Source of the DNA: Deltaproteobacteria bacterium | GTDB lineage: Bacteria; Desulfobacterota; Binatia; HRBIN30; CADEER01 | Direction of reading: 5' to 3' | Assembly: GCA_029262455.1 (NCBI GenBank) | Contig: JAJCZJ010000020.1 | Location: 325,078 to 389,077 of the forward strand | Length of the DNA: 64,000 bases | Notes under the pieces: model-generated | Database searches by the model: none | What the model was told of the DNA's origin: nothing | The model's input: only the letters and a program-made list of their open reading frames with translations | Position numbers and translations under genes: made by a program | Shown here: in pieces, positions 1 through 64,000 of the stretch | Position numbering within the stretch: the stretch's first letter is position 1 | How the letters are laid out: the number at the start of each line of letters is the position of its first letter

Positions 1-3000
1 GTCAGATTCCAGAGTGAGAAACGTGACTGTGTCGCGCCCGACTCGATACGGGACTCGCGGATCACATGCCTCAAAGCGGCAAGGTACGATGGCCTGGCCA
101 CTTGGGACAACCTGGCGGGCCTCAAGGTCATACACGTACAGGACGTCGTCCTCGACGTCTCCGTCATCGTTTAGAGGCTTTCCGCCCTGAGAGGCCTCGC
201 TGACTCGATAAGCGAGCAAGGTGGGTGCACAACGATCTTCGTCTCCGCAGTCAGCCTCGGAAGCGCAGGGGCAGCCCGTCGCCCAACAGAACTTTGGACC
301 GAAGACGAAATCCTCGACTGCGAATCCCCCGCCAATGCTCAAGGGGGCATCGCGTTCCGCGTCATAGAGCTGCAGAACCCGATCCTCGACGTCATCGTCC
401 CCATTCAGGTCTTCAGAGCTGGTCTCGGACCGCTCTTCGGCGATGAACGCAACGAACGGCCCCGACGCTTCAATCACGTCGGCTCTCATTTCGACATTGA
501 CCCACGACTCCGGCGCAAGCATCGCCTCGACACCGTGAACACGAACAAAACCATCGCCATCGATCACAGCGATCCACTCAGAAGACATGGATACGTCGGT
601 CGCGATCAATTCCAAACTGACGTCCTCGCCGCCGACAAATCGATGCACCACACCACCATTGAAACTCCCGGTTGCCTCCAAATTCGCCACCGACCCAGCA
701 GGTCCTTCGGGAACCAGATAGCTCGCTCCGCCATTCGCCACCGACACAATCCCAGCAGGACCCAGGATCCGAGTCTCATGGTTACCCGTATCCACTACGT
801 AGAGAACCGTGTCGTTGAAGTCTCCATCCCCCGAATGGTCTACATCACTGCCCTGGATCTGATCACAGCCATGCACAAACACCTGAACAGACTCGTCGCC
901 GTCCGGGCCTAAAACCGCCTGCACTTTAGATTCGAAGACGACAAAATCGCCATCTGCGGAAATCGTCGGAGTAATATGATCAGTCGATCCCAGCACATCG
1001 GCGAACGAAAAAGAGCTGGTCTTGCTAACGAGGGCTGTCATGCCGGTCAACGAATCGTGAATGAACACACCGCCGACGCCTGGGGAATCAGACGGCAGCA
1101 AGGCCGTTGAATTGGTCTCGAAGACTACGAATCGACCATCAGCAGAAATCGACGGCCGATCACTCAATCCGCTCGCTTGCTCACCGCCGGAACCAACAGA
1201 CACACGGCGCGTTACGCCCTCCCCCCGATCTCGAACGAAAACGTCGAAGTCGTTGTTCGTGTCCCCGGCAACGTGCAAAGACCCGTGATCTGCGAACGCA
1301 ACAAATCGCCCATCGCGAGATAGGACGGGAAAGATCCCGCCCGTCGGAACCCGCCGGCCTGACGGGTCAAGCGTTAATCTCTCGTTGGCAGCCGTCCGAT
1401 CATTGAACTCACCGTCGCCATCCGGGTCCCTTTCACGCACATAGAGGGCAAGCCCATTACCAGAGTTTGGACCGCTAGTATCGTTGGGGGTCATGAGCTC
1501 ATCAACAGCCTGAAACACCGCCACCTTCCCGTCTGCCGAGAGTGCGGGTGGGCGAACCGCGGATCTTGTCACCTCGAAGTTCTGGTCCCGGTTGAGGATC
1601 TCACTCGCATCGACATCGTAGTTCCAAACACGCGCATTTTTGAGCGTGCCAAACGCTACAGACCGACCATCGCTCGAAACAAACGAAAGCCCATCAGACA
1701 CGCGGGTACTACCAAATTGCTCTCCGTTTTCATCGACGCTGACCAGCTCCGTATAGACAGAGTCGGGCTCGTCGAATATTCCATCGCCGTCAAAATCTCG
1801 GTCATGAAGAAAGACGTCCCAGCCACACGCGCCCTCACGCGTGTCCCAGTCGACAGAGCACTCGTTCCGGCAGTCCTCGTCAAGACAGAGAGCTACACAC
1901 TTTTCGAAAACTTGACAAGAATTCTCCGCACAGTTGACATCGCCGACAGCGAGATTCGAAGCGAGGCTTTGAAAGACAACGAACCTCCCGGTTTCGGAGA
2001 GCACCGGATCCACACTGAAACAGTTTGCTGGCTCGCGATTCAACCCTCGATTGATCAAGATATTCGCTACATCGCCTGCTTCATCAAAAGTACCATCGCC
2101 GCCAACGTCACGATCACGGACGAAAACACCGCCCCAAAAAGGCGTCTCAACGTCAGCCGCAATCGCCTCGCTGAGCGAAACGAACGCAACATATCTCCCG
2201 TTCGCCGAAATCGAAGGAAGCCCCGCACCCCCGGTGGGATTGAGATCCGGGTCAGTGCTCACGATATGCACGTCGTCGCTCCGACATGCCGCCCGTTCGC
2301 TCGTGCGTACGAAAACCCGCCCCTCCGATACCACGACGCTTCTGCCGTCTACGATTGGAGCAGCATCGACAGCGATAGACTTCGAGAGGTCCACCGAATT
2401 TCCCCCGATCTCGTAAACACGAAGAATCGAGTCAAACTCATCGCCGTCCTGGTTCTTGTCCCTATTCCCTGGTGCCCCCTGAGCAGGTTCGGATTCGAGA
2501 ATCGCGAGAACACCTCCGTCAGTTGCAAGTGCCGGCAAACGAAATGGCCCCTGGGAGACACGCACCACCGCACGACCGCTTTCAGCCTCCTCGCCCAATG
2601 CCTGCACCTCCCCCGTGCTGCGGTCGAATAGGAGAACAACATCATCGTCGGCGTCCTCATCACCGTTCACATCGCGACCGTCAACTCCCTCATCCAGCAC
2701 AACAACCAAGGCTTCGTCACTCAGTGTCAGCCCATCAATCGCGACCGGAAACCCCGCTGTCATCTGGAAGCCAACACAACGACTCCCCGCGCACTGGGCG
2801 TCACTGGTGCAAGGGGCCCCCGAGGCCACACCGGCCTGACAGATACCCTGCTCGAGTCCTGCCGATCCTGAGGTCGCCAGGTCGCCAGTGTCCTGTTCGA
2901 GCAACCGCCGGACCAGAATCGGCCCAAACCCCAAGTGATAACGCGAGGCGAAGTCAAATATTGGGTCGCACTCGTCGCCAGCACACCCTGGAGCGCGACG

Positions 3001-4053
3001 CAGGATGCGGAGCACGGTGCGCGCCGCGTCGACAGTGCCGAAGACGATCGATGCGTCCGACACGCTGCCGTCGGTCCGAGGGTCGAAAACGGGCGGGAGT
3101 AGAGACCCTTCTGGCGACAAGGACTGCAGGAAGTCATTGCTGGGGATTCGGATCGGCGCTGGGTCATCGGGAAACGCCGGGATCGCCAACGCCCCACTCA
3201 GGAGACGCCCGGCCCGTAACAATGGCGACGGCAATACGCCACTCCAGTCCATCGACAATAGGAGATTCCCTTCAGCGTCGGTTGTCATACGAAGCTGCGA
3301 GGCCCCGGGGGCGCAGGGCGGAACAGGATCAAAGCAAAGAGCCTGGAAGTTATTTTCGGGCGGGAGCGCAGTGAAGGATCCAAAGAGCTCGTGTGGCGAG
3401 TCGTCGCAGCTACCATTCGCGGCAAACAGCGAATCGATACACGCCAATCCCTGCGGCGCGGCGGTACAGTCAGCCGTCGCCGCGGCACAAGGCAAAGGAC
3501 TATTGGCAAGACTGACCACAATGCGTGCTGGACCTGCCAGAGTGAGATCGTCAGTGTCGGTACCCACCAGCTCATCCGTATCTGGGAAGACAAACCGAAG
3601 CTTCTTGTCGCCCTCAAGGCTGATCGACGGCACTGCCGCTCCCGGGTCAATCTCGACGCACGAAGTCCCACCAGTCAGGGCCATACACTGCGCGAGCTGC
3701 GGTCGGAGGGAGCTGCAATCGGTAGCCAACGTAACCGCACTAGGCGGCCCACCTGGCGGGATAAAGAAGACCGTAACAACAAGATCTTCGACCAGATCCC
3801 CAAAGGTCGGCACATCCCCATCACACAATGGGCTCAACGTGACTTCGACAACATCGCCAGGGCCAGCGTGCGGACGATCCAGGCTCCCGACTGAGCCGCG
3901 GAGATTCTTCGACACACCCGGAATCACGTTACACGCCGCACCCGCATCCCGAGGCGCCATCAACAACACAGTCACGATCAGCAACGGAACGAAACAGCGG
4001 TACGAGTCGAGATCGGTACGATTCGTGACGAGACTTGCAGCAAACTGAAACAT
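1..4053 (-). CDS. Large secreted repeat protein with PD40/TolB-like beta-propeller repeats and Cys-rich modules; ATG at 4051-4053, 3' end lies beyond window position 1 (partial)
   Basis: Manual translation of the minus strand from the ATG (plus-strand 'cat' at 4051-4053) gives an open frame to the window edge. It begins MFQFAASLVTNRTDLDSYRCFVPLLIVTVLLMAPRDAGAAC (signal peptide). Recurrent motifs SISADGRFVVFES / SISANGRYVAFVS / LSADGKVAVFQA / ISADGDFVVFES match PD40/WD40-like TolB propeller repeats, with many DxDGDG segments. It is absent from the ORF track because no stop occurs inside the window. The overlapping plus-strand ORFs give Arg-rich nonsense. Confidence 0.6.
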   Translation of the reverse strand, partial: MFQFAASLVTNRTDLDSYRCFVPLLIVTVLLMAPRDAGAACNVIPGVSKNLRGSVGSLDRPHAGPGDVVEVTLSPLCDGDVPTFGDLVEDLVVTVFFIPPGGPPSAVTLATDCSSLRPQLAQCMALTGGTSCVEIDPGAAVPSISLEGDKKLRFVFPDTDELVGTDTDDLTLAGPARIVVSLANSPLPCAAATADCTAAPQGLACIDSLFAANGSCDDSPHELFGSFTALPPENNFQALCFDPVPPCAPGASQLRMTTDAEGNLLLSMDWSGVLPSPLLRAGRLLSGALAIPAFPDDPAPIRIPSNDFLQSLSPEGSLLPPVFDPRTDGSVSDASIVFGTVDAARTVLRILRRAPGCAGDECDPIFDFASRYHLGFGPILVRRLLEQDTGDLATSGSAGLEQGICQAGVASGAPCTSDAQCAGSRCVGFQMTAGFPVAIDGLTLSDEALVVVLDEGVDGRDVNGDEDADDDVVLLFDRSTGEVQALGEEAESGRAVVRVSQGPFRLPALATDGGVLAILESEPAQGAPGNRDKNQDGDEFDSILRVYEIGGNSVDLSKSIAVDAAPIVDGRSVVVSEGRVFVRTSERAACRSDDVHIVSTDPDLNPTGGAGLPSISANGRYVAFVSLSEAIAADVETPFWGGVFVRDRDVGGDGTFDEAGDVANILINRGLNREPANCFSVDPVLSETGRFVVFQSLASNLAVGDVNCAENSCQVFEKCVALCLDEDCRNECSVDWDTREGACGWDVFLHDRDFDGDGIFDEPDSVYTELVSVDENGEQFGSTRVSDGLSFVSSDGRSVAFGTLKNARVWNYDVDASEILNRDQNFEVTRSAVRPPALSADGKVAVFQAVDELMTPNDTSGPNSGNGLALYVRERDPDGDGEFNDRTAANERLTLDPSGRRVPTGGIFPVLSRDGRFVAFADHGSLHVAGDTNNDFDVFVRDRGEGVTRRVSVGSGGEQASGLSDRPSISADGRFVVFETNSTALLPSDSPGVGGVFIHDSLTGMTALVSKTSSFSFADVLGSTDHITPTISADGDFVVFESKVQAVLGPDGDESVQVFVHGCDQIQGSDVDHSGDGDFNDTVLYVVDTGNHETRILGPAGIVSVANGGASYLVPEGPAGSVANLEATGSFNGGVVHRFVGGEDVSLELIATDVSMSSEWIAVIDGDGFVRVHGVEAMLAPESWVNVEMRADVIEASGPFVAFIAEERSETSSEDLNGDDDVEDRVLQLYDAERDAPLSIGGGFAVEDFVFGPKFCWATGCPCASEADCGDEDRCAPTLLAYRVSEASQGGKPLNDDGDVEDDVLYVYDLEARQVVPSGQAIVPCRFEACDPRVPYRVGRDTVTFLTLESD

Positions 4054-4377
4054 TCCCACCCCCGTCGTGCGTCTAGTCTAACAGATAGTACTCGTTCTCT
4101 ACTGAGCAATTCCCGCGCCACCCCGAAGACCCGCTTAGCACTAAAGCTCACTTCGACCGGAGTGGGCAAACGTCTTCTCACTCGATCCGCCGACGAGCAG
4201 ATTGCTACCCGGTGCCATCCGCCCGGCATCGCCCAGGCCGAGCTGAGTGAGGGCGGCACGAAACTTGACCTCCCTCCAAGCCATGACTCGACACAGCTTC
4301 GGTTCGATCGAAAAGGCTTACGAAACGATCGGCCCCCGAGAGCTCAATCAGGGAAGGGAACGCTCGGCGAGCGGCCC

Positions 4378-4388
4378 AAGGAGAGGAG
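4378..4388 (+). promoter_or_regulatory. Ribosome-binding site (aaggagaggag) 5 nt upstream of ATG 4394
   Basis: Strong Shine-Dalgarno-like purine run read directly from the sequence; the spacing is appropriate. Confidence 0.5.
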
Positions 4389-4393
4389 CACCA

Positions 4394-5590
4394 ATGACAA
4401 ATCTTGTTCAAGGACTCGTAAACGATCAGCGATCACGGATAGCCAAAATCGAACATGCCTCGGCGCCGAGGCATCGGACCAACCGGGCCAGCCGGTACGT
4501 CCTAGCCGCGTACGCCGCCCTCGCGATCGGCTTGGCTGGCACTTCCATCGCCTACGCCGAGTGCACAACTCGGATCGAAGGCAACAACTTCATCATTGAG
4601 GGGTGCAACGTTCACGTCCGGGATGGCAGCGGCGGTACCGACTGCGACACTTTGGCCGGCTGCAGCGGTCTCGGCAACATCGTACTCGGCTACAATGAAG
4701 ACACCGGGGACCCAAGCCCCAGAGGCGGCCAGCACAACTTGGTGGTCGGCCCTGACCACAGCTACACGAGCTCGGGAGGCTTGGTTGCCGGCCGGTCGAA
4801 CACTGTGAGTGGTGCAAACTCTTCGGTGTTTGGCGGCGGCGGGAATGTCGCTAGCGGCCTTGCTTCGTCGATCACTGGGGGAGGACTAAACATCGCAAAC
4901 GGCTGGGCCGTCACTGTCGGCGGCGGAATCAGGAATAAAGCCACCGGACCGTTCTCGACAGTTGCCGGCGGGTCCGACAATTGGACCCCCGGTCTCTTCA
5001 GCTCGGCCACGGGAGGCTTCGGAAACACAGCAGCCGGAGACCGGTCAGCAGTCACAGGCGGGTCCGAAAACACCGCGTCAGGATTCGCTTCAAGTGTCGT
5101 CGCTGGAATCGACAACGCAGCCACCGGAGCTGGTGCTTCGGTGGTCGGCGGTCGGACGAACATCGCTAGCGGCAACGGCAGCACGGTCTCGGGCGGCGAG
5201 AACAACACCGCGCAGGGCATCTCTTCCTCTGTGTCCGGTGGTGGCGACTCAGATCCAGCCAACGGGAACATAGCGTCTGGCGACTATGCGTCGGTATCCG
5301 GCGGAGGAAAGAACCAAGCAAGCGGCCCGTACGCTGCCGTCAGCGGCGGCGCAAACAACAATGCTAGCGCGGAACTGTCGAGCATCAACGGCGGCGCCGG
5401 CAACATCGCGAGCGGACAGTCCGCGACGGTCAGCGGTGGCGTTTCGAACGAGGCGTCGGGTTTGGAGTCGGTCATCAGCGGCGGCGTCCAGAATACGGCC
5501 GACGACATCGGTTCGACAGTAAGCGGCGGCGATCAACTGACGACGACGAGCCTCTTCGATCATCAGCCAGCTTGCAGCTGCGGGCCTTGA
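4394..5590 (+). CDS. Membrane-anchored/secreted Gly-Ser-Asn-rich repeat protein, Hep_Hag/YadA-head-like 14-residue repeats
   Basis: Frame of ORF 4247..5590; the internal Met preceded by a Shine-Dalgarno sequence is the likely start. The N-terminus has a hydrophobic anchor (YVLAAYAALAIGLAGTSIAYA). The remainder is a periodic x-S-x-V-S-G-G-x-x-N-x-A-S-G repeat (e.g. SAVTGGSENTASGFASSVVAGIDNAATGAGASVVGG), typical of beta-roll/YadA-head repeats. Confidence 0.45.
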   Translation: MTNLVQGLVNDQRSRIAKIEHASAPRHRTNRASRYVLAAYAALAIGLAGTSIAYAECTTRIEGNNFIIEGCNVHVRDGSGGTDCDTLAGCSGLGNIVLGYNEDTGDPSPRGGQHNLVVGPDHSYTSSGGLVAGRSNTVSGANSSVFGGGGNVASGLASSITGGGLNIANGWAVTVGGGIRNKATGPFSTVAGGSDNWTPGLFSSATGGFGNTAAGDRSAVTGGSENTASGFASSVVAGIDNAATGAGASVVGGRTNIASGNGSTVSGGENNTAQGISSSVSGGGDSDPANGNIASGDYASVSGGGKNQASGPYAAVSGGANNNASAELSSINGGAGNIASGQSATVSGGVSNEASGLESVISGGVQNTADDIGSTVSGGDQLTTTSLFDHQPACSCGP

Positions 5591-5680
5591 TTCGGGCTCC
5601 GTCCACACTCCGAAGCACTGTCTTGCAGCCGTCGAGCCCATTCCGTGGCCAGCAAGTTCAGTACACATCGCGCACCTATC

Positions 5681-5687
5681 GGGAGGA
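5681..5687 (+). promoter_or_regulatory. Ribosome-binding site (gggagga) upstream of ATG 5693
   Basis: gggaggaagacaATG read directly from the sequence. Confidence 0.45.
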
Positions 5688-5692
5688 AGACA

Positions 5693-7879
5693 ATGAAACA
5701 GCGAACAAAACACGTCCGCAAACCCGCGACCTCAAAATCGATGGTGATCATCGTATCGGTCGCACTCTCGTTGTCGCTACACGTCGCGACGGCCGACGCA
5801 GCTGTCTGTAACGCTGCGGATCTCTGCAGCCCAGGTCTGACCCTCTGCACGATCAACGGCACACACGAAATCGGCGACTTCTGCGAGCTCGATTTTCGCG
5901 GTCTGGCCGTTGCCAAGGTCGTACTGAACGGAACGCTGCAATCCGAAATCCCTGGTGGAGGTTTCGACATTCTCTCCAACGAGTTCACCCTGAACGGGAC
6001 GATCGCTGCATCTGGATCGATCGACGACACCGGCGGATCTATTTGGATCAACGCCGCGGGCGATTTCATACTCGCCAGCGGAAGGATCAATGTCTCCGGC
6101 CCGTCAGGCGCCGGAGACATTGACATCACCGCGACCGGGTCTGTCGACCTCCTGTCCGGCAGCGGCGCTGGGTTGCGCGCCGAGGGAACTACGCGAGAGG
6201 CTGACGGCGGAGCCGTCGCGATTGATGCCACGGGCCCCCTGCGCATTCATCGCAAGATCGCTACCTCCGGCGGCAACGACTCGAGCGGCGGCGACATCAA
6301 TCTCCGCGGCGCCACGATTGATATCGACGCTGAGCTCGATGTCCGCGCAAACTCCTCCGGATTGATCGAAGTGCTGGCAACTGGCGACCTGGAGATCGGC
6401 CCTAGCGGTCGCCTGCTGACGAAGGCCGTGCCCTTCGAGGACTCGGCGTCGTCCGCCGGAGATGTCGACCTCTTCTCTTTCGAAGGTAGCATCCTCATCG
6501 ACGGACAGATCGATGTCGACGGCGCCGCCGACACCGACGGCGCCGTCGTTTACCTCGACGCCGAGACCGACCTCACAGTGAACGGCGAGATTTTCGCAAG
6601 AGGAGGCAGCCTCTCAGCGAGTGGCGGTAGTATCGAAGCCTTCGCTAAGGGCGATCTGTCACTCTCCGGAAAGCTGTCGGTCGACGGCAACGGCGGCGAG
6701 AACGACGCCGGAGCCATCTCGATCGATGTCGACGGAGTTGCGCAAGTCACGGGTGAAGTGTCGGCAAACGGCGGTGCTCTATTCGGAAGCGGCGGATACA
6801 TCGACATCTTCGCAGACCAACTAAGCGTTCAGTCGCCAAGTAGTCTCCAAGTCAACGGTGGCGGCGGCGGCGGCTCTATCTTCGCAGAATCCCGCGCCGG
6901 CGACGCGATAGTCGGCGGTACTATGAAAGCAAACGGAACGGGAGGTAGCTTTGCCGGCGACATCGAGGTCCAAGCTCGCTGCCTGGTCGAAATCGGCGGA
7001 ACTGTAGAGGCCAAAGGAGAACCCGACGGTGCGATAACCCTCCAAGGCGAACAGATCTCAATTCTCTCCAACGCCAAGTTGATGGCAGCCTGCGGTCCCG
7101 CCGCTGACTGTATCCTCTTCCGAATCCGCCAAGTTTCTCCGACGAATCCAGACGTTCATCCACAGGCCATGGTCGATCCTCCTCCAACCGTCCAAGAGAT
7201 CCCCACGCTTCCAGCCTGTATCCCGCCAACACCGACACCAACCAGCACGCCGACAGCGACGCCCACCGCGACGCCGACCGCGACCGCAACCCCGACGGCG
7301 ACAGAATTACCCAGCGCAACCGCGACACCGACCCTAAGCACTCTGTGCGATACGGAGCCTAGGGACGATTGCGCCGAAGCGACGAGATCGTCCCTGTTGA
7401 TAAGGACGGACGCCGATCCAGAGCGCCAGAAGCTCATTTGGAAATGGTTGGGCGACGACCCCAACGGTTCTTTTTCGTTCGGCGCTCCCGACTCCATGAC
7501 GCGGTACCAATTCTGTGTGTACGAACAAATCGACCTCTTCGCGGCGCTTGAAATACCTCCCGCAACGACTTGCGGAACGAAACCGTGCTGGAAGCGCCTC
7601 GGGCCTACCTCCGAGCCACGGGGCTTTCGCTACAAAGATACCGATCTATCTTCAGACGGAATTCGCGTCCTACTCCTCAAAGCCAGCCAGGCAGGGACAA
7701 CGAAAGCAAAGGTCCTAGCAAAGGACGAAAACCTTCCATTCCCGTCTGCACTGGCGCTGGCACCTGAGGTCACGGTACAACTCGTCAACGATCTGGCCGC
7801 TAGTCCCTGCTGGTCGACGACGTATCAAGAAGAAGATGTGGTTCGGAACGACGACTCGCAGTTCAAAGCAAAACGTTGA
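5693..7879 (+). CDS. Secreted parallel beta-helix-like repeat protein with Pro/Thr-rich linker and C-terminal Cys-containing domain
   Basis: Signal peptide MKQRTKHVRKPATSKSMVIIVSVALSLSLHVATADA. Long run of G/D/S/I-rich pseudo-repeats (DIDITATGSVDLLSGSGAG..., IDIDAELDVRANSSG..). PT-linker PTPTPTSTPTATPTATPTATATPTATELPSATATPT. Start refined from ORF 5645..7879. Confidence 0.5.
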   Translation: MKQRTKHVRKPATSKSMVIIVSVALSLSLHVATADAAVCNAADLCSPGLTLCTINGTHEIGDFCELDFRGLAVAKVVLNGTLQSEIPGGGFDILSNEFTLNGTIAASGSIDDTGGSIWINAAGDFILASGRINVSGPSGAGDIDITATGSVDLLSGSGAGLRAEGTTREADGGAVAIDATGPLRIHRKIATSGGNDSSGGDINLRGATIDIDAELDVRANSSGLIEVLATGDLEIGPSGRLLTKAVPFEDSASSAGDVDLFSFEGSILIDGQIDVDGAADTDGAVVYLDAETDLTVNGEIFARGGSLSASGGSIEAFAKGDLSLSGKLSVDGNGGENDAGAISIDVDGVAQVTGEVSANGGALFGSGGYIDIFADQLSVQSPSSLQVNGGGGGGSIFAESRAGDAIVGGTMKANGTGGSFAGDIEVQARCLVEIGGTVEAKGEPDGAITLQGEQISILSNAKLMAACGPAADCILFRIRQVSPTNPDVHPQAMVDPPPTVQEIPTLPACIPPTPTPTSTPTATPTATPTATATPTATELPSATATPTLSTLCDTEPRDDCAEATRSSLLIRTDADPERQKLIWKWLGDDPNGSFSFGAPDSMTRYQFCVYEQIDLFAALEIPPATTCGTKPCWKRLGPTSEPRGFRYKDTDLSSDGIRVLLLKASQAGTTKAKVLAKDENLPFPSALALAPEVTVQLVNDLAASPCWSTTYQEEDVVRNDDSQFKAKR

Positions 7880-9401
7880 TGCGCGCGGCGGAACCGCCAC
7901 TGGAGCACAGGCCATCTGCCTCCTGGTCGGTTCCGTCGTTGCCTATTCGACGACATTCGCACCCTGGAACGCTTCCGCACTGTCATGGATCGCCCTGACT
8001 CCCCTATTCTGGATCCTACAAAGCCAGACACCGGCCCAAGGCGCTCTCATTGGCCTGGCCTGGGGGACGGGCGCCATTTGGGGTGTCGGCTACTGGGTCC
8101 CTTCAGCCCTCGCGCATTACTACCAGCAGCCTCTGTGGTTCGGTTACCTGTTCGCCATCGGCGCGTCGCTTATCTTCGCGGGATCTTACACCGCTGGGTT
8201 CGCCGCCTGCGCGGCGTACGTCAGCTCGAAGCGATCGGGTTTGGCTAGAATCTTGACGGTCACTTGCCTGTGGGTCGCATGGGAACTAGCGCGAGCGCGT
8301 CTACTGACCGGCGACCCCTGGCTGCTCAGCGGATACGGCATCCTCACCTACAATCATCTGGCACAGACCGCAGACATCGGCGGTGTTTACATGCTTTCGT
8401 TCCTAATCGCACTGGTCAACGCAACCATGGCCGAGGTGATCGCGACCCGACCACTACAAAGAATTGTACCGCTTGCATTGATGACCGCCTGCATTCTGGT
8501 CGTCGCCAATGGTTACGGCTCTTTTCGGCTTCATCAACCTTTCCCATCTGAACCCGAGCTTGCCATCGCGGTCGTCCAGGGAAACAACGACGTCGGTTCC
8601 CAGTGGGAGTCCAAACATTACGGCCAAGGCTTGCGCACCTATCTTCAGCTCAGCACTGACGCTGCCGACAGCAAGCCCCGCTTGCTCGTATGGCCTGAAA
8701 ACGCGGTCACATTCTTTCTTGCGCACGAACCGACTTATCGATCGATAATCGGCAGAACCCTAAGTAGTCTCAACGCGGACCTGATCATCGGGACACCACA
8801 CTTCGAATCGGAAGATCCCGCACGACCGATCTATTTCAATTCAGCTTTCTACCTCTCAAAGAACGGCGAGATTCGCGACCGCTACGACAAAGTGCACCTG
8901 TTGCCCTTCGCAGAATATTTCCCACTCCACGCGATCGGGCTGTTGCGAAGAAACTTCGCGCGCGTCCGGTCGTTCGAAGAGGGGCGGGAGACCCGTCCCC
9001 TCGATACACAGTTCGGCCCAATCGCCACCTTGATCTGTTTCGAGGGCATCTTTCCTGAACTCGCACGCAGTCAGATGAACCAGGGAGCTTCCCTCCTTGT
9101 CAACCTATCAAACGACGCTTGGCTCGGCTCCACCATCGGTGCCGAACAGCACCTCTCGATGGTCGCTCTACGCGCCATCGAGAACCGTACATGGGTCATA
9201 CGCGCAACGACGACCGGCATCTCAGCGATCGTCGCCCCCGACGGACGCGTGGTGGCCCGAACAAACTCCCTCGAGAAAGCCTTGCTCCAGAAAACGGTAA
9301 TCCCGATGCAGATTTCGACTTTCTACAAACGGTGGGGCGATCTGTTCGCTTACGCGTGCTTGACATTCGCCGTCATCGGCACGGCAACTCGCCGCCACTG
9401 A
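7836..9401 (+). CDS. lnt: Apolipoprotein N-acyltransferase
   Basis: 521 aa. N-terminal multi-TM region followed by a CN-hydrolase domain with the Lnt catalytic motifs LVWPENAV (Glu), YDKVHLLPFAEYFP (Lys) and LICFEGIFPE (Cys). It overlaps the 3' end of the upstream gene by about 44 nt, so the true start may be a downstream non-ATG codon. Confidence 0.75.
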   Translation: MWFGTTTRSSKQNVDARGGTATGAQAICLLVGSVVAYSTTFAPWNASALSWIALTPLFWILQSQTPAQGALIGLAWGTGAIWGVGYWVPSALAHYYQQPLWFGYLFAIGASLIFAGSYTAGFAACAAYVSSKRSGLARILTVTCLWVAWELARARLLTGDPWLLSGYGILTYNHLAQTADIGGVYMLSFLIALVNATMAEVIATRPLQRIVPLALMTACILVVANGYGSFRLHQPFPSEPELAIAVVQGNNDVGSQWESKHYGQGLRTYLQLSTDAADSKPRLLVWPENAVTFFLAHEPTYRSIIGRTLSSLNADLIIGTPHFESEDPARPIYFNSAFYLSKNGEIRDRYDKVHLLPFAEYFPLHAIGLLRRNFARVRSFEEGRETRPLDTQFGPIATLICFEGIFPELARSQMNQGASLLVNLSNDAWLGSTIGAEQHLSMVALRAIENRTWVIRATTTGISAIVAPDGRVVARTNSLEKALLQKTVIPMQISTFYKRWGDLFAYACLTFAVIGTATRRH

Positions 9402-9573
9402 ACTCGGGCTGTGATCTGGGGAAGCGATAGCGCATTCCGACACCATCTCGGGTACAACTGCCATGTCCAAAGCTACCGACAAGCCTGTATTGAAAACGAA
9501 GCGAGAAATTGTAGGCTCCTGAATGTCTCTGGGCCCGACGCGACTTTTCGCCGAAAACTGCCCAGCACTCTTT

Positions 9574-9579
9574 AAGGAG
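9574..9579 (+). promoter_or_regulatory. Ribosome-binding site (aaggag) 8 nt upstream of ATG 9588
   Basis: Read directly from the sequence. Confidence 0.5.
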
Positions 9580-9587
9580 CGGTTCTC

Positions 9588-10637
9588 ATGCGCAGCGCCA
9601 AAGACTTCTTCAAACCCCTAGCGATCGGTGCCCCGGAGCCACTTCGCGAAGTTCCGTTCCGGCCTTCGCGCATGATCCATTTTTTCGATCCGAGCAATCC
9701 GAAGATGGCGGCGAAGGTGCCGGACATCGCGAAACGCTGCGATGTCGTCCTCGGCAATCTCGAGGATGCTGTCGCCGCCGACCGCAAGATTGCCGCGCGC
9801 GAGGGGCTGGTCAAGATCGGCCGCGACACCGATTTCGGCAATGCGCAGCTGTGGACACGCATCAACAGCTTGGACTCACCTTGGGCGCTGGACGATCTCA
9901 CCCAACTCATCTCTGAAATTGGCGACAAGTTGGACGTGATCATGATCCCCAAAGTCGAAGGCGATTGGGACATTCACTACGCCGACCGCCTGGTCGCCCA
10001 ACTCGAGGCCCGTGCCGGACTCAAGAAGCCTCTGCTCTTCCATGCAATTCTCGAAACGGCCACCGGCGTCAGCAACGTCGAAGAGATTTGTGGCGCTAGC
10101 CCGCGCATGCAAGGGCTCTCGCTCGGACCGGCTGACCTCGCCGCGTCGCGGCGAATGAAAACGACACGGGTCGGCGGCGGGCACCCAGGATATATCGTCC
10201 GCACCGATCCCGACCCGGCCAACGAAGACGCGCCCCGCCCTACCGCGCAACAAGATCTTTGGCACTACACCTTGGCGCGCATGGTCGACGCCTGTAACGC
10301 ACACGGCATCCTGCCGTACTACGGACCGTTCGGCGACATCAAAGACACCCTCGCTTGCGAGGACCAGTTCCGAAACGCCTTCCTCCTGGGATGTGTCGGG
10401 GCGTGGAGTTTGCACCCGGTTCAGATCGACATCGCCAAGAAAGTCTTCTCTCCCCCCGCCGAGGAAGTGCTGTGGGCCAAGCGGGTCATCGCCGAGATGG
10501 GTGACGGCACCGGCGCCGTCATGATCGACGGCAAGATGCAGGACGACGCCACGTTCAAGCAGTGCGTCGTCATGGTCGACCTGGCCGAAAAGCTCGCCGC
10601 CAACGACGACGATCTCAAGAAGGCTTACGAACTCTAG
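9588..10637 (+). CDS. HpcH/HpaI aldolase / citrate lyase beta-subunit (CitE) family protein, possibly malyl-CoA lyase-like
   Basis: 349 aa with a TIM-barrel CitE-like pattern ([12 protein letters not shown]..., [17 protein letters not shown]). Family-level call from motif recollection. Confidence 0.55.
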
Positions 10638-10644
10638 TCGTCGC

Positions 10645-11613
10645 TCATCTCTGGGCGCCGGCGGCCACGTAGGCGACCGTGTGCCCATCATCGCGGAGAC
10701 TCGCAAAGACATCTTCGAGTCGGTCCCCGCCGCCGCTCAGGTATGTGTCGTAGAACGCAATCATCACCTCTGCGGCGACGTCGAGCAACGGATCCGGTTG
10801 CTCTAAGAAGCGTTCGATCATGTTGACGTGATTGCCGCCAACCATCTCGATGAGGATCTTGGGAGCCTCGAGTGCCGCGTGAAAATCGCGCGAAGCTTGT
10901 GGTGGGATTGGGAAATCGACGTCGCCCTGGAAGGTCAATGTCGGTGGACCAGCCGCGCCGAACGGTTCGCCAAAAAATGGAGCGACGGCGGTCGCGGCGG
11001 GCTCGACGAACACTGTGGCCGCGATCCGGGAATCGGCACAACAAGGCGATCGGGTTGCCGCGATCACAGTCGTTCCGCCGAGAGAGTGCCCCATGGCACC
11101 GACACCGCGGTCGTCGACGCGCTGATACAATGGATCGCCCGGATCGTTGCTCGCCTCGAGTAGCGCGTTGACAACAACCGACAGGTCCTGTGGTTGCTCG
11201 CGAACATCGCCAATGCCGCTATTAAAGCCCCCCGGGGCGTCCTGATTCGTCAGCGGGAAGGCAACGGCGACGGCTATGTAGCCGGCCGCCGCCAGACGTT
11301 GTCCGATCGCATCAAAGCGTTCCGTCCTGCCACCGAAACCGTGAGCGAGCAGGACGAGCCTGCAGCGACTACCGCGGCACGCCGGCCGACTCAGTGGCGT
11401 GGCGGCGTACCAGAGCCGGGTTTCCAGCACCCGATCAATGCGCCCCGCAAAGTCGCCGTTTGGCGGCGTTGCCCGTGTCGAGTCGGTGATCGTGCGTGTT
11501 TCTTCGATCACATCTTCAAGAGCGACGTCGGTCGGAAAACCGCCACCGTCGTCATCCCCACACGAGATTGCGAGCGACGCAGCCGCAACCACGACCACGA
11601 TTTGTTTCGCCAT
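10645..11613 (-). CDS. Alpha/beta-hydrolase fold lipoprotein (serine hydrolase, GHSLGG nucleophile elbow)
   Basis: ORF 10645..11871 trimmed to the internal Met MAKQIVVVVAAASLAISCGDDDGG (lipobox LAISC). GHSLGG motif present. Resembles dienelactone hydrolase/PAF-acetylhydrolase-like esterases. Confidence 0.55.
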   Translation of the reverse strand: MAKQIVVVVAAASLAISCGDDDGGGFPTDVALEDVIEETRTITDSTRATPPNGDFAGRIDRVLETRLWYAATPLSRPACRGSRCRLVLLAHGFGGRTERFDAIGQRLAAAGYIAVAVAFPLTNQDAPGGFNSGIGDVREQPQDLSVVVNALLEASNDPGDPLYQRVDDRGVGAMGHSLGGTTVIAATRSPCCADSRIAATVFVEPAATAVAPFFGEPFGAAGPPTLTFQGDVDFPIPPQASRDFHAALEAPKILIEMVGGNHVNMIERFLEQPDPLLDVAAEVMIAFYDTYLSGGGDRLEDVFASLRDDGHTVAYVAAGAQR

Positions 11614-11741
11614 GAGCCGGTCGCTTGCCAGATACCTCATCGGGCGCAGTCCTCCCTGTAGCCATCGTTGAAGTCGAATGAACAGACCCGTGGATATACT
11701 TCGACGGCTGCGAGCAGTACAGCACCGCGATCCGAACCCGA

Positions 11742-13133
11742 TCACAGTGCAGGCGACGGTCTCGAGACCCACCACAACCGCGCGCTCAACAAGCACGCTG
11801 CCGTGGCGAGACCAGCGAGTAAGCCATACCACACACCCGTAGCACCAATCGGGGTAAAAAGCCCGAGCCAAGCGGAGACGGGAAACCCGACCAACCAGTA
11901 GCTGACGAATGTGATGTACATCGGCAAGCGAACATCTTTCAGCCCACGCAGCGCTTGGTTGGCGGAAACCTGTGTCGCGTCAAAGAGGGCGAAGGTCGCC
12001 GCAATCGGCAGGAACGACGATGCAAGACCGAGCACTGTCGCGTTCAACGGGTCAGCCGCATCGAGGTAGAGTCCCGCGATCCCGGTGGGGACCGTCATCG
12101 CCGGCACCGCTACGAACATGATCGCTCCGATGCAAGACAGGATGGAAACCACCGCTGCGCGGCGCACCCCCGCTGCGTCGCGCGCACCCGCCATGAGTCC
12201 GACGCGCACCCCGCCGGCCATCGACAAGCCCAACGGCATCATGAACGCAAGCGCCGCGACATTGAGCGCAACTTGGTACGCAGCCATTTCGTCGATGCCG
12301 ATGCGTCCCATCAGGAAGACAGCCGCGTTGAACAACATCGCCTCGAAAAACATGGTGAAGCCGATGGGCCAGCTCAGCTGCACCAACTCATCGAGGCTCA
12401 CCCAACAGGGCTTGGAAAAGTTCGAGAAGAGCGCAAAGCGCCGGCTCGCAGATTCCAGATTGATGTAAGCGACGAGAGAGAAGAAGCCAGCGGCGTGCGA
12501 GATCGAGGACGCGATCCCAGCTCCCACGAGTTCGAGCCGGGGAAATCCCCAATTGCCGTAGATGAGCAGCCAATTGAGGAGCGCGTTGAGCAACGTCGAA
12601 ATGACGATAATGACAAGCGGTGCGCGCGTCCGTTCGATCGCAGCAAGAAAATTGCGCAGCGCCACGACTCCGAGAGCAAACGGCAATCCCGCGGCGAGCG
12701 CTAACACGTAGGGCTCGGCCATCGCAGCCGGGAGAGCCGGCTGACCGAGAATCTGGGCGATCTCCTCCGTAAAGAGAAAGGTGATCGACAGGATCGGGAT
12801 ACAGACGCCAATCGTCCACAACCCCATGCGCACCGCTCGTCGCACGCTCGCGGTATCATCTGGATCGGCACCGAGCGCCTGGGAGACCATCGGCGACACG
12901 GCCATCGCCGGACCGAAGCCGAAAAGAAACATCGCGTAAAAAATGACTTGGCCAAGTGACGCGCTCGCCAACGCCTCCGGCCCGAGCCGACCGATCATCA
13001 AGACGTCCACGGTGTTGATGGAGAACTGGACGAGCTGCGTCAGTCCCATCGGGATGCCGATGGCCAGGAGCGCAAGAAATTCGCGCCGCCAGGGGCCCGC
13101 TGGAGTGTTCGATCGGTTCGCTGAAGTCGCCAT
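11742..13133 (-). CDS. MATE family multidrug/sodium efflux transporter (NorM-like)
   Basis: 463 aa with 12 predicted TM segments. N-terminal signature GIPMGLTQLVQFSINTVDVLMIGRLGPEALASASLG typical of MATE proteins. Confidence 0.75.
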   Translation of the reverse strand: MATSANRSNTPAGPWRREFLALLAIGIPMGLTQLVQFSINTVDVLMIGRLGPEALASASLGQVIFYAMFLFGFGPAMAVSPMVSQALGADPDDTASVRRAVRMGLWTIGVCIPILSITFLFTEEIAQILGQPALPAAMAEPYVLALAAGLPFALGVVALRNFLAAIERTRAPLVIIVISTLLNALLNWLLIYGNWGFPRLELVGAGIASSISHAAGFFSLVAYINLESASRRFALFSNFSKPCWVSLDELVQLSWPIGFTMFFEAMLFNAAVFLMGRIGIDEMAAYQVALNVAALAFMMPLGLSMAGGVRVGLMAGARDAAGVRRAAVVSILSCIGAIMFVAVPAMTVPTGIAGLYLDAADPLNATVLGLASSFLPIAATFALFDATQVSANQALRGLKDVRLPMYITFVSYWLVGFPVSAWLGLFTPIGATGVWYGLLAGLATAACLLSARLWWVSRPSPAL

Positions 13134-13432
13134 GATATTCGACCGAAGATGCTACAAGAGGCTAGCTGGCGATAGGGCCTCGATTTCGACGATCGACGAA
13201 CCATCGCGCGCGATCGCGCATGAGACCAGAAGTGGCGGCGAACCACGACGTGTGCAGTCGGCCAGCTTAATCCCAACCTACGTCAACCCAAAATCCTGGC
13301 TCGCTTCCTTGCAAGCCAGGGAACTTCCGAGTCAGATCGTTGGTTCTCCTGTCGGCAATACGCTTTGACGAACCGTCCAAAGAATTGGACGCGGTGCAAT
13401 CTGCCAACGGTCATCAATTCCCACACCAATCA

Positions 13433-13439
13433 AAGGAGC
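13433..13439 (+). promoter_or_regulatory. Ribosome-binding site (aaaggag) upstream of ATG 13446
   Basis: Read directly from the sequence. Confidence 0.5.
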
Positions 13440-13445
13440 ATACTC

Positions 13446-15086
13446 ATGAAGGCAAGTGACCTATTGGTCCGCGCCCTGGAGAACGAGGGGGTCGAGTACA
13501 TCTTCGGCATTCCCGGCGAAGAGAATCTCGATTTACTCGAATCACTCAGATCCTCAAAAATCCGCTTGATCCTGACACGCCACGAACAGGCAGCTGGATT
13601 CATGGCCGCAACGGTCGGCCGGCTCACCGGCAAGGTCGGCGTGTGTCTATCGACGCTCGGACCAGGCGCGACCAACTTCATGACCGCCGCATCCTACGCT
13701 TTGCTGGCCGGACTGCCGGTCTTGTTCATCACAGGTCAAAAGCCAATCAAGAAGAGCAAACAGGGACGTTTTCAGATCATCGACATCGTGCGGATGATGG
13801 AGCCGGTAACCAAGCTCAGCAAGCAGATCGTCGACGGCAACAACATCCCCTACTTCGTACGCGAAGCCTTCCGCGTCGCCCGACAAGAGAAACCCGGGCC
13901 AATCCATCTGGAACTACCGGAGGATATCGCGGCCGAAGAAGTCGACCGCCATCCGTTTGCAGTGACCGAGCCGACACCGCCGGGAGCGAGTCACTCCGCT
14001 CTCAAACACGCCGCAGAATTGGTCATGCAAGCCAAGCGCCCGCTGCTCTGCGTCGCGGCCGGCGCAAACCGGCAAGACACACGCGCCGCGCTCGAGCAGC
14101 TGATCAACAACACCGGACTATATTTCGTAACCACTCAAATGGGCAAAGGCGCGGTCGACGAACGCCACGACCGTTTTCTCGGCACGACAGCTCTTTCGAG
14201 TGACGACTACGTTCATTGCGCCATTGAGCGTGCGGACCTCATCGTCAACTTCGGTCACGACCTGAGCGAAAAACCGCCGTTCTTCATGAAGGAGGGGGGT
14301 CGAACCGTGATCCACGTGTCCTACTCACCGGCCGAAATGGACGACGTGTACTTCCCGCAACACGAGGTGATCGGCTGCACCGCGGCCAACGCGACATCCC
14401 TGAGCGATCTCATCAAGCCCTCGGAGCATTGGGATCTCGACTACTTCGCAAGGGTCAAAGAGCAGGTCGATACGCACGTACTGCACCACTTCGGCGACGA
14501 ACGCTTTCCGTTCCTGCCACCGCGCGCTGTGCACGAGGTGCGCTCCGCGGTGAAGAGCGACGCCATCCTTTCGCTGGACAACGGTATGTACAAGATCTGG
14601 TTCGCCCGAAACTACCAGGCGCACGCCCCGAACACCGTGCTGCTCGACAATGCCCTGGCGACCATGGGCGCCGGTCTACCGGTCGCGATCGGGGCCAAAC
14701 TTCTCCGGCCCGATCGCCAGGTGATAGCCGTCTGCGGCGATGGCGGCTTTATGATGAACTCACAGGAATTGGAAACCGCGGTCCGACTCGAACTGGATCT
14801 CGTCGTCCTCGTGCTACGCGACGACTCCTACGGAATGATTCGCTGGAAGCAGGAGTCCGTCGGCTTCCCCGACTGGGGGTTGGAGTTCAAGAACCCCGAC
14901 TTCGTTCGCTACGCCGAATGCTACGGCGCCACGGGACACCGCGTGAAAGAAATCGGCGGTCTCGAAGAAACAATGCGCCGGGCGTTGGCCGCGGGCGGAG
15001 TCCATCTGATCGAAGCGCCGATCGACTACTCGGAAGACAATCACGCGCTCGGAGAGGCCCTGCGCGAAAGAACATGTGCAATCTGA
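13446..15086 (+). CDS. Thiamine-pyrophosphate-dependent enzyme, acetolactate synthase-like (catabolic ALS/sulfoacetaldehyde acetyltransferase family)
   Basis: Start refined to MKASDLLVRALENEGVEYIFGIPGEENL (TPP enzyme N-terminal Pyr domain). A central domain and a C-terminal TPP-binding region GDGGFMMN are present. About 547 aa. Confidence 0.65.
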   Translation: MKASDLLVRALENEGVEYIFGIPGEENLDLLESLRSSKIRLILTRHEQAAGFMAATVGRLTGKVGVCLSTLGPGATNFMTAASYALLAGLPVLFITGQKPIKKSKQGRFQIIDIVRMMEPVTKLSKQIVDGNNIPYFVREAFRVARQEKPGPIHLELPEDIAAEEVDRHPFAVTEPTPPGASHSALKHAAELVMQAKRPLLCVAAGANRQDTRAALEQLINNTGLYFVTTQMGKGAVDERHDRFLGTTALSSDDYVHCAIERADLIVNFGHDLSEKPPFFMKEGGRTVIHVSYSPAEMDDVYFPQHEVIGCTAANATSLSDLIKPSEHWDLDYFARVKEQVDTHVLHHFGDERFPFLPPRAVHEVRSAVKSDAILSLDNGMYKIWFARNYQAHAPNTVLLDNALATMGAGLPVAIGAKLLRPDRQVIAVCGDGGFMMNSQELETAVRLELDLVVLVLRDDSYGMIRWKQESVGFPDWGLEFKNPDFVRYAECYGATGHRVKEIGGLEETMRRALAAGGVHLIEAPIDYSEDNHALGEALRERTCAI

Positions 15087-15090
15087 GGAG
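15085..15090 (+). promoter_or_regulatory. Ribosome-binding site (gaggag) upstream of ATG 15097
   Basis: Read directly from the sequence. Confidence 0.45.
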
Positions 15091-15096
15091 ATAGGG

Positions 15097-16482
15097 ATGT
15101 CCATCCGAATCGAAGCGGCCTACGACGGAAGCCTGATCGAGGAACTGCCACTGCACACAGAAGCCGAGGCCATCGAGATGATGAGCGCTGCCCACGCCGC
15201 GTACATGGATCGCACTCGGTGGCTGCCGGCCCACCAGCGCATCGCCATTCTCGAGAAAGTAGCCGACGCAATTTCGTCACGCACGGAAGAGTTGGCCCTG
15301 CAGGCAGCCCGAGAAGGAGGCAAGCCGCTGCAAGATTCCCGCGTCGAAGTCGCCCGGGCTGTAGACGGTGTGAAGACCGCGATCGAGACATTGCGGCAAT
15401 TGGGTGGCACAGAAATTCCGATGGGCATCACCCCTTCGTCTGCGGGACGGACTGCGCACACCTACCGCGAGCCACGCGGTGTGGTGCTGGCGATCAGCGC
15501 CTTCAACCACCCCTTCAACCTGATCGTGCACCAAGTCGTCACCGCAGTGGCGGCAGGATGTCCGGTGGTGGTCAAGCCCGCCGCCACCACTCCCTTGTCT
15601 TGCCGATCCCTCGTACGGATCGTGCAAGAAGCGGGACTGCCGACCGATCTGTGCCATTTCGTCTTGTGCGAGCGAGATGTTGCTGAACGCCTTGTGACCG
15701 ATCGGCGAACGGCTTTTCTCACATTCATCGGCTCAGCCCGGGTCGGCTGGAGTCTGCGCTCGAAGTTACCACCCGGGGCGGCATGTGCCCTCGAGCACGG
15801 CGGTGTGGCACCAGCAGTCGTCGATGCTACGGCCGACATCGACGATGCCCTGCCGCTCCTCGTCAAAGGCGGCTTCTACCACGCCGGCCAGGTCTGCGTG
15901 TCGGTCCAGCGCATCTACGTCGACGACACGATCGCAGACGACTTCGTGCAGGGCTTCGAGCAGCAAGTGCGCGACCTGAAGGTCGGCGATCCTACGGATC
16001 CCGGTACCGAGGTCGGCCCGTTGATCCTGCCGCGCGAGGTCGACCGTGTAGACGAGTGGGTCAAGGAAGCTGTCGCCGCGGGCGCCGAACTGCGATGCGG
16101 CGGCGAGAGAGTTTCACCCCACGTCTACGCCCCAACGATTCTCGTCGATCCACCCGACGACGCACGCGTCACAACTTCCGAGATTTTCGGGCCCGTGGTT
16201 TGCGTCTACCGATACAAAGATCTCGACGAGGCGGTGCGGAGGGCCAACGCCCCCGACAGCTACTTCCAGGCGTCGGTCTTTACGCAGCGACTCGATGTCG
16301 CCTTGGATCTGTCCAGGCGCTTGAATGGCATGGCGGTGATGGTCAACGATCACACCGCCTTTCGCGTCGACTGGATGCCGTTCGGCGGGCACCGCCAATC
16401 CGGTCTCGGTCGCGGCGGCATCGGATACACGATCGAAGACATGTCGATCGAGCGCATGGTGGTCTTCCGAACGCCGCATTGA
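15097..16482 (+). CDS. NAD(P)+-dependent aldehyde dehydrogenase
   Basis: ALDH-family pattern (catalytic Cys region GQVCVSVQRIYV; Glu region LEHGG-like ALEHGGVAPAVV). Overlaps or is coupled with the upstream TPP-enzyme gene. Confidence 0.7.
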   Translation: MSIRIEAAYDGSLIEELPLHTEAEAIEMMSAAHAAYMDRTRWLPAHQRIAILEKVADAISSRTEELALQAAREGGKPLQDSRVEVARAVDGVKTAIETLRQLGGTEIPMGITPSSAGRTAHTYREPRGVVLAISAFNHPFNLIVHQVVTAVAAGCPVVVKPAATTPLSCRSLVRIVQEAGLPTDLCHFVLCERDVAERLVTDRRTAFLTFIGSARVGWSLRSKLPPGAACALEHGGVAPAVVDATADIDDALPLLVKGGFYHAGQVCVSVQRIYVDDTIADDFVQGFEQQVRDLKVGDPTDPGTEVGPLILPREVDRVDEWVKEAVAAGAELRCGGERVSPHVYAPTILVDPPDDARVTTSEIFGPVVCVYRYKDLDEAVRRANAPDSYFQASVFTQRLDVALDLSRRLNGMAVMVNDHTAFRVDWMPFGGHRQSGLGRGGIGYTIEDMSIERMVVFRTPH

Positions 16483-16732
16483 GAAAGCCCGTGTGGCATA
16501 CGCGGTTTGACGAATCGGCAGAATGGGCTAGTTCTTCCACAATGGTTAGACTCCTGCCTCCCACTGCCACAACGATGTTCTCGTCGACCTACCCGGCGGC
16601 TCTTTCGAACGCCGAGGCGACGTCATTGGCGGCGTTCGCCATGCTAGGGGTTTACCGACTCGGAAAGCCAGGCCACTGGGCCTGAGAAACCGCCCGCTCG
16701 GCCTCAACATCTAAGACCACGACAAAGGGCGT

Positions 16733-18856
16733 ATGGTTTCAGAAAACCAAGTCGGTTCGAGTTTGCGCTGGTGGGCCATCGTCGGGCTTGGGATCGCAGG
16801 ATATCTCGCTGCCTTCGCCCTATGGCAGATCTCGGACACCGAGCTGCCGGCAACCGGACCACCGGGACGCGGCGCTGATCTGAAGTCGTACTTCCTTCCC
16901 GGTATGGCTTTCATTCGCCAGTCATTGCTCGACGGCGAGCTGCCGCTTTGGAATCCATACGCACTGGCCGGCTCTCCGTTCATCGCGCTACACCACCCGG
17001 GCGCTCTTTACCCACTGCTCGTCGCCTTCGCTCCCCTGCCCCCACACCTAGCCATCGCTGCGCACGGACTCCTCCACCTCGCACTCGCGGGCATTTTCAC
17101 CGCCGTCTACGCGAGAAAAGTCGGCCTGCAGGCCGGAGCCTGTCTCGCTGCAGGCCTTGCGTACATGGGTTCCGGGCCCTTGATTACGGCCCTGTTCAAC
17201 ACTGCCTACCTGTCGACCTTCGTCTGGCTTCCGGCGATCCTTTGGGCCATCGAGCACCTTTGCGACAGGCCAGGTCGACTTGCAGCGGTGCGAATGGCTG
17301 GCGCGATCGCCCTTTGCTTTCTCGCCGGGCACGTACAGGCCTTTGTCTATTCAGTCCAATTCGCTGCGCTCTATGGAGCCGCCCGGTTGTTCGCCTCACA
17401 ACCGAGACAACGCTGGCTAGCCACCATCGGGTGGAGCTTTGCAGCGGGCCTACTAGCTGTTGGATTAATCGCCATACAGCTACTCCCAACGGCAAGCCAT
17501 GCAGCTTCGGCGGCTCGCAGTTTGGAGGGCCTTGTATACAATCTAGCCCGCTGGTCTCAGCTGCGATGGACGGCACTGCCGGAAATTCTCGCCGGCCAAG
17601 GCCACTACCCGTTCAGTCTGCCGTTCCTTTTCGCCCCTTTGGTCGTCGCAGCGCTGTTGTCGAGCCAGCGCATGGTCGCCGCAACGCTCTTGGCGATCTT
17701 CCTCCTTTGCTTCGACTTCATGACCGGGGGGCATGCCTTTGGTTCCAGATTCTACTACGCCCTCCCCGCTGGAAATCTGTTTCGCTTCCCCACGCGCATG
17801 GACTTTGCCTATCACTTCGCAGCCGCCACACTTATCGGATTCGGGGCGAATTTCTTTATCCTGCAGGCCAAGCGACGGAGTTCCCGATTCGCGCTCATCG
17901 CTAGCATCCTGATTCCTTCGCTCCTGGCGATCGACCTATTCTCGCGCAATCGTCTCCCGTATCACTACGACCTCTGGAGCGACCCGTTCTCAACCAGTGC
18001 CGTAGACAACACGGTCGATCTAGCCGCGACCGCCGGCTACGATCGGATGTTCATTCAGAACCACGCCTGGGTGACCGTACCGCTCAAGTTCGGGACGCTG
18101 CGCGGCGTTTTCGCTCTGCCGGATTACGATCCGATGCCACCTGGCCTCTACACTGAGTTCTTCGAAGTGCCAGGTGCGCTGTGGCACGGCCGACTCGAAG
18201 TCGTCGATCCGTGGCCAGGAAAGCAGAAAAACCGAAACCTGCAGCCGGCCAGCAGGCTCGACCTACTCAGTGTTCGTTACTACGTTGACGCACGGACAAA
18301 CGCTGTCAGAACCGGCCCCAACGGCATGGCTACCGTGGCCAAAGCCCACCGCATTCGCAGAGGCCCCCCCGCGGCTTACAAGCGCGAATCGGCCCTGCCT
18401 CGGACCTACATCGTCAAGGACGTTATCGCAGCGACGTCGGACGATGAAGCCTTGGCGCGAGTCAAAGCGCTCGACTTTGACCCCAGGCAAACCGCTGTTG
18501 TCATCGGCACCGACGCATTTCCATCAACACCGCTGAGCCCTGACGACAGCGCCCGGATCACCGCCTTCAGGCGCAACGATGTCTCGATCGAAGCCTCTTG
18601 CACTTCCGATTGCCTGCTCGTACTCACAGACCTCTACGACCCAGACTGGTCCGTGCACGTCGACGGAGCACCGCGCGAACTCCTGCGCGCCAACTACCTG
18701 GTGCGCGGAGTCCGACTCGAGGCGGGAACCCACAGGGTCGACTTCCACTACCGCGCGCCCGCGTTCTGGACCGGCGCGGCGACCACCTTGATCACCATGA
18801 CCATCGCCATATACCTGGCCGCAAGCGGACGACGGAGGCCCTCTCGTGAGCCCTGA
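16733..18856 (+). CDS. YfhO-like GT-C fold membrane glycosyltransferase, paralog 1 of 3
   Basis: 707 aa. About 450 aa of multi-TM N-terminal region followed by a soluble C-terminal domain ending YDPDWSVHVDGAPRELLRANYLVRGVRLEAGTHRVDFHYRAP. Strongly similar along its whole length to the ORFs at 18846 and 21936. Confidence 0.5.
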   Translation: MVSENQVGSSLRWWAIVGLGIAGYLAAFALWQISDTELPATGPPGRGADLKSYFLPGMAFIRQSLLDGELPLWNPYALAGSPFIALHHPGALYPLLVAFAPLPPHLAIAAHGLLHLALAGIFTAVYARKVGLQAGACLAAGLAYMGSGPLITALFNTAYLSTFVWLPAILWAIEHLCDRPGRLAAVRMAGAIALCFLAGHVQAFVYSVQFAALYGAARLFASQPRQRWLATIGWSFAAGLLAVGLIAIQLLPTASHAASAARSLEGLVYNLARWSQLRWTALPEILAGQGHYPFSLPFLFAPLVVAALLSSQRMVAATLLAIFLLCFDFMTGGHAFGSRFYYALPAGNLFRFPTRMDFAYHFAAATLIGFGANFFILQAKRRSSRFALIASILIPSLLAIDLFSRNRLPYHYDLWSDPFSTSAVDNTVDLAATAGYDRMFIQNHAWVTVPLKFGTLRGVFALPDYDPMPPGLYTEFFEVPGALWHGRLEVVDPWPGKQKNRNLQPASRLDLLSVRYYVDARTNAVRTGPNGMATVAKAHRIRRGPPAAYKRESALPRTYIVKDVIAATSDDEALARVKALDFDPRQTAVVIGTDAFPSTPLSPDDSARITAFRRNDVSIEASCTSDCLLVLTDLYDPDWSVHVDGAPRELLRANYLVRGVRLEAGTHRVDFHYRAPAFWTGAATTLITMTIAIYLAASGRRRPSREP

Positions 18857-21008
18857 GAACCCCGACGCGAGTTCAGATGCCGTTCGGAACAACCGCCACG
18901 CAACCTTGCGATGGTGGTTGGTCGTCGGGCTCGGGATCGGGGGATTCCTCGCTGCGTTTATCGTCTTCCGCCTACTCGACCAGAGCCTTCCGCTCACCGG
19001 CCCGCCGGCGAACGGCGCCGACCTAAAGTCCTATTTCATTCCGGCGATGGCGTTCATGCGACAGGCCTTCTTCGACGGCGAGCTGCCCCTGTGGAACCCG
19101 TACCAACTCGCCGGGTCTCCGTTCATTGCGCTCCATGGACCAGGCGCGCTCTACCCGTTGCTCTTCATCTTCACTCCACTACCGCCCCACGTCGCGCTGA
19201 TCGCACACGCCCTGCTCCACTACGTTCTCGCTGGACTGTTCAGCGCGCTGTACGCGCGAAAGATCGGTCTACCAAGTGCCGCATGTCTCGTGGCTGGACT
19301 CGCGTACGTGGGCTCGCCGCCACTCGTCGACGCCGCATTCAACACGGGATACCTGTCGACCTTCGTCTGGCTTCCGGCGATCCTGCTGGCAGTCGAGAGC
19401 ATCTGCGACACGCCCGGGCGTCGGACGGCGGTTCTCCTAGCCGGAGTCCTGGCGCTCTGCTTTTTGGCCGGACACCCCCAGGCGTTCGTTTATTCCGTCT
19501 TCATCGCCGCACCCTACGGCGCCCTGCGCCTGTTGACCTCCCAACCTTCTGCAAAGTGGGTGTCGATTCTCGTCTGGAGTACGACAGCAGGCTTGCTGGC
19601 GGCTGGTCTGATGGCGATACAGATCCTACCGACCGCCAGCCACGCCAACACCGCCGCCAGAAACCTCGACGGTCTCAACTATCATCTCGCACGATGGTCG
19701 GCCCTGCGATGGCATCATCTACCTAGCCTTCTCACCGGCCAAGACGGCCCCCCGCTCGGTCTACCATTTCTCTTCGCGCCCCTAACCATCGCTGCGCTCT
19801 TCTCGCGCCAACGCGTACTCGCGCTGACTCTGCTGTCGATCTTTCTATTGTCCTTCGACTACATGACCGGCGTCAGCGCACTCGGGTCAAAACTCTACTA
19901 TGCCTTGCCTGCGGGGAATCTGTTTCGTCTCCCCCAACGAATGGCATTTGCGTACCACGCGCTTGCCGCTGCATTAATGGCGCTCGGCGTGAGCGCCGTA
20001 ATCTCCGGAGCCAAACGCTGGGGATCTACCCTCGCGATCATCGCGGCAATCACGATCCCGGCGATCCTCGCACTCGATCTCTTCGTCCGTAATCCACTTC
20101 GTTTTCGCTACGACCTCTGGCGCGCCCCCTGGTCGGTCCCCGGAGCCGCAGAAACCTCACCCCTATTGAACGCAGCCGGCTTCGACCGACTTTTCATCCA
20201 GAATCGGGCCAAAGTAACAATACCGCGAAAATTTGGAATGTTGCATCGAGCGTTCATCCTGCCGGACTACGATCCGTTGCTCCCCGGCATCTACCGCCCG
20301 TTCTTTCAGATCCCGCCGAAAGGGCTGTGGCACGGTACCCTCGACATTGTCGATCCGTGGCGCGGCAGACCGCTAAATTCTGTGCGCAAGCCGATTCTGC
20401 AACCCCCAACACGCCTCGATTTACTCAGCGTTCGCTACTACGTGGATGCTCGCCACGGAGCCGCTAGCGACCCGAAAAAACTAGGCCCGGCCTCCCAACT
20501 CGCGGACATCCACGTCGGGCAACACGCTGTCTACAAACGTGAGACGGCAGTGCCCCGCACGTACATCGTGAAGGACATCGTCGGTGTGAATTCGGAGGCA
20601 GATGCCTTGGCGAGAGTGCACGCCCTCGACTTCGACCCTGCTCGGACGGCCATTGTCGTCGGTCCCCCTGCACAATCCTCAGAAACTCCGGCGGCGAACG
20701 AAGGGGCGCGCATCACGTCTTTTCGCCGCAACGACGTTCGCATCGAAGCATCCTGCAATTCGGATTGCCTGCTCGTCCTGACCGACCTGTACGACCCCGA
20801 TTGGTCAGTTCAGGTCGACGGGCAACCTACAACGTTGCTGCGCACCAACTACTTGGTTCGTGGCGTCCGGCTCAACCCTGGAACCCACACCGTAGATTTC
20901 CACTATCGCGCCCCCGCCTTCTGGACCGGTGCTGCGATCACGCTTGCGGCGCTGCTGGTGTCAGGCTACCTCGCCCTGTCCGGAAGAGAACATAAGCGAG
21001 TCGGCTAG
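18846..21008 (+). CDS. YfhO-like GT-C fold membrane glycosyltransferase, paralog 2 of 3 (GTG start overlapping upstream stop)
   Basis: 720 aa. Shares LRWW..VGLGIGGFLAAF, GADLKSYF, DGELPLWNPYQLAGSPFIALH, NTGYLSTFVWLPAIL and a C-terminal YDPDWSVQVDG motif with paralog 1. Confidence 0.5.
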   Translation: MSPENPDASSDAVRNNRHATLRWWLVVGLGIGGFLAAFIVFRLLDQSLPLTGPPANGADLKSYFIPAMAFMRQAFFDGELPLWNPYQLAGSPFIALHGPGALYPLLFIFTPLPPHVALIAHALLHYVLAGLFSALYARKIGLPSAACLVAGLAYVGSPPLVDAAFNTGYLSTFVWLPAILLAVESICDTPGRRTAVLLAGVLALCFLAGHPQAFVYSVFIAAPYGALRLLTSQPSAKWVSILVWSTTAGLLAAGLMAIQILPTASHANTAARNLDGLNYHLARWSALRWHHLPSLLTGQDGPPLGLPFLFAPLTIAALFSRQRVLALTLLSIFLLSFDYMTGVSALGSKLYYALPAGNLFRLPQRMAFAYHALAAALMALGVSAVISGAKRWGSTLAIIAAITIPAILALDLFVRNPLRFRYDLWRAPWSVPGAAETSPLLNAAGFDRLFIQNRAKVTIPRKFGMLHRAFILPDYDPLLPGIYRPFFQIPPKGLWHGTLDIVDPWRGRPLNSVRKPILQPPTRLDLLSVRYYVDARHGAASDPKKLGPASQLADIHVGQHAVYKRETAVPRTYIVKDIVGVNSEADALARVHALDFDPARTAIVVGPPAQSSETPAANEGARITSFRRNDVRIEASCNSDCLLVLTDLYDPDWSVQVDGQPTTLLRTNYLVRGVRLNPGTHTVDFHYRAPAFWTGAAITLAALLVSGYLALSGREHKRVG

Positions 21009-21114
21009 GCGAAACGACCTTCCGCCGTCCAGCGCAGGATCGGCTCTTGCGAGCCGAACAATCGCCGAGGCCCCCGACGCACGTAACCCCTGGAAGCGTG
21101 AAATCATCCAGACT

Positions 21115-21939
21115 ATGTTATCTCGGATGAGCCAAGGAGCGACATTCCCAACTCCCCCCCTCTCTGTGGTAATACCGGCCTTCGAGGAGTCCAGTCGCAT
21201 CGGCCCTCCACTCGCAAAAATTTGCCAGTATATTGCACAGAACCACCCGGGCACTGAGATCATCATCGTCGACGACGGCAGTCGCGACAGTACCTCGGAA
21301 ACGGTTGAGAAGCTCGCCCCGGATCTGCCATGCCCGGTCACCCTGTTGCGCTATGAGAAAAATCGCGGCAAGGGCTACGCGCTGCGCGTAGGTTTCGCGC
21401 ACAGCAGCGGGCAGCGCGTCCTGTTTACCGATTGCGATCTTTCGACGCCGATCGAGGAACTCGATCGGCTTCTCCCCGCGATCGAGGATGGCGCCGATGT
21501 GGTGATCGGCTCGCGGAAGATGACCGGTGCCGACATCGTCGTTCATCAAAAATGGTACCGCGAGCGGCTCGGCAAAGTCTTTACGTTTCTCGTCAACATC
21601 GCAATCGCCAACGTCAGCGACGCAACGTGCGGTTTCAAGCTCTTCGACGGTGACGTTGGCCGGAAACTCTTCGCACTCGGTCAAATCGACGACTGGAGTT
21701 TCGACGCCGAAATCCTCTTCCTAGCCAGCCGACAGAACCATCGCATCGTCGAGATTCCCGTAACCTGGCGCGATGCCGAGGGCACAAAAGTCCGCCTTGG
21801 CCGCGACGCGCTCGCGGCCCTGACTGGGCTGATGCGCATTCGATGGCTGGCGCTGCGCGGCGTCTATCGGGAGGCTGCTTCTCCGAGCCTGGACTCCTCC
21901 GTCGAAGTCAAGATGCTGCCTGACCGGCTCATATCGTGA
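21115..21939 (+). CDS. GT2 polyprenyl-phosphate glycosyltransferase (GtrB/CsbB/DPM1-like)
   Basis: Start refined to MLSRMSQGATFPTPPLSVVIPAFEES. Motifs IIVDDGSRD, YEKNRGKGYAL, DCDLSTP (DxD) and DDWSFDAEILFLA match dolichyl/undecaprenyl-phosphate sugar synthases. Confidence 0.65.
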   Translation: MLSRMSQGATFPTPPLSVVIPAFEESSRIGPPLAKICQYIAQNHPGTEIIIVDDGSRDSTSETVEKLAPDLPCPVTLLRYEKNRGKGYALRVGFAHSSGQRVLFTDCDLSTPIEELDRLLPAIEDGADVVIGSRKMTGADIVVHQKWYRERLGKVFTFLVNIAIANVSDATCGFKLFDGDVGRKLFALGQIDDWSFDAEILFLASRQNHRIVEIPVTWRDAEGTKVRLGRDALAALTGLMRIRWLALRGVYREAASPSLDSSVEVKMLPDRLIS

Positions 21940-24116
21940 GCACAGGTAGTTCCCCGCAACTCGTCAAGCAGACAAACGTCGATTCCTGGCAGTGGTGGAC
22001 ACTCGTAGGGCTGGGGCTCGGCGCCTTCCTCGCGGTATTCATAGCACTTCGGCTCACGGACCCCACATTGCCTCCAAGCGCGCCGCCGGCCCGCGGTTCC
22101 GACCTCAAGTCCTACTTCCTCCCCTCGATGGTGTTCATTCACCAATCACTGATGGATCTCGAGCTGCCACTCTGGAACCCGTTCCAGCTCGCCGGCTCTC
22201 CGTTCATCGCCAGCCATCACCCCGGCGCCCTCTATCCCCTGCTCGTCGTGTTCGCACCGCTACCTCCACATCTGGCGCTCGCCGCCCACGCACTCCTCCA
22301 CTACGCACTCGCCGGTATATTCACTGCCCTATACGCACGAAAAATCGGCGCCCAGGCCGGTGCTTGCCTCGCTGCCGGAGTTGCCTACATGGGTTGCGCA
22401 CCAATGGTGAACGCCGCCTTCAACACCGCCTATCTGTCGACCTTCATCTGGCTGCCGGCGATTCTGCTGGCCATCGAGCACATGTTTCAGAAACCCGGCC
22501 GCCGGGCAGCCGTGATATTGGCCGCCACACTTTCCCTCAGCTTTCTGGCCGCGCATGCGCAGGCATTCGTTTACTCGGTCGAAGTTGGCGCACTCTACGG
22601 AATCGCACGACTGGCCGCGTCGCAGCCAAGAGCGCAATGGCCACGCATCGCGGGTTGGAGTATCGCTGCCGGATTGATCGCCGCGGGGCTGGTCGCGATC
22701 CAGTTGCTTCCCGCAGTCGAACACGCATCCGCCGGCGGGCGCAATCTCGAAGGCGTCAACTACGGTATCGCTCGTTGGCCTGGTCTCTATTGGCAGCAGG
22801 TCCCTCGAATCCTCTCCGGACTCGACCATCGAGGCACAGGTGTCCCCTTCCTTTTCGTCCCCTTAGCCATCGCGGCAATTTTTTCCCGCTGGCGGACACT
22901 TGCCCTCACGTTCCTCGTAATCTTCTTTCTCTGCATCGATTTCATGGCCGGATCCACCGGATTCGGGTCAAAGTTGTACTACGCTCTTCCCGCCGGAAAT
23001 TTGTTTCGCTTTTCAACCCGAATGGGATTCGCATATCAGCTCGTCGCCGCTGTCATCATGGGCCTCGGCACCAGTGCGGTCATCACGCGATCACAACGAT
23101 GGGGCCCAAAAGCAGCAGGCGCCGTCGGCATCGCACTTCCTGCCCTCCTCGCTCTCGATCTCTTCTGGCGCAATCCCCTGCCCTACCGATTCGACCTGTG
23201 GAGCGACCCGTGGGACGTGAGCGCCGTCAACGCCACCGCCGATCTAGCGAAAACCACCGAATACGACAGACTCTTCATTCAGAATCACGCGTGGGTGACC
23301 GTTCCAACGAAAGTCGGGATGCTGCACAGTGCCTTCGTCGTCCCGGACTATGACCCGCTACTGCCGGGGGCTTACAAGCACATGTTCGGGTCTGGTTCGA
23401 AAGTTGTCTGGCAAGGGCGCCTCGATATGGTCGATCCATGGCCTGGCGAGAGAAAGAAAAACCACAAGCCCCCCGTCCTCCAACCACCCACGCGACTCGA
23501 TCTGCTCAGTGTTCGGTACTACGTCGACGCCCGCACAATCGCGAGGCTAGGTCCTACCAAGCTGGGATCCGTTTTAGACGCCAAACAGATCCGCGAGGGA
23601 CCACCGCCGGTCTACGAACGCACGACTGCGTTGCCGCGTACCTACATCGTCAAGAATGTGATTGCCGTCGCGTCCGAGGACGATGCTCTGAAGCACGTGC
23701 ACGAGCTCGCCTTCGACCCGACCGAAACGGCTATCGTCGTCGGGAACACCACCCTAGACACGCAGCCGCTGACTGCAGACGATCAGGCTCACATCACGTC
23801 GTTCCACCGCAACGACGTATCCATCGAAGCATCCTGCACTTCGGAATGTTTGCTCGTCCTAACCGATCTCTTCGATCCCGATTGGACTGTGCATGTAAAC
23901 GACCAGCCGCACGAAATATTGCGCACGAACTATCTGGTACGTGGCGTCCGCTTGGAAGCGGGTACCCATCGCGTCGATTTCCACTACCGCGCGCGAGAGT
24001 TCTGGAAAGGCGCAATCATCACTCTCGCAGCACTCCTGGTTTCGGCGTACCTGCTGGCAACGGGCGACCCGACTCTCCACCGCCCTGCGACCAACACCGC
24101 TCGCAGTACCGGCTGA
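21936..24116 (+). CDS. YfhO-like GT-C fold membrane glycosyltransferase, paralog 3 of 3 (GTG start overlapping GT2 stop, GTGA)
   Basis: 726 aa with the same conserved blocks as paralogs 1 and 2. C-terminal FDPDWTVHVNDQPHEILRTNYLVRGVRLEAGTHRVDFHYRAREF. Confidence 0.5.
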   Translation: MSTGSSPQLVKQTNVDSWQWWTLVGLGLGAFLAVFIALRLTDPTLPPSAPPARGSDLKSYFLPSMVFIHQSLMDLELPLWNPFQLAGSPFIASHHPGALYPLLVVFAPLPPHLALAAHALLHYALAGIFTALYARKIGAQAGACLAAGVAYMGCAPMVNAAFNTAYLSTFIWLPAILLAIEHMFQKPGRRAAVILAATLSLSFLAAHAQAFVYSVEVGALYGIARLAASQPRAQWPRIAGWSIAAGLIAAGLVAIQLLPAVEHASAGGRNLEGVNYGIARWPGLYWQQVPRILSGLDHRGTGVPFLFVPLAIAAIFSRWRTLALTFLVIFFLCIDFMAGSTGFGSKLYYALPAGNLFRFSTRMGFAYQLVAAVIMGLGTSAVITRSQRWGPKAAGAVGIALPALLALDLFWRNPLPYRFDLWSDPWDVSAVNATADLAKTTEYDRLFIQNHAWVTVPTKVGMLHSAFVVPDYDPLLPGAYKHMFGSGSKVVWQGRLDMVDPWPGERKKNHKPPVLQPPTRLDLLSVRYYVDARTIARLGPTKLGSVLDAKQIREGPPPVYERTTALPRTYIVKNVIAVASEDDALKHVHELAFDPTETAIVVGNTTLDTQPLTADDQAHITSFHRNDVSIEASCTSECLLVLTDLFDPDWTVHVNDQPHEILRTNYLVRGVRLEAGTHRVDFHYRAREFWKGAIITLAALLVSAYLLATGDPTLHRPATNTARSTG

Positions 24117-24157
24117 GCATCGGCTCACCCAACAAACCGGCCCCACACGCCAAGCCT

Positions 24158-24916
24158 TCACAGGATCTCCCAGCCTTCACAATAGAGATCCTGCCAATTT
24201 CGAGGGCCTGCCGGTTTGAACCAAGTGCGTGGGGCGACAGTCGGCCCACCGCCAAGCCAAGCCGCCCACCAGCTATAGGTACTGTTCGCAATGACATGGG
24301 CGTGGCACAGCGCCATCGCGCACATGTCGACATGTGCGTCGTTCCCCGAGACGACGACCTGGCTGTCAAAGTGCCGACGACACCAGTCAGGGTCATCAGA
24401 GAAGACAATCGGGCTGTGACCTTCGAACCTTGCCAACGCTTGCCTGTACCACGACAAAGGCAGATTGGAGTGGATCCGGCTCTTATCCGTGTAATCGCCC
24501 CGACGCACGTGAACCGACACACGTGAAGTGCGAACGCCGGCAAGCACCTCCTCTGCCCGTTCCCGCACTTCGTCGGTGAATGTGAAGTTGCTTCGCACAA
24601 TCTCTTCGCAATGCGCGAAATACTTGGGACTCTGGTAGTAACCCAAGAGATCGAAGTCGCGCCGCTCGCTGAGGCCGAACACCTCCCGCGAGAACGAGAA
24701 GCGAGGCTCGCGAAAGCTTTCTACGGGCGGCGGGACAGATTCGTCGAGAACCGAACCGAGGATGAAACCCCGAGCAAGATCGGACGCCGAGATCGGCGCG
24801 CACGGATCGTGGCCGGTAATGATCGATGCACCCAAGACGGCAGCATATTGAAACATCTGGTTTCCCAAACGCCCCTGAATCCCAATAGAGTTATGTCCGA
24901 GTCTCGCCACGTTCAA
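24158..24916 (-). CDS. GT11 alpha-1,2-fucosyltransferase (FutC/WbgL-like)
   Basis: The GRLGNQMFQYA N-terminal hallmark, VHVRRGDY and HVIANSTYSWWAAWL are the three canonical GT11 motifs. Confidence 0.7.
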   Translation of the reverse strand: MNVARLGHNSIGIQGRLGNQMFQYAAVLGASIITGHDPCAPISASDLARGFILGSVLDESVPPPVESFREPRFSFSREVFGLSERRDFDLLGYYQSPKYFAHCEEIVRSNFTFTDEVRERAEEVLAGVRTSRVSVHVRRGDYTDKSRIHSNLPLSWYRQALARFEGHSPIVFSDDPDWCRRHFDSQVVVSGNDAHVDMCAMALCHAHVIANSTYSWWAAWLGGGPTVAPRTWFKPAGPRNWQDLYCEGWEIL

Positions 24917-24940
24917 CCATGAGTGAATCAGCGCGGGCGG

Positions 24941-27472
24941 TCAAAGTCCGATCACGTGCGTAATGGCGGGAATGGGCTTCGCCAAGGCCGGCAGGCGGAT
25001 CCCAATGTGGACCGTCGCCAACTCGCCTGTCGTTCCGGGAGCGAAACGCGGCTGCACCTCGACACACTTGCCGTTTCGAATCGGACGCGGCGCCGACGCC
25101 GGCTTCTTGCCGTCGAGGAGGAACTTGACGCCGGCCTCCAACATCGCCTGGCCGCACTTCTTCTTCGAACAACACACCGCAACAAATCCCAAGCGCATCT
25201 GCGGCATCGAGAACGTCAGCCAGCCTGCCTGCTGCGAAGCGCGTGTCACCAGCCCCGCGCACGCTGCGGGGTGCCGGCACTCGGGCATGCTGCGTTCGTT
25301 GTCGGGAATGTAGCGCCCGCCCTCCTCCGCCTTCCATCGTGTCCAACCCGCGTCCGAAGTTTGCGCAAGAGCCCGGTGCGGATTCTTCTCAGCCATCGCA
25401 TCGAGGCGCGCGAAGTGCTGTTCTCCAAACGTCGGCACTTCGTAGTTGGTACACCGCGGCGGTTCAGAAACCGCACACCACTCCGCCGGGCAAGCCAGCG
25501 GCTTGGGCAGGACCGAGGCCGACGGCTGACGGGGACGCTTCGGCCAGCGCACAGTCGGATAAGGCTCAGCAGAAACTCGACCCAACGCCAGGAGCAACGC
25601 GTCCGAAAGTTTGTACGCCAGCGCGTCGGCAGTCGTCTGAAACAGAAGCGGACCGGGATGCCAATTGCGGAACACGACGCCCAACGACTGGCGGCGCCGT
25701 TCAGACACGCCCGCTGCCTCCCCCTCCCGCGTCGTCTCGTGAAGCGTGTCACCAACCACACCCCACTCCTTGCCGGGGTAGCCAACGCTCTTGATGCCAC
25801 GCTCCATACAGAGCACATCCGCGCCAAACGGACCGTAGACATCAAGCAACACCTGGTCCTCGGCCGGCAGACGCGAGCAGTCATGCGTATAAAGAATCTG
25901 CGGCACCGGGCTGCGCTCCATCAGCAGCGACCAGCGATAGAATAGCTCGTGGTAGAGCTGGAGATCTTCCGCGGAGCTGCCGGCCTCGAAATAGGTCCAC
26001 GAGTAGTGCGTCATGTCGACGTCGTCGCCCACCAGCGTGCGCAAACACCAAACCTGGTTATCGAACGAGTCGCCGCAATCCCCACCCTGGCCGGTGTTCC
26101 GCACTTCAAACTCGACGCCGGCGGTATTCCAGACCGGAGCCATCAGGCGTTCGAGCTGGAGCTGGTAAGAATCGTAGTGACAGTTGTCGAAACCCGCGGT
26201 CACCGAGCTTCCGATCGTGCCGATGACGAAGCGGTCTCGCCAAACCAGGGCCCGCGCAAGCTTGTCAGCCAAGAAGTCGATTCCTTGCTGGTAGCGGCGG
26301 TCGTTTGGTTGCAAATACCAAGTCTTACGCAACACATCGGGACCACCGTAATAGTCCTCGAGCATCGAGCGCATCTTCTCCACCTCGGCCCGGATTACGG
26401 CATAGCGGGCGCCCTCTGCGTCGGAATCGCCGGCACCGCCTCCTTGTCGCAGCGAGAGTTTCTCGCGAACTGCCGGAACAGCGATCAGCTCCCGCCAAAA
26501 CGCACGCGCAAAGCGCTCGCCACTGTCGCGATTCAGGTGTGAGCCGTCGCTCGTTGCCAAGTCCGCGACGTCGGGCAAAACGACCGGAACCCCGAGAGCA
26601 TCGCCCAAATGAGGAAGATGGCCGGTCTGGGTTTGCGCGTAGGGAGTGAGAGTCACCACCATGAGAGCACCGCGCGATCTCAGTTCACTCTGGAGTTCTC
26701 GCGCTGCCGGCACCACTCGGTCGTAGTTCCGGTCCTCCCGAGTCCAGCCAACCGCATAACTCGCAGCCGGCTCAACTGCGGGTCGCCACCAACCAGTTCG
26801 CGAAGACCGATAGATGACCCATTGCGAAGCGATCTCATCGCCAAACCAATCCAGCTTCGGCACAATGGTGTGAAGCCAACGCTGCAAGCCCCACCGAGCC
26901 CGGGTCTCGATCCATAGCTTGTGGGCCTGCCACCAAGTCAACTGCATCGCCGCGACCGCACGATCCGACACTCGATCGCCGAAGAAGTGCGGCCCGCCGG
27001 CGACGACCACCACCTTCGGTCGCAGATCATGTCGACGGATCAGCTCCAGGGCAAAACCCAGCCCTTCCGAGTGCCCCATGCCGAGAGAAAAGACTCTTGA
27101 CCCCATCACCTCAGCGGCAGGCACTATACCGTCCTCACGCAGACCGAGCGGCATGCGCGAATTACCGATGAAGAGAACATCGGCCCGGCGCGCGTTTGAA
27201 ACCGAGTCTCCGATGTCGTGAAACAGCGCGACATGACTCAGTTCATCACCAACCGAATACGTGAAGAACGCGTCGTCCCCCGGCACCTCGAACGACGGCA
27301 TCCACTGCATCCGGGCCTGGCGCCCATCGGGCAAGGACAACTTCGGTAAGAGCAATGCCGTCAGCACAAAAGAAGAAAGAAAAAGAAGAACCGCGGATGA
27401 ACGCTGATCAACGCTGATGCGCCGCGGGAAGCCACGGCTGACATCGGACGATCTGCGTTCACCTGCGTTCAT
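24941..27472 (-). CDS. Large periplasmic partner of MBOAT with two SGNH/GDSL-hydrolase-like regions (AlgJ/AlgX/PatB-like O-acetyltransferase component)
   Basis: ORF 24941..27571 trimmed to Met 34 (MNAGERR...) so that it does not overlap the MBOAT stop at 27498. N-terminal TM segment. FIGNSRMPLG and TIGSSVTAGFDNCHY blocks resemble SGNH block I. Immediately downstream of the MBOAT on the same strand. Confidence 0.45.
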   Translation of the reverse strand: MNAGERRSSDVSRGFPRRISVDQRSSAVLLFLSSFVLTALLLPKLSLPDGRQARMQWMPSFEVPGDDAFFTYSVGDELSHVALFHDIGDSVSNARRADVLFIGNSRMPLGLREDGIVPAAEVMGSRVFSLGMGHSEGLGFALELIRRHDLRPKVVVVAGGPHFFGDRVSDRAVAAMQLTWWQAHKLWIETRARWGLQRWLHTIVPKLDWFGDEIASQWVIYRSSRTGWWRPAVEPAASYAVGWTREDRNYDRVVPAARELQSELRSRGALMVVTLTPYAQTQTGHLPHLGDALGVPVVLPDVADLATSDGSHLNRDSGERFARAFWRELIAVPAVREKLSLRQGGGAGDSDAEGARYAVIRAEVEKMRSMLEDYYGGPDVLRKTWYLQPNDRRYQQGIDFLADKLARALVWRDRFVIGTIGSSVTAGFDNCHYDSYQLQLERLMAPVWNTAGVEFEVRNTGQGGDCGDSFDNQVWCLRTLVGDDVDMTHYSWTYFEAGSSAEDLQLYHELFYRWSLLMERSPVPQILYTHDCSRLPAEDQVLLDVYGPFGADVLCMERGIKSVGYPGKEWGVVGDTLHETTREGEAAGVSERRRQSLGVVFRNWHPGPLLFQTTADALAYKLSDALLLALGRVSAEPYPTVRWPKRPRQPSASVLPKPLACPAEWCAVSEPPRCTNYEVPTFGEQHFARLDAMAEKNPHRALAQTSDAGWTRWKAEEGGRYIPDNERSMPECRHPAACAGLVTRASQQAGWLTFSMPQMRLGFVAVCCSKKKCGQAMLEAGVKFLLDGKKPASAPRPIRNGKCVEVQPRFAPGTTGELATVHIGIRLPALAKPIPAITHVIGL

Positions 27473-27497
27473 CTGCGGTTCAAATCCCTTGCTCGGC

Positions 27498-28907
27498 TCA
27501 AAACTGGAAGTAAATGAACTGCTGTTCCGTCGTGTACAGCGCAAGGACCGCCGCCAACATGGCACCGGCATAGATCGGCATCTCGAAGCGCTTCATTCCG
27601 AGTCCCGAGCTCCGGATCATTGCGGACCGCAAGTGAAGCGCCACGACCGGAGCGACGAAATACCAACCGAGTACTGTCAGATCGTCTAGGGAGCCAAGCC
27701 CACCACCAACCAACGAGACGATCCCCGCCACTGCATTGCCGACAACTCGCGTGCTCTGCGATAGATCCTCGGCGCGGAACAGGCCCATGCTCAGGATCCA
27801 CGTCACTTGCACGACGAGATACCAGCCCATCGAGGCCAGACGTCCCTGAGGTCCGCGCGAGAAACCCAAGGTCCGCTCGATCGCGAGCGCCAGCCCGTGC
27901 AACGCCCCCCACATCACGAAGGTCCAACTCGCACCATGCCAAAGTCCAGCGATCACCATGACCGCTGTGACGTTCACCAACGTGCGAGCTCGTCCGTGCC
28001 GGTTCCCCCCCAACGGGATGTACAGGTAGTCGCGGAACCAACGCGAGAGCGTGATGTGCCAACGACGCCAGAAATCGCTGAAGGTTGCCGCGATGTAGGG
28101 AGCGTCAAAATTGATCGGCAAGCGAAAGCCAAGCTGATAGGCAAGCCCGCGCGCAATGTCGGTATATCCCGCGAAGTCACAGAACAGCTGGCAGGAGAAA
28201 AAGGCGAGCATCGAGAGAGCCAGCAATCCGCCACCGGTTTCCGACGCGGCGCTCTCCCAATGCGTATCGACGACGCGTCCGAGGTTGTCAGCGACGACGA
28301 CCTTGAGAAACAGGCCGCGAACGATCAGGTAGGCGCCTTCGAAGAAGACTCTACCTCTGAAACCACGGTCGCGTTCCAACTGATAGAGAAAATCCCGCGC
28401 TCGAACGATCGGGCCCGCGACGAGCTGCGGAAAGAAGGCGATATAGCAGGCGAGTCGGACAAAGCTTTTCTCAGCCGGGATGTCGCCGCGGTAAACGTCG
28501 ATCGTGTAGCTCATCGACTGAAACGTATAGAACGAGATCCCAATCGGGAGGACAATCTCCGGATCCACAAACTGCCAAAGGCCCGAGGTCGCAATGTTCT
28601 GCGCCACAAAGCCACCGTACTTGAAGTAGCCGAGCAGCCCCAGATTGAGCAGCAGAGAAAGCGAAAGAATGCCCTTGCGCCGTGCCGTAGCCGACCCTGG
28701 CGCAGCGGCAATCACGCGGGCAGCGAAATAGTCGACACACGTGCTGAAGAGAATGAGGGCGAAGTACTTGGGGACGTGCCAGGAATAAAACGCCCAGCTC
28801 AGCAACAAGAGCCCGAAGACGTACGATCGGTTCGATCGGCGCGTCGCACCGCGCAGCGCCAACGCCAAAAAGAACAGGAACAAGAAAGAGACAGAAAGAA
28901 AGCTCAC
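27498..28907 (-). CDS. MBOAT family membrane-bound O-acyltransferase (AlgI/DltB/PatA-like)
   Basis: 469 aa, multi-TM. Conserved GISFYTFQ, FWRRWHITLSRWFRDYLYIPLGGNR and the His in WHGASW. Confidence 0.75.
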   Translation of the reverse strand: MSFLSVSFLFLFFLALALRGATRRSNRSYVFGLLLLSWAFYSWHVPKYFALILFSTCVDYFAARVIAAAPGSATARRKGILSLSLLLNLGLLGYFKYGGFVAQNIATSGLWQFVDPEIVLPIGISFYTFQSMSYTIDVYRGDIPAEKSFVRLACYIAFFPQLVAGPIVRARDFLYQLERDRGFRGRVFFEGAYLIVRGLFLKVVVADNLGRVVDTHWESAASETGGGLLALSMLAFFSCQLFCDFAGYTDIARGLAYQLGFRLPINFDAPYIAATFSDFWRRWHITLSRWFRDYLYIPLGGNRHGRARTLVNVTAVMVIAGLWHGASWTFVMWGALHGLALAIERTLGFSRGPQGRLASMGWYLVVQVTWILSMGLFRAEDLSQSTRVVGNAVAGIVSLVGGGLGSLDDLTVLGWYFVAPVVALHLRSAMIRSSGLGMKRFEMPIYAGAMLAAVLALYTTEQQFIYFQF

Positions 28908-29405
28908 GTTTTCGGCGCCGGATTGAAGTGCGAAAACACATAGCGGCCGGAGAGGCAGATGTCAGCGACCGAGGACATCGGGGGTAGTGGGTCACTTTGA
29001 TCCTGAGCTCGGCGCAACCGGAGCGAAGTTGGGAGGGCACGGCACCGCCGAGCCTTTCCGGGGTGGAGTCTTGTCACAGCTACCACCCGCAGGAGCTATG
29101 CGCGGCTCGGCGGCGCCGCGCCCTCCCGGGACCCGGCTGCTCCCGTCCGCTTCGATCAAACCGACCCACCACCGGACATCGAACGCGGTACGCGTATTCT
29201 CCCTCGAAGGCCCGTTCCAAGGCGGCCTCATTCACACCCCGGTCGTAACGCAGCAAGGAGCCGTCTGCATACGCGCGCTGCGCTGTTTCCGGGTCTATGG
29301 AAATGCCACTCCGTTCCGCATTCATTTCCGTCATTTGCAGTTTCCGACACAAACCAATCCGCCCTCTTGCGGAGCCACCCAGGTCGCGCCAGGATCGCAT
29401 CCCTT

Positions 29406-30590
29406 ATGCCGAAAGAAGAGATCGAGGTCGAGGTTCGGGTTCGGCTGCGCGGAGGGCATTCCTACGATCTCACCCTATCATCCAACTCCGCTCTTCTGCG
29501 CGACTTGATCACGACGCTCGGCGGGTCGAGAAACTCGGTCCAGCCCCGACTCTTCCAGCTACCCCTCGACGGCGGCCAAACCTCCGCAACATTCGCCAGC
29601 GATCAGATATCAGCGATCGACACCCGTCCGCCACTCGACTGGAACACCATCACAACTGGTACGGAAGAGCGGTCCGCAAAAAGCCTCGGCGATGGTCCGC
29701 CTCTCGTCCTACGCGGCGCCCGCAACATTACACGCCAGCCATCCTACGAGGCAGCAGAGCGACGAGCGCGGCGGCTGATGGAACCGTTCGTGGCGCATCG
29801 ACAAGCCCGCCGTGCCGCACTGAAGAGCACTTGCGACGAGCTCGGCGGAAACACCTTCGTCGTCTCCCCCTTCAACCAAGGCTTCGTCCCGCTACTGCGC
29901 AACTGGGCCGCATCCTGTGATCGTTCCGGCATCGACTGCCGCGCCAGGACGGTACTGTTTCCGACCGACAACGGCGCCGACACTGCAGCACGCGAGCTCG
30001 GATTCGCAACCCTCTTCGACGGCGTCTCGTTTGACGGTGCCCCGCGCGACGCTATCAAAGTCTACGGGGACGCCCACTTTGCCGATTGTGTCTTCGCCAA
30101 GCTCGGCGCAGCAATCGACATGCTCGCTCTCGGCTACGACATCCTACTCCAGGATATGGATCTCGTCTGGTTCAAAGACCCGCTCCCCGGACTCAAAACT
30201 CGAGCGATGGCCGACGATCTGGACTTACAGTTCATGCGCGACATGAATCCGCGCTTCCAGCCGCTGTACTACAACTCCGGCTTCGTATTTATGCGCAACA
30301 ACGAATTCACCCGCCAAACCTGGAACACCATCTTCGACGCCTTTGCGGCGGTCGTGTTCTACCGCTCCGATCAAACCGTCGTGAACCAGGTCGTCGACTG
30401 CTACAAAGAGCGAGGATTGCGAGCCGCCCGTCTTCCAGATCGCTACGTAGATGGACAACTGCTGATCCGGGCCCAAACAAAACGCCGGCCTCTACCGCCA
30501 GATTCGATCGTGGCTCACGTCAACTGGACCGGAAACCTTGCCGAGAAGATCGCTCGGCTCAAAGCACTCGAACTGTGGTTCATCGACTGA
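29406..30590 (+). CDS. Novel ~80-aa N-terminal domain fused to a nucleotide-diphospho-sugar transferase (Nucleotid_trans/GT77-like) domain
   Basis: Start taken at MPKEEIEVEV (internal Met of ORF 29367..30590; weak RBS, start uncertain). C-terminal domain has LLQDMDLVWFKDP (the DxD...W motif of the Nucleotid_trans family). The N-terminal 80 aa are homologous to the N-terminus of the 36641 protein and to an internal segment of the 41978 protein. Confidence 0.5.
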   Translation: MPKEEIEVEVRVRLRGGHSYDLTLSSNSALLRDLITTLGGSRNSVQPRLFQLPLDGGQTSATFASDQISAIDTRPPLDWNTITTGTEERSAKSLGDGPPLVLRGARNITRQPSYEAAERRARRLMEPFVAHRQARRAALKSTCDELGGNTFVVSPFNQGFVPLLRNWAASCDRSGIDCRARTVLFPTDNGADTAARELGFATLFDGVSFDGAPRDAIKVYGDAHFADCVFAKLGAAIDMLALGYDILLQDMDLVWFKDPLPGLKTRAMADDLDLQFMRDMNPRFQPLYYNSGFVFMRNNEFTRQTWNTIFDAFAAVVFYRSDQTVVNQVVDCYKERGLRAARLPDRYVDGQLLIRAQTKRRPLPPDSIVAHVNWTGNLAEKIARLKALELWFID

Positions 30591-30673
30591 TCGATGCAAA
30601 TCACTTGCCGTGTCACAAGTTTTCCCCTTTTAAGCTTGACAGGAAGTCAGCGAACGTCGAGACTGCCTCCCGG

Positions 30674-31942
30674 ATGCCGACATTTGTTGGCGACACCTTA
30701 CCGGAGGCGCTTCGAGCCTTGGACTGCTCAAAATCCATCGAAACTCGTGTCCTGCCGCGCGCAGTGGCCTTCGGTCGCTTGCTTCTCGCTATCGCGGCGG
30801 CACTTGCCGTGGTGACAGCTCCGCATAGGGCGCCGGCAGCCCAGATCAAGTTCACGGGATTTGCCCAAATCAACGGCGCCCCGAGCGGACCGTTCGCAGC
30901 ATTCACAATGAATGAGGTCGTCGATATGACGATCACGATCGACGAGACTACGGCCGATTCGAATGGCGCCGGCGGCGCCGGATCATACAGCGATCCGACC
31001 TCGACCGCATTGTTCGAGGGACAGACCTCCGTGCAGATGGTCACTTTCACCGGCTTCGGCTTCGAACTCCTCGATTCGACGCGACTCGACCCGGCCAACG
31101 GCCTCGTCTCATCGAGCCCGAGCGCGGCGTACGTCGAGGACTGGGACCTGACCAACCTGTCGCCGATTTCGAACGTCGACGACCTTCCGACCATCATTGC
31201 CGAGTTGCCCAATGTGAACATTGGAACCGTCAGCGCCAACTTTTCGATACAACAACTGCCCGCCGGCCCGACCACGCTCTTCCTCGGGCTCAAGCCAACC
31301 GTCACGGTCACCGACTTTTGCGGCAACGGCATCGTCGAGGCCCCGGAAGCGTGTGACGATCCGGTGTGTTGCAACCCGACCTGCACCGCAATCATAGCGA
31401 ACGGAACTGAATGCCGCGCTTCAGCCGGCGTCTGTGATGTGGCCGAGACCTGCAGCAACGGCGCATGCCCCGTCGACGGCTTCGCCTCGATCGGCACCGT
31501 GTGCAACCCGTCATTGGGCGTCTGTGATCCAGAGGAAGTGTGCAGCGGCTCGAGCGCGGAATGCCCGCCGGACACGCTGACTCAGTTCACCTGTGGCACG
31601 ATCTGCGGCGCCCCGGTAGACGAGTGCGACGTTGCCGACATCTGCGTCTCCGGCAACGTCGATTGCCCACCGATGGGGACAATGTGCACACCGACACCGG
31701 TTCCGACTCCGACGCCCACGCCCGTTCCCGAAAATGGGTCCGGGGACGGGGCTTGCAGCGACGGTCTCGACAACGACAACGACAACCTCATCGACTGCGA
31801 CGACCCTGATTGCCTCGACGTCGAGGCATGCGAAACCGTGCACGCACCGACGCTCTCGCCAGGTGGATTGACGATCACCGTGCTCATCCTCGCCCTCATC
31901 GGCTTGTTGGCGATGGGGCGGGCAGTGCTCCGGAAGAACTGA
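30674..31942 (+). CDS. Secreted Cys-rich repeat protein (CGNG...ECDD myxo-type/disintegrin-like repeats) with PT linker and C-terminal TM plus basic tail (possible sorting signal)
   Basis: Internal ATG of ORF 30086..31942; the true start may be a nearer GTG. Repeats CGNGIVEAPEACDD, CRASAGVCDVAETCSNGACPVDGF and CNPSLGVCDPEEVCSGSSAECPPD, a TPTPVPTPTPTPVP linker, and a tail APTLSPGGLTITVLILALIGLLAMGRAVLRKN. Confidence 0.5.
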   Translation: MPTFVGDTLPEALRALDCSKSIETRVLPRAVAFGRLLLAIAAALAVVTAPHRAPAAQIKFTGFAQINGAPSGPFAAFTMNEVVDMTITIDETTADSNGAGGAGSYSDPTSTALFEGQTSVQMVTFTGFGFELLDSTRLDPANGLVSSSPSAAYVEDWDLTNLSPISNVDDLPTIIAELPNVNIGTVSANFSIQQLPAGPTTLFLGLKPTVTVTDFCGNGIVEAPEACDDPVCCNPTCTAIIANGTECRASAGVCDVAETCSNGACPVDGFASIGTVCNPSLGVCDPEEVCSGSSAECPPDTLTQFTCGTICGAPVDECDVADICVSGNVDCPPMGTMCTPTPVPTPTPTPVPENGSGDGACSDGLDNDNDNLIDCDDPDCLDVEACETVHAPTLSPGGLTITVLILALIGLLAMGRAVLRKN

Positions 31943-31962
31943 CGGCCGAGGTGCCTGATCAA

Positions 31963-32469
31963 ATGAGCGACTCCAAAAAGACAAGAAAGCAGCTAATCGA
32001 AGAACTCGAACAACTTCGTGGTCAAGTCGCGCAGCGACAGCAGTCGCAGTCGGACAACAGTGCACCGGCGCTTGCCGGCGACGTTTCACGACGCACCGCG
32101 CTAAAGGTCGCCTGGACCGCGCCGGTCATTTTGGCAATCCCTCTCCAGGCCGATCGCTCTGGCGCCCAACCTCCGGTCGGAACGGTGGCCCCGGGCTGTC
32201 CCACCATGACCCCGACCAACGCGGCCCCTCCGACTAGCTCGCCGACCTTGTTCCCAACGACCGCTGAGCCGACGATTTCGCCGACTCAACCAGTCCCGAC
32301 CACCAGGTTGCCAACGTCCAGTCCCACGAACGACCCGACATTGCGTCCGACCACCAGCCCGACGATCCCTGCCCCGACGGCTATGCCGACGGCGAGGCCG
32401 ACCACCAGCCCGACGATCCCTGCTCCGACGCTTTCCCCGACCCCTGGTTTCCCGACGCTTTCCCCGTAA
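31963..32469 (+). CDS. Small exported Pro/Thr/Ser-rich protein, paralog A (coiled-coil N-region plus SRRTALK Tat-like motif)
   Basis: Internal Met of ORF 31810..32469: MSDSKKTRKQLIEELEQLRGQVAQRQ...DVSRRTALKVAWTAPVILAIPLQ followed by PTTSPTIPAPT-type repeats. A paralogous N-terminus is found at 45413..45892 on the opposite strand. Confidence 0.5.
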   Translation: MSDSKKTRKQLIEELEQLRGQVAQRQQSQSDNSAPALAGDVSRRTALKVAWTAPVILAIPLQADRSGAQPPVGTVAPGCPTMTPTNAAPPTSSPTLFPTTAEPTISPTQPVPTTRLPTSSPTNDPTLRPTTSPTIPAPTAMPTARPTTSPTIPAPTLSPTPGFPTLSP

Positions 32470-32611
32470 TCATCGGCGGTCAGCCCGCAATTCGGTTGAG
32501 AAACCGCCGTCGCTTTCTTCAGAGGACTTTCATCGTCCCCGCCCAATCGTGTCGAACACCATACCGGGCCTCATCCGCGTCAGCGCAAGCACCGTTCCGA
32601 AAAGCTAGCAA

Positions 32612-33976
32612 ATGTCGTCAGGAAACAGCGTAGAAACGCCGCCTACCAACTCTGGAGACTCCCCACGAGCACGGGGTGCGGCGGCTCGGCGGGTACGTCC
32701 GCGGCAGCGGGGCGGGCTCGAGACTTTCGAAGTACACAACGAAATCGTCGTGCTTCCCGGCGAGGGGGACCGCGTTTACGCGCTGAACGAGTCCGGTAAG
32801 GAGATCTTCGGCCTCTGCGACGGTCGCCACACCCTAGAGGCAATGGTCGACCAACTGGCGTCGAGGTACGACGCGCCTGACGTCGCGATCATGGGCGACG
32901 TGTCCGCAGCGATATTCGACCTCCACGGCCTCGGGCTGGTCGATATTCCTCCACCGGCTGACGCAGCTGCATCGATCGAGCCGCAGACCTCGGTCAAGGC
33001 ACGACCCAACGTGCGTTTCGTCTTCGGCATAGAGGACGTGCCCTATTTCCACTGGCAGCTTGCCATCCTCTTCGAGTCGCTCGTCGGCCAATTGCCCGAC
33101 GGTTGGGACGTCACCGTCGTCGTTTGCAACGACGAAGCACCGATTTCCGACGAGCTCATGAAGATCGTTTCCGAGTACGGTGTTCGCATCATGACCGGCA
33201 CCAGTCTCGCCGATCGCCACAGTCTCGACTTCGCCGGCGGCGGTGATCGCTACGTTCCGATGAACCGAGTCGAAGCACTCAGCGTCATTCGGCAAATCGT
33301 CGAACCCGAAGACGTCGTTTGCCTTCTGGACACCGACGTCTTCCTGTACGGCAACCTTCAAGAACAACTCTTCCCGACCGGCAACGCAATGGCCCGCAAC
33401 TGGATCATCTCCGAAGATCGGTACTTCGCGTTCTCGACCAACAACGAACGAGGACTGTCGCTCCCGAAGCTGCTCGAAGCCCTGGGGTGCGAGCAGGAGT
33501 TCAAACCCGGTGGCGTAGCGGTCTTCTTGACGGGAGAGACGATCCAACGCGAGCGCGTCATCCCCGACATTTTCCGTTTCCTTCAGGTTCTGTTCCTGCT
33601 CGGGAAAATCGTCGACGCACCAGCGCACGGCGTTTGGGTCGCCGAAATGGCATGCTTCGCAATGGCCATGTACCCCAACGAAATCGACTACGAGCTTCTC
33701 GACATCCCGCAATTCGCCGTCCAGGAGCAGCATGCTGAAGTCGCCCCCGACGGTTCGTTCTTCCACTACTACACCGACATCAACGACGGCGGGGGATCAA
33801 ATGGTCCGTTTTTCGAATCGCAGTGGCATAAACAGTTATTTCACCAGTCCAACATGCTCCTCGAAGACTTCGACAGCTTCAGAGTGAACGCCAAAGGCCG
33901 CCTCGAGCAGCGCTTCTTCGAAATCGCCGACAAGGCGAGAAAGCGCCTTTACGGCATCGAACGCACGGGCAAGTAG
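32612..33976 (+). CDS. PqqD-like (RRE) domain fused to a DxD-containing putative glycosyltransferase domain
   Basis: Residues ~36-112 (FEVHNEIVVLPGEGDRVYALNESGKEIFGLCDGRHTLEAMVDQLASRYDAPDVAIMGDVSAAIFDLHGLGLVD) match the PqqD/RiPP-recognition-element pattern (LNETA..IWELCDG..T..EI...L...Y......DV..FL..L...GLI). The C-terminal domain has DTD and acidic motifs. Confidence 0.5.
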   Translation: MSSGNSVETPPTNSGDSPRARGAAARRVRPRQRGGLETFEVHNEIVVLPGEGDRVYALNESGKEIFGLCDGRHTLEAMVDQLASRYDAPDVAIMGDVSAAIFDLHGLGLVDIPPPADAAASIEPQTSVKARPNVRFVFGIEDVPYFHWQLAILFESLVGQLPDGWDVTVVVCNDEAPISDELMKIVSEYGVRIMTGTSLADRHSLDFAGGGDRYVPMNRVEALSVIRQIVEPEDVVCLLDTDVFLYGNLQEQLFPTGNAMARNWIISEDRYFAFSTNNERGLSLPKLLEALGCEQEFKPGGVAVFLTGETIQRERVIPDIFRFLQVLFLLGKIVDAPAHGVWVAEMACFAMAMYPNEIDYELLDIPQFAVQEQHAEVAPDGSFFHYYTDINDGGGSNGPFFESQWHKQLFHQSNMLLEDFDSFRVNAKGRLEQRFFEIADKARKRLYGIERTGK

Positions 33977-33980
33977 AGCC

Positions 33981-34598
33981 GTGTTGTCAATGTTCGATAC
34001 GCCCGCACACCTCGAGCAGCAGACGCGCGAGCAACAGGCCGCAGCCCGGTACTGCGGGCTCGGCTTCAAAAAGGCCACGCTGCCCTCCGAGGTCTTGCAA
34101 CGGTTGCGCCAACACCTGGAAACGAACAGCCGCCGATTCCGCGCCGAGGAGCCCATCGACTACCTCGTCAACCCGGACCCCGGGAAGATTCCGGCCCTTT
34201 ATTTCGAGGACAAAGAATTCAACGCCACCCTAAGTCGCGAGCTACAAGGATTGCACGAAGAGTGGGCCGGAAGGAGTCTGACCGAGTCCGCCTGCTACGG
34301 CATCCGCGTCTATCAACGCGGCAGCTTTCTCTACAACCACGTCGACCACACCGACACACACATCATCAGCTCTTCGATCTGCGTCGACCACCGCCTCGAC
34401 AAGCCGTGGCCCCTCTACGTCGAGGATATCGACGGCAATCCCCACCAGATCGATCTCGACCCTGGCGACATACTGTTCTACGAGGGAGCCCGCCTGCGAC
34501 ACGGCCGTGCCTATCCACTCGAGGGTGACTACTACGCATCCATTTTCGTCCACTATCGACCCGCAAATCTCTGGTCTTCGCGGCTCGTTGGCACCTAG
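33981..34598 (+). CDS. 2OG-Fe(II) oxygenase superfamily protein (PhyH/P4H-like)
   Basis: YNHVDHTD (HxD) followed by a distal H in LRHGR and a jelly-roll-like spacing. Alternative ATG start at 33990. Confidence 0.55.
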   Translation: MLSMFDTPAHLEQQTREQQAAARYCGLGFKKATLPSEVLQRLRQHLETNSRRFRAEEPIDYLVNPDPGKIPALYFEDKEFNATLSRELQGLHEEWAGRSLTESACYGIRVYQRGSFLYNHVDHTDTHIISSSICVDHRLDKPWPLYVEDIDGNPHQIDLDPGDILFYEGARLRHGRAYPLEGDYYASIFVHYRPANLWSSRLVGT

Positions 34599-34640
34599 TC
34601 GCCGATTTCGTTAAGAACACCCGAAAACGCAGTATTACTC

Positions 34641-36644
34641 GTGAGACATCTACTCTATACAAACTACCAGTCCGGTCAGTCGGGTTTGAGCAACGGCATC
34701 ATGTCGATCGAGCTGGGCGTGGTCCTCGCGTTCCTGACGAATCGGTTTCTCCTGCTCGATGGCAACATCTCCCCGCCGGCCAATATCGTGTCGTACGGCG
34801 ATCGAGTCGACAACAGCCAGCCGAGCCGCGTCACCGACCTGATCGACCTACCGGTCGCCTGGAGTGAGCCAGGAAGCGTCGACGTGTCCAAGTTGCCGTT
34901 CCTCGAATTGAGCGACGACCATCTGGGGAGTGCCGCGTTCTATGTCCCCGGCACCGTCGACATCCGATCCGCCGACGCGGAAGCGTTCGCCAACGGCAGG
35001 ACAGTGTGGCTCAACGCTGGCGGCTCGCTCGACGAGATCCCGGTGCTGCGAGTGTCCGAGGATCACAGCAAAGACAATCTTCGATACAATCTCAACTACT
35101 ACTCGTACTTCTTCTACCTCGACGACGAAACGCGTCGCTCCGTCTACCGCATGCTCGAGCGGATGCAACCAAAGCAGGACCTAGGGGAGCTGGCGAAGCG
35201 CGTCGCCGGCGATCTCGGAGCATTCAACGCGGTGCACTTGCGACGCGGTGACTTCAAGGTGACCTATGGAGTCACCACCCTCGACCGTCAACCTTGGGAA
35301 GCAATCGAGGCGCTCGAGCATCACTTCAAACGCGACGACACTCTGGTCTTCGTGACCGACGAGCGCGACGACCCGTTCTTCGACGAGATCAAGAAGGTCT
35401 ATACGCATCACGTATTCATCGATCACCACATCCTCGACGACTACGAGAAGGACTTCGCCGCATTGCAGCACCGCGACAGCATCGCCTTGGCCTATCTTTC
35501 CCAGCTCGTGGCGGCCGAATCCGCCGACTTCATTGGCACCATGACCAGCACGTTCACCGCCATCATCCAGCGCTACCGCGGCAATCGCGGCAAGGCCGAG
35601 AGTTTCAAGTACCTTTGGAACGAGCTCCCGGACGACGGCGATCGTCTCGAACGCGGCCGTCATCCGGTTAGTGAGTGCGTCCCGATGGACCGCGGCATGA
35701 TGGTCGAAGAGTCGTCGGGTCCGTACTCATGGAATCGCTACAACAAGAGGATCGCCGCCAACTGGATGCGCGAATGGCCCGAAAGTTTTCTGACCCAAGA
35801 GAGCCTCGAAACCGGCAAATTGACGACCGGGGCCAGCCCCGTTGCCCGCCCCATCGTTCTGGTTCGTCCCGAAAGGACGAAAGTCGAGGTCGCGTTCGAC
35901 GGCTTGAGCATCATTCTAAACTCGCAAGTGCCTCGCGTTGCGACCAAGCTGAGCGAAGCCTTCGAATCACGCCAAGCTGCGAGTCCAGCGAACGTCATCG
36001 GGGAGTTCGAGGTTGCTGAAGAAGACGGCGACTTCCGTCTTCTGCAACGCGGCCAGGAAATCGCCACCGCAGCAAGCTACGAGGAGTTGGCGCGCACGTT
36101 AAAACTCCGCATGGTGCCGATCTTTGTCGGTGCGCGCCGCCGGCACGTGTGGCTGGAAGCTTTTTCCTTCCGTAGAGCAGGCCATGCGCTGGTTCTCGCC
36201 GGCGACATGGGTCCTCCATCGGACTGGCTGCCGGACGCCATGTGCTCGAACGGCTGGGAGCTGCTGTGGGACGAGATCGTCCCGATCCGCCTGGAAGACT
36301 GTACCGTCACACCGTTCGGCCGCACGACCTGGCCGAAGGGCGCAGCCCTGCGCATCGACCGTACGCCCTGTCGCGTCAGCGGCCTGATCGTCACCAGCCG
36401 ACAAGTCCAGCGCCGCGACACCTTGACCGTCTTGTCCCCAGCCACCGGGGTGGCGGAGTTGATCGGCCGCTGCGTCGACTTCCGCACCGACCGCAAGCGG
36501 GCGGTAGAACGCCTGTGCAAGCTGGTCGAGAAACGAACCGTAGGCAGACTGTCCTTCAGCCGCGCCGAGACCGCTGTCGATCTCCTCACGCGCCCCTTCC
36601 TCGACGCGGAGCGTGAGTCCGCCCACGGTACAAAGTCTGCATGA
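34641..36644 (+). CDS. Fucosyltransferase-superfamily GT-B (O-FucT-like) domain plus ~250-aa C-terminal domain of unknown function
   Basis: N-terminal QSGLSNGIMSIELGVVLAFLTNRFLLL resembles the GGLxNQ block of O-FucT/POFUT-like GTs. HLRRGDF matches the H-x-R-R-G-D motif shared by GT11/GT23/GT65/GT68. The C-terminal region has no recognised motif. Confidence 0.45.
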   Translation: MRHLLYTNYQSGQSGLSNGIMSIELGVVLAFLTNRFLLLDGNISPPANIVSYGDRVDNSQPSRVTDLIDLPVAWSEPGSVDVSKLPFLELSDDHLGSAAFYVPGTVDIRSADAEAFANGRTVWLNAGGSLDEIPVLRVSEDHSKDNLRYNLNYYSYFFYLDDETRRSVYRMLERMQPKQDLGELAKRVAGDLGAFNAVHLRRGDFKVTYGVTTLDRQPWEAIEALEHHFKRDDTLVFVTDERDDPFFDEIKKVYTHHVFIDHHILDDYEKDFAALQHRDSIALAYLSQLVAAESADFIGTMTSTFTAIIQRYRGNRGKAESFKYLWNELPDDGDRLERGRHPVSECVPMDRGMMVEESSGPYSWNRYNKRIAANWMREWPESFLTQESLETGKLTTGASPVARPIVLVRPERTKVEVAFDGLSIILNSQVPRVATKLSEAFESRQAASPANVIGEFEVAEEDGDFRLLQRGQEIATAASYEELARTLKLRMVPIFVGARRRHVWLEAFSFRRAGHALVLAGDMGPPSDWLPDAMCSNGWELLWDEIVPIRLEDCTVTPFGRTTWPKGAALRIDRTPCRVSGLIVTSRQVQRRDTLTVLSPATGVAELIGRCVDFRTDRKRAVERLCKLVEKRTVGRLSFSRAETAVDLLTRPFLDAERESAHGTKSA

Positions 36645-37630
36645 CAGACCAAGCAACCGCACCGCGCCAGATCGACATCCGCATCTCCACCATCGGCGGG
36701 CACGAGTATCGGTTGAATCTCCGCGAAGACGCCGTCCATTTGCGCGACCTCTTTACTCGATTCGTCAACCGACCGGCGACTGGGGCTGTCCGAGCTCCTG
36801 AATTCATCCAACTGCCCCTCGACGGAGGCAACGCTTCCTGCACGATCGCCGTCGATCAGATTGTGTCGATCGTCACCACGCCACCAGTCGTCATCGAAGT
36901 GCAACAACCCGCCGTCGAGCCAAACGTAATTCCAGATGTGCCGGCAGTGGTCGCGCCACCCCAGATCCGGCGCGCACACTACACGGTGATCGACGACTTT
37001 CTCACCGTCGATGAGCACCGAGACATGCTGGCGTTGGCATTGAGCGAGAAGGACAGCTTCGAACCCGGTACGGTGCAGGGTGAACCGAGTCCACACCGAC
37101 GAAACAGCGTCATCATGAACTTCGCAGACTCGGCGCACGGAACACTGCTGACAAGTCGTCTGCTCGTTTGGTTTCCATTGATCGCAAAGGCGCTGAAGGA
37201 ACCACTGTTTCCGCTCAAGACGGTCGAGTCGCAACTGACCGCCGCCAACGACGGAGACTACTATAAGCCTCACCTCGATACCGACGGGAAGACCCCCGAT
37301 TTCCGGGTCATCGCGTGCGTCTACTATTTCTTCCGCGAGCCAAAAGGGTTCACGGGCGGCGACCTACGCCTCTATGATTCCATCGAAACAGGTGGCGAAA
37401 TCTGTCAGGCGGATTCCTTCCAAGACATTCGGCCGGCAAGCAATCGCTTGGTCGCATTCACCTGCGAGACCTTCCACGAGCTGCTCGCGACTCGCTGCCC
37501 GTCCAAGGATATCGAAGACAGTCGTTTTGCGGTGACCGCGTGGTTTCACCGCAGCGGCGCACCGGACCCCGACGCCAAGTTCGGTTGGGGACATTATCGT
37601 TGCGGCGAAGTTCCGGAGGCACTGCGGTGA
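36641..37630 (+). CDS. Novel ~80-aa N-terminal domain fused to a prolyl-4-hydroxylase-like 2OG-Fe(II) oxygenase
   Basis: C-terminal domain has YYKPHLDTD (HxD), GGDLRLY, NRLVAF..ETFHEL (second His) and RFAVTAWF (2OG-binding Arg), which is the P4H pattern. The N-terminus IDIRISTIGGHEYRLNL...LRDL...QLPLDGGNASCTIAVDQIVSIVTTPP is paralogous to the N-terminus of the 29406 protein. ATGA overlap with the upstream gene. Confidence 0.6.
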   Translation: MTDQATAPRQIDIRISTIGGHEYRLNLREDAVHLRDLFTRFVNRPATGAVRAPEFIQLPLDGGNASCTIAVDQIVSIVTTPPVVIEVQQPAVEPNVIPDVPAVVAPPQIRRAHYTVIDDFLTVDEHRDMLALALSEKDSFEPGTVQGEPSPHRRNSVIMNFADSAHGTLLTSRLLVWFPLIAKALKEPLFPLKTVESQLTAANDGDYYKPHLDTDGKTPDFRVIACVYYFFREPKGFTGGDLRLYDSIETGGEICQADSFQDIRPASNRLVAFTCETFHELLATRCPSKDIEDSRFAVTAWFHRSGAPDPDAKFGWGHYRCGEVPEALR

Positions 37631-37802
37631 GCAACGCGAGGGCTCGCTGCTCGAGACCACCGATCCTCGCGCTTTCGACCAAAGGTAGCGAAGGCGCGCC
37701 CCCCGCCGCACCGGGTACTGTCATCAGCAGCCGGCGAGTCAGCCACCTCGCTTTCGCAGGCTTGACCGAAGCCCCCGGGATCAGAGGCAGAGTGCGTTTG
37801 TC

Positions 37803-38930
37803 ATGATCTTCACGGTTTTCGTCGCACCGGTCGAACCAACGCAACAGTGGCGTGCCGATCTCCTCGAATACTCATGGCGACGCATCAAGCAGAGCGGCGA
37901 ACTGATCCGGCTGGCGCCAACCGCCCCCGGACGCGCACCAGGTAGCAGAGGGAGAGTCGGGAGAACCGTCAAAACGTTCGACTGGAACCCCCACCCGTAC
38001 ACCCAGGACGTGTACGCCGGCTATCAGACAACCGCCGGCGTACTCGAGTGGTTGTTCAACGAGCCGGCCGAAGGAACAGTCCTTTTGCTGGATTCGAGCT
38101 GCATCCTACGCCACCCGGTTACAGCAGAGGTCGAACCAGGCCACGTGCGCGGGTCGTCGTGGCCGGAGATCCCACTTGGCACGGACGGCCCATTCGGCCT
38201 GCATGATGATCTGAAGTTTCTCGAATCCTATTGCGTCAACCGCAAGCTCCCCCTCGCTCCCGTGCGGATGCCGATTTTGATCCACACGGCGGACCTGCGA
38301 AAAATCGCGGCGCGCTGGCTCGAGCTTACGGCGTTGATTCGATCCCATGCCGTAGGCGTTCACGGAAAATACCTTCATGCAGATCGCGTCGCCTACACCG
38401 TCGCCGCCGCCGAATACCGCATCCTCCACACCCTTGACGACCTCGGCACTACGACGTCGGATACCGGCAAAGACGTTCCGATCGTCGACTACAGCACACC
38501 GATCAAGTCCAAACAGGGAGAGATCGTCTGGGACCGAAAGGTCTATCGACCATGGGAGGCAGTCTACACCGAAAATGCGCGCGCAGGCGCAGGCAGAGAC
38601 GTACTCGGGATCCTGAACGAGATGGTGACGCGCCGCGAATCGGGAGCCGAGCTTGCGGCAACACGTCCACAGCGGTGCTACGGGGTGCGGGAAGCACGAA
38701 TTCTCGACGACATTCATCTCGAAGTACCTGGGTGTGCCGACTTGATGTCGCTGAATCAATCCGCGGCTGCCATCTGGGAGCTGTGCAACGGCGAGAACAC
38801 ACTCGCCGAGATCGTCAGCGAGCTCGAGAGACAATTCGACGCGTCACGCGAAACCCTCATGACATCCGTCGAATCGACGGCGAGGGATTTGGAAAGCTCA
38901 GGTGCCATCGAGCTGGAGGAGCTGTTCTGA
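37803..38930 (+). CDS. Unassigned N-terminal (possibly glycosyltransferase) domain with C-terminal PqqD-like (RRE) domain
   Basis: C-terminal 83 aa ILDDIHLEVPGCADLMSLNQSAAAIWELCNGENTLAEIVSELERQFDASRETLMTSVESTARDLESSGAIELEE match the PqqD pattern. N-terminal ~290 aa begin MIFTVFVAPVEPTQQWRADLLEYSWRRIKQSG. Confidence 0.5.
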   Translation: MIFTVFVAPVEPTQQWRADLLEYSWRRIKQSGELIRLAPTAPGRAPGSRGRVGRTVKTFDWNPHPYTQDVYAGYQTTAGVLEWLFNEPAEGTVLLLDSSCILRHPVTAEVEPGHVRGSSWPEIPLGTDGPFGLHDDLKFLESYCVNRKLPLAPVRMPILIHTADLRKIAARWLELTALIRSHAVGVHGKYLHADRVAYTVAAAEYRILHTLDDLGTTTSDTGKDVPIVDYSTPIKSKQGEIVWDRKVYRPWEAVYTENARAGAGRDVLGILNEMVTRRESGAELAATRPQRCYGVREARILDDIHLEVPGCADLMSLNQSAAAIWELCNGENTLAEIVSELERQFDASRETLMTSVESTARDLESSGAIELEELF

Positions 38931-40156
38931 TGGCATCCAAAGCAAAACCAAGCGCCAAAAAGTCCGTGCCGACCACAAAAACAAAGCACGCAGCAAAACG
39001 TGCCAAAGCCTCGGCCAAGAAAACAGCCAAAGCGCCGCCCGGAAAAGCCACGACAGCACGGGCGAAGAAGACCACCAAGACTCCGGCCTCCAAGAGCCCC
39101 AAAACCCGGACCCAAAGGACCCGGGCCCAAAAGCCCCGGGCCCGCAAAGCCGCGCTCAAAGTATCGCAAACGGTGTCGCCCAAAGGATCGCAAACGACTT
39201 CGAAGACGGAGCGAACGACCCCATCGCCTCGCGCAAAGTCGCGGCAGGCCACAAAACAACCCCAGATCTTCGTGTCGATCGCCTCCTACCGCGACCAGTT
39301 TCTTCACTTCACCATCGAGTCGGTGCTCAAACAGGCGACGTACCCAGAACGGTTGACCTTCGGCCTCTGCTGGCAAGCCGACGACACCGAGCAACTCGAT
39401 CAATACCTGCACGATCCGCGTTTCCGCATTCGCAAGTACCCGTACTACGCGAGCCTCGGCTACGGTTGGGCAAGAGCCGAGATCCAAAAACTATACGCCG
39501 GCGAAGAGTACCATCTACTGATCGATTCTCACACGTATCTCGCCAAGGGGTGGGACGAGAATCTGATCGCGCAACTCGAGAGCAAGCCGGGCGAGAAGCC
39601 GCTACTGACGACCAGCTCACCCCCTTTCACCTTCGACAATGACGGCAACGTCGTAATCCCGTGGCAAGGGACCGAACACGACGGCGTGCCGCTGATGAAG
39701 TGCGCACGAATCCAACCGGCAGGGTGGGTCGACATCCAGATGTCCAATGAGCGCAAGTCCACCAAACATCAAACCACCGGATTGGTGTGCTGTAACTTTG
39801 TCTTCACGCACGGGGCTTGGATCCGCGAAGTGCCCGAGGATCCGGCGATGATCAACGCCGGCCACGAGTCAGCCCTTTCGGTTCGTACCTTCACCCACGG
39901 ATACGACATCTACCTGCCCGACGAAATTCAAATCTGGCACCTCGACTACAACAACTACCCGAACGGTGAGCGCAACAAGGTATGGGAAGCAAAGTCCGAC
40001 AGTTGGCAGTCTGAGGGCACCGAGATCATGCTGCGGCGGCTGCAAGCGCTGTTCTACAACCGCGGCGACCGCGCCTCGCTCGGCCGCTACGGACTCGGTC
40101 GATCCCGCACCGTAGCCGACTGGGCGGAGATCACCGGACTCGACCTCAGTGACTGA
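38930..40156 (+). CDS. GT60-like (Glyco_transf_GlcNAc / Skp1-Hyp and mucin-Thr GlcNAc-transferase family) enzyme with ~110-aa Lys/Ala/Thr-rich histone-H1-like N-terminal tail
   Basis: ATG overlaps the upstream stop (TGATG). Tail MASKAKPSAKKSVPTTKTKHAAKRAKASAKKTAKAPPGK... Catalytic region starts IFVSIASYRDQFLHFTIESVLKQATYPERLTFGLCWQADD, which I recognise as the N-terminal signature of the GT60 family from memory (needs HMM confirmation). Paralogous to 46893..47900. Confidence 0.45.
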   Translation: MASKAKPSAKKSVPTTKTKHAAKRAKASAKKTAKAPPGKATTARAKKTTKTPASKSPKTRTQRTRAQKPRARKAALKVSQTVSPKGSQTTSKTERTTPSPRAKSRQATKQPQIFVSIASYRDQFLHFTIESVLKQATYPERLTFGLCWQADDTEQLDQYLHDPRFRIRKYPYYASLGYGWARAEIQKLYAGEEYHLLIDSHTYLAKGWDENLIAQLESKPGEKPLLTTSSPPFTFDNDGNVVIPWQGTEHDGVPLMKCARIQPAGWVDIQMSNERKSTKHQTTGLVCCNFVFTHGAWIREVPEDPAMINAGHESALSVRTFTHGYDIYLPDEIQIWHLDYNNYPNGERNKVWEAKSDSWQSEGTEIMLRRLQALFYNRGDRASLGRYGLGRSRTVADWAEITGLDLSD

Positions 40157-41942
40157 CGTCGACTCCGCACTACTGCCAATTCCCCAACCCGAGTGGCGTG
40201 CTTCTTTATCCGGCGACGGCGCGGCAGTTGATGTCCTGATTTTAAGCAAGGACCGCGCCTGCCAACTCGACGGACTGCTGCGCACGATGCGCGCGTTCCT
40301 GACCATCCCACACCGGAAATACGTACTGTACAAGACGTCTAATTTGGCGTTCGAGCGCGGCTACGACATGCTCCGCCGGTGGAATCCCGAGGTCGAGTTC
40401 ATCGACGAGGCGCAAACGTTTCGACAATGCTACCTCGACCTCGTGGCAAGGATCGCCGCCGGGCCTGGTCGCTACTGGATGCCGGTGATGGACGACATGA
40501 TCTTCACTCGCACGTTCACCGCACAGCCACTCATCGACCTCCTCGACACAGACGAGGACGTGCTGGCGATCTCTCTGCGCCTCGGCGAGAACATTACCTA
40601 TTGCTACACCCGAAACGCTCCAACCACACCTCCGGACTTCAGCAACGGACACCGTTGGGAATGGAGAACAGCCAGCCCAGGCTACTGGAACTATCCAATG
40701 TCCGTCGACGCCAACATCTACCGCACGGCGGAAATGGCCGAATACATCCCGACCCTCCAATTCGGCAAGGCTGAAGTCATCGAGGCACGCATGGCCGGGG
40801 TGCCCTTGAACCGCCCCCATATGCTGTGTGAACCGACCCCCAGCGTACTCAATCTCGCGATCAACCGCGTTCAACACACCTTCAAGAATCGGCACGGCAC
40901 AATCACGCCAGAAGCCCTGAACGGCGCTTTCCTCGCGGGTTTCGCGATGGATGTGCGCCCGTTGCTGGGTCGAACCTTCAACGCCTGTCACGTCGAGGTC
41001 GAGCTGTCCTTGGTCCCCGATGCGCGCGAGCGCCCCGGCGCAACGCCCCTCTCTTCGACCGGCTGGAAACCACAGCGAAACGGCGCCGTCGTCGTGACCG
41101 AGAGCCATGCTGTCGTGACGCTCAAGAGGAACGGAACGAAGCTCAAACTCAATCAGAGCGCCGAAGAGATCTGGAAACTGTGCGACGGAACACGAACGCC
41201 CGAGGACATCCAAAACGAGCTCGCGCAACATTTTGACGCAACCCCGCGCCAGCTTCACAGCGGCGTACGAAGCGCCCTGGCGAATTTCATCAATCACGGC
41301 CTTCTCCGTCAGGAACGCCCGGAAGGCGCATACCGCCGCATCGACCTGCGCCAGATTCCCTGCTTCGTGATCAATTGCGAAGCCGATGCTGAGAAGGACA
41401 CGTTGATGAAGCGTCAGCTCGCTGAGCTCGGGATACCGTACGAACGTGTACCCGGGATCGCCGCAAGCCCGGATTGGGTCGGCGTCGCGCTGTCGCACCT
41501 CAAAGTGCTTCGCCTGACCCGCTCGACGACACCCTTCCTGGTGCTCGAGGACGATTGCTTGTTCAACGACCGCTTCCAACCAGTGTGGCAAGTACCGGTC
41601 GAGGCCGACGCCCTGTATCTCGGCGTTTCCGAGTTCGGCCTCGAGACCCCCGGTCACTTCAGCTGGGGCCGCCGGCGCAAGAACCAATGGAGACCCTACG
41701 ACCGGTCCTTCCTCCGCATTTTCAACATGCTCGCACGCCATGCGGTCGTGTACCTTTCCAACGACTACTGCGAGCAAGTCATCCAATCGCAAATCGAAGC
41801 ACTGACGAATCGAAGTTTGCCGTACCCTGGGGACATCGGCTGCGCGATGCTGCAAGCATCGCACGTCGTCCTGACCCCGAACGAACCGATCTGCCGGCAA
41901 ACCGGTCGTGACTCGACCGTGCGTCCGTTGCCGGAGCTCTGA
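40149..41942 (+). CDS. Three-domain enzyme: GT-A (GT2-like) domain - PqqD-like (RRE) domain - GT25 family glycosyltransferase domain
   Basis: GTG start overlapping the upstream stop. N-terminal VDVLILSKDRACQLDGLLRTM and a DDM motif (GT-A). Residues ~312-388 VVTLKRNGTKLKLNQSAEEIWKLCDGTRTPEDIQNELAQHFDATPRQLHSGVRSALANFINHGLL (PqqD-like). C-terminal CFVINCEADAEKDTLMKRQLAELGIPYERVPGI matches the GT25 N-terminal motif (LPS GT25 / collagen Hyl-galactosyltransferase family). Confidence 0.5.
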   Translation: MTDVDSALLPIPQPEWRASLSGDGAAVDVLILSKDRACQLDGLLRTMRAFLTIPHRKYVLYKTSNLAFERGYDMLRRWNPEVEFIDEAQTFRQCYLDLVARIAAGPGRYWMPVMDDMIFTRTFTAQPLIDLLDTDEDVLAISLRLGENITYCYTRNAPTTPPDFSNGHRWEWRTASPGYWNYPMSVDANIYRTAEMAEYIPTLQFGKAEVIEARMAGVPLNRPHMLCEPTPSVLNLAINRVQHTFKNRHGTITPEALNGAFLAGFAMDVRPLLGRTFNACHVEVELSLVPDARERPGATPLSSTGWKPQRNGAVVVTESHAVVTLKRNGTKLKLNQSAEEIWKLCDGTRTPEDIQNELAQHFDATPRQLHSGVRSALANFINHGLLRQERPEGAYRRIDLRQIPCFVINCEADAEKDTLMKRQLAELGIPYERVPGIAASPDWVGVALSHLKVLRLTRSTTPFLVLEDDCLFNDRFQPVWQVPVEADALYLGVSEFGLETPGHFSWGRRRKNQWRPYDRSFLRIFNMLARHAVVYLSNDYCEQVIQSQIEALTNRSLPYPGDIGCAMLQASHVVLTPNEPICRQTGRDSTVRPLPEL

Positions 41943-41977
41943 TCGAACGAGCCGTTCCTCCAAGCCGGATCCATACA

Positions 41978-44900
41978 GTGAAAAAGGGCACAATCCACGA
42001 TCTCTTCTCCCGCACCGCTTGCGTCGTGTCCGACAGGCACCGATTCATCTATTTGACGGCGCAAAACGCCACGTCTTCCCTGAAGGCCGAGCTGTCGAAC
42101 GAGCACTGCGGCGGCGTTGTCCTCGCCCGCGCACAGGTGGCTGATAAACTCTGGAACCAATACTTTACGTTCGCCTTCCTGCGCGACCCGCTGACGCGCT
42201 TTCTCTCCGCCTATCAGGAAGTGTCTCTGCACATGGAGCGTGACAAACTCGAACCGCGCCCTTTCGGCCGGATGCCCGACGGCCTCGATCGCTTTCAGGC
42301 ATTTCTCGCGGACGTCGAGCAGAACGGTCCGTGGAACGAGCACATTGCACTCCAGCTAGCCTTCGTCGAGCGCCGAAGAATCGACTTTTGGGGGCTCGTC
42401 GAAACGCTGCAAGACGACTTCCAACAAATCTACACCCGGCTGGGATTGGGGACCTGTCCCGTTCTGCCAAAACGCCGCTCTCGCAGCGGCCGTGAGGAAA
42501 AGGACGGCATCTCGCGCTTCGCCTTCCATCCGGAGGACCTCGATGCGACGACAATTGAGCGCATCTACGACCTCTACCGTGAGGACGTCTTGCTGATTCG
42601 AGCGGTTCGCCCCGACGCACCTGAAATGCAGCCGCACTCAACCCGTGCCGCACCGCCCCCCGGAATGGTGCAGGTGGCGATCGCCCTGGCCAACGGCGGC
42701 GAATACTCCCTCGAACTTCCGCCCGGCCAACCAGAGCTGGGCGCTCTGCAAGCTGTGGTATCACCACAACAATCCGATGGACGTTTTCTCGGCCCGCAAG
42801 TTCTGCAGGTTCCACTGCGTGGTGGCAATTCCGCGCTGACGTTTTCCACGCAGCACCTCGTTCGTCTCGAGCTACGCCCCCCCGACGCCCGAGAACTGCG
42901 CCGAATCGAGGCGCCGGCCACCGGCACGGGCAACTCCGGAGTGAATCTAATAAACGTCGGGAACAAGCGGCCGCCAACCGAGGACCCATCGAGCAATATC
43001 GACGAGGCGCATCTCGGTGGCTACATTCGTGCGGCCAATACACCGATTCTCCACAGCGCCGCAGGCCCACACGGGGACCGGGGAACCTGGAATCCGCTGC
43101 TGTGGCGTTGGGCAATCGAAGATCTCGACGTGCGATCAGTGATCGATATCGGATGCGGCGAGGGACACGCCGCCGGATTTTTCTCCGACGGCGGGTGTGA
43201 AGTGCTCGCGCTCGATGGCAGCCTTCAAGCGCGCTATTCCAGCGTTGTTCCAGATCGCCACGTCGTACACGACTTCGTCGAGGGACCTTTCGTCCCAGAG
43301 AAAAGCTTCGACATGGCCTGGACCTGCGAGTTCGTCGAACACGTCGAGGCGCGTTTTCTCCACAATTTCCTGGCTACGATCGCATCGAGCCGCAAGTACG
43401 TGATGATGACGTTCGCCAGCCCGACACAAACAGGCTGGCATCACGTCAATTGCCAAGAACAGGGTTACTGGGTCGATCAGTTGGGACGCCTCGGGTTTCG
43501 CCTGGACGACGATCTAACCGAGAGAGGCCGAGCCTTGGCTCACTCTCATTTTCGCGAACGTGGCCTGGTCTTCGTCCGGCACCATCGAAAAGGCGAGTCA
43601 TCGAAGTCCACAGAACCGTCGCTGCGCGCGACTGCCGAGAGTCACTGTCTCGACCCGCTGCCGGTCCAATCCATGCAGGTCGCACAGCGCGAGAGCGATG
43701 CCTTCTACCTGTTTGTCGACATCTTCGTGCATCCGACCGCACCGAGAATCGTGGCGATCTCACCACCCTATGGCGAAGACTGGAATCCTAACGTTGTCGG
43801 CATCGACTACGATGCCGTCGACCTTGTATTCGGTGACATACGCGTCCGCGGCCGCTGCCTGCGGCACCGTCTCGACTCCTGGGAGCCTTGCATGCTTCTC
43901 GAGTTCGAGGACGAAGACCTAACAGAGCGCATTCGGGCCAACGACGAGATCAACGTCACGATCGAGGCCGGCTCGCATTCGTCGTCCTTCGTCCTGACGA
44001 CCCGCCCAGCGCCAGCCTACGATGTCGCAATGAGCCTCGTCGTACGCAACGAAAACCGCTGGATCCGCACGTTTCTCGACTACTACCTCGACTGCGTCAA
44101 AGCCGACCACGTCTTCATCTACGACAACGGAACGTCGGAACAAGACCAGCTGCTTTCCATTCTTCACCCGTACCGAGAGCGCGGGCAAGTGACGTACATC
44201 CCGTGGGATTTTCGCTGGCGCAACCGCATCGACCGCAAGATGATCGGCCAACCGACACAGGAGGCTCACTCCCTTGCAAGATTCGCAAACACCGGGTGGA
44301 TCGGCTTTCTCGACATCGACGAGTTCCTGCGCTTGCCGCACAGCACCCTGCCACAATTTCTCGCTCGCTTCGCGTCCGCGGAGGTCGACGGACTCTCGTT
44401 CGGTATCCGGTGGTTTTCTTACGAGGGCCCGCTTGCACTCGATGAGATTACGAGTGTGCCACTGCAATTCCTCCACTCGCGCCGCAATGAGCTCGGCCGA
44501 AAACGGCAGAAGTTCTTCGTCAAAGGCGGCGGCTCGAAGTTTCTTCGCTTGCATTGGCTCGAAGACGGAGGTCGCGAACTGCCCATCGACGACACCGAGA
44601 TCTACTTTCACCACTACGATCAACGTCCCGGCCGTTTCGAAGAAGGAAAGCAAATCGGAGGAGCGCGCGACGAATACATGCTGCGCTTCGCCGACCAGCT
44701 CTCGCGCCCCGAGCGGCACAGAGCCCCTCTAACCGAGAGAGGATGGATCACCCACATCAACTCTTCGATCGAACGCGCCGAACGCGACACCTCCAAACTC
44801 ACCCCGGAAGTCCTCGCCGTCGACGGCATGTGCGGGCGCTACACCCGTCACTTCTACAACAACCTCTGCAGCTTCGGAGGATGCCGCTACCTCGAGATCG

Positions 44901-45385
44901 GCAGCTATCACGGGGCCAGCACCTGCGCGGCAATCTTCGGCAACGACGTATCCGCCGTGTGCATCGACAATTGGACACAGTTTCACGGCAAGCGAAGCCG
45001 CTTCGAGGATGCCCTACGACGCTTCCGAGGAGATCGCTCGGTCCGAGTCATCGAGCAAAACTGCTTCGAAGTAGACGCCTCAAGCCTCGGCCCATTCGAC
45101 ATCTATCTCTACGATGGCGACCACAGCCAGCAGAACCAGTACCGAGCCTTGCAGCACTTCGTTCAGACGCTGGCCAAGCTCGCCGTAGTCGTCATCGACG
45201 ACTGGAATCGTCGGCATATCCGTCGGGGGACACAGGACGCGATTCGGGACCTCGAACTCGATGTAATCTTCGACCGAGAGATCCTACTGCCAACCGACCA
45301 GACGGCGGATGAAAACCGTGACGCTGGAGCGCGAACTTGGTGGAACGGACTCTACATCATGCTCGTTCGCAGTAGAACGCAGTAG
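41978..45385 (+). CDS. 1135-aa five-domain enzyme: sulfotransferase (Sulfotransfer_2-like) - novel ~80-aa domain - class I SAM methyltransferase - GT-A glycosyltransferase (DIDEFL) - TylF/CmcI-like O-methyltransferase
   Basis: GTG start. Five domains are visible:
- (1) 5'-PSB-like RFIYLTAQNATSSLKAEL and 3'-PB FLRDPLTRFLSAY, carbohydrate sulfotransferase motifs.
- (2) MVQVAIALANGGEYSLELP...LQVPLRGGNSALTFSTQHLVRLELRPP, homologous to the N-termini of the 29406 and 36641 proteins.
- (3) RSVIDIGCGEGHAAGFFSDGGCEVLALD, methyltransferase motif I.
- (4) HVFIYDNGTSEQ...GWIGFLDIDEFL, GT-A DxD.
- (5) FDIYLYDGDHS, Methyltransf_24 (TylF/MycF-like) motif. Confidence 0.55.
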   Translation: MKKGTIHDLFSRTACVVSDRHRFIYLTAQNATSSLKAELSNEHCGGVVLARAQVADKLWNQYFTFAFLRDPLTRFLSAYQEVSLHMERDKLEPRPFGRMPDGLDRFQAFLADVEQNGPWNEHIALQLAFVERRRIDFWGLVETLQDDFQQIYTRLGLGTCPVLPKRRSRSGREEKDGISRFAFHPEDLDATTIERIYDLYREDVLLIRAVRPDAPEMQPHSTRAAPPPGMVQVAIALANGGEYSLELPPGQPELGALQAVVSPQQSDGRFLGPQVLQVPLRGGNSALTFSTQHLVRLELRPPDARELRRIEAPATGTGNSGVNLINVGNKRPPTEDPSSNIDEAHLGGYIRAANTPILHSAAGPHGDRGTWNPLLWRWAIEDLDVRSVIDIGCGEGHAAGFFSDGGCEVLALDGSLQARYSSVVPDRHVVHDFVEGPFVPEKSFDMAWTCEFVEHVEARFLHNFLATIASSRKYVMMTFASPTQTGWHHVNCQEQGYWVDQLGRLGFRLDDDLTERGRALAHSHFRERGLVFVRHHRKGESSKSTEPSLRATAESHCLDPLPVQSMQVAQRESDAFYLFVDIFVHPTAPRIVAISPPYGEDWNPNVVGIDYDAVDLVFGDIRVRGRCLRHRLDSWEPCMLLEFEDEDLTERIRANDEINVTIEAGSHSSSFVLTTRPAPAYDVAMSLVVRNENRWIRTFLDYYLDCVKADHVFIYDNGTSEQDQLLSILHPYRERGQVTYIPWDFRWRNRIDRKMIGQPTQEAHSLARFANTGWIGFLDIDEFLRLPHSTLPQFLARFASAEVDGLSFGIRWFSYEGPLALDEITSVPLQFLHSRRNELGRKRQKFFVKGGGSKFLRLHWLEDGGRELPIDDTEIYFHHYDQRPGRFEEGKQIGGARDEYMLRFADQLSRPERHRAPLTERGWITHINSSIERAERDTSKLTPEVLAVDGMCGRYTRHFYNNLCSFGGCRYLEIGSYHGASTCAAIFGNDVSAVCIDNWTQFHGKRSRFEDALRRFRGDRSVRVIEQNCFEVDASSLGPFDIYLYDGDHSQQNQYRALQHFVQTLAKLAVVVIDDWNRRHIRRGTQDAIRDLELDVIFDREILLPTDQTADENRDAGARTWWNGLYIMLVRSRTQ

Positions 45386-45412
45386 AAACGCCGCAAATAT
45401 CGAAACCGGGAA

Positions 45413-45892
45413 TTACTCCTCGCCCTTGGTTTCTTTTCCCACGGGAGCCGGTCGGCCCTCGTCGTCATCCGAAGCAATGAGCTTTTTAGCACCGAAGCCA
45501 AAGAGCGCCGCTGCGGCCACAGCCGCGGCGCCGCCTGAAACCACAGGCGCATCGACTGCTGCCTGAAAGGCGGTCGGAACCGCCGTACTGGGAAGGCCCG
45601 GATCGAGGACCGTCGGGACCTGCGTCGGTGCGGCAGTAGGATTGAGGCAAAGTGACGGCGAATTGGTACATTGCGTCGTCCCAGCTTCGACAGGCGCGAC
45701 GAATCCAAGATCAGACGAGACCGGTACCGATAAGATCACCGGCGTTACCCAGGCAATCTTGAGCGCCGAGCGCCTTGAAATATCGTCGGAAAAAGTCGGC
45801 CGCGCCGCCTTCCCGTCCGTCACCAGCTCGCCCCGCAGCCGCTCGATCTCCTCGAGAAGCTCCTTTTTCGTCTTCGTTCCGTCACCCGCCAT
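45413..45892 (-). CDS. Small exported Pro/Thr/Ser/Ala-rich protein, paralog B (coiled-coil N-region plus SRRSALK Tat-like motif, C-terminal hydrophobic segment)
   Basis: Internal Met of ORF 45413..45997, preceded by gagggtc. MAGDGTKTKKELLEEIERLRGELVTDGK...DISRRSALKIAWVTPVILSVPVSS, then a PT-rich region with two Cys, then AAAVAAAALFGFGAKKLIASDDDEG. Confidence 0.5.
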   Translation of the reverse strand: MAGDGTKTKKELLEEIERLRGELVTDGKAARPTFSDDISRRSALKIAWVTPVILSVPVSSDLGFVAPVEAGTTQCTNSPSLCLNPTAAPTQVPTVLDPGLPSTAVPTAFQAAVDAPVVSGGAAAVAAAALFGFGAKKLIASDDDEGRPAPVGKETKGEE

Positions 45893-46048
45893 TATAGACC
45901 CTCTCCAATGCTGCCGCTGCCATAGCAAGAATCCGACCCAAATCCCAGGCCTGCGACATCGATTTCCTGGATTCGCGGTGAGACACCCCCTGCGCACTCG
46001 TAGCAGCGGCTCGGCAGCCTATCCCGATCAAGTGGGAGAATGGGCGTG

Positions 46049-46744
46049 TCATCCCACCCCGCAGACCTCCCGACCCGTGGCTTCACGATAGTAGGACACA
46101 TCCTCGGCGCAAATGCGCAAAGCCAGTTCTCGCGTCTCCCCATCATAGAAAAGCTCCGGAACCGGCATCCCGTGCCGGCGAAGCCAGCCCGGGGAACGAT
46201 CTGTCGCGCGCTCTCGAATCGTCACGTCCTGCGGCGAAGGATTCTCGTGCAGGACCGGCGCGGAAACCGAAACTCTCTCGTTTAAGCTCGCCAGCCCCCG
46301 CGAGAGATCTTCCACCGCAACGACTTCGTCGAAGTCTATCTGATGCGTGTTTCGGACCTGCGGCACCAAATGGTGCTGGGGTTCGATCCCGCGGGTCTGA
46401 ACATGCTGCAAGGTGTAGAGGAACTTGCGAAAGCTCTTGTCCCGCAGCGAGAGCTTCCGGTCATCGTCGGCAAAGCACCACAACGTTTCATCGCGCACGA
46501 CCCACAAGGTGTAGAACCCGACGAGTCGGCGAAGCGGATCGCGCACAAAGAAGACCTTCCAATAGTCACGACAGCGGTCGATGTCGCCGTGCCAAATCAG
46601 GAAAGCGTCAAGGTCTTCGACCGGTTGCTTCGTCTTCTCCTCAATCGCTGCCTTGCACCACGATCGGATGCTGTTCGAACCACACTTGGGACTATAGACG
46701 GCAAGTACTTCGAGTGGATCCGCGGCTAGGAAGAAGTGGGCCAT
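46049..46744 (-). CDS. Carbohydrate sulfotransferase-like protein (Sulfotransfer_2/3 family); possible N-terminal extension through the heptad repeat to a GTG at 46900
   Basis: From MAHFFLAADPLEVLAVYSPKCGSNSIRSW (5'-PSB PKCGS) and FFVRDPLRRLVGFY (3'-PB). The ORF-track version starts at a GTG at 46898-46900, 5 nt upstream of the preceding gene's stop, which is a coupling-type overlap. That start would add (T-S-H-E-S-P-V)n repeats to the N-terminus. Confidence 0.5.
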   Translation of the reverse strand: MAHFFLAADPLEVLAVYSPKCGSNSIRSWCKAAIEEKTKQPVEDLDAFLIWHGDIDRCRDYWKVFFVRDPLRRLVGFYTLWVVRDETLWCFADDDRKLSLRDKSFRKFLYTLQHVQTRGIEPQHHLVPQVRNTHQIDFDEVVAVEDLSRGLASLNERVSVSAPVLHENPSPQDVTIRERATDRSPGWLRRHGMPVPELFYDGETRELALRICAEDVSYYREATGREVCGVG

Positions 46745-46759
46745 GGGGATTCTATGTGT

Positions 46760-46878
46760 GTGATTGGTGACTGGTGATTCGTGACTGGTGACTGGTGATT
46801 CGTGACTGGTGACTGGTGATTCGTGACTGGTGACTGGTGATTCGTGACTGGTGACTGGTGACTGGTGACTGGTGATTG
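46760..46878. repeat. 17 tandem copies of a heptanucleotide (GTGACTG/GTGATTC; 21-nt super-unit x4) between the GT60-like gene and the sulfotransferase
   Basis: Read directly: gtgattg gtgactg gtgattc gtgactg gtgactg gtgattc ... gtgactg gtgattg. On the minus strand this is CAGTCAC/GAATCAC. In the reading frame of ORF 46049..46900 it encodes the heptad TSHESPV five or more times. Confidence 0.8.
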
Positions 46879-46892
46879 GTTGGGCAAAAGTT

Positions 46893-47900
46893 CTACACAC
46901 CGGCGCCGGCCTGGTACTCTTCGAAAGTGACGCAGCTCTCCCAGTCGGACGGCGACCGGATTGTCACTGGGTCGGGGTTCGCGCCACTAAACGCATCCGG
47001 ATGCGCGCGTTTGGCTCGGAAGTCAAAGCCCGAAAAAATCTCGTAGTCCCGCAAGGTCCGCACCCGACCGAAACCGTACGGTCCGGGCAGCGGTGATTCA
47101 TAGCTCGAGAGCAGCTGTTCCAAACGGGCAAACGCCTCGCGGTTGCGGCGCTCGACGACGTCTTCCCCCTGCTCCCAATGGCGCCGCGGCGGCCCGTCGT
47201 TGTGCTGCATGTGCCATGCCACGACTTCCGTTGGAAGAAAGAAGTCGTACCCCCAGGTGTACGAACGAATGGTCACATTCAGCTCTTCGCCCCAATAGTA
47301 TTGTCCGGGATCCTGCGGCACCTCGACATTCCAGATGCCGCGCGAGAACGCGAAGTTGCCGTTGACAAACCGTGTACGCCCCGGCTTCTTGACGTTGGGG
47401 GCTCCAAAGTCGAACCACGGCGCCCAATGGTCCGACGCGCTCCAGCCGCTCACCTTGGTCGTCGGCACACCCATTTCAGTACGACGCTGCGGCACACCAT
47501 CCTCGTCGTACCAGAATAGGGGAGCATTCATGCTGAGAACGGGTTTCTCACTGGGGAGAGCCTCCAGCATCTCGATCAGCCGCGCGTCCCAGTCGGGCTC
47601 GAGCTTCATATGGGAATCGATCTGCAGAGTGTAGGGTTCACCTCGCCACAGAGACTGCGCAATATTACGCGCCCAGGGGCCGCCCTGGCTTGCCGCAATC
47701 GTCGTATCCACAAACCGAAACCGCGGATCTCGGCGAAAATCCTCCAACGGCACCGGCGCTTTTGGGTCACGCTGCCAGCAAATTCCGAAACGCAGCGAAT
47801 CTGGAGCACTTGCCGTTTCGATCGCGTCACGCAAGGTGCGCGGCAACTCGGGGTCCGTGTACGACGCGATCGCGACGAAGATCTGAGGGTGGGAAGCCAC
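46893..47900 (-). CDS. GT60-like (Glyco_transf_GlcNAc family) glycosyltransferase, paralog of 38930..40156 without basic tail
   Basis: GTG start (MASHPQIFVAIASYTDPELPRTLRDAIETASAPDSLRFGICWQRD). Collinear similarity with the 38930 protein (IFV[AS]IASY.D, [IL]CWQ, DSH, W...E, WH). Confidence 0.45.
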   Translation of the reverse strand: MASHPQIFVAIASYTDPELPRTLRDAIETASAPDSLRFGICWQRDPKAPVPLEDFRRDPRFRFVDTTIAASQGGPWARNIAQSLWRGEPYTLQIDSHMKLEPDWDARLIEMLEALPSEKPVLSMNAPLFWYDEDGVPQRRTEMGVPTTKVSGWSASDHWAPWFDFGAPNVKKPGRTRFVNGNFAFSRGIWNVEVPQDPGQYYWGEELNVTIRSYTWGYDFFLPTEVVAWHMQHNDGPPRRHWEQGEDVVERRNREAFARLEQLLSSYESPLPGPYGFGRVRTLRDYEIFSGFDFRAKRAHPDAFSGANPDPVTIRSPSDWESCVTFEEYQAGAGV

Positions 47901-48115
47901 GATTCATACTCTTGCCGAAGCCAAGGTCGCACCGCAAGTGACAGAGACACCCGTCTATAGCCGCTCCACCGCTTGAATCTTGGTCGAGGACTCGGGATTC
48001 CAAACAACCTCCTCATGGCTCCAAGATCGGGATCTTCGCAGACAATCGACCCGCAAGGTTGCCCGAGCCACTGCGAGCGCGGCCGCAAACCCACCCGATC
48101 CACTCGACCCCCGGA

Positions 48116-49114
48116 TCAGACCTTGTGGGCGAGCCCCTTTTCCCGCGCCGTGTACTGATCGAAGATCCAGGCGTAGGTTTTCTCGATACCGTCGCGCAAT
48201 GAAGTAGACGGAGCCCAACCGAGCTTCTCAATGATCATCGTGTTGTCGCTGCTCCGCCCGTCGACACCCTTCGGAGCATCCAGTTTATAGGTTCGCTCGA
48301 GCCGAATTCCGGCAATCTCTTCGACGACATCGACCAGATCATTGATGGACACTGTCTCACTTGAGCCGAGATTGATCGGGTCCGAGACACTGCTCTCCAT
48401 CAGCCGACGAATTCCCTCGATGCAGTCATCGATGTACGTAAACGAGCGACCCTGGTTTCCATCGCCCCAGATTTCAATGCGATGATCGCCGCGGACTTTT
48501 GCTTCGATCACCTTTCGACAGATCGCCGCGGGTGCCTTCTCGCGACCACCGTCCCAGGTCCCATGAGGCCCATACACATTGTGGAAGCGAGCCACTCGCG
48601 TCCGCATCCCAAAGTCCTCCATGAAATGGCGGCACATACGCTCGGAGAACAGCTTCTCCCACCCGTACCCATCTTCCGGCATCGCCGGGTACACGTCGTC
48701 CTCTTTCAAGGGAGTGACATCATAGCCACGTTGCTTGTCCGCCCTGTATACGCATGCCGACGACGCGTAGAAAAAGCTCTCGGTGCCGCACACATTCGCA
48801 GCTTCCAACAGATGGGTATTGATCAAGACGTTGAGCATGCACAGAGCCTTGTTGCTCTCGATGAAGCCCATGCCGCCCATATCACAGGCCATCTGGTACA
48901 CGACTCCGACCCCCTCGCAGACATCCATGCACGGACTCCGCAACCGCAGATCCAGCTGCCGATTGTCGACGTCGTCGAAGCACTGGTACCACTCTTCGAT
49001 CGGTTTGAGATCGACCGCGCGTAGGTTGGGCTCACCACGCTGGCGCAAGTCGGCAACAATCTGCCCCCCGATAAACCCGCCCGCGCCTGTGACTAGAACA
49101 GTAGAAGCAACCAT
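48116..49114 (-). CDS. gme: GDP-mannose 3,5-epimerase (plant GME-type extended SDR; produces GDP-L-galactose/GDP-L-gulose)
   Basis: 332 aa. Collinear matches to plant GME as I recall it: TGAGGFIG, MACDMGGMGFIESN (AADMGGMGFIQSN), FFYASSACVY, GYGWEKL, FHNVYGPHGTWDGGREKAPAAICRK (FHNIYGPFGTWKGGREKAPAAFCRK), SDNTMIIEKLGWAP (SDNNLIKEKLGWAP). Confidence 0.75.
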   Translation of the reverse strand: MVASTVLVTGAGGFIGGQIVADLRQRGEPNLRAVDLKPIEEWYQCFDDVDNRQLDLRLRSPCMDVCEGVGVVYQMACDMGGMGFIESNKALCMLNVLINTHLLEAANVCGTESFFYASSACVYRADKQRGYDVTPLKEDDVYPAMPEDGYGWEKLFSERMCRHFMEDFGMRTRVARFHNVYGPHGTWDGGREKAPAAICRKVIEAKVRGDHRIEIWGDGNQGRSFTYIDDCIEGIRRLMESSVSDPINLGSSETVSINDLVDVVEEIAGIRLERTYKLDAPKGVDGRSSDNTMIIEKLGWAPSTSLRDGIEKTYAWIFDQYTAREKGLAHKV

Positions 49115-49228
49115 GGTCAGTCTGTATTTGCCTCTAACAGCTCACGTTGCAAGGATCAGCCGGGAACAATCGATGCATTCACTTCCTCATGCTTCGCCCG
49201 AAAGAGTAGACTCGAAGGTCAGGCAACA

Positions 49229-51316
49229 ATGACTGAGAAATCGCCCTGGCATGACGCTCTGAAGCTGGCGGCGTCAGGAAGTCGCAACGGAGTAGCGGCC
49301 ATCGTAGACGAGGCGCTCGCGGCTTCTGCTGTCAGCTCGAAGTACGAAACTATAGCTGCGAGAATCTTCCTTCTCGCCGCAGACTTCCCAAAGGCCGTCG
49401 CAGCTTGGGAACGTGCTCGACAAAAGGCGCAGACGGACGAAGACACTCGTGAGGTGAACATCGTGCGCGCGCTCGTTTCAGGGATGCTCGGAGACTTCGC
49501 GACCTCTCTGGACACCTACCACCAAGTCGTCAACGAGGGTTCCGACATCGCAACAATCCTCGCCGCAATCGAGGTCGCAGTGCGCGCCGAAGCCTGGGAA
49601 AAAATCCAACGTTGGCAACCGATCCTGGAAAAGCACGCGTCAGCAAAGCTCGAGCACAACCTGCGCCTCGCCGATCAGCTTCGACTCGCTGGCCGAGTCG
49701 ACGATGCTCGAGCGCTCATCCTCAGAGCCGTCGCGGCATCGACAGATCCGAAGGTCGCCAGGCCAGCGGCCGCACAACTTCTGATCGTCTGCGGCGCCTA
49801 CGACGAAGCGAGGCAGCTGTTCGAAGCACAGATCTCAGCAGGCGTAGCCTGTGCTTCGTCTCATGCGGGCATGTCTACCCTTCAGCTGTGGCACGGAGAC
49901 GTGGGCACCGCGTTGCAGGCCGCAGCAAACGCCTGCCGAATCAATCCGGAACTGAAGACAACGCGAAAAGTTGAGGCCATTGGGAAACTTCTCGACGGGG
50001 AGCACGCAGCGGCCATCGAGGCTTTGGACTCTTTGGTGAACTCCGGCGAAGCAAACGATGCTGAAACTCATGCATGGCGCGCTGAAGCGCTTGTGAGACA
50101 GGGCAAACACGATCTCGCAATGGCTGCCGCGCGCAACGCTGGAGATCTCAGTCCAGATCACGCCACTTTCATCGCGGTGCGCGTCATCGAAGCGCTCACG
50201 GCAGTACGCAGCGGGCGACGACCAACGGGAGACGGCACACTCGTCCGTGCCGTTGAGGTGCTCTGCGGTGCGCGCGACGCGTCTCTGCTACGAAAAACAA
50301 TGCGGCGCGTCGCGGCCGGTCCCTGGATGGGTCCGGACAGAGTATTGGCAGCTGGGACACGGTGGCTCCGCCGCATCGGGATCCCTGTCGCCGAAATCGC
50401 CACACCGGCGGAGGTCGAATCCATTTTGGAACGAAGTCTGGAGGCCATGGGTGGAAATCGTAGCCCCTTTCATCCGACACGAGTGGAGGGTGGAAAGCTC
50501 AAGCCGCTGCGCGTCGAAGCGCCGCCGCGCACACTCGTGAGAGATGCCCAACACGCGGTTCGGTTCGGCGGCTACGAGACCGCGCGCCGACGGCTCGACC
50601 TATTGATCGAGCGTTACCCTGGCTGGCCGCAGCCTTGGTACTACCGCGCCGAGATCTTGATGTGGCTCGGTCGCTACGACGAAGCTCGGGAAGACCTGGA
50701 GATCGCCCTGTCCCGGAAGCACAGTGATCCGGAAATCGAACACGGATACTGGCACCACATCGGCCTCGCCGGCGTGCATCTCATGCAAGGGAGACCCGAG
50801 ATCGCGCTGCGAACCATTGATCGCGTGCGGCGCCGTATGATCGGATCTCCGGCCCAACCGTACTACGCCTGGCGCGGCGAGATCCTTCGAGCCTTGGGAC
50901 GAAGCGAAGAAGCAAGGGATGCGCTGCAGGAGGTTTGCCCACCTGGCGGTCGCCGTCTCGGTTCGTGGCTTACGTTGGCAATGGTCTGCCACGATCTCGG
51001 AGAAACTCAGCGAACCAGGCAGATCCTCGTGCAAGCGGCGGAGAGCGCACCATCCTTGATGCTCGACCTTGCGCGGTCACCACAAGTCGCCCGATCTCTC
51101 AATCGGCTACAAGGTCAATCCGGCTGCGACACACTGTCGGACCGGGAGGTTCTCGAACTCCTAGCTCGAATGACAAAAGCTCTGCGCGGCAATCGCAGTG
51201 CCTCTTGTGTCACCTTTGTCGACTCCGATGGGAGTCTCCGTGCGATCCCACCGAACGGCTTCTACGAAAACGTCGCCCGACACATCGAGATTGATGGCAT
51301 TCGCGCCAAGTTGTAG
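49229..51316 (+). CDS. Ala/Arg-rich TPR-like repeat protein
   Basis: 695 aa, all-alpha, with repetitive helical hairpin patterns (e.g. WYYRAEILMWLGRYDEAREDLEIAL, YYAWRGEILRALGRSEEARDAL). No catalytic motif recognised. Confidence 0.4.
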   Translation: MTEKSPWHDALKLAASGSRNGVAAIVDEALAASAVSSKYETIAARIFLLAADFPKAVAAWERARQKAQTDEDTREVNIVRALVSGMLGDFATSLDTYHQVVNEGSDIATILAAIEVAVRAEAWEKIQRWQPILEKHASAKLEHNLRLADQLRLAGRVDDARALILRAVAASTDPKVARPAAAQLLIVCGAYDEARQLFEAQISAGVACASSHAGMSTLQLWHGDVGTALQAAANACRINPELKTTRKVEAIGKLLDGEHAAAIEALDSLVNSGEANDAETHAWRAEALVRQGKHDLAMAAARNAGDLSPDHATFIAVRVIEALTAVRSGRRPTGDGTLVRAVEVLCGARDASLLRKTMRRVAAGPWMGPDRVLAAGTRWLRRIGIPVAEIATPAEVESILERSLEAMGGNRSPFHPTRVEGGKLKPLRVEAPPRTLVRDAQHAVRFGGYETARRRLDLLIERYPGWPQPWYYRAEILMWLGRYDEAREDLEIALSRKHSDPEIEHGYWHHIGLAGVHLMQGRPEIALRTIDRVRRRMIGSPAQPYYAWRGEILRALGRSEEARDALQEVCPPGGRRLGSWLTLAMVCHDLGETQRTRQILVQAAESAPSLMLDLARSPQVARSLNRLQGQSGCDTLSDREVLELLARMTKALRGNRSASCVTFVDSDGSLRAIPPNGFYENVARHIEIDGIRAKL

Positions 51317-51498
51317 TGCCCGCTCAAATCCTCCGATACCAGCCGACTGCTACGGAGCAAAGCAAGTAGTGCGCTTGGCCCGTTTTGCGAGACAGGAGCC
51401 TGCTATTCGGGGGCCGGGGGTGGATACGGCTGGGTGCGCCGAACTCGTGGGCATCACCGGGTGGGCGCTCGCACCGTCGGCCTGCTATCGTGTCGGTC

Positions 51499-52260
51499 AT
51501 GAACGAGAACCTCTCGAAAAATCCACACCTGGCAGCGCTCCTCGTAGCCATGCTCGCGACGACCTCCGCCCTAGCCGAACCGCCGCCAGCCTATTTGAGC
51601 GCGGCAGTTGCCAATCCCGATCGCAACGCCGCCGACCGTGCCAGGGATGAGAATCGCAATCCCGCTGAAGTGCTTGCGTTCTTCGGGATCGAACCAGGCA
51701 TGACGGTGGTCGACCTCATGGCGGGTCGGGGCTACTACTCGGACCTGCTGTGTCGCGCTGTCGGCGACACAGGCAAAGTCTTCGTACATAACAATCGCTT
51801 CGTGCTAGAGCGCTTCGCCGAGAAAGCCGTCGCCGAGCTGGTTGCAAAGCCCGAGTTCGCTCATTGCAAGAGGTTGGATCGCGAGCTGGACAATCTCGGC
51901 CTTGGCGACGGGACCCTCGACGCTGCCGTCATGGTGTTGTTCTACCACGACACCTATTGGCAGAAGACTGATCGGACAAAGATGAACGCGGGCATCCTTC
52001 GAGCGCTGAAACCAGGCGGCGTTTTTGGAGTCGTCGACCACCACGCTGAGCCGGGCTCCAAAGACCGCGATGTGAGCACACTACATCGAGTCGAGGCCAC
52101 CATCGTGAAGCGTGAAATCATCGACGCCGGATTCGTTCTCGAAGCGGAGAGCGAGCTACTCCGCCATCCCGACGATGATCGCACGCTCAACGTCTTCAAG
52201 CCGGAGATACGCGGCAAAACAGACCGCTTTATCTACCGCTTCCGCAAGCCGACCGAGTAG
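51499..52260 (+). CDS. Signal-peptide-bearing class I SAM-dependent methyltransferase-like protein
   Basis: Internal Met of ORF 51385..52260: MNENLSKNPHLAALLVAMLATTSALAEPPPAY (signal peptide), then VVDLMAGRGYYS (motif I-like) and LKPGGVFGVVDH (motif post-I/II). Confidence 0.5.
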   Translation: MNENLSKNPHLAALLVAMLATTSALAEPPPAYLSAAVANPDRNAADRARDENRNPAEVLAFFGIEPGMTVVDLMAGRGYYSDLLCRAVGDTGKVFVHNNRFVLERFAEKAVAELVAKPEFAHCKRLDRELDNLGLGDGTLDAAVMVLFYHDTYWQKTDRTKMNAGILRALKPGGVFGVVDHHAEPGSKDRDVSTLHRVEATIVKREIIDAGFVLEAESELLRHPDDDRTLNVFKPEIRGKTDRFIYRFRKPTE

Positions 52261-52266
52261 CACGAC

Positions 52267-53163
52267 ATGACTTCCAGTGACACGAACGGCAAGCGGGTCC
52301 TCGTCGCCGGGGCAACAGGTTACCTCGGCAAGTTTGCAGTCCAGCAGTTCAAGCGGCGCGGATACTGGGTTCGAGCTCTAACCCGCAGCGAGGAGCGACT
52401 GCGACGCGGCGGCCCGTTCACGGCTCCCGCCATCGCACCAGAAGACTGCGACGAAATCTTTGTGGGTGAGGCTACAAAACCGGAGACGCTCGCAGGCCTG
52501 CTGGACGGAATCGACATTGTCTTCTCGTCGATTGGGATCTCGCGCCAACGCGACGGCCTGACCTTCGAGCAGGTCGACTATCAGGCCAACCGCAATCTGA
52601 TCGACCTTTGCTCAGGGACGTCGGTCGAAAACTTCGTCTATGTCTCCATGCTCGGGGCAGAGCAGATTTCCAACCTTGCCATCACCATCGCGCACGAACG
52701 GGTCGTCGAAACATTGCGCACCTCTGGTCTCGAATACACCATTGTCCGGCCCTCCGGGTACTTCTCCGATATGGGAGTACTGCTGGATATGGCAAAGCGT
52801 GGTCGGGCGTTGTTGGTCGGCAGCGGGAACAACCGCTTTACCCCTATCCACGGTCGCGACCTCGCCGATGTTTGCGTCGACGCGGCCGCCGGAAGTGATC
52901 GAGAGGTCGAAGCCGGCGGCCCTGAGACGATGACCCAACGCGAAGCCGCCGCGCTGGCATTCGACGTTGCGGGCAAGCCGGTGAAGATGACCGTCATACC
53001 CCTGTGGCTGGCCAAAGGATTGGCCCGAACCATCGGGCTGCTCAACACACAGTTCGGCGATCTCGCAGAGTTCATCGTCACCGCCGGTGAAGTCGACGCC
53101 GTCGCTCCAACACGCGGCAGAACCACCCTGCGCAGCTACTTCGAGAGCTTGAACGATAGTTGA
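52267..53163 (+). CDS. NAD(P)-binding NmrA-like/atypical SDR oxidoreductase
   Basis: VLVAGATGYLGKFAVQQFKRRGYWVRALTR Rossmann motif. About 298 aa. Confidence 0.6.
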   Translation: MTSSDTNGKRVLVAGATGYLGKFAVQQFKRRGYWVRALTRSEERLRRGGPFTAPAIAPEDCDEIFVGEATKPETLAGLLDGIDIVFSSIGISRQRDGLTFEQVDYQANRNLIDLCSGTSVENFVYVSMLGAEQISNLAITIAHERVVETLRTSGLEYTIVRPSGYFSDMGVLLDMAKRGRALLVGSGNNRFTPIHGRDLADVCVDAAAGSDREVEAGGPETMTQREAAALAFDVAGKPVKMTVIPLWLAKGLARTIGLLNTQFGDLAEFIVTAGEVDAVAPTRGRTTLRSYFESLNDS

Positions 53164-53226
53164 GGACGCCGGCACAACGAGGTGCCAACGCGCCGACATT
53201 GCTCAGCACCCCGCAACGGCCTGCGG

Positions 53227-54837
53227 CTAGTGGTCCCGAGCTTTCCCAGCCGAACCCGGTCGCCCTTGGGCAAACCAGGCGTGCTCGGGACGAGCGAGGA
53301 TCTCTGCAATCAGCGTATCGATCGCCGACGCCGCCACACCCTCACCGCGCGCTGCCGCATGCTCGGCGATCTCACGCGCTTGCGGCAGTAGCTCCTGATA
53401 AAATCGTTCCGCAACCTCGTACATCCCGTGCCACTGAGTGTAGTCCGGCGCCATCATCGCCGCACCCATGCGCGCGCGACGGCCTTCGTGGTGCCAGAGG
53501 TAGAACCAGGTCCATTCGATCTCCTCATCAAAGGGAGTCGCCGTGATCAGATCGTTCGTCTTGAGCGCCTTCATGATCGACTGACCTGGCGCTGCAAACT
53601 TCTCGTTGTAGAGAGTCACGAGATCGTCATACTGCCGGTAAAACCCGCTCGTGTGGTCGTCCGTGTGGCAGTGCGAGCAAACTTCGCGCATCCGTCCGCG
53701 CTTATCGGCGGCGCTATCGGTCACCAGCTCACGCCGCTTCTGTGGGTCGAGCTCACGTACAATCGCCCCATCTTTATCGGTGTCCATCTGCAGACTCAGA
53801 GGCGGTCGGTTGTTCCAAGAGATCCGCTCGCGCGGATCATGCGTGATCTTGCCACCGTTTCGTGAGTGTCCAGACATGTGGCAGGTAGCGCAGGTCGGTG
53901 CCTGCGCGTAGTCGCGGCCGAGCACCCAGCTGTCGCCGTCCAGGTCCATGTCTTCGCGCAGGTCGCGGTAGGCGACACCGTGCTTCGACTCCTCATAGAT
54001 CTCCTTTTGCGGATGGTCGGGTCCGAGGTGGCATTTGCCGCAATTCTCCGGCTGTCGCGCACGTCGCGGCGAAAAATCGTGACGGCTGTGGCAGGCGGAA
54101 CACGAGCCGCGTGATCCGTCGAGGTTCAACCGGCCAATTCCCGTATTCGGCCAAGTCCCGGTGTCGAGGAGCGGACGGCCATTGTCGTCGCGCAGCACGC
54201 GAGCAACCGCGTCGAGGTCCGTTGGCTTGCCGTCAACGCCAGGCTTCAAGTCCACAAACGTGATCGACTCCCCGGTGGTCGCTCGCAGTGCGACCTTGCT
54301 CCCGTGGCATTGCTGGCAGCCAGAGAGGGCTGCGGCCATACCGTCGACTTCATCTCCTCGCGCAATTGCTTCGGGCGAATGTGGTGAAAAAGCCACGCGA
54401 GAGCCCTCGACCGTCTCGGCGAGAAAGTTGTCCAACGAGGCAAGGATGTTGCCGGCCGCAGCGTGATGACTCCGCTCGAACTCGTCGGCCACCTGCGGGT
54501 GACATCCCGCACAATCGCGCGGCGTTACGATCGTCGCTATGTCTGCGCCGTAATGGGAGAACGCATCCGCCTCATCGCGTTCGGCTCGGTGACAGTCTAG
54601 GCAGGCGACACCGACCTCCGCGTGCTTGCTGCTGCGCCAGTGCGTCACGATGCCGGGATGTGCTTGACTGTGGCAGGCTACACAGCCCTCGCTACTCGAA
54701 GCCACCGAAATGATCGGCTCGCGCATCCCACCCTCTACTTCGCGTCGTACGATCTCCATGCGTTGCACGAAGAACAGAGAACCGACGAAGATCAGGGCCG
54801 CTGCGATCAGCACCAGTCGTTTGGCGTTCAAATCCAT
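53227..54837 (-). CDS. Membrane-anchored octaheme c-type cytochrome (hydroxylamine-oxidoreductase/multihaem family-like)
   Basis: N-terminal TM segment (LVLIAAALIFVGSLFFV) and eight CxxCH motifs: CVACH, CLDCH, CAGCH, CQQCH, CSACH, CGKCH, CATCH, CSHCH. Confidence 0.6.
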   Translation of the reverse strand: MDLNAKRLVLIAAALIFVGSLFFVQRMEIVRREVEGGMREPIISVASSSEGCVACHSQAHPGIVTHWRSSKHAEVGVACLDCHRAERDEADAFSHYGADIATIVTPRDCAGCHPQVADEFERSHHAAAGNILASLDNFLAETVEGSRVAFSPHSPEAIARGDEVDGMAAALSGCQQCHGSKVALRATTGESITFVDLKPGVDGKPTDLDAVARVLRDDNGRPLLDTGTWPNTGIGRLNLDGSRGSCSACHSRHDFSPRRARQPENCGKCHLGPDHPQKEIYEESKHGVAYRDLREDMDLDGDSWVLGRDYAQAPTCATCHMSGHSRNGGKITHDPRERISWNNRPPLSLQMDTDKDGAIVRELDPQKRRELVTDSAADKRGRMREVCSHCHTDDHTSGFYRQYDDLVTLYNEKFAAPGQSIMKALKTNDLITATPFDEEIEWTWFYLWHHEGRRARMGAAMMAPDYTQWHGMYEVAERFYQELLPQAREIAEHAAARGEGVAASAIDTLIAEILARPEHAWFAQGRPGSAGKARDH

Positions 54838-54859
54838 GGAATCCCCCGTGGTCTTCGCC

Positions 54860-55906
54860 TCAGTGGGCGACGGCCGCCTCCCAAATCATGAGAACCGAGA
54901 TCAGGACAACGGCCAACAGACCAATCCAAACACTCGCTTCGGAAAATCTCGTTTTTCGACGAATCAAGTCGTCGATAAAAGGCCAACAGAACATCGTGAA
55001 GACCACGAAGCCCATGCTGAGAATGGCCACGGTTCCGGAAAAAAGTTTCAGCCAACGAAACGCCACATAGAAGAACCACTCGGGTTTGATCACTTCGGGA
55101 GTCGTCAACGGATCGGCCAAAGGACCCATCGTGGCCGGGAACACAGTCGCCAACGCGCTCAGGAGAACCATCAACGACAGTCCGATGGTCAGCTCCATAT
55201 AGACGTGATCGGGGAACAGATTGAACGTTCCACCTCCGTCCGGCTCCTCCTCGAACGAGAGCTCGCTGACACCCTGCAACCGGACGATCGCGATGTGCAC
55301 AACGATCAACAGAGTCAGAATGATCGGCAACACCGCTCCGTGAAGGACAAAGAAGCGCGCCAGGGTATGGCTATTGTACGAATCGCCTCCGAGCAGCATG
55401 CGCTTGACGGTCGACCCGATCAGGGGAACGCCATCGGCGATGTTGGCGCCGACCGTCGCCCCCCAGTAGCTCAGCTGCTCATAGACGAGGCTGTAGCCGG
55501 TGAAGGCAATCGTCAGAGTGCAGACGAGCATCGACATACCGATCATCCAGTTGATCTCGCGCGGCTTGCGATAAGCCCCGGAAAAAAACACCCGCATCTG
55601 ATGGAGCACGATCGCGGCGATCATGAAGGTTGCGCCCCACTTGTGCACGCTCCGGACGTACCAACCAAATGGGACTTCGTCGGTGACATAGGCCACCGAC
55701 TGGTACGCGCGCGACGGCGACGGTTCGTAGTAAAAGGCGAGCAACAACCCCGTCACGATCTGAATCGCGTAGAGGTACGCCGGCGTACCTCCGAGGGCGA
55801 ACCACCATCGCTTCATGTGATTCGGCACCGGCTCGTTGGTGAGCCAACGTAAATCCTCACCGCTCACATCGAGTCGTTCCCCGAACCAATGGCGCACCGA
55901 CATCAT
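54860..55906 (-). CDS. Cytochrome b (Rieske/cytochrome b complex subunit)
   Basis: GWYVRSVHKWGATFMIAAIVLHQMRVFFSGAYRKPRE and downstream His-containing helices are typical of cytochrome b / b6. Confidence 0.75.
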   Translation of the reverse strand: MMSVRHWFGERLDVSGEDLRWLTNEPVPNHMKRWWFALGGTPAYLYAIQIVTGLLLAFYYEPSPSRAYQSVAYVTDEVPFGWYVRSVHKWGATFMIAAIVLHQMRVFFSGAYRKPREINWMIGMSMLVCTLTIAFTGYSLVYEQLSYWGATVGANIADGVPLIGSTVKRMLLGGDSYNSHTLARFFVLHGAVLPIILTLLIVVHIAIVRLQGVSELSFEEEPDGGGTFNLFPDHVYMELTIGLSLMVLLSALATVFPATMGPLADPLTTPEVIKPEWFFYVAFRWLKLFSGTVAILSMGFVVFTMFCWPFIDDLIRRKTRFSEASVWIGLLAVVLISVLMIWEAAVAH

Positions 55907-55915
55907 GCTCTGCCC

Positions 55916-56455
55916 CTAGGTCCGAAGCGCGCCCGTAGTGGACGGGATCAAGTCGGCTTCCGCCAACTCGATGAAAAGAAGGTTTCCTTCGACCTTTAGA
56001 TTGTACGGGATCAGATCGAGCCCCTGCTCCCCTGGCGGGCCACCCGTACCCTTGCCGGTCGAATCAAACACACCATTGTGACAGGGACAGAAATAGCGTT
56101 GGTCCCTACTCTGCCAATGAACCTTGCACCCGAGATGCGGGCAGACGTCCGAAAGCGCAGTGAATGTCACCGCGTCGACGTCATCGGCCTGGCGCGCAAT
56201 CACGACAGTCGCGCCGCTCGGTGTCGTATACTGAATCGTGCCCTCGACTCCCAGCCGGTCCAAGTCGCCGACATAGAGCCATTGCCCGAGGTTGCGCTGC
56301 GGCGGATAGAGGAACCTCGCGGCCAGTGAGGCAAACCCACCATAGGCCGTGACTAGGCTGACGAACAAACCACCCGACAAGAGCCTGGCAAAAAAGGCGC
56401 GACGCGGCGGTTGCTCCGGAATCTTCTTCCCCGATGACTCCTGCAGTATTGCCAT
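55916..56455 (-). CDS. Rieske [2Fe-2S] iron-sulfur protein with Tat signal
   Basis: Tat motif PRRAFFARLL. Rieske boxes CPHLGC and CPCHNG. Confidence 0.75.
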   Translation of the reverse strand: MAILQESSGKKIPEQPPRRAFFARLLSGGLFVSLVTAYGGFASLAARFLYPPQRNLGQWLYVGDLDRLGVEGTIQYTTPSGATVVIARQADDVDAVTFTALSDVCPHLGCKVHWQSRDQRYFCPCHNGVFDSTGKGTGGPPGEQGLDLIPYNLKVEGNLLFIELAEADLIPSTTGALRT

Positions 56456-56458
56456 GAC

Positions 56459-56908
56459 CTATGCGACAGCCGACGACGCGTTTGCCAGACGCTGTCCAAG
56501 AAAACGCAGGCAATCGGTTTCGCTAACCAGGCCCACGATCTCGTCCCCCGCCGCACCGCCGACGACAGGCAAACAACCGATGCGCTTCTCCAACATCGTC
56601 GCGACAGCATGCCGAAGCGGCGTCGTCTCGCGCGCGGTTTCGACATGCCTGGTCATCACGTGGCGAACTTCAATCTTTGAAAGCCATTCACGTTGTGGCC
56701 CCGGCTCGAACTCAAGCACTGACGAGATCGCAGCGCGGAATAAATCTCGCTGCGAAAGGATTCCGGCAAGGCGGTTGTTGACCACTACAGGCATATGGCG
56801 GATTCGGCCAAGCCGCATGATGTCATCGGCCAGATCGAGGGCGTCATCCACCTTTAGAGTGACGACCTCGCCCTGCATGATGTCTCTCAGAATCGGTTCA
56901 TCAGACAT
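56459..56908 (-). CDS. CBS-domain pair protein
   Basis: 149 aa. Two CBS-like segments (IRHMPVVVNNRLAGILSQRDL; IGCLPVVGGAAGDEIVGLVSETD). Confidence 0.6.
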   Translation of the reverse strand: MSDEPILRDIMQGEVVTLKVDDALDLADDIMRLGRIRHMPVVVNNRLAGILSQRDLFRAAISSVLEFEPGPQREWLSKIEVRHVMTRHVETARETTPLRHAVATMLEKRIGCLPVVGGAAGDEIVGLVSETDCLRFLGQRLANASSAVA

Positions 56909-57393
56909 GACAGTGACATCAGCAATTGTCGTACCGTCATTCCGCTGGTCCGTACGAACAGCGAACGAGAACAGGGATTCTCAAAATCACTGCTGGCAGC
57001 CGCTGGGTTTCTCACGTATGGGAAACCTGAATTCCAAATTCTCTGACCTGCGCGGTGGGTGGTACGACAAATCTAGTAGGGTCAGTGCGAGTCGTGCGCC
57101 GGCATCGAGGCAAAGGTATTTCGCCAAGTCGATCAAGCTTCTCTACGCCGCTTACTTCGGCGCGCTGAACACCTATTCAGCAGCAGCGCTCCAGTCGATC
57201 CAGAAGAAGGTGCCGATCTACGTACCCGACTTGGCGTTCGGCGTGCTAGGCGTCAGCCCTACCGAAGTAGCCCGACGCACTCGTCCGCGCAGGTGAACAA
57301 CCCGTCCGACGAATAACGTCGGCCGATGCCGCCCTCAGATCGTTGGTAACATTTTCTTGCTGCAATCCAGCAATCCTGGTCTACTTCGAACTG

Positions 57394-58962
57394 ATGAAAC
57401 AGACTCACCTCGTATTCCTCGCGCTGGGCCTCAGCACCCTATGCACGCACCCGATCGCGGCGCAGATCGAACCCATTGGCAACAGTATTCAAGTCGGTAC
57501 CAACGACGGCACCAACCAATTTCTGCCAACGGTCGCCGCGGCGCCGAACGGCAACTTTGTGGTTGCTTGGAGTCGTGCATTTGACTTCCCATTCATGGGG
57601 CAGATGATCCCGGTGCGCCAGCTACAAGCGCGCGCCTTCGACAGCGCCGGAGCGCCAGTGGGCTTCGAATTCAACATTCGTTCGGGGTACCAAACCGCGT
57701 TCATTCCAGACGCCACCGCGATCGATGGCGGATTCGTTGTGGCTTGGGAAAAACAGTTTGACTACGGCGTCCACGCGATAAAGCTCGACGCGTCGGGAAG
57801 CGCGCCCACCGGAGCGGAGTTTCTCGTCGACTCCACGGTTGTTTACAACAACCCGCCCGGCGAACCCGGCGACACCCTCAACCCGGAACAACCTGTCGTC
57901 GCTGCGACTGCCAACGGCGGTTTCGTCGTCGTGTGGTCCCGCGTCTACCTCGAGTGGCCCCCCACTGGAATCAGAGAGGGGCGTGGTGTGCACGGACGTC
58001 TCTATGACAGCAACGGCACGCCGGGTTCGAAGTTTCAGGTAAACACCACCCAACCAATGGAACACGCAGCCGCGGGACGCGACGTCGCCTCGGATCCCTC
58101 TGGAAACTTCGTTGCCGTCTGGGACTTTGAGAACGACGACGCAATCTTCGGGCAACGGTTTAACTCGAACGGGACACCGGTCGGCACCGAATTCTCAGTG
58201 AGCGGTCCGCCGGACACTCGCACCGACCCATCGACCTGCATGCACTCTGACTCCAGCTTCGTCGTCGAGTGGACGGCAACGGACGGCTCGGGGAACCCAC
58301 GCATTCAAGCCCAACGCTTCGACAGCGGTGGCACTTCCCAAGGCACAGATTTTCGAGTCAGCTTACCTTCGGCGACCTCAGCGCAGTACGGAGAGATTGT
58401 TTGCACCGGCGATGGCGGCTTCACCATTGCCTGGGACGAGCCCAGCGGCTTCTTCGGCCGTCGTTACGACGCCGCGGGCGATCCAGTCGGGACACGGGTA
58501 TCGTTACATGCGTCCGGACAGTCGCTTGACTCGCGTCCGCGCCTCGCGGCGCAGACGTTTCCCAATCTACTGATGGTGCATGACAGCAGCGCTATTACCG
58601 CTCAGCGAATGCGGGCGTCAGGAGAGGGATTCCCGGTCGACAGCTTCAAATGCTACAAGGCTATCGACCGAGAGGCGCCGCCGTTTCAGTCGCTGAGTGT
58701 AACGCTGGCGGACCAGTTCGCCATCAACGACGGCACTTTCAAGGTCGTCAAACCGCGCCTCCTCTGCAACCCCGTGGCAGTGGACAGCGAGGGGATTAAC
58801 CGACCTGACGAACACCAGGTTTGCTATAAGATCCGCGGACCAAGAATAGACCGCGACGAGAGACCCCTCATCTCCGTGAGCAGCGACTTCGGGGTTTCGC
58901 AGCTGGAGATCGTCAGACCATTGTACTTGTGCATACCTTCTCTCAAGACGGTACTTCCCTAG
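57394..58962 (+). CDS. Secreted repeat protein with six or more NG[NG]F[VT][VI][AV]W modules (beta-propeller/beta-sandwich-like), unknown function
   Basis: Signal peptide MKQTHLVFLALGLSTLCTHPIAAQ. Repeats NGNFVVAWS, DGGFVVAWE, NGGFVVVWS, SGNFVAVWD, DSSFVVEWT, DGGFTIAWD, each followed by QRF/GRRYD-like segments. Confidence 0.45.
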   Translation: MKQTHLVFLALGLSTLCTHPIAAQIEPIGNSIQVGTNDGTNQFLPTVAAAPNGNFVVAWSRAFDFPFMGQMIPVRQLQARAFDSAGAPVGFEFNIRSGYQTAFIPDATAIDGGFVVAWEKQFDYGVHAIKLDASGSAPTGAEFLVDSTVVYNNPPGEPGDTLNPEQPVVAATANGGFVVVWSRVYLEWPPTGIREGRGVHGRLYDSNGTPGSKFQVNTTQPMEHAAAGRDVASDPSGNFVAVWDFENDDAIFGQRFNSNGTPVGTEFSVSGPPDTRTDPSTCMHSDSSFVVEWTATDGSGNPRIQAQRFDSGGTSQGTDFRVSLPSATSAQYGEIVCTGDGGFTIAWDEPSGFFGRRYDAAGDPVGTRVSLHASGQSLDSRPRLAAQTFPNLLMVHDSSAITAQRMRASGEGFPVDSFKCYKAIDREAPPFQSLSVTLADQFAINDGTFKVVKPRLLCNPVAVDSEGINRPDEHQVCYKIRGPRIDRDERPLISVSSDFGVSQLEIVRPLYLCIPSLKTVLP

Positions 58963-59031
58963 CGCGAACTCAAGGACGCCAATGCGGCGGCACAGACGGC
59001 ACCACCCGTCGCGGAGGCAATCAACTAAGCT

Positions 59032-60456
59032 ATGGGCGACGAGATCAATCAGCGCTACTACGACGCCGATGACTTCAGCGACTTTCGACACAATCTCGAT
59101 GAGGAAACAGCGCTACTCGGCAATCTCTTTCAACAAGACGACTTCAGCAAGCGCGGAGACATGGCAGGCTTCGAGCTCGAAGCCTGGCTGATCGACGACC
59201 AGGGGGATCCATTCCCGGACAACGAAAGTTACCTGAAGGCCCTCGACAACCCACTCGTCGTTCCCGAGCTCGCTAGGTTCAACGTCGAATTGAACGGAAG
59301 CCCGACTGCCCTCACTGGCCGGGTGTTTTCACGCTTGCAAGATGAACTCGATGCAACCTGGCGATCCTGCCGCAAAGCAGCGGACCGATTGAAGTGTCAC
59401 CTCCTGACAATCGGTATCCTGCCGACCGTCAAGGAAGCCATGTTGTCGGACGAGTACATGTCGCACATGGTCCGCTATCAGACGTTGAATGATCGGGTCA
59501 TGGCGCTGCGCGACGGAAAGCCGCTCGAGCTCAACATCGAAGGCACGCCCAACCTCCTCGCGACACATTCCGACGTCATGCTCGAGGCCGCCGCCACGTC
59601 GTTTCAGGTCCACCTGCAATGCCTGCCCGACCGGGCGGTGCGCGACTTCAACGCGTCGCTGATCGCGTCTGCACCGATGGTCGCCGTCTCGGCGAATTCA
59701 CCCTTTCTGTTCGGACACGCGCTCTGGGACGAAACCCGCATCCCGCTATTTGAACAGGCAGTTGACCTCGGCGAGCGATTCCCGTCCAGAGTCAGTTTCG
59801 GCAAGAGCTATGTAAACGAGTCGCTCTTCGAAATCTTCGAAGAGAACCAGCGCGAGCATCCGATCCTGATTCCGGCGGTCCAGGAGCAACCGGCGAACCA
59901 ATTCGCTCACGTGCGCTTCCACAATGGGACACTGTGGCGTTGGAATCGCCCCTTGATCGGCTTCGATTTCGACGGCCAGGTGCATCTGCGGATCGAACAC
60001 CGGGTCATTCCAGCCGGCCCCACGATCAAGGATTGTATCGCCAATTGCGCCTTCTACTTTGGTTTGGTGCGCGGCTGGGGCCTGGACAAGGAGCCACTGG
60101 AGAACCACATCCCCTTCGAAGTCGCGCGCGACAACTTCTACAACGCCGCCCGATACGGTTTGGGCGCTCGGGTCCGATGGTCGCGCGATGGCACCGAGAG
60201 TGAAGTCTCGATTCGATCCCTGATCATCGACGAACTATTGCCAATCGCTCGCGCCGGCCTTCAGTCGAGATCAATTCCGGACTCGGAGATCGACGACTAC
60301 CTGGGAGTGATCGCAGCGCGCGCCGAATCGTCACAGAACGGCGCGGCCTGGCAACGGCGTTGGATCGAAGAGAACGGTCCAGACTTCAACGGTCTGGTCC
60401 TCGCATACCGCGAACAACAGAACCGGGGTTGCCCGGTTCACGAATGGACGCTTTAA
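59032..60456 (+). CDS. Glutamate-cysteine ligase family 2 (GCS2/YbdK-like) carboxylate-amine ligase
   Basis: 474 aa with the pattern of the GCS2 family (ELNGSP, HVHLQC, SANSPFLFG). Call from motif recollection only. Confidence 0.4.
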   Translation: MGDEINQRYYDADDFSDFRHNLDEETALLGNLFQQDDFSKRGDMAGFELEAWLIDDQGDPFPDNESYLKALDNPLVVPELARFNVELNGSPTALTGRVFSRLQDELDATWRSCRKAADRLKCHLLTIGILPTVKEAMLSDEYMSHMVRYQTLNDRVMALRDGKPLELNIEGTPNLLATHSDVMLEAAATSFQVHLQCLPDRAVRDFNASLIASAPMVAVSANSPFLFGHALWDETRIPLFEQAVDLGERFPSRVSFGKSYVNESLFEIFEENQREHPILIPAVQEQPANQFAHVRFHNGTLWRWNRPLIGFDFDGQVHLRIEHRVIPAGPTIKDCIANCAFYFGLVRGWGLDKEPLENHIPFEVARDNFYNAARYGLGARVRWSRDGTESEVSIRSLIIDELLPIARAGLQSRSIPDSEIDDYLGVIAARAESSQNGAAWQRRWIEENGPDFNGLVLAYREQQNRGCPVHEWTL

Positions 60457-60465
60457 GTCCGTCTC

Positions 60466-61461
60466 GTGCAAGAGCTTACAACCCTCCCGAAGCACCTACT
60501 GGAATGCCCTGCGACCGAGCTCAAGGCGCTGCTGGGTGGACCAACTCTGCTGCACTTGCAGGGAGAGAAAGAGCCGGCGCTCTTCGTCTCACTGCTCCTC
60601 CACGGTAACGAGGTGAGCGGATGGGACGGCCTTCGCCGCCTGCTGGCGGCGAATCCGGACTTGCCGCGGTCGATGTCGATTTTCATTGGAAACATAGACG
60701 CCGCGGAGCAACGCGTCCGCACACTGCCGAATCAGCAAGACTTCAACCGAATCTGGCGCGGTGCGACCGGCCCAGAAGGACAGATGGCGGCATCCGCCCT
60801 CCGGTCGATGACCGCGCGCAAGCTCTTTGCCGCCGTAGACTTGCACAACAATACTGGACGCAACCCCCACTACAGCGTGCTCACTGACCTGAGCGCCAGC
60901 AACTTCGGGCTGGCGTACCTGTTCTCAAACAATGCCGTCTACATCCGAGAGCCCGACACGGTGTTGACCAGCGTGCTCTCCGAACACTGTCCAGCAATCG
61001 CGCTGGAACTCGGCCCGGTCGGCGATCCGAGATGCGCCGAACGCTCGTACGACTACCTCACAAGACTTCTCCAACTCGAAGAGGTGCCCACGGCAACCCC
61101 CGACAACTTCAACCTCTTCCGTACCGTCGTACGCGTACACATCCCCGAGGGCATCGAGTTCTCGTTCGCTGACACCCCCACAGACAGCGGCGAGCTCGTA
61201 CTCACCGCGGGCATCGAGAGCATCAACTTCCACGAGATGCCCGCCGGCACGAGCTTCGGCCTCACCAACCGGCCCCTGAACGAGTCCCTCCGGGCCCTCG
61301 ACGTGGTTCACGACGATGTTACCGACCGGTACTTTCAGGTGACGGACAACGAGATCCGCACAAGAAAAAGTATCGTACCCGCCATGTACACCACCGACCC
61401 TCAGGTCATTCGGCAGGACTGCTTGTGCTACTTCATGGAACGAATCACCGGGCTTGTTTGA
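60466..61461 (+). CDS. Succinylglutamate desuccinylase/aspartoacylase (AstE/AspA) family zinc hydrolase-like protein
   Basis: LLLHGNEVSG (HGNE metal-binding motif of the AstE_AspA family), an internal His, and about 331 aa. Confidence 0.5.
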   Translation: MQELTTLPKHLLECPATELKALLGGPTLLHLQGEKEPALFVSLLLHGNEVSGWDGLRRLLAANPDLPRSMSIFIGNIDAAEQRVRTLPNQQDFNRIWRGATGPEGQMAASALRSMTARKLFAAVDLHNNTGRNPHYSVLTDLSASNFGLAYLFSNNAVYIREPDTVLTSVLSEHCPAIALELGPVGDPRCAERSYDYLTRLLQLEEVPTATPDNFNLFRTVVRVHIPEGIEFSFADTPTDSGELVLTAGIESINFHEMPAGTSFGLTNRPLNESLRALDVVHDDVTDRYFQVTDNEIRTRKSIVPAMYTTDPQVIRQDCLCYFMERITGLV

Positions 61462-61541
61462 CGGATCAGAGCCAACCGTCTTCATGACGACACGGGATGG
61501 AATGGCGTTCAACTGGTTGAACGCCAGCCGTTGGCCGTGGC

Positions 61542-62876
61542 CTAACGAATCGGTTGGAAATCGAGATTCGGGAGCTCACGTATTGCCGGCCGCAGCAGCA
61601 GCTCCTGCATCAGGGTTCGCCGATGCAGGCAACGGATCAACTCTGCATCGCGACTGCGGTCATCTTCCCAGACGAAACGCTCGAGTTCCGAGTCGGCCTC
61701 AGCCCAATCGCCGACGGATTTTCCAACGAGAACCGACACCAGCGCGAGATCTTCCTTGTCGGCAGCATCGCCCCAGAGGTCGACGGAGCGCGCCGCCTGC
61801 GCCATACGCAGCGCGGTTCCGAACTCATAGTCGGTCCTTTCGCGCTCGAGGGTTTTCACGAGCAGCTCGAACATTCCCGCGTGCCGCGATTCGGCCGCCT
61901 CGGGCAGCGCCACGGAATCGAGCTCAACTCCCTCGACACCGGCAATCGTCTCGATCGCCATGCGCCCAAACACCAGATACCAACTGAGGTACTGCGGAAG
62001 ATTCAGTCCGGCGAAAGGCTTGGCACACACTGCGGCCACCGCCATCGGCGTGTTCAACGAGAATCGCGCCGAGTGGTAGGCAATGACGCCGAGATCGATC
62101 TCTTCTCCGGTAATCTCTGCGTACTTGCGATACGCCCGTGCGATATCCCCGAGTGGTTCCGAAACATCGCGACCACGAAAAGCAGCCAGGTCGCCGAGCG
62201 GATCGCCGAGATGCGATAATTCAAAATCGAGAACAGCCGTCACCTTTCCGTCGTCGAAGAGAAACTGCGCCGCGTCCCCGGTTACGAACGTCGTCCGACT
62301 GCGATGCATCGGCACATTGCGCTTGAGCCAAAGCAAAGCAAACTCGATCAGCGGCTCCGGTCTCTGCTTGCCCTGTCGATAGCCCTTTTCCCAGACCGGC
62401 AAGTCGTCGAGCCCGATCTGCCGTGCCCCCTCGGGGCGTTGCAGACCGATCGCGTCGAACGCCGCCAGATCGATCGAGTGCATGCGTGCCAAGATAGCGA
62501 CGTACTCGTCCATCACCGCGCAACGCTCCGCTTCGTCCTGAGCGGTTGCCAGGTTCGCCCGACCGGGGGCACAGGCCATGACGATACCGCGAGGATCTTC
62601 GCAGAAACCGTAGAGCCGAGGCACAGGAATCCCGTGGTCTTCGAGAACCCGCATCACCTCGTACTCATGCCGGATGTCGTATGTCCCCTGCCCCATCTCA
62701 CGGTCGCCACGGTAGTAGACTCGCACGACCTCACCGTCGCATTCGACCTCGAGAAACCACGCCGGACGCCAGCGCGGTTGGCGTTCGACGCGAAGCGCCC
62801 GACCGCCAACCATGCGGCCAACTTCCGCGAACACGCGCTGCCAGCGATCCTCCTTTACTTGCTCGACTGGGATCAT
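61542..62876 (-). CDS. Phosphotransferase-family kinase (APH/choline-kinase-like fold)
   Basis: ORF 61542..62990 trimmed to internal Met MIPVEQV, preceded by aggagggg. Brenner-like HRD-equivalent DFELSHLGDPLGDLA and the overall APH pattern. Confidence 0.45.
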   Translation of the reverse strand: MIPVEQVKEDRWQRVFAEVGRMVGGRALRVERQPRWRPAWFLEVECDGEVVRVYYRGDREMGQGTYDIRHEYEVMRVLEDHGIPVPRLYGFCEDPRGIVMACAPGRANLATAQDEAERCAVMDEYVAILARMHSIDLAAFDAIGLQRPEGARQIGLDDLPVWEKGYRQGKQRPEPLIEFALLWLKRNVPMHRSRTTFVTGDAAQFLFDDGKVTAVLDFELSHLGDPLGDLAAFRGRDVSEPLGDIARAYRKYAEITGEEIDLGVIAYHSARFSLNTPMAVAAVCAKPFAGLNLPQYLSWYLVFGRMAIETIAGVEGVELDSVALPEAAESRHAGMFELLVKTLERERTDYEFGTALRMAQAARSVDLWGDAADKEDLALVSVLVGKSVGDWAEADSELERFVWEDDRSRDAELIRCLHRRTLMQELLLRPAIRELPNLDFQPIR

Positions 62877-63097
62877 ACCCCTCCTGGGTTGCAAGGTCCG
62901 ACTCTGAGTTGGCTCGACGCACCGCACAATGCAAGCGAGCAAGCGATGACAAGCGAAGAAACCCAGATATCGGTTCACTGGGCGCTCCAAATCTGGGTCG
63001 ACGCCGAAAGGTTGCGTCCTTACCTGGGGAGGCGTTATTGTCCGAAAGCGTGTCGCATTTTTGACCGCGAGCTAGGCAACCAAGGGGGGACATCGCA

Positions 63098-64000
63098 TGA
63101 AGACTCGGACCAGGAGTTTTGTGTTTGCGTTAGCTGCGTCGATCGTGATCGCCAGCGGAAGCGCCAGCGCCAATACCGTTACACAAAACACATCGTGGAC
63201 GATTGACCGCAGCGGCACCGGCACAACCTACCGCGTCGTCGCCTACGGCGATTCAATCTACGCTGGGTACTACGGCTCGATCTCGAGGGTAGCCCGGCGA
63301 GCCGCACCCTGGATCGAGGGCGAATACCTCTCGGCACATTGGAACGCCGACATCGAAGTCATCCGCCGCACGAAGTCAGGAGCTGTCGCCTCCGACATTT
63401 ATCAAAACAAAATCGTCGCGGAAGATTCCCACATGCAAAGCGCGAACACCCGCGTCGTCACGTTCGAGATGTGCGGTAACGACGGCCTGCAAGCGCGGTC
63501 GGACTTCGCCGGCCAGTCGGGAACCTGCAACTACGCCCCGTTGGACAATGCGTTGGCGAACTGCACGACCTACCAAGAGCTAGCGATGCAGTACATCAAT
63601 GCCAACGCCCATGCCAACACCGAACTCAAGATCGTCGCCAACCTTTACTATCCGGGTTACGACGCCGACAACGGCTTGGCGAACTGCAACGATCCAACGA
63701 CCGGCCAGCCACCGAGCAGGCAAGACATCATGATGCCGTATCTCGTGCGCATGAACTGGCGGGCCTGCAACTTCGCCAACACTTACGGCTTCGAGTGCGC
63801 CGACAGTTTCGCGGAGTACATGGGCGCCGACTACGACACCAACGGCGACAGCCTGATCGACTCGGACGCGCTGCGCTACGTGCAAGGCGAGAGTGAAGCG
63901 GACTACGTGACCCGGCTGACACAAACTCTGCGCTCAACGGTGCGTGACGCCAGCTTCCACTTCGTAAACAACACGACTAGCTTCGACTACATCCAGTCGG
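63098..64000 (+). CDS. Secreted GDSL/SGNH-family lipase/esterase-like protein (3' end beyond window)
   Basis: Manual translation: MKTRTRSFVFALAASIVIASGSASA (signal peptide), VAYGDSIYAGYYG (GDS block I), open to the window edge. Not in the ORF track because no stop occurs in the window. Confidence 0.55.

What the first reader, a model, noticed from the sequence alone, without database searches (positions are those of the whole stretch)
46745..46900. Perfect 17-copy heptanucleotide tandem array (encodes a TSHESPV heptad if translated) between the GT60-like gene and the sulfotransferase
The array sits at 46760-46878: (GTGATTC GTGACTG GTGACTG)x4 plus extra GTGACTG units, with near-perfect identity, suggesting recent expansion and slippage-prone DNA.

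Two readings are possible:
- (a) The array lies in the 5' region of the sulfotransferase, whose motif-supported ATG is at 46744. The repeats would then leave only 15 nt between array and start codon. Unit-number changes would alter promoter/RBS spacing, a phase-variable switch on the sulfation step.
- (b) Translation starts at the GTG at 46898-46900, which overlaps the upstream stop in a coupling arrangement. The repeats would then encode an N-terminal Ser/Thr/Pro/His heptad array (TSHESPV x5), reminiscent of CTD-like or mucin-like modules. Because the unit is 7 nt, single-unit slippage would shift the frame and switch the extension on or off.

Either way it is a contingency-locus-like feature on a glycan-modification gene.
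Basis: seen in the sequence. Interest (0 to 1): 0.65.

Follow-up and report, generated by a model that had tools for sequence, protein, structure and literature searches.

The report
Seven-base repeat between two glycan genes
A real, recently expanded run of 17 seven-base repeats sits in the normally tiny gap between a sugar-transferase gene and a sulfotransferase gene; it belongs to an ordinary, widespread class of slippage-prone bacterial repeats, and nothing available shows that it acts as a genetic switch.

Summary
The array is real: window 46760-46878, 17 head-to-tail heptamers (coding strand: CAGTCAC x11, GAATCAC x4, CAATCAC x2), with a 21-nt higher-order period. It is not strictly "perfect". 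It is the only such array in 64 kb.

It lies between two minus-strand genes, a PF11397 GlcNAc-transferase and a PF03567 sulfotransferase. Five orthologous gene pairs have spacers of 3-46 nt and no array; here the spacer is 148 nt. All 18 aligned orthologues start at the MAH(F/Y)F methionine, which is ATG 46744. The 283-aa database protein carrying TSH(E/Q)SPV heptads is therefore most likely an ORF-caller extension, possible because the repeat has no sense-strand stop codon.

No promoter, terminator or Rfam match lies between the genes. The sense RNA is unusually unstructured.

The same heptamer forms arrays in many phyla, but composition-matched control heptamers do so equally often. Flanks, orientation and neighbouring genes show no pattern.

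Verdict: a young, lineage-specific heptanucleotide simple-sequence repeat. It is probably hypermutable and probably loosens translational coupling of the sulfotransferase. A contingency-locus role is untested, because no second allele exists in any collection searched. This is a new member of a known kind, of low to moderate interest.

The parts
46760..46878 (-). Heptanucleotide tandem array, 17 units (119 nt). On the gene strand: CAATCAC, CAGTCAC x4, (GAATCAC CAGTCAC CAGTCAC) x3, GAATCAC, CAGTCAC, CAATCAC.
   Evidence: TRF period 7 and period 21. Sequence read directly. Unit list. Not expected by chance.
46879..46892 (-). Upstream flank of the spacer (AACTTTTGCCCAAC), between the GlcNAc-transferase stop and the array. 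Contains TTG 46887-46885, a possible alternative start that would be in frame at 15 or 18 units.
   Evidence: The ORF 46726-46887 is listed.
46745..46759 (-). Downstream flank (ACACATAGAATCCCC), 15 nt between the array and the sulfotransferase ATG. No Shine-Dalgarno-like sequence. Contains TAG 46754-46752, followed by 7 nt and then the ATG; this matches the stop-7 nt-ATG geometry of orthologue L002.
46049..46744 (-). Sulfotransferase gene (PF03567 Sulfotransfer_2), 231 aa from the conserved start MAHFFL. The PKCGS motif lies 19 residues in.
   Evidence: Pfam. 18 orthologues of 230-264 aa all start at this Met-Ala.
46898..46900 (-). Alternative GTG start used in the public annotation (283-aa protein P0001). 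It lies in GTGTAG at the end of the upstream gene. From here the array would be read as ITSHQSPV(TSHESPV)x4TNHTHRIP.
   Evidence: (P0001 is 100% identical, 283 aa, NCBI).
46893..47900 (-). Upstream gene: PF11397 'GlcNAc' glycosyltransferase, 335 aa, stop TAG 46895-46893. Its C-terminus ends at the same position as in the orthologues.
   Evidence: Pfam E=1e-43. Synteny with the sulfotransferase in L002/L003, L004, L200/L201, L203 and L204. 3' ends compared.

Best explanation
The array is a young, lineage-specific heptanucleotide simple-sequence repeat. It expanded in place, by slipped-strand mispairing, inside the short spacer between two co-oriented and probably co-transcribed genes: a GT60-type polypeptide GlcNAc-transferase followed by a Sulfotransfer_2 sulfotransferase.

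**What is shown**
- Relatives have 3-46 nt between these two genes. This genome has 148 nt, of which 119 are the array. Removing the array leaves 29 nt, or 36 nt if one CAATCAC seed unit is kept, which is within the range seen in relatives.
- The sulfotransferase keeps its ancestral start (ATG 46744).
- The array has no stop codon in any sense frame.

**What is inferred**
- The 52-residue TSH(E/Q)SPV extension in the deposited protein is mainly an ORF-calling artefact, made possible by the absence of sense-strand stop codons.
- The array is transcribed within the bicistronic mRNA as about 120 nt of unusually unstructured, C/A-rich RNA.
- It moves the sulfotransferase start 148 nt away from the upstream stop codon. 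Tight termination-reinitiation coupling is then replaced by independent, Shine-Dalgarno-less initiation at the ATG and/or by reinitiation at GTG 46900.
- Seventeen near-identical units should gain and lose units often. This would change the spacer length and which upstream start codon is in frame: GTG 46900 at 3k+2 units, TTG 46887 at 3k units, none at 3k+1.
- The most likely consequence is graded, heritable variation in sulfotransferase output, as a by-product of repeat instability. It is probably not an evolved ON/OFF switch.
For: - **Array and significance:**
- **Orthologous spacers:** five independent GlcNAc-T to sulfotransferase pairs have spacers of 7, 24, 46, 3 and 23 nt with no repeats.
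- **Conserved start:** Met53-Ala54 of the 283-aa ORF is the start of all 18 aligned orthologues. Full-length homologues cover about 80% of the 283-aa query and are mostly 230-240 aa (a few are longer: 264, 295, 315 aa).
- **Between the genes:** no promoter-like or terminator-like site and no Rfam match.
- **RNA structure:** the sense RNA folds worse than all 200 shuffles, z=+2.84. The sense DNA strand has 0 kcal/mol.
- **Recent origin:** near-identical units and a 21-nt higher-order period at 96% indicate recent duplication.
- **Generic class:** exact (CAGTCAC)x4 occurs in at least 120 genome stretches from many phyla. Composition-matched control heptamers form arrays at similar or higher rates in IMG/VR: 5 loci for CAGTCAC against 6, 25 and 5 for the controls. 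There are no shared flanks.
- **Instability of this repeat type:** UDP-GlcNAc 2-epimerases that are 94-100% identical differ by 3, 4, 5 or 8 heptads and by presence or absence of an N-terminal array.
- **Frame bookkeeping:**
Against: - No population or strain data exist for this locus, so instability here is inferred and not observed.
- Co-transcription, and translational coupling in the orthologues, are inferred from gene spacing only.
- GTG 46900 sits at the upstream stop codon in a coupling-like arrangement and is in frame at the observed copy number. Elsewhere the same repeat is translated inside proteins and at N-termini. Translation of the extension therefore cannot be excluded.
- The copy number of 17 rests on a single assembly; a second assembly breaks inside the array.
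- The source organism could not be placed, so its use of Shine-Dalgarno sequences is judged from about 18 upstream regions only.
Confidence: 0.55

Rival explanations
1. Translated, frame-selected extension. Ribosomes finishing the GlcNAc-transferase reinitiate at GTG 46900 and read the array as a Ser/Thr/Pro/His-rich N-terminal tail fused to the sulfotransferase. Single-unit slippage changes the frame and hence the protein made.
For: - GTG 46900 lies in GTGTAG at the upstream stop and is in frame at 17 units.
- The array is stop-free on the sense strand.
- Part of the array grew in 21-nt (in-frame) steps.
- The same repeat is translated in other proteins, including at N-termini where the array follows the first two codons (MN|ESPDTSHQSPIT...|KLKLV compared with MN|KQLKLV).
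- The authentic ATG has no Shine-Dalgarno-like sequence and is now 148 nt from the upstream stop.
Against: - None of the 18 aligned orthologues has any extension, and all start at MAH(F/Y)F.
- Two of the three frames offer an upstream start (GTG 46900 or TTG 46887), so an in-frame start is expected by chance about two times in three.
- The ATG stays intact at every copy number, so slippage would not abolish the enzyme.
- The 5' run of four plain units shows that growth was not only in 21-nt steps.
Confidence: 0.2
2. Promoter or leader spacing switch. The array lies in the sulfotransferase's own promoter or 5' leader, and unit number sets transcription or ribosome-binding geometry, as with the 7-bp repeats upstream of Haemophilus influenzae hmw1A.
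For: - The array ends 15 nt from the start codon.
- Heptamer repeats upstream of hmw1A set expression in inverse proportion to their length (PMC12721329).
- Heptamer arrays lying a few nucleotides upstream of start codons are recurrent in other bacteria (PMC4679880; examples).
Against: - No promoter-like site on either strand in 45900-49400.
- Orthologues leave only 3-46 nt between the genes, which argues for one transcript.
- The hmw mechanism needs a long hairpin in the sense 5' leader. Here the sense RNA is less structured than every shuffle.
- The array is upstream of the fixed 15-nt flank, so the spacing from ribosome-binding region to ATG does not change with unit number.
Confidence: 0.1
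3. Neutral passenger. The array is a transient, selectively neutral or slightly harmful microsatellite with no measurable effect on either gene.
For: - It is absent from all orthologous loci.
- It is very young, with near-identical units.
- It is the only such array in 64 kb.
- Arrays of this heptamer elsewhere show no orientation bias (35 against 36, crude ORF heuristic).
- The long ORFs abutting such arrays elsewhere have diverse functions, with no surface-gene preference.
- Control heptamers form arrays as often.
Against: Inserting 119 nt between two genes that are otherwise 3-46 nt apart and lack Shine-Dalgarno sequences would be expected to alter downstream translation to some degree. This is an inference and was not tested.
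Confidence: 0.35
4. Assembly artefact. The array or its length was produced by mis-assembly of short reads.
For: - A k-mer based assembly of SRR15505514 breaks 28 nt into the array.
- Heptamer arrays often end contigs (PMC4679880).
Against: - Both flanks are in the expected syntenic order (GlcNAc-T then sulfotransferase).
- The independent contig reproduces the junction and the first four units exactly, with 0 mismatches in 3,900 nt.
- The internal pattern of three unit variants is not what a collapsed or looped graph would give.
Confidence: 0.05

Closest known systems
Long simple sequence repeats with 5-11 nt units in prokaryotic genomes (Mrazek et al. 2007, as summarised in PMC4679880)
   Same: - A head-to-tail heptamer array far longer than chance allows.
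- Heptamers are the most abundant unit class.
- Sporadic, lineage-specific occurrence, mostly intergenic, ascribed to polymerase slippage.
   Different: Nothing essential differs. The only particular feature here is its position in an intercistronic spacer of a glycosylation and sulfation gene pair, in an unplaced environmental bacterium.
TAACTGA direct repeats upstream of start codons in Beggiatoaceae, cyanobacteria and Bacteroidetes (MacGregor 2015, PMC4679880)
   Same: - Heptamer direct repeats ending a few nucleotides before a start codon that lacks a Shine-Dalgarno sequence.
- Absent from the same intergenic region in close relatives.
- Indels in 7-nt steps between strains.
- Contigs often break in them.
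- The unit is related: CAGTCAC differs by two C/T transitions from CAGTTAT, the rotated reverse complement of TAACTGA. The encoded peptide is SPVTSHQ here and LSVISYQ there.
   Different: - The orientation is opposite to the 'forward' TAACTGA sets. The sense strand here has no stop codon, whereas TAACTGA gives stops in all three frames.
- There is one array in 64 kb, rather than the 169 sets reported for one genome.
- It has 17 units, rather than the usual 2-6.
Haemophilus influenzae hmw1A/hmw2A (ATCTTTC)n repeats (PMC12721329; PMC2424069)
   Same: - A 7-nt unit.
- Located upstream of a gene for a surface-related function.
- Transcribed leader.
- Unit number variable, giving graded rather than ON/OFF expression.
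   Different: - The hmw repeats form one arm of a long 5'-leader hairpin cut by RNase III. Here the sense RNA is essentially unstructured and no G-rich partner exists.
- No promoter was found.
- The host is an environmental bacterium, not a host-adapted pathogen.
- Variation has not been demonstrated.
G-quadruplex-forming GGGNATC / GGGGA(C/T)T heptamer repeats of Xanthomonas and Nostoc (Rehm et al. 2015, PMC4692102)
   Same: - Heptamer arrays lying between co-oriented ORFs.
- The G-rich strand is antisense and within 50 bp upstream of an ORF.
- 2-26 units, transcribed.
   Different: - The G runs here are only GG.
- Folding with quadruplexes allowed predicts none.
- There is no preference for four units.
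Cyanobacterial STRR heptamers (STRR1 CCCCAGT, STRR3 CAACAGT; recalled from Mazel et al. 1990, not checked here)
   Same: - Tandem heptamers sharing the CAGT core. When rotated they are one mismatch from CAGTCAC.
- The same CAGTCAC arrays are abundant in cyanobacterial genomes.
   Different: - The unit sequence is not identical.
- The host is not evidently a cyanobacterium: about 60% GC, with the best acetolactate synthase matches in other phyla.

Membership tests
Prokaryotic long simple sequence repeat (heptanucleotide class) | Uninterrupted head-to-tail copies of a 5-11 nt unit | tested here: met
   17 units of 7 nt, no indels.
Prokaryotic long simple sequence repeat (heptanucleotide class) | Longer than expected by chance in its own sequence context | tested here: met
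   0 of 100 shuffles reach the observed count; the maximum was 3 against 17.
Prokaryotic long simple sequence repeat (heptanucleotide class) | Arises locally rather than being carried by a mobile element (no conserved flanks) | tested here: met
   The flanks of 132 arrays of the same heptamer share nothing beyond partial units. Orthologous loci lack the array.
Contingency locus (repeat-mediated phase variation) | Copy number differs between cells or strains of the same lineage | not testable with these tools
   No second allele was found: the protein search gave only the identical protein and then 58% identity, exact look-ups failed, and a metagenome scan for the flank gave 0 hits. Variation was shown only for the same repeat type in unrelated genes.
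Contingency locus (repeat-mediated phase variation) | A unit-number change alters expression, either by shifting the reading frame of the gene or by changing promoter element spacing | tested here: inconclusive
   The conserved ATG lies downstream of the array and is unaffected at any copy number. No promoter was found. Only the choice of a hypothetical upstream start changes.
Contingency locus (repeat-mediated phase variation) | Repeat associated with a surface or host-interaction gene, typically one of several such loci in the genome | tested here: inconclusive
   The gene is a glycan or glycoprotein sulfotransferase in a glycosylation island, but only one array occurs in 64 kb.
hmw1A-type 5'-leader heptamer repeat | The repeats pair with a complementary region to form a long hairpin in the sense leader RNA | tested here: not met
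   The sense RNA folds worse than all 200 shuffles (z=+2.84). Only the antisense RNA would form a hairpin (-55.4 kcal/mol, z=-7.5).
TAACTGA-type start-codon-proximal repeats | Heptamer direct repeats within a few nucleotides upstream of a start codon that lacks a Shine-Dalgarno sequence | tested here: met
   The array is 15 nt from ATG 46744, and the flank ACACATAGAATCCCC has no GGAGG-like motif.
TAACTGA-type start-codon-proximal repeats | Forward orientation giving stop codons in all three sense frames, and many sets per genome | tested here: not met
   The sense strand is stop-free in all frames. There is one array in the window.
G-quadruplex-forming heptamer repeats | G tracts able to form a quadruplex | tested here: not met
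   Only GG doublets are present. Folding with quadruplexes enabled returns the same non-quadruplex structure.
Genuine protein tandem repeat (N-terminal heptad domain of the sulfotransferase) | The repeat region is present in, or alignable to, orthologous proteins | tested here: not met
   All 18 orthologues start at the Met that follows the array. The repeat part of the query hits only unrelated proteins.

The most novel reading that the evidence does not exclude
The copy number of the array selects among three translational modes of the sulfotransferase.
- At 3k+2 units, a Ser/Thr/Pro-rich N-terminally extended enzyme is made from GTG 46900.
- At 3k units, an extended enzyme is made from TTG 46887. 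In addition, a short upstream ORF from GTG 46900 ends 7 nt before the ATG, restoring the ancestral stop-7 nt-ATG coupling geometry.
- At 3k+1 units, an overlapping upstream ORF is read and no extension is made.

This would give heritable, reversible variation in sulfation of the adjacent mucin-like, Pro/Thr-rich protein in a free-living bacterium. The extension itself might be an acceptor for the neighbouring polypeptide GlcNAc-transferase.
Probability: 0.1. Interest if true: 0.6.

Novelty: new member of a known kind. Interest (0 to 1): 0.3.

Why it matters
As it stands the finding matters in three ways.
- **Annotation.** The deposited 283-aa sulfotransferase very probably carries a spurious 52-residue repeat extension. 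The same artefact, or real in-frame insertion, recurs in many database proteins that contain SPVTSHQ-type heptads.
- **Assembly.** The array marks a likely hypermutable site, and short-read assemblies break there.
- **Biology, if variation were shown.** If unit number were shown to vary and to tune sulfotransferase output, it would be an example of repeat-driven variation of glycoprotein sulfation outside host-adapted pathogens. It would also be a tractable case for asking what start-codon-proximal heptamer arrays do. That question has been open since the TAACTGA and STRR descriptions.

Tried and rejected
1. **Mobile element or insertion cassette.** Flanks of 132 arrays of the same heptamer show no shared sequence or inverted repeats. 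A 5-nt direct repeat, TAGAA, flanks the extra segment in the window, but a match that short is compatible with chance.
2. **'CAGTCAC is a special, horizontally spread heptamer'.** It occurs in at least 120 genome stretches across many phyla. Composition-matched controls in IMG/VR gave 6, 25 and 5 loci against 5 for CAGTCAC, so the recurrence is generic.
3. **Association with sugar-nucleotide genes.** This was suggested by the many UDP-GlcNAc 2-epimerase and dehydratase hits to the repeat peptide. It was not borne out in the genome sample, where neighbours include H+-pyrophosphatase, a type II secretion F protein, ATPase, UbiE, a MiaB-like enzyme, HlyD and an ABC transporter. A second batch of ten array-adjacent ORFs gave one Pfam hit (Peptidase_M23) and nothing else.
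4. **Orientation bias relative to genes.** None was seen: 35 against 36 for arrays 5' of genes, and 47 against 52 for arrays 3' of genes. The ORF heuristic is crude and misclassified the window's own right side.
5. **G-quadruplex.** Not predicted.
6. **Known RNA family.** No Rfam match at E<=1.
7. **DNA hairpins that might drive slippage.** Neither strand differs from shuffles.
8. **Search for another allele.** Exact protein look-ups for the 283-aa and 231-aa forms and a metagenome scan for the left junction found nothing.
9. **Identifying the organism.** The acetolactate synthase search gave 82%-identical unnamed relatives. Named hits at 66-70% identity span six differently named groups: Acidobacteria, Deltaproteobacteria, Planctomycetota, Nitrospirae, Polyangiales and Bacteroidia. 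The organism remains unresolved.
10. **Literature search on the literal heptamer.** It returned only irrelevant papers.
Full report
**Observation**

The region 46760-46878 holds 17 uninterrupted 7-nt units. Tandem Repeats Finder gives period 7 (17.3 copies, 84% matches) and period 21 (5.8 copies, 96% matches), the top-scoring repeat of the whole window.

On the minus strand, which carries the flanking genes, the units read: CAATCAC, CAGTCAC x4, (GAATCAC CAGTCAC CAGTCAC) x3, GAATCAC, CAGTCAC, CAATCAC. A degenerate two-unit pattern matches 16 times in the array and once elsewhere in 64 kb. Shuffles gave a mean of 0.47 and a maximum of 3.

'Perfect' is slightly generous, because three unit variants occur.

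An independent Logan assembly of run SRR15505514 is identical to the window over 3,900 nt (46851-50750, 0 mismatches) and stops 28 nt into the array. This reproduces the junction. It also shows that short-read assemblies break here, so the count of 17 rests on one assembly.

**Surroundings**

Both neighbours lie on the minus strand.
- Upstream is a 335-aa PF11397 'GlcNAc' glycosyltransferase (E=1e-43). To my knowledge this is the CAZy GT60 polypeptide GlcNAc-transferase family. Its stop is TAG 46895-46893.
- Downstream is a PF03567 Sulfotransfer_2 protein.

The public annotation (P0001, 283 aa, NCBI, contig of 410,815 bp) starts the sulfotransferase at GTG 46900 and so translates the array as ITSHQSPV(TSHESPV)x4TNH.

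The full-length homologues cover only about 80% of that query, and most are 230-240 aa (a few are longer: 264, 295, 315 aa). In an alignment of 18 of them, every one begins at Met53-Ala54 of the 283-aa ORF (MAH(F/Y)F), 18 residues before the PKC(G/A)S motif. The ancestral start is therefore ATG 46744, and the array is outside the conserved gene.

**Orthologous loci**

Five independent loci keep the same gene pair. Their stop-to-start spacers are:

| Locus | Spacer (nt) |
|---|---|
| L002/L003 | 7 |
| L004 | 24 |
| L200/L201 | 46 |
| L203 | 3 |
| L204 | 23 |

None contains a repeat.

In the window the spacer is 148 nt: 14 nt, the 119-nt array, then 15 nt. The GlcNAc-transferase ends at the same residue as its orthologues, so the extra DNA lies strictly between stop and start. 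Removing the array leaves 29 nt, or 36 nt with one CAATCAC seed unit, which is within the orthologous range.

This fits in-place expansion from a CA-rich proto-repeat (CCAAC-CAATCAC-ACACA). The closest sulfotransferase in 5.8 billion proteins is only 58% identical, so the age of the insertion cannot be bracketed more tightly.

**Signals**

- No sigma-70-like promoter and no intrinsic terminator lie between the genes: 0 promoter-like sites in 45900-49400 on both strands.
- No Rfam family matches.
- The sense RNA of the spacer region is less structured than every one of 200 shuffles (z=+2.84), and the sense DNA strand has no predicted structure.
- The antisense RNA would form a long G.U-rich hairpin (-55.4 kcal/mol, z=-7.5). 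Nothing suggests that strand is transcribed, and as DNA it is unremarkable.
- No quadruplex is predicted.
- The 15 nt before the ATG (ACACATAGAATCCCC) have no Shine-Dalgarno-like motif. The orthologous spacers lack one too, as do most of the roughly 18 gene starts inspected in the window.

**Frames**

CAGTCAC-type units have no stop codon in any sense frame, so an ORF caller runs the sulfotransferase frame through the array at any copy number. A simulation gives three cases.
- At 14, 17 or 20 units, GTG 46900 is in frame.
- At 15 or 18 units, TTG 46887 is in frame. An ORF from GTG 46900 would then stop at TAG 46754-46752, 7 nt before the ATG, the same stop-7 nt-ATG geometry as orthologue L002.
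- At 16 or 19 units, no upstream start is in frame, and an ORF from GTG 46900 would end 16 nt past the ATG.

An in-frame upstream start is thus expected about two times in three, and it is weak evidence for translation. The authentic ATG survives every state. Single-unit slippage could change which protein form or coupling mode is used, but it could not simply switch the gene off.

**Is this heptamer special?**

The repeat part of the 283-aa query hit dozens of unrelated proteins carrying SPVTSHQ-like heptads. These include many UDP-GlcNAc 2-epimerases with arrays at the N-terminus and in two internal loops.

One cluster of 94-100% identical epimerases differs by 3, 4, 5 or 8 internal heptads, and by presence, shortening or absence of the N-terminal array. 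This is direct evidence that this repeat type changes copy number between close relatives, and that when it is coding only 21-nt steps survive.

They come from Cyanobacteriota, Planctomycetota, Verrucomicrobiota, Bacteroidota, Acidobacteriota, Actinomycetota, Proteobacteria, Firmicutes and others.

Several controls argue against anything sequence-specific.
- In IMG/VR, (CAGTCAC)x4 gives 5 loci. Composition-matched CATGCAC, CACTGAC and CAGCTAC give 6, 25 and 5, and TAACTGA gives 32.
- The flanks of 132 arrays share nothing.
- A crude ORF heuristic shows no orientation bias relative to neighbouring genes (35 against 36 for arrays 5' of genes).
- Among the first ten long ORFs found abutting arrays elsewhere, those with Pfam matches were an H+-pyrophosphatase, a type II secretion F protein, an ATPase, UbiE, a MiaB-like enzyme (internal array), HlyD and an ABC transporter. 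A second batch of ten gave only one hit, a Peptidase_M23.

The array therefore belongs to the generic class of bacterial heptanucleotide simple-sequence repeats. It does not belong to a dedicated system.

**Comparison with the literature**

- MacGregor (PMC4679880) summarises Mrazek et al. 2007: heptamers are the commonest long simple-sequence repeats in prokaryotes. The paper itself describes TAACTGA repeats ending a few nucleotides before start codons that lack Shine-Dalgarno sequences. Those repeats are absent from the same spacer in relatives, differ by 7-nt indels between strains, and often end contigs. All of this matches the present case. The exceptions are orientation (our sense strand is stop-free and corresponds to their 'reverse' orientation) and abundance.
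- CAGTCAC is two transitions away from the rotated reverse complement of TAACTGA.
- Rehm et al. (PMC4692102) found G-rich heptamers preferentially between co-oriented ORFs, with the G-rich strand antisense and within 50 bp upstream of an ORF. That is the same placement as here, but ours cannot form a quadruplex.
- The H. influenzae hmw1A (ATCTTTC)n repeat (PMC12721329) is the best-studied functional heptamer array. It needs a hairpin in the sense leader, which is absent here.

**Conclusion**

The most likely account is a young, lineage-specific, slippage-prone heptanucleotide repeat that expanded in an intercistronic spacer.
- Shown: its reality, its position, its absence from orthologues, the conserved downstream start, the lack of sense-RNA structure, and the instability of the same repeat type elsewhere.
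- Inferred: co-transcription, loosening of translational coupling, copy-number instability at this locus, and a graded effect on sulfotransferase output.

Its promoter/RBS version is disfavoured, and its translated-heptad version is possible at roughly one in five.

I rate the finding as a new member of a known kind, with low to moderate interest. Its practical value is as an annotation correction.

Noticed in passing
window 45413-45997 (-), likely start ATG at 45892; also L004:6857-7666, L204:3309-3827, L203:3254-3580: A small protein with no Pfam match lies directly downstream of the sulfotransferase and is conserved at that position in orthologous loci. It has a charged N-terminal helix and an 'SRRSALKIAWVTPVVLSVP' stretch (a Tat-signal-like RR motif plus a hydrophobic run). 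Next comes a Pro/Thr/Ser-rich region of variable length; in L004 this is about 12 tandem SPTQEPTR repeats. It ends with a hydrophobic segment (GGAAAxAAGALFGFGAKKL) and an acidic tail. It looks like a mucin-like acceptor for the neighbouring GT60-type GlcNAc-transferases and sulfotransferases.
   Followed up: partly
window ~16700-51300: A large protein-glycosylation island. It holds three YfhO-like membrane proteins, a Nucleotid_trans protein, three PqqD-domain proteins (375, 454 and 597 aa) and two PF11397 GlcNAc-transferases. It also has an 1135-aa fusion of Sulfotransfer_2, methyltransferase, GT92 and methyltransferase domains, an NAD-dependent epimerase and a TPR protein. The core is syntenic in L002-L004 and L200-L204. 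PqqD-like domains next to glycosyltransferases and sulfotransferases are unusual and were not explained.
   Followed up: partly
P0032 cluster (P0101-P0114); P0024, P0030-P0036, P0044, P0095: UDP-GlcNAc 2-epimerases and a GDP-mannose-dehydratase-like protein carry in-frame SPVTSHQ-type heptad arrays at the N-terminus and in one or two internal loops. Proteins 94-100% identical to each other differ by whole heptads (3, 4, 5 or 8) and by presence or absence of the N-terminal array. These are heptanucleotide repeats tolerated and polymorphic inside enzymes.
   Followed up: partly
L007-L126 (genome contigs); e.g. L050:448-993, L012:329-510, L064:3041-3215: Exact (CAGTCAC)x4 arrays occur in at least 120 genome stretches from many phyla. 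A Planctomycetota MAG (L050) has a 78-unit array mixing CAGCCAC and CAGTCAC (546 bp). Composition-matched control heptamers are equally common as arrays in IMG/VR, so this reflects a general propensity of heptamers.
   Followed up: yes
window 46745-46892 (+ strand): If the antisense strand of the spacer were transcribed, it would fold into a very stable G.U-rich hairpin (-55.4 kcal/mol, z=-7.5). The sense RNA is almost structureless. No antisense promoter was detected.
   Followed up: partly
window 46891-46895 and 46750-46754 (-): The extra segment is bracketed by a 5-nt direct repeat, TAGAA: GTG TAGAA CTTTTGCCC ... CACACA TAGAA TCCCC ATG. The copy next to the ATG resembles the stop-plus-spacer of orthologue L002 (TGAATTCCAC ATG). 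It could be a footprint of how the insertion arose, or it could be chance.
   Followed up: no
window 7224-7304 and 39096-39143: Two other weaker tandem repeats: period 24/12/6 at 7224-7304, inside the 744-aa ORF 5645-7879, and period 15 at 39096-39143, inside the second GlcNAc-transferase ORF. Both periods are multiples of three, so they are probably coding repeats.
   Followed up: no
whole window: The source organism could not be placed. GC content is 60%. Acetolactate synthase has unnamed relatives at 82% identity. Named hits at only 66-70% identity carry six different taxon labels: Acidobacteria, Deltaproteobacteria, Planctomycetota, Nitrospirae, Polyangiales and Bacteroidia. No tRNA genes occur in 64 kb.
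   Followed up: partly

What the first reader, a model, noticed from the sequence alone, without database searches (positions are those of the whole stretch)
48116..49114. Plant-type GDP-mannose 3,5-epimerase (GDP-L-galactose/GDP-L-gulose producer) adjacent to the modification island
The ORF is collinear with plant GME in all conserved blocks (MGGMGFI.SN, FFYASSAC[IV]Y, YG[LW]EKL, FHN[IV]YGP.GTW.GGREKAPAA.CRK, SDN..I.EKLGWAP). GME is the first committed step of plant ascorbate and L-galactose metabolism and is uncommon in bacteria.

Its position next to GT77-like and fucosyltransferase-superfamily genes fits known chemistry: L-Gal is a 6-hydroxy analogue of L-Fuc and is accepted by some fucosyltransferases. 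This suggests that L-galactose or L-gulose is incorporated into the glycan made by the island.
Basis: partly seen in the sequence, partly recalled or inferred. Interest (0 to 1): 0.6.

Follow-up and report, generated by a model that had tools for sequence, protein, structure and literature searches.

The report
Bacterial GDP-mannose 3,5-epimerase beside glycosylation island
This gene encodes a GDP-mannose 3,5-epimerase, the enzyme that makes activated L-galactose and L-gulose; the family is common in environmental bacteria rather than rare, but this copy stays attached to a conserved gene island that appears to hydroxylate, glycosylate, sulfate and methylate proline/threonine-rich proteins, which suggests a physiological role that can be tested.

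Summary
The ORF is real (48116-49114, minus strand, 332 aa) and belongs to the GDP-mannose 3,5-epimerase (GM35E/GME) family. It matches plant GME crystal structures over its full length (E about 1e-93, 47% identity). The next family, GDP-fucose synthase, scores only 1e-26. All 11 published diagnostic residues are present, including the Lys base and Arg that separate GM35E from GDP-fucose synthase. A tree groups it with GMEs in 100/100 bootstraps.

"Uncommon in bacteria" is wrong. At least 596 species-representative genomes from many phyla carry close homologues, and a bacterial GM35E (Methylacidiphilum) has already been characterised. As an enzyme, this is a new member of a known kind.

The link to the island holds better than adjacency alone would suggest. 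In five of the nine nearest GME homologues examined (75-81% identical), the gene again sits beside island genes, although the outer flanks differ and the gene order is rearranged. The island holds fucosyltransferase-superfamily glycosyltransferases, a GT77-like enzyme, GT60-like enzymes, a prolyl-hydroxylase-like oxygenase, PqqD-domain proteins, sulfotransferases and Pro/Thr-rich candidate substrate proteins.

Transfer of L-galactose or L-gulose into the island's glycan is plausible but untested. Islands without GME also exist.

The parts
48116..49114 (-). GDP-mannose 3,5-epimerase (GM35E/GME), 332 aa. Key residues: GxxGxxG at G10/G13/G16; S119/Y150/K154 triad; C121 acid; K193 base; N179; R223; R287.
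46893..47900 (-). PF11397 'GlcNAc' (Gnt1/GT60-like) glycosyltransferase, the next gene downstream of GME on the same strand after a 215-bp gap. Orthologues 75-79% identical lie near GME in L084, L087, L089 and L091.
46049..46744 (-). Sulfotransfer_2-family sulfotransferase. The probable start is the ATG at 46744; the mechanical ORF extends to 46900 through a tandem repeat. It is 55% identical to the genes that follow the GT60-like gene in L087 and L091.
45413..45895 (-). Pro/Thr/Ala-rich protein and candidate glycosylation substrate, last gene of the GME-side minus-strand block. It has a conserved N-terminal leader (KTKKELLEEIERLRGEL ... SRRSALKIAWVTPVILSVP) and a C-terminal hydrophobic anchor.
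41978..45385 (+). 1135-aa multidomain protein: sulfotransferase, methyltransferase, GT92/GT2-like domain and Methyltransf_24. It is conserved (59-67% identity) beside GME in L084, L087, L089 and L091.
40149..41942 (+). Protein with a PqqD (RRE-like) domain and a weak GT25-like region. It is 61% identical to its L089 orthologue.
38990..40156 (+). Second PF11397 (GT60-like) glycosyltransferase with a Lys/Ala-rich N-terminus. The mechanical ORF from 38552 is probably over-extended.
37803..38930 (+). 375-aa protein with a C-terminal PqqD domain.
36641..37630 (+). 2OG-Fe(II) oxygenase (PF13640). Its only PDB sequence match is a prolyl 4-hydroxylase alpha subunit (6t8m, E=4e-5).
34641..36644 (+). 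667-aa fucosyltransferase-superfamily protein (O-FucT-like). It has an invariant H199-x-R201-R202-G-D-F motif, and its predicted N-terminal fold matches POFUT2, FUT8, AtFUT1, POFUT1 and NodZ. Candidate user of a GDP-L-sugar.
32612..33976 (+). 454-aa protein with an N-terminal PqqD domain; an island core gene, 56-61% identical to the L092 and L093 orthologues.
31963..32469 (+). Second Pro/Thr/Ser-rich protein (46% P+T+S; SPT/PTxSPT repeats) with the same conserved leader, directly upstream of the PqqD gene. Candidate substrate.
29367..30590 (+). GT77-like (PF03407 Nucleotid_trans) glycosyltransferase, 55% identical to genes near GME in L087 and L091.
24158..24916 (-). GT11-family (alpha-1,2-fucosyltransferase-like) protein with an HVRRGDY motif. 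Candidate user of a GDP-L-sugar.

Best explanation
The gene encodes an active, NAD+-dependent GDP-mannose 3,5-epimerase.

Mechanism, inferred from the Arabidopsis and Methylacidiphilum enzymes:
- The Ser119/Tyr150/Lys154 triad transiently oxidises C4 of GDP-D-mannose.
- Cys121 (acid, made more acidic by Arg287) and Lys193 (base) then invert C5 and C3.
- C4 is reduced back, which releases GDP-L-galactose with GDP-L-gulose as the C5-only by-product.

Proposed role (second tier, inferred): the gene is the nucleotide-sugar supply module of the adjacent conserved island. One of the island's fucosyltransferase-superfamily glycosyltransferases would transfer the L-hexose. Candidates are the 667-aa O-FucT-like protein or the GT11-like protein in this window, and a GT10+GT61 fusion in relatives. 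The acceptor would be a glycan built on the island's Pro/Thr-rich leader-bearing proteins, which are also targets for prolyl hydroxylation, GT60/GT77-type glycosylation, sulfation and methylation.

My probabilities: GM35E family membership about 0.95; GDP-Man to GDP-L-Gal/L-Gul activity about 0.85; product used by the island about 0.55.
For: Enzyme identity:
- Full-length match to plant GME structures at E=1.8e-93, against 1.2e-26 for the next family.
- 47% identity to AtGME over 314 residues, with all 11 diagnostic residues conserved: G10/G13/G16, S119, C121, Y150, K154, N179, K193, R223, R287.
- K193 and R287 are His and Lys in E. coli Fcl. Both positions are invariant in the 199 bacterial homologues aligned. 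This is the discrimination rule given in PMC8787198.
- A neighbour-joining tree places the query inside a bacterial GME clade sister to plant GME. Fcl, Gmd and GalE are excluded in 100/100 bootstraps.

Link to the island:
- In five of the nine nearest homologue contigs examined (L084, L087, L089, L091, L096; GME 75-81% identical across the nine), GME lies within 10 kb of orthologues of island genes, or directly beside a GT10+GT61 protein. The genes on the outer side differ in every case and the gene order is rearranged.
- None of 80 more distant GME loci carries island genes. The association is therefore specific to this subclade.
- The only nucleotide-sugar-modifying gene detected in the 64-kb window is GME, apart from an unrelated NmrA-like SDR. 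The window also holds two fucosyltransferase-superfamily proteins with the HxRRGD GDP-sugar motif.
- FUT8, AtFucTA and AtFUT1 accept GDP-L-Gal (PMC8787198).
Against: - No enzyme assay or glycan analysis exists.
- No single glycosyltransferase co-varies with GME across the genomes examined. The GT10+GT61 protein beside GME in relatives is absent from this window.
- The O-FucT-like gene also occurs in islands that lack GME within 10 kb: L092 (Luminiphilus, which carries a UXS-like SDR instead) and L093.
- Two close homologues (L085, L094) sit in a different cluster with a flavin monooxygenase, a 2OG oxygenase, a GT2 and an ABC transporter.
- GDP-fucose synthesis genes could lie elsewhere in the genome. 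I could not read the rest of the 410-kb contig.
- A 215-bp gap separates GME from the next gene, and no promoter or terminator signal resolved the operon structure.
Confidence: 0.6

Rival explanations
1. The enzyme is a true GME, but it supplies GDP-L-Gal/L-Gul for a general envelope polysaccharide (LPS O-antigen, capsule or EPS). It would sit at the island's edge only through shared ancestry of related genomes, without feeding the island's glycan.
For: - The 80 more distant bacterial GME loci have no island genes.
- LPS is the role proposed for MfGM35E (PMC6678494).
- GME always lies at the boundary of the island, not inside it.
- Islands exist without GME.
- Three YfhO-like membrane proteins, of the kind linked to envelope glycosylation, lie in the same window.
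Against: GME stays attached to island genes in five related contigs although the outer flanks are entirely different and the gene order is rearranged. In L089 and L096 it directly abuts a protein containing a fucosyltransferase-like (GT10) domain.
Confidence: 0.25
2. The protein is a GME-fold enzyme with a shifted outcome. It might be effectively a C5-only epimerase that supplies GDP-L-gulose, as proposed for BlmG in bleomycin biosynthesis, or it might act on a different GDP-hexose or GDP-heptose.
For: [quoted passage not shown]
- BlmG, 42% identical to AtGME, is assigned to L-gulose supply.
- Sequence cannot predict the product ratio or which product the downstream glycosyltransferase draws off.
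Against: The complete catalytic set for both epimerisations is conserved. There is no sequence sign of an altered substrate pocket at 47% identity to AtGME, although the pocket was not examined residue by residue.
Confidence: 0.12
3. The protein is a GDP-L-fucose synthase (GMER/WcaG/Fcl) or another extended SDR (GalE, Gmd, UXS), misread as a GME.
For: The best NCBIfam hit is the Fcl model, but at 113 bits against a 500-bit cut-off. NCBI names homologues only as 'NAD-dependent epimerase/dehydratase family protein'.
Against: - There is a 220-bit gap between GME and Fcl in the PDB search.
- The base is Lys, not His, and the Cys-acidifying residue is Arg, not Lys.
- 100/100 bootstraps separate the GME clade from Fcl, Gmd and GalE.
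Confidence: 0.02
4. The gene is the first step of a plant-like L-galactose (Smirnoff-Wheeler) route to ascorbate in this bacterium.
For: GME is the entry enzyme of that pathway in plants.
Against: None of the window ORFs scanned against Pfam matched a family expected for a GDP-L-Gal phosphorylase, L-Gal-1-P phosphatase, L-Gal dehydrogenase or galactonolactone dehydrogenase. The neighbours are instead glycosyltransferases, sulfotransferases and methyltransferases.
Confidence: 0.01

Closest known systems
Arabidopsis thaliana GDP-mannose 3,5-epimerase (AtGM35E/GME; PDB 2C54, 2C59, 2C5A, 2C5E) and the plant GME of PDB 8SG0
   Same: Full-length collinear alignment at 47% identity. The catalytic triad, the Cys/Lys acid-base pair, Arg306, Arg243 and Asn203 equivalents are identical.
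   Different: - The query lacks the roughly 25-residue N-terminal and 30-residue C-terminal extensions of the plant enzymes (332 aa against 377 aa).
- It has a canonical GxxGxxG where AtGME has GxxGxxA.
- It belongs to a separate bacterial clade.
- Its genomic context is glycan synthesis, not ascorbate synthesis.
Methylacidiphilum fumariolicum SolV GM35E (MfGM35E, UniProt I0K0X9), the only biochemically characterised bacterial GME (PMC6678494)
   Same: A bacterial GM35E of similar size with the same conserved catalytic residues, also located next to a glycosyltransferase and a methyltransferase.
   Different: I could not retrieve its sequence, so identity to the query is not measured. MfGM35E is thermostable and was tentatively linked to LPS. 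The query is linked to a PqqD / 2OG-oxygenase / GT60 / sulfotransferase island.
BlmG (bleomycin cluster) and the GME step of the A201A pathway in actinomycetes
   Same: GME homologues that serve as dedicated L-gulose or L-galactose donor suppliers inside a biosynthetic gene cluster. This is the same logic proposed here.
   Different: Those clusters make small-molecule antibiotics. Here the likely acceptor is a glycan on ribosomally made Pro/Thr-rich proteins.
GDP-L-fucose synthase (GMER / WcaG / Fcl)
   Same: An extended SDR that also performs 3,5-epimerisation of a GDP-sugar with a catalytic Cys. It is the nearest other family by sequence (E=1e-26).
   Different: Fcl uses a His base and a Lys as the Cys-acidifying residue, needs the 4-keto-6-deoxy substrate and uses NADPH. 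The query has Lys and Arg at those positions.
Eukaryotic hydroxyproline glycosylation systems: the Skp1 pathway (PhyA prolyl hydroxylase, Gnt1/GT60, GT77 AgtA) and plant extensin/AGP glycosylation (P4H, GT77 RRA/XEG113). This comparison applies to the island, not to GME itself.
   Same: The island combines a P4H-like 2OG oxygenase, PF11397 (Gnt1-family) glycosyltransferases, a GT77-like enzyme and fucosyltransferase-superfamily enzymes with Pro/Thr/Ser-rich proteins.
   Different: The system is bacterial and has PqqD (RRE-like) domains on several proteins, sulfotransferases and methyltransferases. No hydroxyproline or glycan has been demonstrated. The resemblance to the eukaryotic pathways rests partly on my own knowledge of them.

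Membership tests
GDP-mannose 3,5-epimerase (GM35E; CEP1 family, extended SDR) | N-terminal Rossmann glycine motif GxxGxxG/A for NAD+ binding | tested here: met
   G10, G13 and G16 align with At G34, G37 and A40. The Pfam Epimerase domain PF01370 matches at E=4e-37.
GDP-mannose 3,5-epimerase (GM35E; CEP1 family, extended SDR) | Catalytic triad [ST]xnYxxxK (At S143, Y174, K178) | tested here: met
   S119, Y150 and K154 are present. Y and K are invariant, and the Ser position is S or T, in 199 bacterial homologues.
GDP-mannose 3,5-epimerase (GM35E; CEP1 family, extended SDR) | Cys acid and Lys base for the C5/C3 epimerisations (At C145, K217). The Lys, rather than a His, distinguishes GM35E from GMER (PMC8787198). 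| tested here: met
   C121 and K193 are present. E. coli Fcl has His at the base position.
GDP-mannose 3,5-epimerase (GM35E; CEP1 family, extended SDR) | Arg that acidifies the catalytic Cys (At R306; Lys in GMER) | tested here: met
   R287 is present. Fcl has Lys, Gmd has Leu and GalE has Tyr at this column.
GDP-mannose 3,5-epimerase (GM35E; CEP1 family, extended SDR) | Diphosphate-binding Arg (At R243) and conserved Asn (At N203) | tested here: met
   R223 and N179 are present. Both are also present in Fcl, Gmd and GalE, so they do not discriminate between families.
GDP-mannose 3,5-epimerase (GM35E; CEP1 family, extended SDR) | Phylogenetic placement with characterised GMEs, apart from GMER, GMD and GalE | tested here: met
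   Neighbour-joining tree of 39 sequences and 332 columns: the GME clade has 100/100 bootstrap support. The bacterial sequences are monophyletic relative to two plant GMEs in 90/100. Only E. coli outgroups and two plant sequences were available.
GDP-mannose 3,5-epimerase (GM35E; CEP1 family, extended SDR) | [quoted passage not shown] | not testable with these tools
   This needs a recombinant enzyme assay. It is inferred from AtGM35E and MfGM35E.
GDP-L-fucose synthase (GMER/Fcl) | His catalytic base and Lys as the Cys-acidifying residue; match to the NCBIfam GDPFucSynFcl equivalog above its cut-off | tested here: not met
   The query has Lys193 and Arg287 instead. It scores 113 bits on NF047922 against a cut-off of 500.
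Fucosyltransferase superfamily (GT11, GT23, GT37, GT65, GT68), applied to the neighbour 34641-36644 | GT-B type fold with the HxRRxD GDP-fucose-binding motif | tested here: met
   H199-x-R201-R202-G203-D204-F205 is invariant in 32 homologues. The AF2 model has mean pLDDT 77. The top 50 Foldseek PDB matches are all POFUT2, FUT8, AtFUT1, POFUT1 or NodZ, with E from 1e-8 to 1e-5 but low TM-scores of 0.23-0.29 relative to the query. The Pfam O-FucT hit is below its cut-off for this copy (25.5 against 31.5 bits). That the motif binds GDP-fucose is from my own knowledge of the family.
Fucosyltransferase superfamily, donor specificity | Use of GDP-L-Gal or GDP-L-Gul rather than GDP-L-Fuc as donor | not testable with these tools
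   The only support is the precedent of promiscuous fucosyltransferases (PMC8787198).

The most novel reading that the evidence does not exclude
The GME would be the dedicated L-hexose donor module of a previously undescribed bacterial pathway. Pro/Thr-rich proteins with a conserved leader, which includes a twin-arginine-like SRRxALK-hydrophobic motif, would be recognised through PqqD (RRE-like) domains. They would then be prolyl-hydroxylated, O-glycosylated in the cytoplasm by GT60-, GT77- and fucosyltransferase-type enzymes, and sulfated and methylated. This would be a bacterial counterpart of eukaryotic hydroxyproline-rich glycoprotein or Skp1-type glycosylation. It would give the first physiological role for a bacterial GME and the first bacterial glycoprotein carrying L-galactose or L-gulose.
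Probability: 0.3. Interest if true: 0.7.

Novelty: new member of a known kind. Interest (0 to 1): 0.35.

Why it matters
As an enzyme, this gene adds little. GM35E is structurally and mechanistically understood, a bacterial example has been characterised, and homologues are abundant in soil, freshwater and marine bacteria.

Its value lies in the context. The physiological role of bacterial GMEs is still only guessed at, with LPS and antibiotics as the suggestions (PMC6678494, PMC8787198). Here one GME subclade is repeatedly attached to a conserved island with eukaryote-like components and with recognisable candidate substrate proteins. That gives a concrete, testable hypothesis for where bacterial L-galactose or L-gulose goes. 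It also points to natural transferases for GDP-L-Gal or GDP-L-Gul, which the glyco-engineering field is looking for.

The island core also occurs in the isolate Luminiphilus syltensis NOR5-1B, where a UXS-like gene takes the place of GME, and one island gene is found in Elongatibacter sediminis. Experiments on the island itself should therefore be feasible.

Tried and rejected
1. I searched all window proteins by tblastn against 80 distant GME loci, looking for a conserved GME neighbourhood. None co-occurred. The association appeared only in the subclade at 75% identity or above.
2. I tested whether the SDR in the Luminiphilus island was a GDP-fucose synthase, which would have supported an L-Fuc/L-Gal swap. 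It is UXS/ArnA-like (UDP-xylose synthase type) and only 24-26% identical to Fcl and GME. I dropped the idea.
3. I looked for one glycosyltransferase that co-varies with GME. The GT10+GT61 protein beside GME in L087, L089, L091 and L096 has no homologue in this window. The O-FucT-like gene is also present in islands without GME. No unique partner could be named.
4. Sequence searches of the GT60-like, O-FucT-like and GT11-like proteins against PDB found nothing. For the O-FucT-like protein, only the predicted fold was informative.
5. A promoter and terminator scan of 45300-49400 gave no signal above shuffled controls, so the operon structure is unresolved.
6. The exact-match look-up returned only a 3.9-kb Logan contig, not the 410-kb NCBI contig. 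I could not check for GMD, Fcl, ManB or ManC elsewhere in the genome, and I could not name the organism. The nearest named relatives of the island genes are Pseudomonadota/Gammaproteobacteria MAGs.
7. The first tree attempt with Biopython's distance calculator timed out. I reran it with a numpy distance matrix.
8. Literature searches for a bacterial GT60/hydroxyproline system, and for post-2022 work on bacterial GM35E roles, returned nothing relevant.
9. I did not model the GME structure. At 47% identity to crystal structures with every catalytic residue conserved, a model would add nothing.
Full report
**Observation.** The window has an ATG-initiated ORF of 332 aa at 48116..49114 on the minus strand. 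The gene's GC3 (0.71) matches its neighbours, so it is native to this roughly 60% GC bacterial sequence.

**Family assignment.** Pfam places the protein in the NAD-dependent epimerase/dehydratase family (PF01370, E=4e-37). No NCBIfam equivalog passes its cut-off; the best, GDP-fucose synthase, scores 113 bits against a cut-off of 500. A phmmer search against all PDB sequences gives plant GDP-mannose 3,5-epimerases as the top five hits, with E from 1.8e-93 to 2e-91 over residues 6-326. GDP-L-fucose synthase follows at 1.2e-26.

**Diagnostic residues.** I mapped the alignment to Arabidopsis numbering. Identity is 47% over 314 aligned residues, and all 11 published diagnostic residues are conserved:
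- the GxxGxxG motif (G10/G13/G16)
- S119, Y150 and K154 (At S143, Y174, K178)
- C121 and K193 (At C145, K217)
- N179, R223 and R287 (At N203, R243, R306)

The review by Beerens et al. (PMC8787198) gives the rule that separates GM35E from GDP-fucose synthase: a Lys base instead of His, and an Arg instead of Lys to acidify the catalytic Cys. In an alignment with E. coli Fcl, Gmd and GalE, the query and all 199 bacterial homologues have Lys and Arg at these columns, whereas Fcl has His and Lys.

**Phylogeny.** A neighbour-joining tree (39 sequences, 332 columns) nests the query in a bacterial clade sister to two plant GMEs. The whole GME clade excludes Fcl, Gmd and GalE in 100/100 bootstraps, and the bacterial sequences are monophyletic in 90/100. 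The protein is a GME.

**How common the family is.** The claim that GME is uncommon in bacteria does not hold.
The best 80 are 64-70% identical and come from Myxococcota, Acidobacteriota, Planctomycetota, Verrucomicrobiota, Alphaproteobacteria, Actinomycetota, Gemmatimonadota, Chloroflexota and others.
- The 120 best clusters at 90% identity all score at least 529 bits, and JGI already labels many of them 'GDP-D-mannose 3',5'-epimerase'.
- An exhaustive search of cluster representatives at 50% identity finds 1068 with E<=1e-30.
- BlmG (bleomycin, L-gulose) and the A201A pathway (L-galactose) are further bacterial precedents.

As an enzyme this is a new member of a known kind. 'Plant-type' is a historical label, not a sign of gene transfer from plants.

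**Immediate neighbourhood.** Downstream on the same strand lie, in order:
- a PF11397 'GlcNAc' (Gnt1/GT60-like) glycosyltransferase at 46893-47900
- a Sulfotransfer_2 sulfotransferase, with a probable ATG start at 46744
- a Pro/Thr/Ala-rich protein at 45413-45895

Upstream and divergent is a TPR protein that is not conserved with the island.

**The rest of the island in the window.** The plus-strand block from 29.4 to 45.4 kb encodes:
- a GT77-like enzyme (29367-30590; PF03407)
- a second Pro/Thr/Ser-rich protein (31963-32469)
- three proteins containing PqqD domains
- a conserved 205-aa protein
- a 667-aa O-FucT-like protein
- a 2OG-Fe(II) oxygenase whose only PDB match is a prolyl 4-hydroxylase
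- a second PF11397 glycosyltransferase
- a 1135-aa fusion of sulfotransferase, methyltransferase, GT92-like and methyltransferase domains

A GT11-family protein with an HVRRGDY motif lies at 24158-24916.

For the 667-aa protein, the HxRRGDF motif is invariant in 32 homologues. An AlphaFold model (mean pLDDT 77) matches only GDP-fucose fucosyltransferases among its top 50 PDB hits: POFUT2, FUT8, AtFUT1, POFUT1 and NodZ, with E from 1e-8 to 1e-5, though TM-scores are low.

**Is GME linked to the island or merely adjacent?** None of the window's neighbours occurs near GME in the 80 distant loci. The nine nearest GME homologues (75-81% identical) tell a different story.
- Five contigs place GME beside island genes. 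L084, L087, L089 and L091 carry orthologues of the GT60-like gene (75-79%), the sulfotransferase (55%), the large fusion protein (59-67%), the PqqD-GT25 protein and the second GT60-like gene (78-83%). L096 carries the GT10+GT61 gene directly beside GME.
- The contigs behind L087 and L091 also carry the O-FucT-like orthologue.
- The genes on the outer side of GME differ in every genome: TPR, ferredoxin-like, GH4, luciferase-like and an unknown protein. The internal gene order is rearranged. GME therefore travels with the island.
- In L089 and L096, GME directly abuts a roughly 700-aa protein with a GT10 (fucosyltransferase) domain and a GT61 domain.
- Two sister genomes (L085, L094) instead place GME in a different cluster with a flavin monooxygenase, a 2OG oxygenase, a GT2 and an ABC transporter.
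- Two contigs are too short to judge (L083, L095).

The island core also exists without GME. One case is the cultured gammaproteobacterium Luminiphilus syltensis NOR5-1B, where a UXS-like SDR occupies the accessory position. Another is a 12-Mb genome carrying GT10, FUT8-like and GT77 genes.

The simplest reading is a conserved core pathway with exchangeable nucleotide-sugar supply and decoration modules, of which GME is one.

**Mechanism proposed.**
- Shown by homology: NAD+-dependent C4 oxidation, Cys121/Lys193-mediated epimerisation at C5 and C3, and re-reduction. The products would be GDP-L-Gal plus GDP-L-Gul.
- Inferred: a fucosyltransferase-superfamily enzyme of the island transfers the L-hexose. 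FUT8, AtFucTA and AtFUT1 are documented to accept GDP-L-Gal (PMC8787198).
- Inferred: the acceptor is a glycan on the island's Pro/Thr-rich proteins. These proteins share a conserved leader across genomes and sit next to proteins containing PqqD domains.

I could not identify which transferase is used, and I could not exclude GDP-fucose synthesis elsewhere in the genome.

**Verdict.** The enzyme assignment is supported at about 0.95. The rarity claim is refuted. The functional link to the island rests on conserved synteny and stands at about 0.55. The enzyme itself is ordinary. The interest lies in the island, which has eukaryote-like components and is apparently undescribed in the searched literature, and in the testable role it offers for bacterial L-galactose or L-gulose.

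Noticed in passing
window 29367-47900 (core 32612-40156); L092 (Luminiphilus syltensis NOR5-1B, DS999411.1), L093 (OZ375331.1), L087, L089, L091: A conserved island core recurs in Gammaproteobacteria/Pseudomonadota, Acidobacteriota and Polyangia MAGs and in cultured isolates. Its order is: PqqD protein (about 450 aa), 205-aa protein, O-FucT-like protein (about 667 aa), P4H-like 2OG oxygenase, PqqD protein (about 375 aa), PF11397/GT60-like glycosyltransferase. Variable GT77, GT10, GT11, GT25, GT92, sulfotransferase and methyltransferase modules accompany it. I found no description of it in the searched literature.
   Followed up: partly
window 31963-32469 (+) and 45413-45895 (-); L089 13358-14020; L091 18346-19155; L092 11055-11429; L093 11759-12085: A family of Pro/Thr/Ser-rich proteins with SPT, PTxSPT or EPTRSPTQ repeats, up to 46% P+T+S. 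They share a conserved N-terminal leader (K-T-x-x-x-L-x-x-E-L-x-x-L-R, then SRRxALKxAWVxPVIL) that resembles a twin-arginine signal preceded by a short helix. Some members end in a hydrophobic anchor and an acidic tail. They are likely substrates of the island, possibly modified in the cytoplasm before export.
   Followed up: partly
window 29427-29636, 36662-36890, 42659-42883: A region of about 70-75 residues is shared between the start of the GT77-like protein, the start of the 2OG oxygenase and an internal part (about residue 230) of the 1135-aa fusion protein. I saw it as secondary tblastn hits at 35-44% identity. It may be a common docking or substrate-recognition module.
   Followed up: no
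window 46760-46880: A perfect-register tandem repeat: a 7-bp unit GTGACTG in 17.3 copies, also readable as a 21-bp unit in 5.8 copies at 96% match. It lies between the stop of the GT60-like gene (46893) and the probable ATG of the sulfotransferase (46744). It is absent at the equivalent junction in L087, where the gap is 8 bp. It could be a slippage-prone, phase-variation-like tract affecting sulfotransferase expression.
   Followed up: partly
window 16733-24116: Three tandem paralogues of YfhO-like membrane proteins (707, 720 and 726 aa; PF09586) lie just upstream of the GT11-like gene. This suggests an additional membrane-associated glycosylation step or a separate envelope glycosylation system.
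   Followed up: no
window 38552-40156 and 37803-38930: The mechanical 534-aa ORF for the second GT60-like gene is probably over-extended. It overlaps a real 375-aa PqqD-domain ORF (37803-38930). The likely product starts near 38990 with a Lys/Ala/Pro-rich, histone-H1-like low-complexity segment (MASKAKPSAKKSVPTTKTKHAAKRAKASAKK...).
   Followed up: partly
window about 30700-31942 (+): A Cys-rich secreted or anchored protein with a weak disintegrin-like match, a PTPVPTPTPTPVP linker and a C-terminal transmembrane segment lies between the GT77-like gene and the first Pro/Thr-rich protein. The mechanical 618-aa ORF overlaps the GT77-like gene, so its true start is later.
   Followed up: no
L085 (ERZ27248688 k141_466972) and L094 (JAJCZP010000086.1): Two close GME homologues (77% identical) sit in a different conserved cluster. 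It holds a flavin monooxygenase, a small 2OG-Fe(II) oxygenase, a GT2, an ABC exporter and, in L085, an Asp/Arg hydroxylase and an Elm1-like protein. This may be a second hydroxylation-plus-glycosylation context for bacterial GME.
   Followed up: no
one search hits P0124 (733 aa), P0137 (663 aa), P0173 (845 aa), P0163 (553 aa) and others: Some members of the GME family in the representative library are fused to additional domains, with lengths of 500-850 aa and the GME part at either the N- or the C-terminus. The fusion partners might reveal which transferases or pathways use GDP-L-Gal or GDP-L-Gul.
   Followed up: no
window 24941-27571 (-): An 876-aa protein with no Pfam match. Its C-terminal 500 residues or so are 57% identical to a 504-aa gene that directly abuts the GT60-like gene in L093. 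The island in this window therefore probably extends at least to the GT11-like gene at 24158.
   Followed up: no
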